Assembly (NCBI RefSeq): GCF_000284115.1
Contig: NC_017080.1
Location: 480,001-512,000, forward strand
DNA from: Phycisphaera mikurensis NBRC 102666
GTDB lineage: Bacteria > Planctomycetota > Phycisphaerae > Phycisphaerales > Phycisphaeraceae
Direction: 5' to 3'
DNA: 32,000 nt
Shown here: positions 1 to 32,000 of the stretch, piece by piece
How the letters are laid out: each line of letters starts with the position of its first letter
Numbering within the stretch: the first letter of the stretch is position 1
Notes under the pieces: generated by a model
What the model saw: the letters and a program-made list of their open reading frames with translations, nothing else
Told to the model about the DNA's origin: nothing
The model's database searches: none
Made by a program: the position numbers and the translations under genes

Positions 1-806
1 TCTACTACCCGCTCAGCGTGCTGATGCTCGCGGGCGTGCGGGAGGTCATGGTGATCTCCACGCCCACGCACCTCCCGCTCTTCGGGCAGGTCCTCGGCGA
101 CGGCTCCGCGTGGGGCATGCGCTTCCACTTCGTGGAGCAGGCCGAGCCGCGCGGCCTGGCCCAGGCCTTCACGCTGGACCCCGGCTTCCACGGCACCGAG
201 CCGGCCTGCCTGATCCTCGGCGACAACCTCATCTACGGCAGCGGGCTGGCGCGGACGCTGGCGTCCGCGGCCGCCGCCGCCCGGCGGCCCGGCGGCGGGG
301 CGGCGATCTTCGGCTACCCCGTGCGCGACCCGCGGGCCTACGGCGTGGTCGAGGTCGACGGCGGCGGCCGGGCGGTCAGCCTCGAGGAGAAGCCGGCGCG
401 GCCGCGCGGGCACCTCGCGGTGCCGGGGCTCTACTTCTACGACGGCTCCGCGGGCGAGCGGGCCGCGGCGCTGGCGCCCTCTCCGCGCGGCGAGCTGGAG
501 ATCACCGACCTGAACCGCACGTACCTCGACGACGGCTTGCTGAGCGTCGAGCGGTGGGGCCGGGGCATGGCCTGGCTGGACGCGGGCACGCACGAGTCGC
601 TGCTGGAGGCGCAGAACTTCGTGCGGACGGTGGAGCAGCGGCAGGGCACGATGATCGGCTGCCCCGAGGAGATCGCGCTGCGGAGCGGCTGGATCGGCGC
701 GGACGACGTGCTCCGCGTCGCCGACGCGATGGGCGACAACCGCTACGCGTCGTACCTCCGCTGGGTGGCCGGGCCCCGGGACGGACCGGCCGAGGCGTGG
801 GCATGA
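1..806 (+). CDS. rfbA: glucose-1-phosphate thymidylyltransferase (RmlA/RfbA), 5' end truncated by the window edge
   Basis: The reading frame is open to base 3 (YYPLSVLMLAGVREVMVISTP...). It is collinear with E. coli RmlA as I recall it: LGDGS.WG, GLAQAF, LGDN, VSLEEKP, GLYFYD, RGELEITD, AWLD.GTH, CPEEIA. Stop codon at 804-806. Confidence 0.95.
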   Translation, partial: YYPLSVLMLAGVREVMVISTPTHLPLFGQVLGDGSAWGMRFHFVEQAEPRGLAQAFTLDPGFHGTEPACLILGDNLIYGSGLARTLASAAAAARRPGGGAAIFGYPVRDPRAYGVVEVDGGGRAVSLEEKPARPRGHLAVPGLYFYDGSAGERAAALAPSPRGELEITDLNRTYLDDGLLSVERWGRGMAWLDAGTHESLLEAQNFVRTVEQRQGTMIGCPEEIALRSGWIGADDVLRVADAMGDNRYASYLRWVAGPRDGPAEAWA

Positions 807-831
807 GCCGGCTCCGGGCGAGGCCGAGCCG

Positions 832-1713
832 GTGATGCCCTGGCGCCCCGGCTTCCCGAACCGGCGCAAGCCGCTGGGCTACCTGCGCCTGCTCCGGGCC
901 CGGCACCGCTTCCACGACCGGGTGCGGCCGGGCTTCCGCCCCGGCTCGCCGCGCCCGCGTCTGGTCGACGTGACCGGCGACAAGGCGCGGCTCGCGGCGC
1001 TGCGCGACCGCCACGCCGGCCGGCGCTGCTTCGTCCTCGGCAACGGCCCGAGCCTCGCGGCGATGGACCCGGCGCCGCTGCGCGACGAGGTGACGATCGG
1101 CAGCAACGGCCTCTACACCCGCTTCGCCTCGTGGGGGTTCGCCACCGATTACCTGCTCTTCGAGGACCTCGAGCAGACCGAGCTGCGCGGGCCCGACCTG
1201 CCGGGGATCCGCGGGCCCCTGAAGCTCGCGGGCCTGCACAACGCGTACGCCTTCCGGGCCGACCGCGACACGGTGTTCTTCAACGCCCGGCCCGGCGACC
1301 GCTTCTACTGGGACCACCTCGCGCCGATGTTCAGCCGGGACTTCGCGGAGATCGTCTACCTCAACTCGACCGTGACGACGATCGGGCTGCAGCTGGCCTA
1401 CCACCTCGGCTGCGACCCCGTCGTGCTCTTGGGCGTCGATCACGACTACGGCCGGCTGCCCGCGCTCTTCAAGCCCGGAAAGATCCGCGTCACGGCGGAC
1501 AACCTCGACCTGGTCCGCGGCTGCCACTTCGACCCGGGCTACTACAAGCTCGGCGACCTGATCGGCGTGCCCGACGTCGGGCTGCAGGAGCGGGGCTACC
1601 GGGAGGCCCGGCGGGTCTTCGAGCGGGACGGCCGGCGGGTGCTCAACGCGACCGCGGGCGGGAAGCTGGAGGTTTTCGAGCGTGTGAGCCTCGCGGAGGT
1701 CTGGACCCTGTGA
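832..1713 (+). CDS. DUF115 / MptE-like (MAF_flag10-type) protein, putative ulosonic/nonulosonic-acid glycosyltransferase
   Basis: The composition is protein-like within a high-GC frame. It has an 'FVLGNGPSL' nucleotide-binding-type motif followed by 'TDYLLFED' and 'LLGVDHDY', as in DUF115 and sialyltransferase-like families. Start is GTG 832 or ATG 835. The stop overlaps the next gene's start (GTGA). Confidence 0.65.
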   Translation: MMPWRPGFPNRRKPLGYLRLLRARHRFHDRVRPGFRPGSPRPRLVDVTGDKARLAALRDRHAGRRCFVLGNGPSLAAMDPAPLRDEVTIGSNGLYTRFASWGFATDYLLFEDLEQTELRGPDLPGIRGPLKLAGLHNAYAFRADRDTVFFNARPGDRFYWDHLAPMFSRDFAEIVYLNSTVTTIGLQLAYHLGCDPVVLLGVDHDYGRLPALFKPGKIRVTADNLDLVRGCHFDPGYYKLGDLIGVPDVGLQERGYREARRVFERDGRRVLNATAGGKLEVFERVSLAEVWTL

Positions 1714-2957
1714 ACGGGTCGCGCCCCCCGCGCGTGCTGCTGATCTCGCACGCGGCCGACCGCACCGGTGCGCCCCGCAGCTTGCTGGAGTTGCTCGGGT
1801 TCTTCTGCGTCCACACCGCGTGGGACCTGCGCGTGCTGCTGATCGAGACCGGTCCGCTCGCCCCGGCCTTCGCCGCGCTCGCTCCCACCGAGCTCCTTCA
1901 CCCGCCGCGGACCGCGGGCGGGAAAGCGCGCTCGGCCGCGCGGTCCGCGGCGTGGGCGGCGGGGTCGGGTCACCCGCGGCGGGCTTGGAAGCTGGCGACG
2001 GGCGGGCTCGGGGTCCCGTTGACGCCGGGGGAGCAAGCGGACCGAAGCGCGCACGCCCGGGCGGCCGCCGCGCGGGCGCGGGCGTGGGCGCCCGATCTCC
2101 TGTACGCGAACACGGCGGCCACGTGGCCGGCGGTGCGGCGGCTGCTGCCGCCGCAGGCCGCGGGCCGGCTGCTCGTTCACGTGCGCGAGCTCGCCTCCAC
2201 GCTCGACCGCCTCGGCGGCGCCGCGGAGCTGCTGGCGCGGGCCGATCGGGTGCTCGCCGTGTCGCCGCCGGTGCGGGCGCTGCTGGCCGGGGCGTGGGGC
2301 GTGCCGGCGGCGAAGCTCGGCGAGGGACCCGTGGCGCTGCACGACGAGGCCTTCGCGGCGGCCGAGCCCGACGCGGCGGCCTGGCCCGCCGGCGTCGGGC
2401 CACGCGTGCTGATGCTCGGCTCGGCCACCCGCCGCAAGGGGGCCGACCTCTTCGCCGCCGCGGCGGCGGCGCCCGGGTGGCCCGCGGGCACCCGCTTCCT
2501 CTGGGTGGGCGACGGGCCCGAGGCGGCGTCGCTCCGCCGCGCCGGCGGCCGGATCCGCTGGGAGGCCGCCCGCGCCGACCCGCGCCCGCTGCTCGCCGCG
2601 GCCGACCTGCTGCTGCTGAGCTCGCGCGACGACCCGTCGCCCCGCGTCGTGCCCGAGGCCGCCGCCCGGGGCGTGCCGGCCGCCTGCTTCGCGGCCTCGG
2701 GCGGGGCGGCCGGCTTCGTCGCGCCCCCCGGCGAGCCTCCCGCGGGCGTGGCGGTGCCGGCCGGGTTCGACCCGGCCGAGCTCGCCGCCGCCGCTGGCGG
2801 GCTACTCGGCGACCCGCCGGCGCTGGCCGCCGCCGGGGTCGCCGCGCGGTCCCGGGCGGATTCGGTCCGCCTCGGCGTCGTCGGCCCGCGGATCGTCGCC
2901 GAGGTGGAGGCGCTGCTGCCCCCGGTCCGCGGCCGCGTCGGAGGGGCGCGATCATGA
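1710..2957 (+). CDS. glycosyltransferase family 4 (GT-B, group 1)
   Basis: A GTG at 1710 overlaps the upstream stop. The N-terminus 'RVLLISHAADRTGAPRSLLEL' is typical of GT4. The C-terminal half has an EX7E-like region ('LLLSSRDDPSPRVVPEAAARGVPAAC'). The upstream part of the long track ORF (1131-) is Arg/Pro junk. Confidence 0.8.
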   Translation: MNGSRPPRVLLISHAADRTGAPRSLLELLGFFCVHTAWDLRVLLIETGPLAPAFAALAPTELLHPPRTAGGKARSAARSAAWAAGSGHPRRAWKLATGGLGVPLTPGEQADRSAHARAAAARARAWAPDLLYANTAATWPAVRRLLPPQAAGRLLVHVRELASTLDRLGGAAELLARADRVLAVSPPVRALLAGAWGVPAAKLGEGPVALHDEAFAAAEPDAAAWPAGVGPRVLMLGSATRRKGADLFAAAAAAPGWPAGTRFLWVGDGPEAASLRRAGGRIRWEAARADPRPLLAAADLLLLSSRDDPSPRVVPEAAARGVPAACFAASGGAAGFVAPPGEPPAGVAVPAGFDPAELAAAAGGLLGDPPALAAAGVAARSRADSVRLGVVGPRIVAEVEALLPPVRGRVGGARS

Positions 2958-3829
2958 GCCTGCCCACGCCCCCGCTGCGCTCGGCCTGGGATCGCCTCTC
3001 CGACCCGCCCCGCGTGTCGGTGGTGATGACCAGCTTCAACTACGGCCGGTTCGTGGAGGAAGCGATCCGCAGCGTCGCGCAGCAGACCCGCCTCCCCGAC
3101 GAGCTGCTCGTCGTCGACGACGGCTCCAGCGACGACTCGGTCGCGCGGATCCATGCCCTGCTCCCGACGCTGCCCTTCGCCACCCGCTTCGAGGCGACGC
3201 CCAACCGCGGCCAGGCCGCCGCGATCAACCTCGCCTGCTCCTGGGCGACGGGTGGCGTCGTGGCCTTCCTCGACAGCGACGACCTCTGGGCCCCGACGAA
3301 GCTCGAGCGGATGCTCTCGCTCATGGCCGGTCAGCCCGGCGCCGCCGTCTACCAGCACAACCTCGCCGACGGCCGCGGCGGCTTGAAGCGGCCGGTCGTC
3401 GTCTCCGGCGACCCGCAGCTGCACTGGGAGGCGCTCGGCTTCGTGAACCTGGCGACCCACGCGAGCCTGCACGACCTCTTCCTGCCGACCTCGGGTTTGG
3501 TCCTCGAACGCAGCGTGCTCGACCGCGTGCTCCCCGTTCCCGAGGCGCTGATCACCTGCCCCGACGCCTACCTCACCCGCTGCGCCCTGCGCTTCGGCCC
3601 GCTGGTCTCCTCGGCCGAGGTGCTGGGCACCTGGCGCGACCACGGCGGCAACGCCGGCCGCGGCGACCGCTTCGGCCGCCGGAGGTTCTGGCTCCCCGTG
3701 ATCGCTCCCGCGATCAACGCCTTCCACCGGCGGCACGGCAGCCCCGTCCGCTTCGGCGAGGACCGGCTCGCCGCTTGGGCGGGTCGGCTCGGGTTCGACG
3801 CAATCAAGGAGCGGCGACGCCGTGGCTGA
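2954..3829 (+). CDS. glycosyltransferase family 2
   Basis: ATG 2954 overlaps the upstream stop (ATGA). 'VSVVMTSFNYGRFVEEAIRSVAQQT...ELLVVDDGSSDDS...FLDSDD' is the canonical GT2 (GT-A, DXD) signature. Confidence 0.9.
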   Translation: MSLPTPPLRSAWDRLSDPPRVSVVMTSFNYGRFVEEAIRSVAQQTRLPDELLVVDDGSSDDSVARIHALLPTLPFATRFEATPNRGQAAAINLACSWATGGVVAFLDSDDLWAPTKLERMLSLMAGQPGAAVYQHNLADGRGGLKRPVVVSGDPQLHWEALGFVNLATHASLHDLFLPTSGLVLERSVLDRVLPVPEALITCPDAYLTRCALRFGPLVSSAEVLGTWRDHGGNAGRGDRFGRRRFWLPVIAPAINAFHRRHGSPVRFGEDRLAAWAGRLGFDAIKERRRRG

Positions 3830-5327
3830 GCACGCGCCGCCCCCGCCCGCAACCCCGCCGGCTTCGACGAGCCGCCGCTTCGCGAACCCGCTGCTCGAGC
3901 ACGTGCTCGGCGCCTGGACCGCCGACGGCCGGCCGAGCTGGCGGGTGCGGGCGCGGCGGGCGGCGGGGCGGTTGAAGCGGGGCGGCGGCGGCCTGACGCA
4001 GGGGCTCCGCTCCGCGGTCGTCGACCACCCCGTGGTGGCGGGACGCCGGCGCGACGCCGGGCCGCGGGTCGTCTGGTTCAGCTACCTCAACGCGGCGCGG
4101 GACCCGCACCGCGTCGCGTTCCTCGCGGGGCTGGCCGCGGCGCTGGAAGCGGCGGGTTCGACGCTCGACGTCCGCTACCAGGACTTCGGCGGCGCTCCGC
4201 CGCCGGCGGCTCTCGGCCGGGGTTGCCGGCTCCGGCCGGTGCGTCTGCTCGGGGCCGAGCTCCCGCCGGGCGGCCGGCCGCCGCGTCGGGCGGTGGCCGC
4301 GGGTCTCGCCGCCGCCGGCGGGGGGCTGCGGCTGCGGGCCGCGGCGCGGGCCTTCTCCGCCACGAAGCGCCTCCCGCGGCGGGCCGGGCTGGAGCGCGCC
4401 GCGTACGTGGCGTGGTCGGCCGGCCGCGCGCTGGGCGGACCGGCCGACGCGGCGGTCGTCTGGAACCAGTTCTCCGCCGTCTCCCGCGCGGTGGTCGCCG
4501 TTTGCGAGCGACGCGGCGTGCCGGTGCGCTACGCGCACGAGGGCGTGCTCCCGGGCTCGCTGGTGATCGAGGCCGGCGGCCAGATGGCCGACAGCCCGCT
4601 GGCGCAACAGGCCGCCGACCCGCCGCCGGTGACCGACGCGGAGCTCGCCGCGACGCGCGCGTACCTCGTCCGCGTCGCCGCCGCCCGCACCAGCCGCAAG
4701 CCGCCGGAGCAAGCCGCCGACGCGGCGGCCCTCGACGGCCTCGAGGGACCGGTCCTCTTCTACGCCGGCCAGAACGACGAGGCCGCCGGCTTCTGGCCGC
4801 GCTCCCTGCCGCGGGCGCGCCACCACAGCCCCTCCTTCGCGAGCACCGAGGACGCGCTTGCCGCGCTGCAGGAGGTCGCCCGCGTGCGGCGCTTCACCGT
4901 GCTCTTCAAGCCGCACCCGAGCCGACGCGAGCGGCACGGCGACCGCCCGCTGGGGGGTGTGCTCGACCCCGCCGTCACCCGCTACGCCCCCGGAGCGGAC
5001 GTCTTCGGCTGCATCGACCGAGCCGACGCGGTCGCGACGATCGTGAGCCAGGTCGCGTACCTCGCGCTGATCCGGGCGACGCCGGTGCTGCTGCTCGGCC
5101 GGATGCCGCTCACCGGCTGGGGCTGCTGCACCGAGCTCGCCGCACGCGACCGCCTGCCCGCCGCCGTCGGCGCCGCGCTCGCCGGCGGCCCGGCCGGTGC
5201 CGATGCCGCCTTCCTCCGCCACTGCACCGTCGCCCGCACGCGGCACCTGCTGCCTTACGACCCCGCCGTCGCCGGGCACTTCCCCCGCACCCTCGCCGAG
5301 GCCGCGGCCGATCTCGCTTCCGCCTGA
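3822..5327 (+). CDS. capsule polysaccharide biosynthesis protein, KpsS/KpsC-like (Capsule_synth family; putative beta-Kdo transferase)
   Basis: GTG 3822 overlaps the upstream stop by 8 nt. The C-terminal half follows the KpsS/KpsC pattern: 'VLFYAGQNDEA', 'HSPSF', 'LFKPHPS', 'AVATIVSQVAYLALIRATPVLLLG'. The N-terminal ~200 aa are low-complexity and the start is uncertain. Confidence 0.6.
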   Translation: MAEHAPPPPATPPASTSRRFANPLLEHVLGAWTADGRPSWRVRARRAAGRLKRGGGGLTQGLRSAVVDHPVVAGRRRDAGPRVVWFSYLNAARDPHRVAFLAGLAAALEAAGSTLDVRYQDFGGAPPPAALGRGCRLRPVRLLGAELPPGGRPPRRAVAAGLAAAGGGLRLRAAARAFSATKRLPRRAGLERAAYVAWSAGRALGGPADAAVVWNQFSAVSRAVVAVCERRGVPVRYAHEGVLPGSLVIEAGGQMADSPLAQQAADPPPVTDAELAATRAYLVRVAAARTSRKPPEQAADAAALDGLEGPVLFYAGQNDEAAGFWPRSLPRARHHSPSFASTEDALAALQEVARVRRFTVLFKPHPSRRERHGDRPLGGVLDPAVTRYAPGADVFGCIDRADAVATIVSQVAYLALIRATPVLLLGRMPLTGWGCCTELAARDRLPAAVGAALAGGPAGADAAFLRHCTVARTRHLLPYDPAVAGHFPRTLAEAAADLASA

Positions 5328-5395
5328 AGCCGCGGACCGCGGTGCTTCCAGGGCGAAACGCCCCGCGGTCCGCGGCGTCCTGCGATCCTCTCGCC

Positions 5396-6232
5396 ATGCC
5401 GCCCGCCGCCCCCCGCGTCCTCGCCGTTCTGCCCGCCCGCTTCGCCTCCACGCGGTTCCCCGGGAAGCCGCTGGCGGACGACACCGGGAAGCCGCTGATC
5501 CGGCACGTCGTCGAGCGGGTGGCGGAGGCGCGGAGCGTGCACCGCGTGGTCGTCGCCACCGACGACGAACGCATCCGCGAGGCGGTCGGGGCCTTCGGCG
5601 CCGAGGCCGTCATGACCGGCGAACACGACAACGGGACCTCACGGATCGCCGAGGCCGTGGACGCCCTGGAAGCCGGCGGTGGGGAGCCCTTCGACGTCGT
5701 GCTCAACGTGCAGGGCGACGAGCCCGAGGTGCCGGCCGCCACCATCGACGCGCTCGTTATGGGGCTGATCGCCCGACCCGACGCCGACATGGCCACGCTC
5801 GCCAGCGTGTTCGAGCCCGGCGAAGACCCGGCCAACACGAACATCGTGAAGCTCGTCGCCGACCGCCGCGGGTTCGCGATGTACTTCTCCCGCAGCCTCG
5901 TGCCCTTTGACCGCGACGCCGAACGCCTCGGCCGCCGCCCCGGCATGACCGATCCGGCCCGGGGTGGCGGGAGCCACCCCGGCTGGACGCTGCCCGGGCC
6001 CGGCCCCTTCAAGCACCCCGGCCTGTACGCCTACCGCCGCGCCTTCCTCCGCACCTACGCGTCGCTCCCGCCGGCCCCGCTCGAGGAAACCGAGAAGCTC
6101 GAGCAGCTGCGCGTGCTCGAGCACGGCCACCGCATCGCCGTGGTCCTCGCCGCCGCCCCGCACCCCGGCATCGACACGCCCGAGCAGTACGACGACTTCG
6201 TGAAGCGTTGGACCGCCGCGAATCCCGCTTGA
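5396..6232 (+). CDS. kdsB: 3-deoxy-manno-octulosonate cytidylyltransferase (CMP-Kdo synthetase)
   Basis: 'VLAVLPARFASTRFPGKPLADDTGKPLIRHV...VVVATDDERI...GTSRIAEA...NVQGDEP' are classic KdsB motifs. The ATG at 5396 is in frame with the stop at 6230-6232. Confidence 0.93.
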   Translation: MPPAAPRVLAVLPARFASTRFPGKPLADDTGKPLIRHVVERVAEARSVHRVVVATDDERIREAVGAFGAEAVMTGEHDNGTSRIAEAVDALEAGGGEPFDVVLNVQGDEPEVPAATIDALVMGLIARPDADMATLASVFEPGEDPANTNIVKLVADRRGFAMYFSRSLVPFDRDAERLGRRPGMTDPARGGGSHPGWTLPGPGPFKHPGLYAYRRAFLRTYASLPPAPLEETEKLEQLRVLEHGHRIAVVLAAAPHPGIDTPEQYDDFVKRWTAANPA

Positions 6233-6266
6233 GCGTCCGCCGTTTCGCCCCGCGACACCGGCTCGG

Positions 6267-7316
6267 TCAGCGTTCCAGCGCCCGCCCCGGGTGCCCCGCC
6301 GGCAGGTCCTCGCGGACCTCGGCGGGCCAGTCTTCCGCCTGCCAGCCCCGCGTGACCCGCACCGGGCGCGTCCGCCCGGCGGCCCGCGGCGACCAGTGGG
6401 CGGGCGTCAGCTCGGCGATGCCCGCCGCGGCGGGCCCGGTGCCGCTCCCGTCGCGAGCGACCGAGAGGGCGATCATCTCCCAGGCGTGGACGTCGCGGTT
6501 CAGCGGGAAGGTGACCGTCTCCAGGAAGCGGGTCGGCCAGCGGAGGCCGCCGCGGCGGATCCAGTCGGCGAAGACCACGTCGGCGACGGCGCCCCCGGTG
6601 CCCGAGAAGCCGTCGAGTGAGAAACGCACCCGGCGGAGCAGGCCGTCGTCCCGGCCGACCGCCACCAGCACGCGGTCCTCCTCGGAGAGCCCGAAGCCCG
6701 GCCGGATCCGCACGAGCACCTGCTCGCAGGCCACGCCGCCGACCTCGGCCCGCTCCGCGGGCGCGTAGGCCGTCTCCGCGTCGGCGCGGGCGTCCCGCTC
6801 CAGGAAGAAGAAAGGCCCGGTCAGGAACATGCGGTACGCCTCGGCGACCAGCGCCGAGGACTCGGTGACCGCCCGCGCCTCGGGGTGCGGCGCCACCGGC
6901 TCGCCGTCGCGGCCGCGGTAGGCGATGCCGACCGGGACCTCGCGGCCTTGCCAGCGCACCCACTTGGTGCCGGCCTCGCCGTCGTGCCGCTGCCCCACCA
7001 CCGGGTGCGGCAGCGGCTCACCGTCGGCGTCGCGGAAGACGTACCGCTCGCGGCTGACCTGCCGGAAGCCCCGGTCCACCAGCACCGGCTGGAAGCGGTG
7101 GATCCCGCCGAGCCACTCGCCGGCGAAGCCCACCGCCACGCCGTCCACCCGCTCGTACGCGTCGAGCCCCCCGTGGGCCTCCGCCGACCGCTCCAGCACC
7201 GCCTTCGCGGCCGGGTCCGACGCCGCCGCCCCGGGGAACGCGGGCAGCGGGTTCCGGCAGCCGCAGGCTGCGACCAGCGACACGAACAGGAGGATCCGCG
7301 GGAGGAGCATCGGCAT
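6267..7316 (-). CDS. hypothetical lipoprotein
   Basis: It has an N-terminal signal peptide with a lipobox ('LLFVSLVAACGC'). The remainder has globular, protein-like composition. I recognise no family. Confidence 0.7.
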   Translation of the reverse strand: MPMLLPRILLFVSLVAACGCRNPLPAFPGAAASDPAAKAVLERSAEAHGGLDAYERVDGVAVGFAGEWLGGIHRFQPVLVDRGFRQVSRERYVFRDADGEPLPHPVVGQRHDGEAGTKWVRWQGREVPVGIAYRGRDGEPVAPHPEARAVTESSALVAEAYRMFLTGPFFFLERDARADAETAYAPAERAEVGGVACEQVLVRIRPGFGLSEEDRVLVAVGRDDGLLRRVRFSLDGFSGTGGAVADVVFADWIRRGGLRWPTRFLETVTFPLNRDVHAWEMIALSVARDGSGTGPAAAGIAELTPAHWSPRAAGRTRPVRVTRGWQAEDWPAEVREDLPAGHPGRALER

Positions 7317-7337
7317 CGCGCGAGCGTACGGGTATGC

Positions 7338-8813
7338 CTATGACGCCGGGACCACCCGGAAGACCCGGCCGGGCTTCTCGGCGGCGATCCACAGGGCGCC
7401 GTCGGGGCCGGTGGCCACGTCGCGGAGGCGGCCGATGCCGCGGAGCAGGACCTCCTGCTCCGCGACGCTGCGGCCGTCCTTGGACAGCCGGATGCGGTGC
7501 AGCTCCTGCTTCACGAGCGAGGTGACGAAGAGGTCGCCCCGCCAGCCCGGGAAGGCGTCGGCGTCGTAGAAGGCGGCGCCGCAGGGGGCGATGCTGGGCG
7601 TCCACGTGAAGACCGGCTCGGTCTCGCCGGCCTCGGCGTGCCACGGCGCGTTTCTGCCGCGGGGCGTGCCGTTGTAGTTGATGCTGTAGCTGTACCGGCT
7701 CCAGCCGTAGCTTCGGCCCGGCTCGATGAGGTTGATCTCGTCGCCGCCGCGGGGGCCGTGCTCGATGCCGTAGAGCCGGCCGGAGCCGGGCTGGAAGAGG
7801 AGCGCCTGCGGGTTGCGGTGGCCGAGCGTCCACAACCCGCGGACCGCGGCGGGATCGTCGGCGAAGGGCTGGCCGTCCGCGGGCACCGAGCCGTCCTCGT
7901 CGAGGCGCAGGACCTTGCCGAAGGCGGTGTCGGTTTCCAGCGACAGCTCGTTGCGGCCGCGCTCGCCGAGCGCGACGAAGACGTGGCCGTCGCCGTCGAA
8001 GGCGAAGCGGCTGCCGAAGTGGACGCCCTGCGGGCCGTCGTCTGCCTCGTCGGGGCGGTGGACGAGCTGCTGGTCTTCCCACCGAAGGCCGCCGCTGCCG
8101 TCGCCGGCGATCCGCCCGCGCACGAAGGCGGTGTTGCCGACCGCTCGTCCGTCCCGCTCGCCCGAGGAGGTGCTGAAGGAGAGGTAGACCCAGCCGTTGT
8201 CGCGGTACGCCGGGTCGAGCGCGACGTCGAGCAGGCCGCCCTGGCCGTGCTCCCAGACCCGGGGTGTGCCCGCGACCCGCACCGCGTCGCCGCCGCCCGC
8301 CGGCACGACGAGCAGGGCCCCCGCCCGCTCGGTCAGCAGCACGCGGCCGTCGGGCAGGAAGTCGATCGCCCACGGCCGCTCGAGGGTCGCGGCGTTCACC
8401 GGCACCTCCTCCAGCCGGAACGTCGCCCGGTCGGTCGCGTAGACGCCGGTGCCCTCCTTCACGCCGCCGGTGCCGGGCTTCGCCACCGCCGCGGGGTTCT
8501 CCGCCCGCTCCGCGTCCTCGCGCAGCTCACGCAGGTAGACCACCTGCGACCAGATCTCCGCCGGCGTGAGCGCCCCGCCGTAGGCCGGCATGCCCAGGTG
8601 CTTGAGCCCGTCGTCGATCGAGGCGTAGAGCCCGCGGTCGGTGCCGTCGGTTTCCCAGTCGTCGTCGAGCAGCGACGAGGCGCTGTTGCCGGCGCCGTCG
8701 GCCCCGTGGCAGGAGGCGCAGTTCTGCTCCCAGATCTTCGCCGCCGTGGACTGGGCCGCGGCGGGCGTGGCGGCGAGCAGGAGCGCGGACGCGGCGGCGG
8801 GGAGGCGAAGCAT
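7338..8813 (-). CDS. PQQ-dependent sugar (glucose/sorbosone) dehydrogenase with N-terminal cytochrome c domain
   Basis: It has a signal peptide and a haem-binding CxxCH ('CASCHGADG') with a distal 'GMPAY'. This is followed by a GSDH-type beta-propeller ('PWAIDFLPDGRVLLTERAG', 'GGLLDVALDP', 'LWTLGHRNPQ', 'GPRGGDEINLI'). Confidence 0.85.
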   Translation of the reverse strand: MLRLPAAASALLLAATPAAAQSTAAKIWEQNCASCHGADGAGNSASSLLDDDWETDGTDRGLYASIDDGLKHLGMPAYGGALTPAEIWSQVVYLRELREDAERAENPAAVAKPGTGGVKEGTGVYATDRATFRLEEVPVNAATLERPWAIDFLPDGRVLLTERAGALLVVPAGGGDAVRVAGTPRVWEHGQGGLLDVALDPAYRDNGWVYLSFSTSSGERDGRAVGNTAFVRGRIAGDGSGGLRWEDQQLVHRPDEADDGPQGVHFGSRFAFDGDGHVFVALGERGRNELSLETDTAFGKVLRLDEDGSVPADGQPFADDPAAVRGLWTLGHRNPQALLFQPGSGRLYGIEHGPRGGDEINLIEPGRSYGWSRYSYSINYNGTPRGRNAPWHAEAGETEPVFTWTPSIAPCGAAFYDADAFPGWRGDLFVTSLVKQELHRIRLSKDGRSVAEQEVLLRGIGRLRDVATGPDGALWIAAEKPGRVFRVVPAS

Positions 8814-8837
8814 CCCCGAGCGTAGAGCCCCCGGGCG

Positions 8838-8861
8838 GCACGCGACCGCCGCGTCGCGTGC
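8838..8861. promoter_or_regulatory. perfect inverted repeat GCACGCGAC-N6-GTCGCGTGC in a divergent intergenic region (candidate operator)
   Basis: Read directly from the sequence. It lies 25 bp upstream of the dehydrogenase start (8813) and 140 bp upstream of the DUF748 gene start (9002). Any function is inferred only. Confidence 0.3.
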
Positions 8862-9001
8862 TCGATCGAGCGACGCCGGCCGGACGCCGGAGCCGCCGCC
8901 CGGCGGCGGCCGGGAAGCGGAGGCAGTCCTCCCGCCGGGCCGGGGCGTGCCGGCGAAGGGGAGCGCGGGGCGGAGCCAAGGCTCCGTCCTAGCTTCCGCC
9001 C

Positions 9002-10159
9002 ATGAACGCCGCGGCAGCGCCCGAGCCCCGTGCCGCCGACGCGCCGCCGCGGCGTCGCCGCCGCCGGCGCTGGCCCTGGATCCTGCTGTTCGTGCTCCTG
9101 CTCGCCGGCGTCGGCGGTCGCCTGGCCCTGGAGCCGGGGCTGCGGTGGTACGTGAACCGCACGCTCGACCGCGACCCCGGCTTCGACGGCCGCATCGACG
9201 GCATCTCGATCGCCCTCTGGCGCGGGGCGTACCGCGTGGAGGGCGTGCGGCTGGACAAGACGGCGGCGGGCATCCGCGAGCCGCTGCTGACGCTCGACGC
9301 GCTGGACCTCTCGCTGCAGTGGGGGGCGTTGCTCAAGGGGGCGGTGGTCGGGGAGGTCGAGCTGGTCCGGCCGGTGGTCACCTTCGTCGACGGGGGCGAG
9401 GGCGGCGAGAGCCAGAGCGGGGCGGGCGGGCCGTGGCTGGGCGTGCTGAGCGACCTGCTCCCCTTCCAGATCAACCGCGTCGGGGTCCGCGACGGGACGC
9501 TGCGCCTGCGGAGCGAGCGCGGGGCGGCGCCGCTGGAGGCGGAGATCACCGCGCTGGAGGCGACTGTGAGCGACCTCACCAACGTGGACCGCTCGACGGA
9601 GGTGCTGGTCACCAAGCTCGACGCCACCTGCCGCGTCATGGGCTCCGGCGAGGTCGAGCTGCACGGGGCGCTCGACCCCTTCAGCTGGAAGCCGACCTTC
9701 GAGCTGCGGATGCGGATGCTCGGCCTGGACGTCACCGAAGTGAACGGCCTGGCCCGGGTGTACGGCGGGTTGGACTTCAACGCCGGCCGCTTCGATCTGA
9801 CCCTCGAGGCGAGCGCGGAGCAGGGGCTCATCGAGGGCACGGTGCAGCCGCTGTTCCGCGGGCTCGACGTGTTCTCGCTCTCCCAGGACGCGGCGGACGG
9901 CGACCCGCTCAACGCGGCCTACCAGGCGCTGGTCGGCTCGGTGGCGGAGCTGCTGGAGAACCAGGAGCGCGACCAGTTCGGCACCCGCGTGGCCTTCGAG
10001 GCGAGCAGCGAAGGGCTGGGGTTGAACGTGCTCGAGGTGGTCGGCAACGTGCTCTACAACGCATTCGTACAGGCTTTCCTGCCCGAGCTCCGCGCCCAGA
10101 GCGGCGGCGGCTTCCGCTTCACGCCGCAGCCCGTGGCGGAGGCGCCGGCGCAGCGCTAG
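9002..10159 (+). CDS. DUF748 / AsmA-like membrane-anchored protein
   Basis: It has an Arg-rich N-terminus and then one TM helix ('WPWILLFVLLLAGVGG'). 'IDGISIALWRGAYRVEGVRLDK...LDLSLQWGALLKGAVVGEVELVRPVVTFV' is typical of DUF748 repeats. Confidence 0.7.
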   Translation: MNAAAAPEPRAADAPPRRRRRRRWPWILLFVLLLAGVGGRLALEPGLRWYVNRTLDRDPGFDGRIDGISIALWRGAYRVEGVRLDKTAAGIREPLLTLDALDLSLQWGALLKGAVVGEVELVRPVVTFVDGGEGGESQSGAGGPWLGVLSDLLPFQINRVGVRDGTLRLRSERGAAPLEAEITALEATVSDLTNVDRSTEVLVTKLDATCRVMGSGEVELHGALDPFSWKPTFELRMRMLGLDVTEVNGLARVYGGLDFNAGRFDLTLEASAEQGLIEGTVQPLFRGLDVFSLSQDAADGDPLNAAYQALVGSVAELLENQERDQFGTRVAFEASSEGLGLNVLEVVGNVLYNAFVQAFLPELRAQSGGGFRFTPQPVAEAPAQR

Positions 10160-10167
10160 ATTCCGCG

Positions 10168-10809
10168 ATGCGAACGACCAACGCCCGGCTCCTGGCTCTG
10201 CTCCTGCTGCTCGCCGCGGCGCCGCTGGGTGGCTGCTTGGGCGGGGCCGCGGCCGATGCCCCCGCCGACGACGCCTTCGCGACGTCGGGCAGCCCCGCGG
10301 CGGACCAGCGGGCCGAGCAGCAGATGGCCAGAACCGCGCAGGTGGAGGGCACCGAGGGCGAGGAGGACCCCGAGGAAGCCGGGCCGCAGCCCGGGGCGCG
10401 CAAGAGCCTCTACGAGCGGCTCGGCGGCTCCGCCGGCGTCGCGGCGGTGGTGGACGACGCGGTGGACCGGGCCATCGTCGACCCGCGCGTCAACGCGCAG
10501 CGGAAGGCGGTGGAGGCCGGCTGGCTGACGGCCGCGCCGCCGGCGTGGGAGCCCACGCCCGGGGCCGTCGCCCGCGTCAAGAAGCTCATCGCGCAGTTCA
10601 TCGCCACCGCCAGCGGCGGCCCCGTCGGCTACGACGGCCCGCCGATCGAGGAAGCCTTCGCCGGCCGGCGTTTCACGAACCTGGAGTTCGACGCCGCGGT
10701 GGGCAGCCTCCAGGCGAGCATGGACAAGCTGGGGCTGGCGGACCAGGAGCAGAAGGAGCTGCTGGCGGTGATGGAGACGACCCGGGAGCAGGTCGTCGAG
10801 GTCCGGTGA
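10168..10809 (+). CDS. lipoprotein with a truncated-haemoglobin (group I, 2-on-2 globin) fold lacking the canonical haem-pocket residues
   Basis: It has a lipobox 'LGGC' (C23) and an acidic linker. A domain from 'SLYERLGGSAGVAAVVDD' to 'GGPVGYDGPPIEEAFAGRRFT' aligns without gaps to M. tuberculosis HbN as I recall it. Confidence 0.7.
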   Translation: MRTTNARLLALLLLLAAAPLGGCLGGAAADAPADDAFATSGSPAADQRAEQQMARTAQVEGTEGEEDPEEAGPQPGARKSLYERLGGSAGVAAVVDDAVDRAIVDPRVNAQRKAVEAGWLTAAPPAWEPTPGAVARVKKLIAQFIATASGGPVGYDGPPIEEAFAGRRFTNLEFDAAVGSLQASMDKLGLADQEQKELLAVMETTREQVVEVR

Positions 10810-10888
10810 GCGTGGAGGCGGCCCGCCGGGTGTCGTAGGGTTTGCCGCTCCCGCTCCGCCCCCGCCCCGCCCCCCCGCGACCCCACCC

Positions 10889-12943
10889 TTGCCGAGCCCC
10901 CTGAACCTCACCCTCGCCGCGGGCGCGCTCTCCTACGAGCAGGTCACGGTTTTCCTGCTCGCCTTCGCGGTGCTGCTGGGCACGGCCCGGCTGTTCGGCG
11001 AGGTGTGCCGCAAGCTCGGCCAGCCGGTCGTGCTCGGCGAGATCCTCGCGGGCGTCGTGCTCGGGGCGACGGTGCTGGGCAGCCCCTCGCTGGCCGGGCC
11101 CGACGGCGCCAACGTGCGGCTCTACGACTGGCTCTTCCCCGTCCACGTGCTCGACGAGGACCGCGAGCCGGTGACGGTGGTGCGGGTCGCCAAAGCCCCC
11201 GACGGCCGGCCGCAGGTGCGCGAGGCGGGAGGCGACACCGCGGCGCCGGTTCCGGAGGTGGCCGCCGATGCGCCGCGGGAGGCGCCGGCGCCGACGCGGG
11301 AGGCGGAGCGGGACGCGGACCCGGTGGCCCCCGGGTCGCTCGCGGTCGTCGACGATCCCTCCGAGCACGAGTTGGACTCCGCGCCCCTGCCGGCCGACCA
11401 CCAGAAGAGCTACGACGGGGGCTACCTCGCGATGTCGATGTTCCTGCAGCTCTCGGCGGTGTTCCTGCTGCTGGTCGCGGGGCTGGAGGTCGACCTCTCG
11501 ATCGTCTGGCGGCAGGGCCGGGCGGCCCTGCTCATCAGCGTCATGAGCATGGTCGTGCCCTTCGCGCTCGGCTTCGCGCTGGCCTACGCGGTGCCGGGGA
11601 TGCTCGGCTTCGACTTCGAGTCCGGCCAGCTGATCCCGTTCGCGCTGTTCCTGGGCGTGGCGATGTCGATCACGGCGCTGCCGGTCATCGCGAAGATCCT
11701 GATGGACCTCAACTTGTTCCGCTCCGACGTGGGCATGCTGATCATGGCCTCGGCGATGGTCAACGACCTGCTCGGCTGGATCGGCTTCGCGATCGTGCTC
11801 GCGATGGTCGCCGTGCCCATCGGCGGCGGCGAGGCGGCCGGGGCGCTCGCGGCGGCGCTGCCGCTGGCCAAGACGATCGGGCTCACGCTGCTCTTCGTCG
11901 GCGGGATGCTGACCGTCGGGCGCTGGGCGGTCCACAGAGTGCTCCCCTTCGTGCAGGCCCACAGCGCCTGGCCGGGCGGCGTGCTGAGCTTCGTGCTCTG
12001 CCTGGCGCTGGTCTGCTCGGCGATCACCGAGGCGATCGGCATCCACTCGATCTTCGGGGCCTTCATCGCCGGCGTCGCGATCGGCGACAGCGCCCACCTG
12101 CGGCGGCAGACGCGGGAGCACATCGAGCAGTTCATCAGCAACATCTTCGCGCCGCTGTTCTTCGCGAGCATCGGCCTGCGGGTGAACTTCTTCGAGGGCT
12201 TCGACCTCACCGCCGTCACGCTGGTGCTGGTGATCGCGATCGCCGGCAAGCTGATCGGCTGCTGGATCGGGGCCATCTGGGCGGGGCTCTCCCGCCGCGA
12301 GTCCGCGGCCATCGGCATGGGCATGAGCGCCAGGGGGGCGATGGAGATCATCCTGGGCCAGCTCGCGCTCAACCAGGGGCTGATCACCGAGAAGCTCTTC
12401 GTCGCCATCGTCGTGATGGCGATCGTCACCTCGCTCATCGCCGGCCCGGGGATGAAGGCCATCCTGCGGATCAAGGCCCGCCGCAAGCTGACGGATCTCA
12501 TCTCCGAGAAGCTGTACGTGGACGAGCTCCGGACGGACAACGCCCGCGGCATCATTGCCGAGCTCGCCGAGCGCGCCACCGCGACGGCGGGGCTGCCGGC
12601 GGCGGAGATCGCCGAGTCGGCGTGGCGGCGCGAGCGGCTCTTCTCGACCGGGCTGCCCGGGGGCCTGGCCATCCCGCACGCCCGCCTGGCCGGCCTCTCC
12701 CGGCCCATGGTCGCCGTGGGCCGCAGCCGCGACGGCGTCGACTTCGACGCCACCGACGGCTCGAGAGCCCGGCTGATCTGCCTGCTGCTCTCGCCGGCCG
12801 AAGACCCCACGGCGCAGGTGGAGTTGCTGCGGGCGGTCGGGGAGACCTTCGCCAACAAGGAGACGCGGGCCGCGGCGCTCGACGCGACGGGCTACACCCA
12901 GTTCCGGGCGGCGCTGATCGTCGGCGAGGCCGCCGAGCACTGA
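10889..12943 (+). CDS. CPA2-family cation:proton antiporter fused to a C-terminal PTS EIIA (type 2, Ntr/Fru) domain
   Basis: It has multiple TM helices with Kef/NapA-type motifs ('GQPVVLGEILAGVVLG', 'LLLVAGLEVD', 'IFGAFIAGVAIG'). The C-terminal ~150 aa carry an EIIA-2 signature ('GLAIPHARL...VAVGRS..GVDFDATDGSRARLICLLLSP'). The TTG start at 10889 is uncertain. Confidence 0.88.
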   Translation: MPSPLNLTLAAGALSYEQVTVFLLAFAVLLGTARLFGEVCRKLGQPVVLGEILAGVVLGATVLGSPSLAGPDGANVRLYDWLFPVHVLDEDREPVTVVRVAKAPDGRPQVREAGGDTAAPVPEVAADAPREAPAPTREAERDADPVAPGSLAVVDDPSEHELDSAPLPADHQKSYDGGYLAMSMFLQLSAVFLLLVAGLEVDLSIVWRQGRAALLISVMSMVVPFALGFALAYAVPGMLGFDFESGQLIPFALFLGVAMSITALPVIAKILMDLNLFRSDVGMLIMASAMVNDLLGWIGFAIVLAMVAVPIGGGEAAGALAAALPLAKTIGLTLLFVGGMLTVGRWAVHRVLPFVQAHSAWPGGVLSFVLCLALVCSAITEAIGIHSIFGAFIAGVAIGDSAHLRRQTREHIEQFISNIFAPLFFASIGLRVNFFEGFDLTAVTLVLVIAIAGKLIGCWIGAIWAGLSRRESAAIGMGMSARGAMEIILGQLALNQGLITEKLFVAIVVMAIVTSLIAGPGMKAILRIKARRKLTDLISEKLYVDELRTDNARGIIAELAERATATAGLPAAEIAESAWRRERLFSTGLPGGLAIPHARLAGLSRPMVAVGRSRDGVDFDATDGSRARLICLLLSPAEDPTAQVELLRAVGETFANKETRAAALDATGYTQFRAALIVGEAAEH

Positions 12944-12977
12944 GCCGGCGCGGCGGGCCCCTCCGCCTCCGCCCGCA

Positions 12978-12998
12978 CCGCCGCCGGGTTGGCGGCGG
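12978..12998. terminator. GC stem-loop (CCGCCGCC-GGGTT-GGCGGCGG) between convergent genes; possible bidirectional terminator
   Basis: The 8-bp perfect stem was read from the sequence. It lies between the antiporter stop (12943) and the PAS gene stop (13009). There is no U-tract. Confidence 0.3.
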
Positions 12999-13008
12999 GC
13001 GCGGACGC

Positions 13009-13824
13009 TCAAGCGGCCGCGCGGGGCCCGACCGCCTCGGCGAGGAGCCGGCCGAGCGCGGCTTCCAGCGCCTCCGCGTCCGCATCGGCCTCGCCGGCCG
13101 CGGGCTCGGCGCCGCCGGCGAGCCGGGCGCGGGTGCGCCCGACGGCGGCGCGGCAAGCCTCCACCGCCTCGGGGTCCGAGCCGGGCAGGCGCGCGAGCTG
13201 GGCGAGCGCCCCGCCGAGCGCCTCCGCCAGCCGCTCGCGGATCTCGGCGGCCTCCGCCCGCGCGGCGCTGAGCTCCGCCAGCTCCCGCTTCCGCCGCGTC
13301 ACGTCGACGTGCGTGCCGATGAAGCGGACGGCGCGGCCCTCGTGGTCCCGCGTGACGGCGCCGCGGGAGAAGATCTCCACCCAGGTGCCCGTCCGGTGCC
13401 GCATGCGGAACCCGATGACGTACTCGTCCTCACGCGTGGCGGCGATGTGCTCTTCGAACACGTTGAGGACCCGATCCCGGTCGTCGGGGTGCATGAGGTC
13501 CAGCGCGGTGGACACGGCCGATCCGAGTTCCGCGCGGTTGAGGCCGAGCATCCGCGCCCAGCCCTCGGAGTAGTGGACCCGGTCGTTCTGCAGGTCGACG
13601 TCCCAGATGCCATCGCCCGCCGCGTCCATCGCGGCCTCCAGCCGCTCGCAGCGGAAGGCGAGCTCGTTCCTCTCGGCCCGGACCTTCAGCAGCTGGACCC
13701 GCGTCGCGGCGTGGGCGCGGGCGCTGGACGGGCCTTCGGGACCGGAGGCGGGCGTGCCGGGCGGGGAAGCTTCGGGCATGCGGAGGCATCGGCCAGGCGA
13801 GGGATCACCCTTCAGCAGACCCAC
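13009..13824 (-). CDS. stand-alone PAS-domain protein flanked by coiled-coil segments
   Basis: It has a PAS_3-type pattern ('GIWDVDLQNDRVHYSEGWARMLG...LMHPDDRDRV...FRMRHRTGTWVEIFSRGAVTRDHEGRAVRFIGTHVDVT'). GTG 13824 has a GGAG 9 nt upstream. ATG 13779 is an alternative start. Confidence 0.8.
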   Translation of the reverse strand: MGLLKGDPSPGRCLRMPEASPPGTPASGPEGPSSARAHAATRVQLLKVRAERNELAFRCERLEAAMDAAGDGIWDVDLQNDRVHYSEGWARMLGLNRAELGSAVSTALDLMHPDDRDRVLNVFEEHIAATREDEYVIGFRMRHRTGTWVEIFSRGAVTRDHEGRAVRFIGTHVDVTRRKRELAELSAARAEAAEIRERLAEALGGALAQLARLPGSDPEAVEACRAAVGRTRARLAGGAEPAAGEADADAEALEAALGRLLAEAVGPRAAA

Positions 13825-13890
13825 TGAATGCAGCTCCGCAGACCGGTTCCTCCGCCGACGGGCCCGCCACGGCGGCCGGCGTCCGGGCGT

Positions 13891-15312
13891 TCAACCCACG
13901 CGTCGCTGCTCTGCCTCTTCCACCAGCCGGTCCACCTTCTCGACGTACGCCTTGGGCTTGGCCTTCCGCTCCAGCCCGTTGCGGTTCATGTAGCGGACCT
14001 TGCCGAAGATCTCGCGTTCGGTCCAGCCGCGGTCGTGCTGCCCGTACACCCACGCGACGTTGGCGAAGGAGTTGGGATCCCGCCCGTCGAGGAAGTACTT
14101 GTTGTTGAGGTAGAGCGTCGTCTCGAAGCCGTATTCGGGCGTGTTCGTCCACTCCAGGATCTTCTTGCCCCAGTACATCCGCATGTAGTTGTGCATGTAG
14201 CCGGTGTGGACCAGCTCCCTCTGCGCGGCGTTCCAGTACGGGTCGTGCGTGTCGGCGTCCTCGAGTTGCTGGCGGGTGTAGACGTGCTCACGCTCGTCGT
14301 CGCGGTGCTCGTCGAGCGTCTCCCGGGCGAACGCGGGCAGCTGCGAGAACTTGTCGTAATCCTCCTCGAAGTGCACGAAGTTGTGCGTGAGCTCGCGGCG
14401 GACGATCAGCTCCTCCAGGAAGTCGTCGCGGTCGTCGCCGCTGAGCTTGTCCCTCGCCGCGAGCGCGATGCGGATCGGCGAGAGGTTGCCGAAGTGCAGG
14501 TACTTGCTCATGTGGCTGACGTCGTCGGTCTGCGGCTGGTTGCGGTGGTCGCTGTAGACGCCGTTGGCGGTGGAGAGGAACCGCTCGAGCATCTCCTCGC
14601 CCGCGTCTTCGCCGCCGCGGAACAGCGGCACCGGCGGGACGCCGCCTTCACCGAAGCCCAGCCGGTCCAGCGCCTCGCCGATCTTCGCGTCGCTGGAGAG
14701 GTCCACCTCGTCGTCGGGGATCCCCATCGTGGTCGCGTCCTTCTCCAGCTCCGTCGGCTCCAGCGCCACGAGAAAGTCGTCGAGCCGTTTGTGGATCTTC
14801 GGGCGGATCGTGCGGGCGGCGTGCTCCTTCTTGTCGCTCGCGGTGCCGACGGGGACCACCACGTCGCTCTCGACCTCCTCCACCGGGACTTCCGCCTCGT
14901 TGCCCACCTCGTCCCGCCACGCCCGGTGGTCGCGGAGGTATCCGGCGTCGAGCACCACCCGGCACGCATCCTCCGCGTACCGCAGCGCCGTCTCCGCCAT
15001 GCCGCCCTCCACCACCGCGAAGCGGATCCGGCGGGCCGTCAGCTTGTCTCGCAGCGGCCCCACGCCCTGCAGCATGAAGTGCTTCTGCCGGCGGTGGGCG
15101 CCGAAGGTGTCGCCGACCAGCGGGTAGAGCACCAGCAGCCGCTTGCCCAGCCGGTTGGCGTGCTGCGCAGCGAGCTCCAGCGCGTGGTTCATCCGGCTCC
15201 GCATCGACGCCTCCATGACGTACAGCACGTAAGCCCCGTCCGCCTTTTCCTCGGCGTCGTTGAGGGCGGCGATGCGGTCGGCGTGGATGTCGGGGCTGGG
15301 CTCGCGGGGCAT
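13891..15312 (-). CDS. phr: deoxyribodipyrimidine photolyase, class II (CPD photolyase)
   Basis: The C-terminal FAD-binding region ('ELIVRRELTHNF', 'DPYWNAAQRELVHTGYMHNYMRMYWGKKILEW', 'LNNKYFLDGRDPNSFANVAWVYGQHDRGW') is diagnostic for class II. The start is ATG 15312 ('MPREPSPD'). The longer track ORF running into the 8-bp repeat is rejected. Confidence 0.93.
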   Translation of the reverse strand: MPREPSPDIHADRIAALNDAEEKADGAYVLYVMEASMRSRMNHALELAAQHANRLGKRLLVLYPLVGDTFGAHRRQKHFMLQGVGPLRDKLTARRIRFAVVEGGMAETALRYAEDACRVVLDAGYLRDHRAWRDEVGNEAEVPVEEVESDVVVPVGTASDKKEHAARTIRPKIHKRLDDFLVALEPTELEKDATTMGIPDDEVDLSSDAKIGEALDRLGFGEGGVPPVPLFRGGEDAGEEMLERFLSTANGVYSDHRNQPQTDDVSHMSKYLHFGNLSPIRIALAARDKLSGDDRDDFLEELIVRRELTHNFVHFEEDYDKFSQLPAFARETLDEHRDDEREHVYTRQQLEDADTHDPYWNAAQRELVHTGYMHNYMRMYWGKKILEWTNTPEYGFETTLYLNNKYFLDGRDPNSFANVAWVYGQHDRGWTEREIFGKVRYMNRNGLERKAKPKAYVEKVDRLVEEAEQRRVG

Positions 15313-15332
15313 GGCGGAAGGTAGCGCGAGGA

Positions 15333-15644
15333 GAGGTGGGGAGGCGGGGAAGCGGGGAAGCGGGGAAGCGGGGAAGCGGGAAAGCGGAGAAGCGGGGAAG
15401 CGGGGAAGCGGGGAAGCGAAGAAGCGAAGAAGCGGAGAAGCGAAGAAGCGAAGAAGCGAGGAAGCGAAGAAGCGAAGAAGCGGAGAAGCGGAGAAGCGGA
15501 GAAGCGGAGAAGCGGAGAAGCGAAGAAGCGAGGAAGCGAGGAAGCGAGGAAGCGGGGAAGCGGGGAAGCGGGGAAGCGGGGAAGCGGAGAAGTGAAGAAG
15601 CGAAGAGACGAAGAGGCGGAGAAGTGGGGAGGCGGGGAGGTCGG
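15333..15644. repeat. tandem array of an 8-bp unit GAAGCGRR, 39 units in unbroken register (32 well-conserved units at 15349-15604)
   Basis: I counted it unit by unit in the sequence and found no indels. The last two bases vary in blocks (GG, AA, GA, AG). It is intergenic, between the divergent photolyase and LOG genes. Confidence 0.95.
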
Positions 15645-15775
15645 CGGTGTCTTGGCGACGGCGACCGGGTTTCGCTGCTGACTCACTAGCTTCCTCTCTC
15701 ACCCCGTCGGGTCTGACCGGCTGCGGCTCGCTTCGCGGACGATGCAGCCGCGATCCGCGACGCCCGCCGCTGCGT

Positions 15776-15807
15776 CGCTTCTCCGCTTCTCCGCTTCTCC
15801 GCTTCGT
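15776..15807. repeat. inverted mini-array (CGCTTCTC x3 plus CGCTTCGT), the reverse complement of the GAAGCGGA block of the main array
   Basis: The reverse complement of 15776-15805 matches a 30-nt run inside 15477-15518 exactly. It lies 40 nt upstream of the LOG gene ATG. Confidence 0.85.
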
Positions 15808-15847
15808 GCATTCTGTGCAGGACTCGGATCCACCAAGAGGTCCCGCC

Positions 15848-16585
15848 ATGCCCGACCCCATCGACCCGCAGCTCCGCCATTCCGCCCTCGCCGAGGAGTC
15901 GTGGCGGATGTTCCGCATCCTCTCCGAGTTCGTCGACGGCATCGAGGTGATGTCCGCGGTCGGGCCCGCCGTCTCGATCTTCGGTTCCGCCCGCACGCCC
16001 GAGGACGACCCGGTCTTCGCGCAGGCGGTCGCGTGCGCCCGGAAGGTGGTCGAACGCGACTTCGCCGTGATCACCGGCGGCGGGCCGGGGATCATGACCG
16101 CCGGGAACAAGGGCGCCCACGAGGCGGGCGGGCAGAGCGTGGGGCTGAACATCAAGCTGCCGCACGAGCAAAGCGGCAATCCATACCAGAACGTCAGCCT
16201 CGACTTCCGCTACTTCTTCGTCCGGAAGGTGATGTTCGTGAAGTACGCCTGCGGCTTCATCATCTTCCCCGGCGGCTTCGGCACGCTCGACGAGCTCTTC
16301 GAGAGCCTCACGCTGATCCAGACGATGAAGATCCGCCCCTTCCCGGTGGTCTGCGTCGGCCACGACTTCTGGGACGGCCTGCTCGACTGGATCCGCGAGA
16401 CGCTCGACGAGAAGTACCGGACGATCTCGCACGCGGACCTGGACCTCATCCACGTGACCGACGACCTCGACGAGGCGGTGGCGCAGATCCAGGGCTGCTT
16501 CGACCCCGGGGAGTACGCGAAGCGGGTGGCGGAGCCGATGCCGGCCCAGATGATCGACCTCGCCCGGGCGCAGGCGCCCCGCTGA
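15848..16585 (+). CDS. LOG-family (TIGR00730) nucleotide 5'-monophosphate nucleosidase / cytokinin riboside 5'-monophosphate phosphoribohydrolase-like protein
   Basis: 'VSIFGSAR', 'ITGGGPGIMTAGNKGA', 'GLNIKLPHEQ', 'PGGFGTLDELFE' are the family signatures (GGGxGxM and PGGxGTxxE). Confidence 0.9.
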   Translation: MPDPIDPQLRHSALAEESWRMFRILSEFVDGIEVMSAVGPAVSIFGSARTPEDDPVFAQAVACARKVVERDFAVITGGGPGIMTAGNKGAHEAGGQSVGLNIKLPHEQSGNPYQNVSLDFRYFFVRKVMFVKYACGFIIFPGGFGTLDELFESLTLIQTMKIRPFPVVCVGHDFWDGLLDWIRETLDEKYRTISHADLDLIHVTDDLDEAVAQIQGCFDPGEYAKRVAEPMPAQMIDLARAQAPR

Positions 16586-16664
16586 GCGGCGGCGGGGAGC
16601 GGAGGGAGCGGGCCGCGCGGCGCACCCGGGGCGCGAACGGCCGGAGACACGGGTGCCGCCACGC

Positions 16665-17648
16665 TCACTCCAGCGCCGCGGCGTCGATCCCGTGGGGCCG
16701 CGTGGGCCCCGCGAGGCCTGCGGGCCGCCGCGGTCGCTGCGCCGCGGACCGCGAGCCTTCGGCGCTCGCGGAGCCGGCGGTCCGCGGCGGGGCGGCGACG
16801 CGGAGGCGGAGCCATTCGTGGGCGGGGGTGAGCACGCAGCAGGCGAGCAGCGTGAAGAGCGCGGCGGCGTGGATCGGCCCGGCCGAGGGCACGCGCTCCG
16901 CGGCGAGGGGCCAGAGCCACGCCACCGCGGCGAGCACGGGCAGCCACAGCGGCAGGGCGACCAGGTGGACGCGGGCCAGGCGGCGAAGCGGGCCGCGGAG
17001 CCCAGGGAAGAGCCGGCGGCCGAGGTCGGCGCACTCCGGGCCGGCGTGCAGCAGGAGGAACAGCAAGCCCACGGAAGCGAGCGGCGGGAGCAGCGCCGGG
17101 ACGAGGAACAGCAGGGCCAGCCGCGCCGCGGCTCGGGCGCGGCCCTTTCGCTCCCGCCAGAGGTCCGCGGCGAGCATGCCCGCCGAGGCGACGCACGCCG
17201 CGGTCGCGAGCGGGACGACCGCGCGCGGGAACGGCGCGTCGCCGCCGGCGAGCCGGACGAGCTCGTCGAACAGCGACAGCGTCGCGCCGGGGCGGAAGGC
17301 GAAGGGCAGCAGCACCAGCAAGGCGGCCTCGGCGAAGCAGCGCCGCGGCGGTTCATCCGCGACTCGGCTTGCGGCGGTGCGGCCGAAGTGCCAGACGGTC
17401 AGAGGGAGGAAGGCCAAGAGCGCCACCGCCGGCAGCAGCAAGAGCAGGGCGAGGGCGGCGCCGTCGATCGCGAGGTAGCCGGCGGCCGTGCTTCTTGGCC
17501 AGCCGGGCCCCCGCCGCGGCCGTTCGTTCAGCAGCACGGCCGCGTCGGCGGCGCCGTGCGGCATGCCCAGCGCCAGCAGGCTGAGGGCAAAGGGCAACGC
17601 GGCGATCTCCGCCGCGAAGCCCGGGCACGTCGGGGCCCAGGGGGCCAT
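16665..17648 (-). CDS. blh: Brp/Blh-family beta-carotene 15,15'-dioxygenase (retinal synthesis)
   Basis: It is a polytopic membrane protein with the Blh histidine motifs 'LGMPHGAADA' (H31) and 'VWHFG' (H87), plus later 'LLLHAG' and 'LTPAHEW'. The start is 4 nt after the rhodopsin stop. Confidence 0.8.
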   Translation of the reverse strand: MAPWAPTCPGFAAEIAALPFALSLLALGMPHGAADAAVLLNERPRRGPGWPRSTAAGYLAIDGAALALLLLLPAVALLAFLPLTVWHFGRTAASRVADEPPRRCFAEAALLVLLPFAFRPGATLSLFDELVRLAGGDAPFPRAVVPLATAACVASAGMLAADLWRERKGRARAAARLALLFLVPALLPPLASVGLLFLLLHAGPECADLGRRLFPGLRGPLRRLARVHLVALPLWLPVLAAVAWLWPLAAERVPSAGPIHAAALFTLLACCVLTPAHEWLRLRVAAPPRTAGSASAEGSRSAAQRPRRPAGLAGPTRPHGIDAAALE

Positions 17649-17652
17649 GGGC

Positions 17653-18588
17653 TCAGGCCTCCGCGTGGGCGGGCTCGCCCGAGGCGGTCAGCTTGCTCTG
17701 GTTCTCGCCGCGGGCGGCGAACTCGTCGGTCAGCTGGAAGCCGATCGTCGCGAGCAGCACGCCGTAGATCGCCTTGGAGGTGATGTCCGCGAGGGTGAAC
17801 AGGAACTGGCGGGTCACCACGCTCACCGGGCTCCACCAGAATAGCGGCTGCACCAGCGTGAAGGCGTAGACGGTCCAGGAGATCAGGAAGATCGTGCGGA
17901 TCGTCCGCAGCAGCTTGGCGCTGCGCTCGGGCAGCACCTCCAGACCGGCGTTGATCACCTGCCACACGACGACGAGGATCCACACGTAGGCGACCCACCC
18001 GATGAGGTAGTTCACCCAGAACCAGAAGGTGCCGCGGCCGGCGACGTGCTGGCCCTGCTCCCAGAAGCTGCCCAGCCACGAGCAGAAGACCATCACCAGG
18101 CCCGCGACCACGAACTGGGCGCCCCACTTGGTGATGTTGCTCCGCGCGGCGCCCGCCAGCGGCAGCAGCACCAGCATCGACAGCAGCAGGTTCGGCACGT
18201 CGATCATCCAGTTCATGTACCGGAAGCCGTTGGAGAACAGCCGGCCCTCGATGCGCTCGTACATGCCGGTCGCTTCGTTGAAGACGAAGGCGTTCTCCCA
18301 GACCGAGGACTGGTGGTAGAGGATCAGACCCGCCGAGATCGTGACGACGCAGGAGATCACCGACGAGAGCTGGAAGCGGTCGTGGCTTTTGCGGAGCGTC
18401 AGGATGAAGAAGACGAGCGCGGCCGCGAAGACGCCGTAGCCCAGCGTGAACACGTGCAGCACCGACTGGTACTGCATGGGCGTGTAGGCGAACCAGTTCG
18501 CCATGTGGTGCAGGTTCACGGCGGACTCGCCGTCGGCCAGGGGCGCAGCCGACAGGGCTTGCGCGAGCAGCGGGGAAGATGAGAGCAT
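17653..18588 (-). CDS. microbial (type I) rhodopsin of the KR2/Na+-pump clade with an N-D-S helix-C motif
   Basis: It is a 7-TM protein. 'NGFRYMNWMIDVPNLLLS' matches KR2 'NGYRYLNWLIDVPMLLFQ'. The Schiff-base lysine lies in 'LADITSKAIYGVLL' (KR2 'IADVSSKVIYGVLL'). 'FLISWTVY', 'VINAG' and 'FTLGYGV..FFILT' are all KR2-like. It has ATG and stop codons and a blh gene immediately downstream. Confidence 0.93.
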   Translation of the reverse strand: MLSSSPLLAQALSAAPLADGESAVNLHHMANWFAYTPMQYQSVLHVFTLGYGVFAAALVFFILTLRKSHDRFQLSSVISCVVTISAGLILYHQSSVWENAFVFNEATGMYERIEGRLFSNGFRYMNWMIDVPNLLLSMLVLLPLAGAARSNITKWGAQFVVAGLVMVFCSWLGSFWEQGQHVAGRGTFWFWVNYLIGWVAYVWILVVVWQVINAGLEVLPERSAKLLRTIRTIFLISWTVYAFTLVQPLFWWSPVSVVTRQFLFTLADITSKAIYGVLLATIGFQLTDEFAARGENQSKLTASGEPAHAEA

Positions 18589-18675
18589 GAGCGTTTTCCG
18601 GAGCGTCTTCGTGCTTCACCGCGGGCCGCCTCTCTCCGCGAGGCGCCGGGCGATGGTCGACGCTAGCCGGCAGCA

Positions 18676-20130
18676 TCAGCCGGATTGCGCGACCGCCCGA
18701 TCTTTCGCTCCGCCCCGCAGCGGCGCCGCCAGCAACGCGAGCACGCCGACCACCTCCAGCCGGCCCACCCACATGAGCGCGACGAGCACGACCCGGCAGG
18801 CCGCCGGCGCCTCGGCGTCGGTGAAGCCCGAGCTCAGGCCGACGGTGCCCAGCGCCGACGCCGCCTCGAAGGCGGCATCGACCCAGGTCACACCCGCGGG
18901 GGAGGCGAAGCCCAGCGCCAGCGTGCCCAACGCGAACGCCGCCGCGTAGAGCCCGGCGAGCCGCCGGGTGGCGGCGACGGGCTCGGCCAGGCGGTGGCCG
19001 GCGTCCGGCTTGCCCGCGGCCGCCCGCACCAGCCGCCGCAGCCGTGCGAGCTTCAGGCCGCCGCCGGTGGAGCCGGCCGAGGCGCCCACCAGCATCGCCA
19101 GCGCGAGCGGGAGCGCCGCGATCGGGAGCAGCCCGCCGCCGCCCTCGCGGACCGTGAAGCCGGCGGTGGCGAGGCCGCTCGCCGCCTCGAAGAAGGCCGG
19201 CCAGGCCGGCACACCTGAGGCCCACACGAGCAGGAACAGCGGCAGCAAGGCCGCCGCGAACCAGCGTGCCTGCGGGTCGATCGCCAGCGCCGCCGGCCGC
19301 CGCCCGAACGTCATCAGCCGCAGGGTCCCGAAGCCGACCGCGCCCGCGAGCATCGTGACGCACGCCACGGCCTGCGCCGCGGTTCCGAAGGCCGCGAGGC
19401 TGTCGGCCGAGGTCGAGAAGCCCCCGGTCGCGGCCGCCGTCTGCGCGTGGTTCGCCGCGTCCCAGGCGCTCATGCCCGCGAGGTAGAGGCCCGCGAAGGA
19501 CAGCAGCGTCAGACCGCCGTAGACGATCCATGTCCGCTCGAGCAGCCGCCGCAGCGAGGGGCCCCGCTTCTCCGCCTCGCCGCTGCCGAGCTCGCCGTCC
19601 GCGGCCTCGTCGTCCCCGTCCTCGGGACCCGCGCGCTCCACGCACGCCAGCGTCAACGCGAAGTAGAGGATGCCCACGCCGCCGATCCACTGCAGCGTGC
19701 TGCGCCACCACTGCAGCGACAGCGGGAGCTCGCGCGGGTCGCCCGCCACGGAGAGGCCGGTGCTGGTCAGCCCGCTGGCCGACTCGAACAGCGCGTTGAG
19801 CGGGCCGAAGGCGCCGCCCGCCGCGAGGAAGGGAGCCGCGCACAGCAGCGAGGCCACCGCCCAAGCCGCCGCGAGCGTCGGCCCCGACGCGTGGTGCGGC
19901 GACCGCTCCCCCCGCCGTCCGTACGCCCAGCCGAGGGCGCCACCCGCCATGGGGACCAGGAGCCCCGCCGCCACCGGCAGCGCCCCCTCGGCCCACGCGA
20001 TCGCGAGCGTCGGCGTCGCCACGAGCGTTAGGGGGCCCAACGCCAGCCCGAGCGTCCGCGTGCACACCCCGGCCCCGGGGGATCCCACGCCTGATGGATT
20101 CAAAGCCGGGTTCCTTTCCGATCGCCGCAC
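18676..20130 (-). CDS. trkH: TrkH/KtrB-family cation (K+/Na+) transporter subunit
   Basis: It has four pore-loop glycine signatures ('GLTSTGLS', 'AATGGFS', 'LATAGFT', 'LGTVGLS') and an intramembrane gating loop 'GSTGGGLKLAR'. The GTG start at 20130 is uncertain, and the N-terminal ~25 aa may not be translated. Confidence 0.85.
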   Translation of the reverse strand: MRRSERNPALNPSGVGSPGAGVCTRTLGLALGPLTLVATPTLAIAWAEGALPVAAGLLVPMAGGALGWAYGRRGERSPHHASGPTLAAAWAVASLLCAAPFLAAGGAFGPLNALFESASGLTSTGLSVAGDPRELPLSLQWWRSTLQWIGGVGILYFALTLACVERAGPEDGDDEAADGELGSGEAEKRGPSLRRLLERTWIVYGGLTLLSFAGLYLAGMSAWDAANHAQTAAATGGFSTSADSLAAFGTAAQAVACVTMLAGAVGFGTLRLMTFGRRPAALAIDPQARWFAAALLPLFLLVWASGVPAWPAFFEAASGLATAGFTVREGGGGLLPIAALPLALAMLVGASAGSTGGGLKLARLRRLVRAAAGKPDAGHRLAEPVAATRRLAGLYAAAFALGTLALGFASPAGVTWVDAAFEAASALGTVGLSSGFTDAEAPAACRVVLVALMWVGRLEVVGVLALLAAPLRGGAKDRAVAQSG

Positions 20131-20437
20131 CCGTCAGCCGGCGAGGCTTCCGAGCGTACCCCCCGCGGTCCCGCGTCGCCGCGCCCCGCCCCGGCTCAGC
20201 CCCGGCCACCGCACAGCTGCGATGGCTCCGCGTGGAGGAGCGGCGGGTGGACCCGAGAGGAACGGCCGCCTCCGGCCGCGTGGGTCTGCGGCCGCGGCGT
20301 CTGCTCCGCGGCGCGGCCCCGGGTGGCGGTGTGCCGGCGGTGCGGGTTCTGCGGGTCGTGCGAGCGTGGAGCCCGGATCTCGCGGCCGGCGGAGGATCGC
20401 GTTGGCCGGCCTCGAAAGCCGCGACAAGCCTTGTCGG

Positions 20438-21760
20438 ATGCGCCGCCGCCTCCTCGCCTCGCCCCTCCGCCTCGCCGCCGCCGCGCTGCTCGGGGCTGCG
20501 GTCGCTCTGCCGGGCGTCGGCGTCGCCGCGGCCGACACGCTCGTGCTGACCGGCGGGCGCACGCTGCAGGGCAGGGTGCTGCAGGAGGACGAGCGGGGCG
20601 TGGTCTTCGAGAGCTTCCGGCACGGAGCGAGGCTGCGGCAGTCGGTGCCCGCTGCGCAGATCGCCTCGATCGCCCGGACCGCCCGCGAAGGCCTCGCGGT
20701 CGCGGTCATCCCGCTGATCGGCGGCGTCGGGCTGGGGACGGGCACGCCCGACGAGCCCGCCGCGACGGCGGCCGGCCTGGAGCGGGCGCTCCGCGTGGCG
20801 CAGGAGGAGCGGGCGGCCCGCATCGTCCTGGTCGTCGACAGCCCCGGCGGCCGCATCGACGAGATGCAGCGGATGCTCGCGCTGCTCCTGGATCCGGAGC
20901 TTCCGCCGGTGACCGCGTACGCGCGGCGGGCCCTGTCCGCCGCCGCGGTGATCGCGCTCGCCTGCGACGAGCTCGTGGTGGCGCCGGAGGCGGTGGTGGG
21001 GGCGGCCGTGCCCCTGCGACTCGGCCCTGAGGGCACGCCGCAGAACATCGAAGCCAAGTACCGCTCCGGCTACGACGCGCTGCTGCGGCAGGTCGCCCGG
21101 CGCGCCGGGCGCGACCCGGACCTGCTCATGGCGATGGCCGACGAGCGGGTCGTGCTCTACGAAGAGCCGGCGCCCCGCGGGCCGCGGCTGACCGGCCGGC
21201 CGGCCGGCGCGGTCTTCAAGGCCGCCGGCGAGATCCTCACGCTCACCGCCGCCGAGGCGGTGCGCCTGGGCGTCGCCCGGGCCGGCGCGGCGAGCGTGGC
21301 GGCGCTGCCCGCGGCGGTCGGCTGGGAAGCGTGGCACAGCGTCGGCCATCGGGCCTGGGAGGAGGCCGGCCGCGTGAACGCCGCCGAGGCCGACGCCCTG
21401 GAGCGGGCGGCCCGCCGCGCCGCCGCGGAGGTGCTGCGGCAGCGCCTCTCGCCCGCGCTGGCGGAGGCCGAGGCCGCGCTCGCGGAGCGGGAGCGAGCCA
21501 TCGCCGGCCTCCACGCCGAGCGCGAACGCGTCGACGCGTGGGCCCGCGCGCAGCTGGCGGCGCACCCGGCGCCGCCGATGAGCCGCCGCCGCTCGGCGGC
21601 CGCCGAACGCAGCGCGTCGTTGCGCGCGGACATCCGCCTGCAGCACGGAGACGCCGCGGCACGCATCGACGCCGCCTTGGTCGAGCTGACCGCGCAGCGG
21701 GACGCGCTGCGGCAGCAAATCGCCGAGGCCCTCGAAGCGCTCGACGGCCTCCGCGGCTGA
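20438..21760 (+). CDS. secreted ClpP-class (NfeD-like / S49-type) serine protease homologue with a C-terminal coiled coil
   Basis: It has a signal peptide ('LRLAAAALLGAAVALPGVGVAAA'). 'VIPLIGGV...IVLVVDSPGGRIDEMQRM...AAAVIALACDELVVAPEAVVGAAVP' follows the NfeD N-terminal/ClpP-fold pattern. The C-terminal ~130 aa are Ala/Glu/Arg-rich heptad-like sequence. Confidence 0.7.
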   Translation: MRRRLLASPLRLAAAALLGAAVALPGVGVAAADTLVLTGGRTLQGRVLQEDERGVVFESFRHGARLRQSVPAAQIASIARTAREGLAVAVIPLIGGVGLGTGTPDEPAATAAGLERALRVAQEERAARIVLVVDSPGGRIDEMQRMLALLLDPELPPVTAYARRALSAAAVIALACDELVVAPEAVVGAAVPLRLGPEGTPQNIEAKYRSGYDALLRQVARRAGRDPDLLMAMADERVVLYEEPAPRGPRLTGRPAGAVFKAAGEILTLTAAEAVRLGVARAGAASVAALPAAVGWEAWHSVGHRAWEEAGRVNAAEADALERAARRAAAEVLRQRLSPALAEAEAALAERERAIAGLHAERERVDAWARAQLAAHPAPPMSRRRSAAAERSASLRADIRLQHGDAAARIDAALVELTAQRDALRQQIAEALEALDGLRG

Positions 21761-21806
21761 GCGGCGGCGTCCCCGGGCGGGCGGGCGGGTCCGGTAGATT
21801 GGGCGG

Positions 21807-22145
21807 ATGCCCTCCGCCCCCGCCCCTCCCACCGCCTCGCCCGCCGCCCGCGAGCCCGCGACGCTGCCGCCCCACGTGCTGGTGCTGCACAACGACGAGC
21901 AGAACACGCTGGGATACGTCGTGGACGTGCTGCGGCGCGTGCTGGGGCTCTCCGCCTCCCGGGCTTGGCGGCTGGCCCGGGTGACGCACCGCCGCGGCCG
22001 CTGCGCGGTCTGGGCGGGCCACCGCGAGCTGGCGGAGCTCAAGGCCGTGCAGGTGCGGGCCGCCGGCCCCGATCCCGGGGTCGTCGCGCTCGGCGATCCG
22101 TGCCGGCCGCTGCGGGTGAGCGTCGAGCGCGCCCCGAGCGGGTGA
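21807..22145 (+). CDS. clpS: ATP-dependent Clp protease adaptor ClpS
   Basis: It is ~110 aa. 'HVLVLHNDEQNTLGYVVDVLRRVLGLSASRAWRLARVTHRRGRCAVWAGHRELAELKAVQV' matches the ClpS core pattern (V.L.NDd.nt..fV...L). Confidence 0.85.
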   Translation: MPSAPAPPTASPAAREPATLPPHVLVLHNDEQNTLGYVVDVLRRVLGLSASRAWRLARVTHRRGRCAVWAGHRELAELKAVQVRAAGPDPGVVALGDPCRPLRVSVERAPSG

Positions 22146-22227
22146 GACACGCGGCCGTCTCCGCGGGGCGATCCCGGATCGCCCCGGCCGTGCCCCCCCG
22201 CACCGCCGGCCTTCCTCTGGAGCCCCC

Positions 22228-23688
22228 ATGCCGACGAGCCCGACCCTGGTGGTGCACGGTTGGAGCGACGTCTCCGGCTCGTTCGGCCGCTTCCGCGAGA
22301 CGCTCGCCGAGCTGGGCGTGTCGCGGCCCGGCCAAGTCTACTTCGCCGATTACGAGTCGCGCGAAGACTTCATGAGCTTCAACGACGCCGCCGACGGGCT
22401 GGAGCGACAGCTCCGCGCTGTCGGCCTCGTCGACGCGGCCGGCGAGGGCCGGCCCTTCAACGTGCTCACCCACTCCACCGGGGCGCTGGTGGTCCGCCAC
22501 TGGATCTGGCGGTACTACCTGCGCGGCGGTGACCGCTCGGCGGCCTGCCCGGTGCGGCGGCTGGTGATGCTCGCGCCGGCGAACTTCGGCTCCCCGCTGG
22601 CCCACCACGGCAAGAGCCTCGCGGGCCGCATCTTCAAGGGGCGGCGTGGCGTCGCGTCCTTCCTGGAGTCGGGCCGGCGCTTCCTGGAGGGGCTGGAGCT
22701 GGGCAGCCCGTACCAGTGGCGGCTCGCCCACCGCGACCTGCTCGGCGGGTCGCGGGTGTACCAGCCCGAGCAGCGCTTCTGCACCGTGCTCTGCGGGACG
22801 CAGGACTACGGCTTCGCGCTGCCCTGGGCGAACAAGGCCGGAACCGACGGCGCCGTGGTGGTGGCGGGAACGCCCATGGACGCGGCGAAGTTCACGCTGG
22901 ACTTCACGCCCGACGCCGCGGGCCAGCCGATCCGCCTACGCCGCGGCCAGGATCCGCGCGGCCTGGCCGTCGGGCTCCTCGGCGGCCTCGACCACACGAC
23001 GATCCACACCGCGCTGCACCGCAGCGGCGGCCGCGACCCGCAGGGGCAGGGGGCATGGGCGAGGGAGGCGCTGCGGCGGGCGCTGACGGTGGACTCGCTC
23101 CCCGCCTTCGCGCGGCTCCGCGAGGAGCTGGCGGCAGTCCCGGTGGCCACCGGCGTGCAGCGGTTCCAGCAGGTCCTCGTCCACGCGGTGGACGACCACG
23201 GCCAGCCGATCCGCGACTTCCACCTGCAGTTCGCCGTGCGTCGCGTGTCGCGGCTGGAGGGTGGCGTCGGCCAGCTCGTCGGCCGCGCTTCCGAACGCCG
23301 GCCCACCCGCGTCGAACGCGAGCACGGCGAGGCGTTGGAGGCGGCCCTCACCCGCGAGTTTCACCGGCACACGGTCTCGCCCAGCCACCGCCGCTTCCTG
23401 GTGGAGCCCGCCGAGATCGGGCGCCTGCTCGACGCCGCCGCCGCCGACCTCGGGCAGCCGGCCGCTCTGTGCATGAAGATGCACGTGCCGCGGATCGATC
23501 GGAGTCTCTACTACGACAACGACGCGATCCGCATGCTGGTGCTCGCGCGGACGGACCAACACCGCAGGACCTCGGTGTTCCACGCGGGCACGACGACGCT
23601 GCTCGAGCTCCGCGTGAACCGCGAGAACCACTACGTGCAGGTGGGCAAGGTGCCGCGGAAGAAGCGGCGTTGGGAGAAGCAGGCGTAG
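22228..23688 (+). CDS. alpha/beta-hydrolase (lipase/esterase-like) with a ~230-aa C-terminal domain of unknown function
   Basis: 'LVVHGWSD' is oxyanion-region-like. The nucleophile elbow is 'LTHSTGA'. Candidate Asp 'GTDGAVVV' and His 'LDHTTIH' complete a triad. I do not recognise the C-terminal half. Confidence 0.75.
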   Translation: MPTSPTLVVHGWSDVSGSFGRFRETLAELGVSRPGQVYFADYESREDFMSFNDAADGLERQLRAVGLVDAAGEGRPFNVLTHSTGALVVRHWIWRYYLRGGDRSAACPVRRLVMLAPANFGSPLAHHGKSLAGRIFKGRRGVASFLESGRRFLEGLELGSPYQWRLAHRDLLGGSRVYQPEQRFCTVLCGTQDYGFALPWANKAGTDGAVVVAGTPMDAAKFTLDFTPDAAGQPIRLRRGQDPRGLAVGLLGGLDHTTIHTALHRSGGRDPQGQGAWAREALRRALTVDSLPAFARLREELAAVPVATGVQRFQQVLVHAVDDHGQPIRDFHLQFAVRRVSRLEGGVGQLVGRASERRPTRVEREHGEALEAALTREFHRHTVSPSHRRFLVEPAEIGRLLDAAAADLGQPAALCMKMHVPRIDRSLYYDNDAIRMLVLARTDQHRRTSVFHAGTTTLLELRVNRENHYVQVGKVPRKKRRWEKQA

Positions 23689-23759
23689 AAGCGGCAGGAG
23701 AGGCCAGCGGACCCTGAGACACCCGGCGCCGGCGGAAGGAGCGCGGAGCCGCGTCGCGC

Positions 23760-24815
23760 TCAGCCCGCGCCACGCGGAGGCGCCTCCCAGGCCGCCTCGT
23801 AGTACGGGACGATGCACGTGCCCGGCGGGACGAGTTCGTCCATCGCCAAGCGGTCGTCCTCGGTGACTTCCACGCCCGCGGCGCCGAGGTTGTCGTCGAG
23901 CTGCTCCATCGTCCGGGGGCCGATGATCGGCGAGGTGATGCCGGGCTGGTGCATCACCCACGCGAGCGCGAGCTGCGAGGGCGAGCAGCCCTTGGCCTCG
24001 GCCAGCCCGCAGAGCTTCTCGACGGCCGCGGCGGCGCGGGGGTCGGACAGGAGCTTGCGGTTCCGCTCGCCGCCGGCGGGCGTCAGCCGCGCGTCGCCTC
24101 CGGCTCCCGAGCGGTACTTGCCCGTGAGGAAGCCGCCCGCCAGCGGCGACCAGGGGATGACGCCGAGGCCGAACTGCGCGCACGCCGGCAGCAGCTCCCG
24201 CTCGATCCGCCGGTCGAGCAGGTGGTAGGGCGGCTGCTCGGTGACGAAGCGGTTGAGCCCGAGCTTCTCGGAGGTCCACAGCGACGCGACCAGCTGGTAC
24301 GCCGCGAAGGTGGAGCAGCCGACCGAGCGGACCTTGCCCTGGCGGACGAGGTCGTCGAGGGCGCCGAGCGTCTCGTCGATGGCGCAGCCGGGGTGCGGCC
24401 GGTGGATCTGGTACAGGTCGATCCGGTCGGTGCGGAGCCGCCGCAGCGACGCCTCGCAGGAGTCGATGATCATCCGCCGGGAGTTGCCCCAGCGGTTGGG
24501 GTTGAGCTTCTTGCGGAGCGTGGTCGCCGCGTCGTCACCATCGGCCGGCTTGAAGAGGTTCCCGTGGCACTTCGTGGCGAGGTAGACGAAGTCGCGGTGG
24601 CCGTTGCGTGCGAGCGCCTCGCCCACGACCTCCTCGCTCGCGCCGTTGCCGTAGACGTTGGCGGTGTCCAGGAAGTTGATGCCGCCCTCCAGCGCCCGAT
24701 CGATGATCGCGCACGACTCCGCGAGTCCGGTCCGCCCCCCGAAGTTCATGCAGCCGAGAGTCAGCGGAGAAACGCGGACGCCGGTGCGGCCGAGATCGCG
24801 GTAGAGGTCGAACAT
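23760..24815 (-). CDS. aldo/keto reductase (AKR11/13-like oxidoreductase)
   Basis: The start is 'MFDLYRDLGRTGVRVSPLTLGCMNFG'. 'INFLDTANVYGNG', 'YLATK', 'IDLYQIHRP' and 'IPWSPLAGGFLTGKY' are canonical AKR motifs. The longer track ORF extending to 24950 is rejected. Confidence 0.93.
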   Translation of the reverse strand: MFDLYRDLGRTGVRVSPLTLGCMNFGGRTGLAESCAIIDRALEGGINFLDTANVYGNGASEEVVGEALARNGHRDFVYLATKCHGNLFKPADGDDAATTLRKKLNPNRWGNSRRMIIDSCEASLRRLRTDRIDLYQIHRPHPGCAIDETLGALDDLVRQGKVRSVGCSTFAAYQLVASLWTSEKLGLNRFVTEQPPYHLLDRRIERELLPACAQFGLGVIPWSPLAGGFLTGKYRSGAGGDARLTPAGGERNRKLLSDPRAAAAVEKLCGLAEAKGCSPSQLALAWVMHQPGITSPIIGPRTMEQLDDNLGAAGVEVTEDDRLAMDELVPPGTCIVPYYEAAWEAPPRGAG

Positions 24816-24920
24816 GGTCGAAGATCCGTTGGGAAGAGACAGGGCGGAGCCGGAGCACGGGGAGGAGCGTCCGACGCTAGCGCAGGGCGGCCCGACGCGC
24901 GGCCGCGTCGGTCGGGGTCG

Positions 24921-25675
24921 GCTTCCACATCGACGGAGTCGATGAGGCACCTGTGGGCGGGTGGCTCATCCACTCCGTGGATGTGGGTCTGAGGGGCCCG
25001 GGTCGGCGGGAAGCGGGAAACCCGCCCGGTCGCGGACGCGGGCTGCTTCGGTTGCAATCGGCTTCTACATCGACGGAGTCGATGAGCCACCTGTGGGCGG
25101 GTGGCTCATCCACTCCGTGGATGTGGGTCTGAGGGGCTCGGGGTCGGCGGGAAGCGGGAACTCCGCCCGGTCGCGGACGCGGGCTGCCTCGGTTGCGATC
25201 GGCTTCTACATCGACGGAGTCGATGAGGCACCTGTGGCAGGTGGCTCATCCACTCCGTGGATGTGGCGGCTCAGGGGCTTGGGCGGGCGGGAAGCGGGAA
25301 ACCCGCCCGGTCGCGGACGCGGGCTGCTTCGGTTGCAATCGGCTTCTACATCGACGGAGTCGATGAGCCACCTGTGGGCGGGTGGCTCATCCACTCCGTG
25401 GATGTGGGTCTGAGGGGCTCGGGGTCGGCGGGAAGCGGGAACCCCGCCCGGTCGCGGACGCGGGCTGCCTCGGTTGCGATCGGCTTCTACATCGACGGAG
25501 TCGATGAGCCACCTGTGGGCAGGTGGCTCATCCATTCCGTGGATGTGGCGGCTCAGGGGCTCGGGCGGGCGAGAAGCGGGAAACCCGCCCGGTCGCGGAC
25601 GCGGGCTGCTTCGGTTGCAATCGGCTTCTACATCGACGGAGTCGATGAGCCACCTGTGGGCAACCAGGTGGCTCA
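24921..25675. repeat. tandem repeat of a ~140/141-bp unit (5 full copies plus a partial sixth), each with a 24-bp-arm hairpin; alternating A/B subtypes give a ~281-bp higher-order unit
   Basis: Unit starts were read at 24921, 25061, 25202, 25342, 25483 and 25623. Units 2 and 4, and units 3 and 5, are near-identical pairs. The array is intergenic, between the gyrA stop and the AKR start. A degenerate flank extends to about 24885. Confidence 0.95.
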
Positions 25676-28363
25676 GGCTTGGGGCGCCTCTTCGGCCACG
25701 GCTTCCTCGGCCTCGCCCTCGTCCTTGATCGGGCTCACGGCGGCGAGCTTGTCGCCGTCCTTCACGTTGATCACGCGGACGCCGGCGGAGTCGCGGTGGG
25801 TCTGGCGGACGTCGTCGCTGGCGATGCGGACGATCATGCCGCCGCTGGTGATGCAGACGAGGCCGTCGCCGGGCTCGACGCGCTTGATCGTGACGACCCG
25901 CCCGTTGCGGGAGGTGGTCTTGATGTCGCGGCGGCCCTTGCCGCCGCGGCCCTGCACGCTGGTCTCGCCGTCTTCGCTCTGCCGCAGGTACTCGGCGGTG
26001 GGCGTGCGCTTGCCGTAACCGTTCTCGGTGACCGAGAGCAGGTCGCTGGCGTCGTCCTGGTCGCAGCGGACGACGCCGACGACGGAGTCGCCGGAGCCCA
26101 GCGCGATCCCCTTCACGCCCGCGGCGTTGCGGCCCATGGCCCGGGCGTCGTCGGCGCGGAAGCGGATCGCCATGCCGCTGGCGGTGCCCAGGATGACGTG
26201 GTCGTCGTCGCCGACGTGCTTGACGCCGATGAGCTTGTCGCCGTCGCGGAGGCCCACGGCGATCAGGCCGCCGGAATGCACGTTGCGGTAGTCGGCGAGC
26301 GCGGTCCGCTTGACCAGGCCGTTGGCCGTCGAGAACAGCAGGAAGTCCTCGCCTTTCTCGAAGTCGGCGATGGGCATGAACTCGACGACCCGCTCCTCCG
26401 CCCCCAGGTTCATCACGTTCACGATCGCCCGGCCCTTGCTCGTCCGCGTGCCCTCGGGGATCTCGTACACCTTCTTCTTGAAGACCCGGCCGGTGTCGGT
26501 GAAGCACAGCAGGTCGTCGTGGCTGCTGGCCACGAGCACCTCGGTGGTGAAGTCCTGCTCCTCGTCGGCGGCGCCGCCGACGGCGTTGGCCACGCTCCCG
26601 CGGACGCCGCGGCCGCCGCGCGCTTGCTGCCGGAACTCTTCGGCGGCGATCCGCTTCACGTAGCCGCGGTGGGTGATGGTCACCACCGCCTGGTGCTCGG
26701 CGATCATGTCGCCCATGTCGAAGCCGGAGATCTCCTGGTCGGTGATTTGCGTCCGCCGCGGGTTGGCGTACTTGTCCCGCATCGTCGAGACGTCCTCGAG
26801 CAGGATCCCGTCGATCCGCTCGGGCCGCGCGAGGATGTCCTCGTAGTCCTCGATGGCCTCGACGAGCTTGGCGTAGTCGGCGACCAGCTTCTCGATCTCC
26901 AGGCCCACGAGCTGGATGAGCTGCAGGCGGCCGATCGCCTCGGCCTGCACGCGGGAGAGCGCGACCTCGTTCTCGGCGGAAGCCGCTCTCAGGCGATCGG
27001 GGATCGACGGCGCCGCGGGGTGGTCCGGGTCGATGCGGAAGCCGCGGGCCATGAGCTTCTCGATCGCCTCGTCCCGCGTGGTGGACGAGCGGATCAGCCG
27101 GATCACCTCGTCGATGTCCAGCACCGCGTAGATCAGGCCCTCGATGCGGTGGGCCTCGATCTGCGCCTGCTTGAGCCGGTACGCCGTCTTGCGGCGGATG
27201 ACGTCGCGGCGGTGGCCGACGTACTCGTCGAGCATCTCGCGGAGCGTGAGCGTCCGCGGCTGGCCGCGGACCAGGGCCAGCGAGTGGATCGGGAAGGTCG
27301 ACTGCAGCGGGGTGAGCGCGTAGAGCTGGTTCTCGACCGTGTGGGGGTCGGCGCCCATCTTCAGCTCGATCACCAGCCGCATGCCCACGCGGTTGCTGCT
27401 CTCGTCGGTGATGGCGGAGATCTCGGTGAGCTTGCCGCTGGCTCGGGCCAGCTTCACCTTGGCGACCACGCCGTCGTTCTTCTGCACCTGGTAGGGCAGC
27501 TCGGTGACGACCAGCAGGTTCCGCTTGCCGCGGGTCTCGTGGTGGACCTTCGCGCGCAGGTAGGCCCGGCCGCGGCCGGTGCGGTAGGCCTGGGCAACGC
27601 CGCCGCGGCCCATGAGGATGCCGCCGGTGGGGAAGTCGGGCCCGGGGATGAGCTGGAAGAGCTCGGCGGTGTCGAGGTCGGGGTTCGCCACGATCGCCTC
27701 GATGGCGTCGCACACCTCGCCGAGGTTGTGGGGGGCCAGCGAGGTGGCCATGCCCACGGCGATGCCGGTGCCGCCGTTGACCAGCAGGTTGGGGAACTTG
27801 CCGGGGAGGTACTGCGGCTCGGTGGTGACGTCGTCGTAGGTCGGCTGCCAGTCGACCGTGTCGAGCTTGAGGTCCTCGAGCAGCTCGGCGGCCGGACCGG
27901 CCATGCGGGCCTCGGTGTACCGCATGGCGGCGGGGGGGTCGGGGTCGACGCTGCCGAAGTTGCCCTGCGGGTCGACGAGGGTGTGGCGGTACTTCCAGTC
28001 CTGGCCCATGTTCACGAGGGCGCCGTAGAGCGACAGCTCGCCGTGGGGGTGGTAGTTGCCGGTGGTGTCGCCGACGATCTTGGCGCACTTGCGGTGCTTG
28101 CTGCTGGGCCGCAGGTTCAGGTCGTTGAGCGAGACCAGCAGCCGCCGCTGCGAGGGCTTCAGGCCGTCGCGGACGTCGGGCAGGGCCCGGTCGACGATGG
28201 TCGACATCGCGTAGGTGAGGTAGCTGTCCGCCAGTTCGCGCTCGATGGACAGGTCGGTGACCCCGCCGCCGGACACCGCCGCGACGCCGGGGGCGCCGGG
28301 CGTTTCAGGCGTCTCCGGGGGCTGGGAGGGGGCGAGATCTTCGGGGTTGAAATCGTCGGCCAT
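25673..28363 (-). CDS. gyrA: DNA gyrase subunit A
   Basis: '[24 protein letters not shown]' is present. The QRDR region is '[18 protein letters not shown]'. The catalytic Tyr lies in '[10 protein letters not shown]'. The C-terminal beta-pinwheel repeats and an acidic tail are also present. Confidence 0.98.
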
Positions 28364-28412
28364 GGCAAAGCTCCAGCCGCTCGGCGGGGGGCCGGGCGGG
28401 GGCGGAGTTTAG

Positions 28413-29627
28413 GTGATCCGAGCGTGGTGGGGGGCCGCATCCCACGTATCCTCCCGCCCCCCTGGAGCCGTGTGGCCGTGGGGTCCGATCCTCCCGCGGA
28501 GCCCTCGGGAGGTGCAACCTCCCCTGGAGCTGGTCATCGAAGCTGGCATCGTCGGTCTCCCCAACGTCGGCAAGTCGACGCTGTTCAACGCGCTCACGGC
28601 GGCGGGGGCGCTGGCCGCGAACTACCCCTTCGCCACGATCGAGCCCAACGTGGGCGTGGTGCCCGTGCCCGACGGCCGGCTGGAGCGGATCCACGCCCAC
28701 ATTGCCACCGAGAAGGTGATCCCCGCCGCGCTGCGGCTGGTGGACATCGCCGGCATCGTGAAGGGAGCCTCCACGGGCGAGGGCATGGGCAACAAGTTCC
28801 TGTCGCACATCCGCAACGTCGACGCGGTGCTGCACGTGGTGCGGTGCTTCGAGGATCCCGACATCACCCACGTCGACGGCGCGGTCGACCCGATCCGCGA
28901 CATCGAGACGATCGAGCTGGAGCTGCTGCTGGCCGACATCGAAGCCGTCGACAACGCGCTGCCCAAGGCGCAGCGGGCGGCCAAGAGCGGCGACAAGGAA
29001 ACCAAGGCGCGGGTGTCGATGTTGGAGAAGGCCAAGCAGCTGCTCGACGCCGAGAAGCCGCTGCGGCTGCTGGAGCCGACGCCCGACGAGGCGAAAGAGG
29101 CGAAGGCCTTCGGCTTCCTGACCGCCAAGCCGGTCCTCTACGTGTGCAACGTCGACGAGGAGGCGCTGCCGGAAGGGGTGAACGAGCACGTGCGAAAGGT
29201 GCAGGCCCGGGCCGAGGAACGCGGCGGCGAAACGGTCAGCGTGTGCGCGAAGCTGGAGGCGGAGCTGGCCGAGCTCGACGAGGGCGACCGGGCGGAGATG
29301 CTCGAAGCCGTGGGGCTCGGCGAGCCGGCGCTGGCCCCGCTGGCCCGCGCCGCCTACCGGCTGCTGGGGCTGTCGAGCTACTTCACGGCGGGGCCGATGG
29401 AGATCCGGGCGTGGACGATCCCCGCGGGCGCGACCGGGCCGCAGGCGGCCGGTGTGATCCACACCGACTTCGAGAAGGCCTTCATCCGGGCGGAGGTCTA
29501 CGGCGTCGACGACCTCGAGGCGCACGGCAACGAGAAGGCGATCCGCGAGAAGGGCAAGCTGCGGATCGAGGGCAAGGACTACGTCGTGCAGGACGGCGAC
29601 GTGTGCCACTTCCTCACCTCCGCCTGA
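28413..29627 (+). CDS. ychF: redox-regulated ribosome-binding ATPase YchF
   Basis: '[18 protein letters not shown]', '[10 protein letters not shown]', 'CNVDE' (the YchF NxxE specificity motif) and a C-terminal TGS-like '[14 protein letters not shown]' are present. The start is ambiguous: ATG 28413 or the in-frame GTG 28512, which gives a more typical N-terminus. Confidence 0.93.
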
Positions 29628-29665
29628 CGGGGCCGATCGGCGAGGTGCCCGCCGCCAAGGCGGCT

Positions 29666-29736
29666 CGCACCCTTCGCGGGGGTGCGGAGCCCGCGGACCG
29701 CCACGCTTGCGGCGCGTGCGACGCGACGGTCCGCGG
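29666..29736 (+). terminator. two consecutive GC stem-loops downstream of ychF (CGCACCC-N7-GGGTGCG at 29666-29686; CCGCGGACCG-N26-CGGTCCGCGG at 29691-29736)
   Basis: The stems were read from the sequence. The structure begins 39 nt after the ychF stop. It has no U-tract, so terminator function is only inferred. Confidence 0.3.
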
Positions 29737-29798
29737 CGGTGCGGCCTAGCATAAGGTTGGGGAGTGTTCGGTCCTGTCGGCCCCGCGGAGCGGAATCC

Positions 29799-31079
29799 TT
29801 GGAGACGATCGTCAAGCTGAAGGTGCTCGCCGACGCGGCGAAGTACGACGCCAGCTGCGCGTCGTCGGGCTCGAAGCGGAGCAACACCCGAGGCGGGCTG
29901 GGCAACAGCGACGGGACGGGCATCTGCCACAGCTACACGCCGGACGGGCGGTGCGTGTCGCTCTTGAAGATCCTCTTCACGAACCACTGCGTCTACGACT
30001 GCCGCTACTGCATCAACCGCGTGAGCAACGACGTGAAACGGGCGCGCTTCAGCGTCGACGAGGTGGTGGACCTCACGATCGGCTTCTACAAGCGCAACTA
30101 CATCGAGGGGTTGTTCTTGTCCTCGGGCGTCATCCGCGACCCCGACTACACGATGGACCAGCTCACCGAGGTCGCCCGGAAGCTGCGCGAGGATCACCGC
30201 TTCAACGGGTACATCCACCTCAAGGCGGTGGTCGGCGCGAGCGAGGAGGCGCTGATGCGGGCCGGGAAGCACGCGGATCGGCTCTCCGCGAACATCGAGC
30301 TGCCCAGCCAGGAGGACCTCGACAAGCTGGCGCCCGAGAAGACGATCGACGGAGCCGAGGGCGCGATGACGTCGATCAAGGGCGGGCTGGACGCGTCGGC
30401 CGGCAGGCAGACCGACGCGGCGAAGGCGTCCTCGCTCACGCGGGGCCGGGCCGCTCTGGGCCGCCGCGACCGCTTCGCGCCGGCGGGGCAGAGCACGCAG
30501 ATGATCGTGGGGGCCACGGCCACCCCCGACGCGGACATCCTCGCCACGGCGAACCGCCTGTACGGGCGGCACGGCCTCAAGCGGGTCTACTACACGGCCT
30601 ATTCGCCGATCGAGAAGGGGCACTACGACCTTCCGACCAAGGCGCCGCCGCTGGTCCGTGAGCACCGGCTGTACCAGAGCGACTGGCTGCTGCGCTTCTA
30701 CGGCTTCGGCATCGACGAGCTGCGGCAGGGCGTGGTCGGCGCCGATGGGAACCTCGACCTGGAGGTCGACCCGAAGACTGCGTGGGCGCTGGCGAACCGC
30801 CACTTCTTCCCGGTCGACCTCAACCGCGCCCCGCGGGAGTCGATGCTGCGGGTGCCGGGGCTGGGCGTGCGGACGGTGAACCGGCTGATCGGGATCCGCA
30901 GGCACCGCAGCATCCGCCTGGAGGACCTCAAGAAGCTGCGGGTGGCGATGAAGCGGTGCTCGCCCTTCGTCGTCGCGGCGGACGGCTGGGGCGGGACGCG
31001 CGGGCTCGACGCCGACGGGCTGCGGGCGCAGCTGGTCGGGACCCGCAAGGACGTCCCGCAGCTGTCGCTGTTCGCCTGA
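29799..31079 (+). CDS. putative DNA modification/repair radical SAM protein (TIGR03916 family)
   Basis: 'KLKVLADAAKYDASCASSG' is the family's N-terminal signature. The radical-SAM cluster motif is 'CVYDCRYC' (CxxxCxxC). 'YIEGLFLSSG' is also present, and the C-terminus has a helix-hairpin-helix-like 'LLRVPGLGVRTVNRLI'. I prefer TTG 29799 (GGAG 8 nt upstream) over ATG 29682, whose extension is Arg/Ala junk. Confidence 0.88.
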   Translation: METIVKLKVLADAAKYDASCASSGSKRSNTRGGLGNSDGTGICHSYTPDGRCVSLLKILFTNHCVYDCRYCINRVSNDVKRARFSVDEVVDLTIGFYKRNYIEGLFLSSGVIRDPDYTMDQLTEVARKLREDHRFNGYIHLKAVVGASEEALMRAGKHADRLSANIELPSQEDLDKLAPEKTIDGAEGAMTSIKGGLDASAGRQTDAAKASSLTRGRAALGRRDRFAPAGQSTQMIVGATATPDADILATANRLYGRHGLKRVYYTAYSPIEKGHYDLPTKAPPLVREHRLYQSDWLLRFYGFGIDELRQGVVGADGNLDLEVDPKTAWALANRHFFPVDLNRAPRESMLRVPGLGVRTVNRLIGIRRHRSIRLEDLKKLRVAMKRCSPFVVAADGWGGTRGLDADGLRAQLVGTRKDVPQLSLFA

Positions 31080-31090
31080 CGCGGCGGGCT

Positions 31091-31248
31091 TAGCGCACCG
31101 TGCGCTATTCCCCGAACGCCTCTGCGGGCGAGTCGTGCCCCTCGCTTCGTCGGCTGCATCGCCCTGCAGGGGCAGGGCTGCTTCGCCTCCTCACGAGGAA
31201 CACGACGCGCGGACGCAGGCCGATCGGGGAATCGCGCACGATGCTCTA
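31091..31248. mobile_element. ~158-bp imperfect palindromic (MITE/REP-like) element A
   Basis: The terminal arms TAGCGCACCGTGCGCTATTCCCCGA (31091-31115) and TCGGGGAATCGCGCACGATGCTCTA (31224-31248) match at 22 of 25 positions as an inverted repeat. Complementarity continues inward to a central GCCCTGCAGGGGC. Confidence 0.65.
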
Positions 31249-31412
31249 GCAGGCCGCTGCAGAACCTCGCGTCAGGCGAGAGCGCGGCAGAATCGTGTCT
31301 CGCGAGGAGAGCGGGACCCGCGTAGCCGTCTACTACGTGGGTTACGCTCGACGAAGCGAGACGCGATTCTGCCCGCTCGCAGCCCCGATGGGGTTCTGCA
31401 GCGGCCTGCTAG
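31246..31412. mobile_element. ~167-bp imperfect palindromic (MITE-like) element B, with 16-bp perfect terminal inverted repeats flanked by CTAG on both sides
   Basis: CTAGCAGGCCGCTGCAGAAC (31246-31265) and GTTCTGCAGCGGCCTGCTAG (31393-31412) form a perfect 20-bp inverted repeat. Inner arms GCGGCAGAATCGTGTCTCGC and GCGAGACGCGATTCTGCCCGC also pair. The right end overlaps the stop codon of the last gene. Confidence 0.7.
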
Positions 31413-32000
31413 GCGGCGCGGCGGAGCGGTGAGGCCTGCGCCGGCGCAAAGGCGGCGACGAGCCGGGTGCGGGCCTCGGTGGCGGCGCAGGCCGCCCAAA
31501 CGGCGTCGCGACGCTGCGGCGGGCAGCGGTCGGCGAAGGCGGCGGCGACGCGGGCTTGCGCCAAGCGGAGGTCGCCGCCGAGGCCGACCTCTTCTTCGTC
31601 GGAGACGGGGCCTTCGAGGCGGCCGGGCAGGATCCCGGCGTCGAGGCAGCGGCAGGCCCGCGCGAAGGCGTGTGCCGCGGCGCCGCCGCCATTGACGCCG
31701 GTGTCGATGGCGAGCACCTCGGGCCGGGCGAAGGTCACCGGCAGCGCCCGATCGTGGCGGAGCAGCAGCGAGAGCAGGTCGGTGCGGAGCGGCTCGGCGC
31801 CGGCACCCAGGGGGCCGTCGGCCACCCACCACCAGCGGCGGTGGGGCTGCCGGGCGGCGGTGGCGGCGGCGGCCCGGGCGGCGTGGGGCCGGAGACGCTG
31901 GCCCGCGCCGAGCACCGTGACCACCGGGGCGCGGGCACCGGCGGCGGCCACGCGGAGCGCCGCCGGGGTGTCGGCGTCGAGGGCGAGAAACTCGACGCCG
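31409..32000 (-). CDS. hypothetical protein, N-terminus beyond the window edge
   Basis: It is the only frame here with protein-like composition ('PEVLAIDTGVNGGGAAAHAFARACRCLDAGILPG...'). The frame stays open to base 32000. The stop TAG is at 31409-31411. I recognise no family. Confidence 0.45.
   Translation of the reverse strand, partial: GVEFLALDADTPAALRVAAAGARAPVVTVLGAGQRLRPHAARAAAATAARQPHRRWWWVADGPLGAGAEPLRTDLLSLLLRHDRALPVTFARPEVLAIDTGVNGGGAAAHAFARACRCLDAGILPGRLEGPVSDEEEVGLGGDLRLAQARVAAAFADRCPPQRRDAVWAACAATEARTRLVAAFAPAQASPLRRAA

Follow-up and report, generated by a model that had tools for sequence, protein, structure and literature searches.

The locus examined here, from the marine bacterium Phycisphaera mikurensis, raises the question of why a gene for a Trk/Ktr-type K+ transporter should lie directly upstream of the genes for a rhodopsin of the Na+-pump clade and for the retinal-forming enzyme Blh. 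The initial annotation of the window (the whole stretch of 32,000 nucleotides that was analysed) proposed that light-driven cation export and K+ uptake are genetically coupled in this cluster, and knew of no earlier description of the arrangement. The features needed for the argument are as follows.

15647..16585, plus strand: LOG/'lysine decarboxylase'-family gene, convergent with blh (ORF list and domain search)
16665..17648, minus strand: Blh/Brp-family beta-carotene 15,15'-dioxygenase for retinal synthesis, 327 aa (TIGR03753, PF15461)
17653..18588, minus strand: NaR/KR2-clade rhodopsin with an NDS motif, 311 aa (PF01036, KR2 alignment)
18589..18675, minus strand: TrkH-rhodopsin intergenic spacer, 87 nt (terminator, fold and Rfam scans)
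18676..20130, minus strand: TrkH-type K+ transporter/channel subunit, longest ORF of 484 aa with a GTG start (PF02386, 3pjz)
20131..20437, no strand assigned: divergent intergenic region between TrkH and an NfeD-like gene (ATG at 20438, plus strand; NfeD1b_N in 20501-21760)

The three minus-strand ORFs, their coordinates and the gaps between them were all confirmed in the ORF listing, in the order TrkH, 87-nt gap, rhodopsin, 4-nt gap and Blh, with blh beginning 4 nt past the rhodopsin stop codon. All three frames can be regarded as coding since their GC3 is 0.94-0.97 in a genome of 74% GC. The rhodopsin is 100% identical to the deposited P. mikurensis 'bacteriorhodopsin'. For TrkH, the span 18676-20130 stands as the longest ORF but not as the likely gene; the protein deposited at NCBI, a 100% identical P. 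mikurensis 'potassium transporter TrkG', has 470 aa, hence the GTG at 20088 is the more likely start, which also fits the orthologue in locus L003. The trio forms an isolated directon in P. mikurensis, and because the genes on both flanks are on the opposite strand, no further gene belongs to it; the LOG/'lysine decarboxylase'-family gene is its downstream boundary and lies outside the module.

The three genes are probably co-transcribed as one operon, as suggested by the short gaps, the absence of a terminator-like site and the overlapping of the corresponding genes in relatives. A strong terminator in the 87-nt gap had been named beforehand as a sign against coupling; no terminator-like site was detected there, the predicted fold is unremarkable (MFE z-score 0.29) and the gap has no match in Rfam. 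The orthologous spacer in L003 is 67 nt long and weakly alignable to it. The promoter of the operon presumably lies in 20131..20437, a region in which neither a known RNA family nor unusual folding (z-score -0.27) was detected. A sigma-70 promoter scan returned 0 sites in real and shuffled sequences alike and carries no information in this GC-rich planctomycete.

The transporter can be classed from its alignments as TrkH-type, not KtrB-type. Its best solved relative is the Vibrio TrkH 3pjz (1.2e-28, aligned over residues 27 to 469), and the match to KtrB is just 3.5e-9 and covers residues 225-459 only. The protein matches Pfam PF02386 (2.4e-41) and TIGR00933 (9.4e-56; 189.6 bits, below the curated cut-off of 331 bits), and is regarded as a divergent family member because it scores below the NCBIfam curated cut-offs. 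The N-terminal D0 segment is present, as are four M1-P-M2 repeats, each retaining its filter glycine in the family alignment (STG, TGG, TAG, TVG), and the glycine-rich intramembrane loop of the third repeat that forms the gate (STGGGLK), where GASAGSTGGGLKLAR of the window TrkH lines up with the TrkH sequence GGCAGSTGGGMKV. An acidic insertion follows the first repeat and is common to the Phycisphaerae-like subfamily to which the protein belongs. All the rhodopsin-linked transporters retain the filter glycines of all four repeats as well as the GGG loop, as expected of K+-conducting Trk/Ktr proteins. A TrkA_N/RCK domain (TrkA/KtrA) was not detected in any gene annotated in the 32-kb window or the linked loci.

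The assignment of the rhodopsin to the Na+-pump clade is borne out by its best solved relatives, the KR2 Na+ pumps (2.8e-45) followed by ErNaR (3.0e-40), and by matching N and D motif and Schiff-base residues; the Bac_rhodopsin domain PF01036 covers residues 45-282 (4.3e-24). The motif N126/D130/S137 corresponds to N112/D116/Q123 of KR2, with N126 and D130 in the helix C segment RYMNWMIDVP, and the retinal lysine K272 of helix G (KR2 K255), the counterion D268 (D251), R123 (R109), S85 (S70), N126, D130 and R260 are invariant in the clade, N126 and D130 in 18 members. The equivalent of KR2 S254, S271, is conserved and that of R243 is also present. Departures from KR2 include an Arg at the D102 equivalent, a long N-terminal extension, S76 for N61 and A280 for G263, positions that within the clade hold N or S and G, A or S, respectively. 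The third motif residue is S or T in the nearest homologues and Q in more distant ones; it is almost always Q among representative relatives, so that NDS and NDT are rare, and the closest database relatives (47-50% identity) are NDQ proteins. Identity to characterised pumps is well below 50%, being 32-33% in the best tblastn segment against ErNaR-clade rhodopsins. In KR2, the mutant Q123A retains Na+ pumping at lower efficiency (PMC4600240) and Q123V shows mixed, competing Na+/H+ pumping, while N61 and G263 are lining residues of the cytoplasmic uptake cavity, their mutation alters selectivity, and G263F and S254A pump K+ (PMC6457933). Na+ is the predicted substrate of the NDS variant by its clade, with a selectivity made uncertain by the differences of S137, S76 and A280 from the uptake-path residues of KR2. 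Blh is identified by TIGR03753 (1.1e-37; 130 bits, curated cut-off 95.25) and PF15461 (2.3e-28), and the six Blh sequences compared share four invariant histidines (H31, H87, H201 and H277), the presumed iron ligands.

The linkage is not confined to P. mikurensis. Five or more rhodopsin lineages, from at least two phyla, have a TrkH/KtrB-family gene linked to that of the rhodopsin, and between them they show four gene orders and two transporter subfamilies. The order TrkH, rhodopsin, Blh recurs in L003-L006 with a 74%-identical homologue, and in L007, with a 73% homologue, an IS element lies between TrkH and the rhodopsin. Rhodopsin, Blh and KtrB follow one another with overlaps of 4-20 nt in L016/L017/L031, L021/L022/L047 and L071, whose rhodopsin clade is 36-38% identical, and L066 has a convergent arrangement. 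A search from the TrkH side reached L024, with the order CrtY-Blh, rhodopsin, TrkH, a 4-nt overlap and a rhodopsin just 31% identical to that of the window. In Erythrobacter/Aurantiacibacter (L001 and L002; Erythrobacteraceae) the KtrB and NaR genes are divergent and the other flanks differ. The partner is TrkH-type in Phycisphaerae-like contigs and KtrB-type in a second metagenomic clade and in Erythrobacter/Aurantiacibacter; the KtrB-type transporters of L021 and L001 are ~26% identical to the window TrkH. The rhodopsin partnered in L001 matches ErNaR, an experimentally shown Na+ pump (PMC11006869), at 3.9e-151. Conservation of the adjacency in other genomes, proposed in advance as a test of the coupling, thus extends beyond close relatives.

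The frequency of the pairing points the same way. In the flanks of NaR-clade rhodopsins, sequence up to 3 kb away (399 kb surveyed) gave 17 TrkH-family matches and sequence farther out (302 kb) gave 0. Of the ~25 rhodopsin clusters that had adequate flanks after dereplication, 10 have a transporter neighbour. TrkH is the most recurrent genuine neighbour family in the survey. With the background set generously at 2-5 TrkH-family genes per 3-4 Mb, the adjacency is beyond chance (Poisson P(>=10 dereplicated hits) <1e-8). The pairing is optional, since most NaR lineages have no transporter neighbour, among them the NDQ sister clades L008-L013 and, in clade B, L019/L020. Part of the clade-A synteny may be inherited context and not the product of selection, because in the Phycisphaerae-like L023 the same TrkH subfamily sits behind an RND efflux operon in a locus that lacks a rhodopsin. 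Recurrent adjacency and a gap free of terminator-like sites together support the genetic coupling of a Na+-pump-clade rhodopsin to a Trk/Ktr-type transporter. On whether the arrangement had been described before, our literature search found no paper describing a rhodopsin-TrkH/KtrB linkage, nor a K+-transporter operon for KR2 or ErNaR.

What the coupling would achieve is suggested by the properties of the partners. TrkH and KtrB proteins are K+ uptake pathways responsive to membrane potential. We consider it slightly favoured, at a probability of roughly 0.55, that the TrkH, NDS rhodopsin and Blh operon is a light-powered Na+/K+ exchange module. Blh would cleave beta-carotene to supply retinal, the rhodopsin would use light for electrogenic Na+ export, and the resulting inside-negative potential would draw K+ in through the channel-like TrkH; as K+ entry would discharge the potential, bulk Na+ pumping could continue. 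The net effect would be a swap of cytoplasmic Na+ for K+ paid for by light, which would help a cell in seawater to keep its ion balance and turgor and might also store energy as a K+ gradient. Both K+ influx through TrkH and its electrical coupling to the pump are predictions, and recurrence in unrelated bacteria suggests that such pumps use light for a Na+-for-K+ swap.

Two other accounts, both rather unlikely in our judgement, deserve most consideration. One is that K+ uptake by the Trk/Ktr partner is Na+-dependent or Na+-coupled and that the rhodopsin expels the entering Na+ or maintains the sodium-motive force, and is not the supplier of the membrane potential. Three linked lineages have KtrB-type proteins nearest to KtrB of Vibrio alginolyticus, whose K+ uptake requires Na+, as does Vibrio KtrAB; a Na+:alanine symporter gene is found near the pair in L002, and the window contains a gene for a Na+/H+ exchanger at a distance of 5.7 kb. 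Against this, the window protein is TrkH-type, for which, to our knowledge, Na+ coupling is not established. This account and the exchange module are not mutually exclusive and are indistinguishable from sequence.

The other has the genes sharing only regulation by salinity or light, or inherited synteny, or a chance insertion of the cassette by trkH, and interacting, electrically or through ions, no more directly than any two membrane transporters do. Rhodopsin-blh cassettes are mobile, and the IS element between TrkH and rhodopsin in L007, the rhodopsin-less TrkH of L023 and the many NaRs that have no partner all fit such a history. It accords poorly with a pairing that involves two transporter subfamilies, four orders and at least two phyla, and with the lack of TrkH-family matches in the 302 kb of flanking sequence more than 3 kb away; the frequent overlaps of stop and start codons in linked loci moreover imply translational coupling, which argues against co-regulation or synteny only.

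The initial annotation had raised a further alternative, that the altered residues S137, S76 and A280 shift selectivity so that K+ (or H+) is what the pump itself moves, with TrkH balancing or recycling this flux, and we judge this very unlikely. The selectivity changes of the KR2 mutants cited above and the rarity of NDS/NDT among relatives lend it some weight. However, the K+-pumping KR2 mutants carry a bulky residue and not Ala at 263, S271 is conserved, and an outward K+ pump next to a protein that takes K+ up would amount to futile cycling. Canonical NDQ rhodopsins in clade B, in L024 and among the ErNaR-like proteins of Erythrobacter are linked to a transporter as well, hence the pairing can be explained without a K+-handling pump.

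It is highly improbable that the rhodopsin physically or allosterically gates an RCK-less TrkH/KtrB for light-gated K+ uptake, instead of or besides potential coupling: TrkA/KtrA genes are absent from all linked loci and gene overlaps suggest stoichiometric co-production, but RCK genes may sit elsewhere in the linked genomes, and two unrelated transporter subfamilies, as well as rhodopsins at 31% identity, would all have to possess interfaces that fit. In its boldest form, which we regard as a long shot, the rhodopsin and the RCK-less TrkH/KtrB would be a dedicated two-protein machine in which the pump directly controls a K+ channel (through a physical complex, or local potential and Na+) and K+ accumulation is gated by light; it would amount to a light-powered functional counterpart of the Na+/K+-ATPase in bacteria, evolved repeatedly by recruiting TrkH or KtrB.

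The repeated link to K+ uptake proteins bears on the physiological purpose of Na+-pumping rhodopsins, which is unclear, and points to a concrete role, namely light-driven exchange of Na+ for K+ that would serve to balance ions, maintain turgor or charge a K+ 'battery'. Entry points for experiments are the cultured P. mikurensis NBRC 102666 and ErNaR, which is characterised, has a solved structure and has a close relative adjoining a KtrB gene. The natural NDS and NDT variants at the Gln123 gate position would be useful for selectivity studies, and matched pump/transporter pairs may interest those who wish to control K+ optogenetically.

Four known systems invite comparison. With the NaR pumps KR2 (Krokinobacter eikastus) and ErNaR (Erythrobacter), the window rhodopsin shares the equivalents of N112, D116, R109, S70, D251, K255, S254 and R243; it differs in having Ser instead of Gln (Thr in the nearest homologues), S76, A280, Arg for D102 and the N-terminal extension, and in a predicted operon with a K+ transporter, for which we found no counterpart reported for either pump. 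The window TrkH resembles the TrkH/TrkA and KtrAB systems (Vibrio parahaemolyticus TrkH; V. alginolyticus and B. subtilis KtrB) in its end-to-end fold match with 3pjz, its filter glycines and its glycine-rich loop, and departs from them in having no adjacent trkA or ktrA, in scoring below the NCBIfam cut-offs, in the acidic insertion and in being encoded with a rhodopsin. The rhodopsin-blh (crt) clusters of proteorhodopsin/xanthorhodopsin photoheterotrophs likewise have Blh directly downstream of the rhodopsin, here at 4 nt, and the lycopene-cyclase-Blh fusion of L024 is a further likeness; an ion transporter is, in contrast, a third and conserved member here, and no crt genes were found in the 32-kb window. 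TrkH-rhodopsin-blh can be regarded as a new form of the rhodopsin-blh operon. In Halobacterium, the potential generated by bacteriorhodopsin and halorhodopsin drives K+ uniport and the K+ gradient serves as an energy store, and the proposed module would similarly combine an electrogenic light pump with an electrophoretic path for K+ uptake. The pumps there move H+ or Cl- and we know of none encoded in one operon with a K+ transporter, whereas the pump of the window is Na+-type by clade and its link to K+ uptake is genetic.

The three genes noted in the initial annotation were confirmed on the minus strand, with gaps of 87 nt between TrkH and rhodopsin and 4 nt between rhodopsin and blh:

15647-16585, opposite strand to the module, LOG-family gene downstream of blh
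16665-17648, minus strand, Blh
17653-18588, minus strand, rhodopsin
18676-20130, minus strand, TrkH
start at 20438, opposite strand to the module, NfeD-like gene upstream of TrkH

As the genes on both flanks lie on the opposite strand, the three genes form an isolated directon. The GC content of the window is approximately 74%, and a GC3 of 0.94-0.97 in the three ORFs supports their frames as coding. Two deposited P. mikurensis proteins, annotated as 'bacteriorhodopsin' and 'potassium transporter TrkG', are identical to the translated rhodopsin (100%) and TrkH ORFs, respectively, which places the window on the chromosome of this marine planctomycete; since the TrkG protein is 470 aa long, the GTG at 20088 is the more likely TrkH start.

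A strong terminator in the 87-nt gap had been raised as evidence that would separate the genes, but none was found there: the terminator scan detected no terminator-like hairpin with a T-run, the gap folded no better than its shuffles (z = 0.29), and neither the gap nor the 5' region matched any Rfam family. A terminator or a riboswitch (e.g. a c-di-AMP element) in these regions was rejected on these three checks. Two weak terminator matches in the region both fell within coding sequence, and shuffled sequence gave the same number. The sigma-70 scan returned 0 sites in real and shuffled sequence alike and is uninformative on promoters. Judging from the sequence, co-transcription of TrkH, rhodopsin and Blh is likely.

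The survey of related loci was started from rhodopsin homologues, whose contigs were fetched, and a second time from TrkH homologues. Scanning the genome collection with the rhodopsin protein alone yielded only two distant loci, from an uncultured Erythrobacter (L001) and Aurantiacibacter sediminis (L002); a further 80 loci came from scanning metagenomes with the clade alignment, and all loci were searched with HMMs built in this analysis. In both L001 and L002, a TrkH-family gene adjoins the rhodopsin gene and is divergent from it, while the remaining neighbours differ between the two. The rhodopsin of L001 has a match at 3.9e-151 to ErNaR, whose Na+ pumping has been demonstrated by experiment (PMC11006869). 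The other arrangements are as follows.

Linked and unlinked loci (identities are to the window proteins; motifs are the residues at KR2 112/116/123)
L003-L006: TrkH>rhodopsin>blh, gaps of 67 and 3 nt; rhodopsin 74% identical, NDT
L007: TrkH, IS element, rhodopsin with garbled C-terminus, without blh; rhodopsin 73% identical, NDS
L008-L013: without transporter; NDQ sister clades, 47-50% identical
L016, L021 (and duplicates): rhodopsin>blh>TrkH-family gene, overlaps of 4-20 nt; 36-38% identical, NDQ, long loop insertion
L019/L020: rhodopsin>blh alone; same clade as L016/L021
L023: TrkH P0027, 52% identical, after an RND efflux operon; without rhodopsin
L024 (1-Mb contig): CrtY-Blh fusion>rhodopsin>TrkH; TrkH P0028 47% identical, NDQ rhodopsin only 31%

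The IS element of L007 (6975-8912; HTH and DDE_3 transposase) separates TrkH from the NDS rhodopsin, whose frame becomes unrelated sequence directly after the retinal Lys; blh is missing, and the locus may reflect decay of this copy or a misassembly. In L024, the lycopene cyclase-Blh fusion (2580-4934) is a single 784-aa protein, and in the rhodopsin Glu takes the place of KR2 L74 (ErNaR-like subgroup 2).

TrkH was the most recurrent genuine neighbour family of the surveyed rhodopsins. After dereplication at 90%, about 25 rhodopsin clusters had adequate flanks, and in 10 of them, as well as in L024, a TrkH-family gene was no more than 3 kb from the rhodopsin; the 17 TrkH-family matches were all within 3 kb (399 kb surveyed), with 0 beyond (302 kb surveyed). 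Against an assumed background of 2-5 TrkH-family genes per 3-4 Mb, at least 10 matches would arise with a Poisson probability of <1e-8, or about 6e-4 or less if only five independent arrangements are counted. Chance adjacency was rejected on the survey and its internal control, the absence of matches beyond 3 kb, and the pairing of rhodopsin with TrkH or KtrB is not confined to this genome, as the initial annotation had allowed it might be, but is kept in other loci.

The window TrkH scores 2.4e-41 with the Pfam TrkH profile and 9.4e-56 with TIGR00933, where it stays below the curated cut-off. Vibrio TrkH (3pjz) aligns with it end to end (1.2e-28) and KtrB much more weakly (3.5e-9); the glycine of all four pore loops and the STGGGLK loop are kept. 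An acidic insertion, PEDGDDEAADGELGSGEAEKRG, follows the first pore repeat (window 19450-19530, TrkH residues ~165-195) and is common to the Phycisphaerae-like TrkH subfamily but absent from the KtrB-type partners. In a neighbour-joining tree, this subfamily contains the window TrkH, further rhodopsin-linked members and one unlinked member, with the KtrB-type proteins outside it. The transporters of the L016/L021-type loci and of Erythrobacter are KtrB-type (7zpr/7zp9 at about 1e-55, no TrkH match) and only about 26% identical to the window TrkH. In all, the pairing occurs with either of two transporter subfamilies, in four or more gene orders and in at least two phyla, a pattern that inherited synteny explains less well than selection on the pairing. 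Shared ancestry among close Phycisphaerae as the only source of the adjacency was rejected in view of the KtrB-type partners, the other gene orders and the Alphaproteobacteria.

The rhodopsin matches the Bac_rhodopsin profile, and among solved structures it is closest to the KR2 Na+ pumps (2.8e-45), then ErNaR, then Cl- pumps. It shares with KR2 N126 (N112), D130 (D116), R123 (R109), S85 (S70), D268 (D251), S271 (S254) and K272 (K255), but has S137 for Q123, S76 for N61 and A280 for G263; the core residues are invariant in 18 clade members. The third motif position is almost always Gln among representative relatives. A 2013 paper (PMC3587595) counted the P. mikurensis protein among 'N...Q' rhodopsins without studying it further; our alignment has Ser as the third motif residue. 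As KR2 Q123A still pumps Na+, this Ser is compatible with Na+ pumping, and as Q123V pumps Na+ and H+ competitively, it may alter kinetics or selectivity (PMC4600240). A relative in the representative library, P0161 (48% identical), has an NTT motif (RYVNWAITVPMLLMT), in which Thr stands for Asp116, in the manner of Cl- pumps, and also for Gln123; no account of such a variant was found. Blh scores above the curated cut-off of TIGR03753, and four of its His residues are invariant.

Several other genes lie near the module or its counterparts. Genes of a tripartite RND efflux system (OEP, HlyD-type adaptor, AcrB-type pump) directly adjoin the transporter-rhodopsin pair in Erythrobacter (L001 6836-12874) and in three Phycisphaerae-like contigs (L003 2-3483; L007 1-5244; L023 1-6004). 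L023 lacks the rhodopsin, and its AcrB and TrkH genes share a 4-nt overlap. Over about 1000 residues, the L007 and L023 pumps have 39.5% identity to the L001 pump. The efflux genes may be a third recurrent partner; in the window, none of them adjoins TrkH. A voltage-gated-type cation channel gene (Ion_trans and Ion_trans_2, 334 aa) is found at L021 4748-5752 (also in L022), about 760 nt upstream of the rhodopsin>blh>KtrB operon, and a Na+:alanine symporter gene, a possible consumer of the sodium gradient, at L002 1814-3568 (minus strand), near the divergent KtrB/rhodopsin pair. The window itself contains:

10772-12943, plus strand, Na+/H+ exchanger (PF00999) fused to a C-terminal PTS EIIA-2 regulatory domain, one more Na+-handling gene, 5.7 kb from blh
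13009-13824, minus strand, PAS-domain protein, just downstream of the module
13891-15201, minus strand, DNA photolyase (DNA_photolyase and FAD_binding_7), just downstream of the module
15344-15635, octanucleotide tandem repeat GCGGAGAA, 36.5 copies, 90% match, between the photolyase and LOG genes

The repeat is read in ORF listings as ASPLLRF/GEAEKRRS-type peptide repeats. The photolyase, PAS-domain and rhodopsin genes form a loose cluster of light-related genes.

Na+-pumping rhodopsins export Na+ electrogenically, and K+ is taken up through Trk/Ktr proteins in a channel-like manner, dependent on membrane potential and, in the case of Ktr, on Na+ too. Without the flow of a counter-ion, an electrogenic pump can move only little charge; K+ influx would provide this flow, and light would then drive a net exchange of Na+ for K+. 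We consider such exchange the most likely function of the module, with a probability of roughly 0.55. Recycling of Na+ by the rhodopsin for a Na+-dependent transporter is a variant compatible with it. The suggestion in the initial annotation that altered filter residues make the pump handle K+ itself probably does not account for the linkage: the transporter also accompanies canonical NDQ pumps, including ErNaR-like ones, so that the linkage is not tied to the altered NDS filter, and neither change of the K+-pumping KR2 variants, G263F and S254A (PMC6457933), is present, the 263 position being Ala and S271 conserved. No TrkA/KtrA (RCK) gene is adjacent in any locus examined, which is the basis for a possible direct partnership of rhodopsin and RCK-less transporter, to which we assign a low probability.

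Neither the TrkH/KtrB linkage to Na+-pump rhodopsins nor the NDS/NDT motif variants are described in the full-text literature searched (for the linkage, the ErNaR paper included), a coverage mostly outside subscription journals, so that a prior description of either is possible. Such a module would give direct experimental access to what Na+-pumping rhodopsins do for the cell, a physiological role that is still unclear. Its components are all of known kinds, and the new element is their conserved three-gene combination.

Follow-up and report, generated by a model that had tools for sequence, protein, structure and literature searches.

The gene at issue here occupies positions 17653..18588 on the minus strand of a 32,000-nucleotide stretch of the Phycisphaera mikurensis genome (hereafter the window). 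It begins with ATG and encodes 311 aa, the stop codon being included in these coordinates; the strand, taken from the list of open reading frames, was left unstated in the initial annotation of this DNA. The host strain is cultured, and as a marine bacterium it faces high external Na+. The product is 100% identical to the P. mikurensis protein named 'bacteriorhodopsin' (P0001) and matches Pfam Bac_rhodopsin PF01036 (E=4e-24, 85.7 bits, cut-off 24.6), while the GC3 of the reading frame, 0.97, is typical for real genes in a window of 74% GC. Long reading frames that overlap it on other frames or strands, such as 17528..22150 on the minus strand (1540 aa), fail the GC3/GC2 test and were rejected as artefacts of the 74% GC content. 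No Rfam match was found in the whole window. In the searchable literature, the protein appears just as the label PmNaR in one tree legend, with no data on it (PMC7714340).

Directly downstream lies blh (16665..17648, minus), encoding a Brp-Blh family beta-carotene 15,15'-dioxygenase of 327 aa, whose ATG follows the rhodopsin stop codon by 4 nt (junction tga-gccc-atg). The assignment is supported by Pfam BCD (PF15461; E=2e-28, 100 bits against a cut-off of 28) and by NCBIfam TIGR03753 (130 bits, cut-off 95.25). Blh beta-carotene dioxygenases make retinal, and a rhodopsin-BCD pair is also present at four further loci (L009, L016, L019, L020). Directly upstream and on the same strand is trkH (18676..20130, minus), a TrkH-family K+ transporter/channel gene with a reading frame of 484 aa, annotated by NCBI as a 470-aa 'TrkG'. 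Its product matches Pfam TrkH PF02386 (E=2e-41, 142 bits, cut-off 27) and VpTrkH (3pjz; E=1e-28), conserving the pore-loop glycine motifs TSTG, TGGFS and TAGFT as well as the intramembrane GSTGGGLK loop; at 190 bits it falls below the NCBIfam subfamily cut-off of 331, and is thus a divergent member of the family. A spacer of 87 nt (18589..18675, minus) separates trkH from the rhodopsin gene. A scan for promoters and terminators turned up neither a terminator-like nor a sigma-70-like site in it; within genes, the same scan returned hairpins at chance level only. The sequence of the spacer suggests that the two genes are co-transcribed. No gene for a TrkA/RCK partner was found within the window.

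The protein had been described as a rhodopsin of the Na+-pump clade with a Schiff-base core like that of Krokinobacter eikastus rhodopsin 2 (KR2; PDB 3x3b, 4xtl, 6yc3, 6xyt), the prototype NDQ light-driven Na+ pump, and both descriptions hold. A phmmer search of the PDB aligned residues 35-287 with KR2 (4xtl) at E=2.8e-45. The AlphaFold model (pLDDT 90.4, pTM 0.86) has an N-terminal helix and a B-C hairpin besides its seven helices; the seven-helix fold and the helix-G Schiff-base lysine K272 identify a microbial (type-1) rhodopsin. The model superposes on KR2, ErNaR and IaNaR with TM 0.88-0.92 and rmsd 1.4-2.1 Å. With KR2 itself, the superposition proposed in the initial annotation gave TM 0.9 and rmsd about 1.6 Å at 35-36% identity, the N-terminal helix and B-C beta-hairpin being common to the two proteins. 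The codon of K272, in an ADITSK motif, lies at 17773..17775 (minus); the residue aligns with KR2 K255 and is invariant among 55 homologues. By phmmer and MAFFT alignments, H45, S76, R116 and R123 correspond to KR2 H30, N61, D102 and R109, and E177, R260, D268, S271, K272 and A280 to E160, R243, D251, S254, K255 and G263, so that every residue number in the initial annotation was reproduced. Residues essential in KR2 work are kept (S85, R123, N126, D130, D268, S271, K272), and H45, S79, Q93, E177 and R260 are also conserved; in KR2 numbering, equivalents exist for H30, S64, S70, L75, Q78, R109, N112, W113, D116, L120, E160, R243, D251, S254 and K255. The arginine (R123) and second aspartate (D268) of the RNDQDK signature are thus in place. 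S85 corresponds to KR2 Ser70, a residue involved in binding Na+ transiently.

Two other groups of known pumps help to place the protein. ErNaR (Erythrobacter sp. HL-111; Subgroup 2; PDB 8qle, 9tbd) is its top structural match (TM 0.89-0.90). It carries an extra counterion, a glutamate at KR2 L74, where the P. mikurensis protein has I89 and so belongs to Subgroup 1 by the L/I criterion (PMC11006869). The NTQ chloride pumps (NmClR, FR; PDB 5g28, 5b2n), a sister branch matched at E about 1e-34, share the first-motif asparagine and the R/D/K core, but have threonine at the second motif position, where D130 stands here; the anion-pump motif is therefore absent.

What sets the protein apart is helix C. 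The motif codons, read directly from the sequence and through the alignments, span 18178..18213 (minus): N126 (aac, 18213-18211) aligns with KR2 N112 at the bacteriorhodopsin (BR) D85 position, D130 (gac, 18201-18199) with KR2 D116, the counterion and proton acceptor at BR T89, and S137 (TCG, 18180-18178) with KR2 Q123 at BR D96, where the glutamine is absent. N133 (aac, 18192-18190) corresponds to KR2 M119. Helix C (NWMIDVPNLLLSMLVLLPL) contains no glutamine at all, so no alignment shift could give back NDQ. The N-D-S motif proposed in the initial annotation is thereby confirmed by phmmer, MAFFT and the DNA alike: a rigorous alignment put serine, not glutamine, at the third position, and the KR2 helix-C string quoted there agrees with the PDB sequence. 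In relatives, the counterpart of the S137 codon is ACG (Thr) or CAG (Gln). In the clade sample of about 110 members, serine or threonine at this position is rare (5 proteins), and Gln123 is nearly invariant, being found in 90 of 96 sampled N-D-x proteins. Judged by its sequence, the P. mikurensis protein is a natural Gln-less NDS variant within the Na+-pump clade. In line with the initial annotation, the searchable literature yielded no characterised NDS rhodopsin, no mention of an NDS or NDT motif and no characterised member of the NDS/NDT clade or of the H/N119 subgroup that encloses it. The largest NaR survey chose its sequences by an RNDQDK filter (PMC11006869), and such surveys cannot see this protein or other natural NDS/NDT proteins. 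The NDQ triad both defines Na+-pumping rhodopsins and filters databases for them.

A broader claim, that the cytoplasmic ion-uptake filter is remodelled, fared less well. The three residues lining the KR2 uptake cavity do all differ (N61 to S76, Q123 to S137, G263 to A280), and D102 is replaced by R116, but only the loss of Q123 is unusual; the other three differences are ordinary variation among NDQ proteins. Across the approximately 110 clade members, N, S, T, A or G stands at KR2 position 61 and G, S, A, T or N at 263, and nearly any residue, R included, is seen at 102. ErNaR, an experimentally proven Na+ pump, bears A51/S254/E91 at these positions, sharing with the P. mikurensis protein small residues other than Asn and Gly at 61 and 263 and the lack of Asp at 102, and the ErNaR-like subgroup has S61/A263, the very pair seen here. 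We therefore rejected N61S/G263A/D102R as marks of an altered filter. The initial annotation had drawn from these changes a possible change of substrate ion or of direction, and changed cation selectivity (K+ or larger ions), leak- or channel-like conduction or inverted transport through the S76/S137/A280 cavity, with N133, would be conceivable. Engineering of N61/G263 and S254 does turn KR2 into K+ and Cs+ pumps (PMC10608830; PDB titles), loss of the glutamine widens the gate region, and the S137+N133 combination is confined, among sampled members, to the NDS/NDT clade. The engineered pumps, however, carry the bulky residues P, L, Y, F and W (PMC10608830), not Ser or Ala, and S271 (KR2 S254) is kept; ErNaR pumps Na+ despite its A51/S254, its uptake cavity having been called 'highly similar' to the KR2 cavity (PMC11006869), and S61/A263 is standard among ErNaR-like NDQ proteins. 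Moreover, K+ export beside the gene of a K+-uptake channel would be futile, and nothing in the sequence signals a different ion or inward transport. We regard this explanation as improbable.

In a neighbour-joining distance tree (100 bootstraps), whose deep nodes are weak (25-39%), the protein is nested among NDQ proteins. The check by phylogeny suggested in the initial annotation recovered a clade of NDS and NDT proteins with 100% bootstrap support, inside a subgroup supported at 75%. A scan of metagenome contigs with an NDS/NDT profile returned just one NDQ locus, already known, and a scan of genome contigs gave seven NDQ/NTQ loci with no further NDS/NDT protein, so the clade stays at five 90%-identity clusters. 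The enclosing subgroup is marked by His or Asn at KR2 M119 and by alanine in place of a conserved N-terminal glutamate, the putative equivalent of KR2 E11, after a His-His pair. The codons of H27-H28-M29-A30, in the 'NLHHMANWF' motif, lie at 18499..18510 (minus); the A30 column holds a conserved glutamate in 39 of 55 homologues (alignment A2) and equals E5 of ErNaR, which forms a triad with E149 and R234 (PMC11006869). Since the KR2 N-terminus falls outside the alignment, A30 would match KR2 E11 by way of ErNaR. Of the extracellular E11-E160-R243 cluster of KR2, then, E177 and R260 are kept, and the position of the putative E11 equivalent is taken by A30 with His27/His28 nearby. The P. mikurensis protein thus has neither the third-motif glutamine nor the N-terminal triad glutamate, both of which ErNaR retains.

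The other subgroup members include 'HHMANYF / H119' NDQ rhodopsins from Planctomycetota and Verrucomicrobiota metagenome bins (P0006-P0011, P0174-P0176, P0186; 47-54% identity). In common with the P. mikurensis protein, they have the alanine at the N-terminal glutamate position, the His-His pair, W at KR2 Y154, A or G at P219 (A in our protein), L at Y222 and F at Y247, and blh often lies downstream of the gene. They differ in keeping the glutamine (CAG), in having His at 119, and in lacking a rhodopsin-adjacent trkH at the loci examined. The subgroup signature of H/N at M119 and Ala for Glu, the NDT sisters and the trkH-rhodopsin-blh gene order had all been missed in the initial annotation.

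Under relaxed selection, loss of a hallmark residue might also mark a rhodopsin that is decaying or that does not pump, whether sensory or inactive. The glutamine is indeed gone, and at one related locus (L008, protein P0003) an IS element lies between trkH and the rhodopsin gene, whose 3' end is apparently frame-shifted. The latter amounts to two indels; the contig is built from long reads at 3x, and the three frames together restore helix G, so that the indels are probably sequencing errors, and P0003 was not accepted as a pseudogene. In P. mikurensis itself the reading frame is intact with its high GC3, core residues are all conserved in relatives at 50-74% identity, the blh partner is still 4 nt away, and synteny is kept in the relative at 74% identity. 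Decay or loss of pumping is, accordingly, very improbable.

We consider it likely that this member of the NaR (KR2/ErNaR) clade binds retinal and pumps cations outward under light, most plausibly still exporting Na+, with an altered cytoplasmic gate. Neither the NDS/NDT clade nor its subgroup has a known characterised member, so Na+ transport is assigned by homology at the level of identity to KR2 given above. By that homology, light would isomerise the retinal, which the Blh encoded downstream provides, on K272, and a proton would pass from the Schiff base to D130. Na+ from the cytoplasmic cavity would then pass a gate formed by S79 and the much shorter S137 in place of the S64-Q123 pair of KR2, bind transiently amid S85, N126 and D130 (with D268), and leave via R123, Q93 and the E177-R260 cluster. 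With Ser in place of Gln, the gate loses its long amide side chain, a change that would alter uptake kinetics and Na+/H+ competition, not the type of ion. By helical periodicity, N133 lies one turn toward the Schiff base on the same face, and may make up for the lost polar group. When Na+ is scarce, the protein probably exports H+, as KR2 does.

What the loss of the glutamine might cost can be gauged from KR2, in which the Q123-S64 pair has been called a 'weak gate' (PMC7195465). The Q123A mutant still pumps Na+ at a lower rate, with steps 2.6-5.6-fold slower, whereas Q123V transports Na+ and H+ competitively, moving H+ in NaCl and showing Na+ pumping only once it is unmasked by CCCP (PMC4600240). 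Q123D/E shift toward H+ pumping (PMC10608830), and the glutamine itself 'contributes to Na+/H+ selectivity' (PMC4600240; PMC10608830). The searchable literature yielded neither a Q123S nor a Q123T mutant, and the P. mikurensis protein, which lacks the same glutamine as these mutants, differs from them in adding Asn at 119 and many background changes. The near-invariance of Gln123 and its role in selectivity mean that its loss may weigh more than Q123A suggests. It is also possible, though we think it unlikely, that the protein is a mixed or mainly H+ outward pump, in which protons compete effectively with Na+ even in sea water for want of the gate glutamine, and which mainly builds proton-motive force. 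The behaviour of Q123V and the ability of KR2 itself to move H+ without Na+ speak for such a pump, and the polar N133, or His at this position elsewhere in the subgroup, could offer protons a route. Serine, on the other hand, is nearer to alanine than to valine, and Q123A retains WT-like Na+ pumping; the N-D pair with S85/D268, which Na+ binding requires and H+ pumping does not, is strictly conserved in the NDS/NDT clade, and the host lives in Na+-rich water. Serine cannot serve as a proton donor, nor can threonine, unlike the Asp or Glu of true H+ pumps. Against a Na+ pump would count the missing N-terminal glutamate of the subgroup, if its position is indeed that of KR2 E11; the KR2 E11A mutant is weaker and unstable (PMC10608830). 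A Na+ exporter with a changed gate nevertheless remains our preferred reading, and a natural member of the clade without the glutamine reveals how far the cytoplasmic gate is dispensable. With it, what Gln123 does for Na+/H+ selectivity and for the kinetics of uptake could be tested in a natural protein, a question relevant to the engineering of NaRs as optogenetic inhibitors.

The physiological role of NaRs is still debated, and the gene order bears on it. Unlike that of KR2, the P. mikurensis gene adjoins trkH, and the NDS/NDT clade preserves the order trkH-rhodopsin-blh (rhodopsin identity 74% and 69-73%), with trkH orthologues of 66% and 57% identity placed alike in L009-L011 and L008. Electrogenic Na+ export would clear Na+ and set a membrane potential that draws K+ in via TrkH, and the retention of trkH upstream suggests a module for light-driven Na+/K+ homeostasis, possibly a Na+ pump coupled to K+ uptake. 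The link would suit any electrogenic pump, and fits a proton pump equally. A search of the literature on rhodopsin-TrkH links returned nothing relevant. As a clade-wide rule, trkH adjacency was rejected, being missing at 13 other loci. We give a low probability to the bolder proposal that the NDS/NDT proteins form a distinct functional branch in which gate-altered transport (K+-relaxed selectivity or changed Na+/H+ competition or kinetics) is joined to a dedicated TrkH partner. Were it true, rhodopsin and TrkH would constitute a module powered by light that exchanges Na+ outward for K+ inward, functionally a retinal-based analogue of the Na+/K+ pump, and trkH beside NaR-type rhodopsins in three gene orders would represent a previously undescribed two-component system. 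The repeated adjacency of the two genes suggests a role in Na+/K+ homeostasis, instead of or besides energy capture. It extends to two genuine NDQ (E74) rhodopsins of the ErNaR subgroup: at L024 the genes run crtY/BCD - rhodopsin - trkH, with an overlap of 4 nt, and this TrkH is 47% identical to that of the window, and at L006 a divergent trkH lies next to the NDQ rhodopsin gene.

The rhodopsin gene (17653..18588, minus strand) is a single intact ORF that starts with ATG and encodes 311 aa. The window has a G+C content of 74% and long spurious ORFs in every frame; the rhodopsin ORF carries the same codon-position signature as the window's real genes (GC1/2/3 = 0.58/0.43/0.97). Its product is 100% identical to the NCBI entry 'bacteriorhodopsin [Phycisphaera mikurensis]', an identity that assigns the window to this marine planctomycete, and matches Pfam Bac_rhodopsin (E=4e-24). 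When all PDB sequences were searched with phmmer, KR2, the prototype NDQ light-driven Na+ pump, was the top match (E=2.8e-45, residues 35-287), followed by the proven Na+ pump ErNaR (3e-40) and then by NTQ chloride pumps (~1e-34); the initial annotation was right to assign the protein to the Na+-pump clade. The AlphaFold2 model, which took 55 homologues as input (pLDDT 90.4, pTM 0.86), contains seven helices, a short N-terminal helix and a B-C beta-hairpin. In the structure comparison that had been suggested, Foldseek fitted this model to ErNaR, KR2 and IaNaR with target-normalised TM of 0.88-0.92 and rmsd of 1.4-2.1 A. Both fold and clade placement are established. Residues 1-11 (18556-18588, minus strand) have pLDDT below 50; their small number and lack of charge do not fit a classical signal peptide, and their 'M(L/I)xxxLLAQA' pattern is kept in relatives only ~50% identical (alignment A1).

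The residue numbering first proposed was reproduced exactly by the phmmer alignment and by two independent MAFFT alignments, in which H45, S76, R116, R123, N126, D130, S137, E177, R260, D268, S271, K272 and A280 of the query are equivalent to H30, N61, D102, R109, N112, D116, Q123, E160, R243, D251, S254, K255 and G263 of KR2, respectively. The helix-C DNA reads ...aac tgg atg atc gac gtg ccg aac ctg ctg ctg tcg..., with the TCG codon of S137 read directly from the DNA at 18180-18178 (minus strand). Since Gln is absent from helix C, NDQ cannot be recovered by any realignment, and the N-D-S motif is borne out. In the literature, only passing mentions of this protein were found. It is labelled 'PmNaR' in a tree legend (PMC7714340), and a 2013 list placed the P. 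mikurensis rhodopsin among those sharing the Asn and Gln of a then-new class (PMC3587595); that Gln is contradicted at the third position, where the alignment shows Ser. A 2024 census of NDQ rhodopsins chose its sequences by the RNDQDK motif (PMC11006869), a filter which leaves out NDS and NDT by construction.

Beyond the motif, a remodelled cytoplasmic ion-uptake filter had been proposed from four differences to KR2, and here the wider clade gives a different picture. Key columns were tabulated for ~110 full-length NaR/ClR-clade members, collected by word-indexed search, by profile search and by an exhaustive HMMER run over 1.84 billion cluster representatives. Their motifs are NDQ (90), NTQ (11), NDT (3) and NDS (2), with NTT, NDI, NNA and STQ found once each. 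Three of these single cases are P0025 (NTT), P0041 (NDI) and P0187 (NNA, without the counterion Asp); in the neighbour-joining (NJ) tree, P0025 and P0187 fall close to the subgroup of the query. The NDQ proteins have N, S, T, A or G at KR2 position 61 and G, S, A, T or N at 263; the residue at 102 is close to random and often R. The S61/A263 pair of the query is also that of the ErNaR-like subgroup, defined by Glu at KR2 L74. In the proven Na+ pump ErNaR, the residues at the 61, 263 and 102 positions are A51, S254 and E91, and its uptake cavity has been called 'highly similar' to that of KR2 (PMC11006869). Because these three positions vary freely in NDQ proteins, ErNaR included, three of the four listed differences are ordinary and only Q123->S stands out; judged from these sequences, the filter claim is largely an artefact of having KR2 as the only reference. 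Engineered K+ and Cs+ pumps carry bulky residues, e.g., N61P/L/Y and G263F/W (PMC10608830), in place of which the query has S76 and A280, and a changed cation selectivity or direction seems quite improbable for the query.

Proteins without the Gln form five clusters at 90% identity (P0001-P0005). The query (P0001) and P0003, 73% identical to it over the aligned 80% of the query, are NDS; P0002 (74%) and the more distant P0004 and P0005 (52-54%) are NDT. In the NJ tree (100 bootstraps), the query, P0002 and P0003 make up one clade with 100% support, and P0004 and P0005 a second, also at 100%. Both Gln-less clades lie among the NDQ proteins of one subgroup, with weak support (25%) for their mutual relationship. 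The third-position codon is CAG (Gln) in the NDQ relatives, ACG (Thr) in P0002 and TCG (Ser) in the query and P0003; a single substitution separates Thr from Ser, and two separate Gln from either. The P0003 gene has two frame-shifting indels at its 3' end (L008, 8760-8912) in a 3x long-read contig, giving an aberrant C-terminus, and is probably intact, since helix G is restored when three frames are joined. No further NDS or NDT genes were found in scans of 185,579 species genomes and JGI metagenomes; the variant is rare.

The subgroup has a signature that the initial annotation missed. At the KR2 M119 position its members have His, or Asn in the query and P0003, and they carry W at Y154, A/G at P219, L at Y222 and F at Y247. 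Their N-terminal motif 'NLHHMANYF' ('NLHHMANWF' in the query, with codons H27 to A30 at 18499-18510, minus strand) has Ala in place of the Glu of 'MENxF', a form present in 39/55 homologues (alignment A2). This Glu is E5 in the E5-E149-R234 triad of ErNaR (PMC11006869) and would correspond to KR2 E11. Ala at this site and His/Asn at 119 co-occur perfectly, in the same 14/55 sequences of A2; helical periodicity would put position 119 between the gate and the Schiff base, on the helix-C face that also holds 112, 116 and 123. Metagenome bins with the label Verrucomicrobiota/Verrucomicrobiales or 'Akkermansia' supply the query's nearest relatives, and a Planctomycetota label for the subgroup is based on the query's host and on planctomycete-type cytochrome genes on L016, a relative's contig. 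Subgroup members appear to be without published characterisation. The query is a rare natural N-D-S/N-D-T variant inside an uncharacterised Na+-pump-clade subgroup, and a new kind of transporter is not supported by present evidence.

In KR2, the S64-Q123 pair has been described as a 'weak gate' between the uptake cavity and the Schiff base (PMC7195465). The Q123A mutant still pumps both Na+ and H+, but its L/M and O decays slow down 5.6- and 2.6-fold; in Q123V the slowing is 16-18-fold, and Na+ and H+ compete for transport (PMC4600240). Proton pumping is enhanced in Q123D/E (PMC10608830). The literature search turned up no Q123S or Q123T version of KR2. No residue with a known essential role in Na+ binding or proton shuttling has been lost from the query, and we consider an inactive protein very improbable. 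On balance it is probably an outward Na+ pump, which would work through the KR2 cycle; its cytoplasmic gate, S79/S137, would be shorter and more open, perhaps helped by N133, and this opening could alter both the kinetics of uptake and the competition between Na+ and H+. A pump of mixed or mainly H+ type, the outcome to which the Q123V mutant leans, is rather unlikely for a protein with these residues retained. A cultured host carries this rare NDS variant, and a bench test is worthwhile.

On the minus strand, trkH (18676-20130), the rhodopsin gene and blh (16665-17648) follow one another. The first, named TrkG by NCBI, belongs to the TrkH family (Pfam 2e-41; VpTrkH match 1e-28), with the pore-loop glycines and the GSTGGGLK loop of VpTrkH conserved; no terminator-like site was found in the 87-nt trkH-rhodopsin spacer. 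The retinal-synthesis partner gene, blh, is established (Pfam BCD; TIGR03753 above cut-off) and begins 4 nt past the rhodopsin stop codon. The synteny is also established, as three contigs of P0002 have the same order (trkH at L009 3938-5323), with TrkH 66% and Blh 64% identical. P0003 keeps trkH (L008 5393-6817) and rhodopsin in window order, with an IS element (HTH and DDE_3 transposase, 6975-7921) between them and flagellar genes in place of blh. The three-gene order was absent from 13 other NaR-clade loci examined; the arrangement is conserved and suggestive.

Two NDQ rhodopsins of ErNaR-like type have trkH neighbours of their own, in differing arrangements. L024 (3952-6446) has a lycopene-cyclase/BCD fusion (crtY/BCD), rhodopsin (NDQ, E74) and trkH in this order, with a 4-nt overlap and TrkH 47% identical to the window's; in L006 (4505-6918), an Erythrobacter genome, trkH is divergent, ~0-300 nt upstream of rhodopsin by ORF coordinates and tblastn, and the genes found downstream are OEP and HlyD. 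The recurrence in three gene orders and three lineages speaks for a functional association of NaR-type pumps with TrkH, and the pair may constitute a light-driven Na+-out/K+-in module in which electrogenic Na+ export would drive K+ entry via TrkH; no description of such a module was found in the literature. The association extends beyond the Gln-less variant, and any electrogenic pump would fit it too. Close TrkH homologues occur without rhodopsin in L023 (52% identity, behind an RND transporter) and Rubrivirga L025 (37%). RND-type efflux genes (OEP, ACR_tran, HlyD) adjoin trkH or rhodopsin in several unrelated loci (L008 1-5244; L009 2-3483; L023 1-5004, where ACR_tran overlaps the trkH start by 4 nt; L006 6875-9917).

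Elsewhere in the window, no TrkA/RCK gene was found. About 6 kb away from trkH and rhodopsin, one gene (10889-12943, plus strand; Pfam 4.6e-56 and 1.6e-19) encodes a CPA2 monovalent cation/H+ antiporter that carries a PtsN-like PTS EIIA-2 domain at its C-terminus as a fusion; in other bacteria, EIIA-Ntr proteins are regulators of K+ transport. Genes for a PAS protein (13009-13824, minus) and a photolyase (13891 to about 15324, minus) precede a LOG-family gene (15647-16585, plus). The latter two genes are divergent, and the space between them is filled by a perfect-looking 8-bp tandem repeat, GCGGAGAA (15344-15635; 36.5 copies, 90% matches), and a shorter related array, CGCTTCTC x3.8, lies at 15776-15805. 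A 141-bp unit is repeated 5.3 times (24894-25661; 92% matches; alternatively read with a 281-bp period) and has no Rfam match; it is placed between the start of an aldo/keto reductase gene and the end of gyrA, and each unit contains an internal inverted repeat, GATGAGCCACCTGTGGGCGGGTGGCTCATC.
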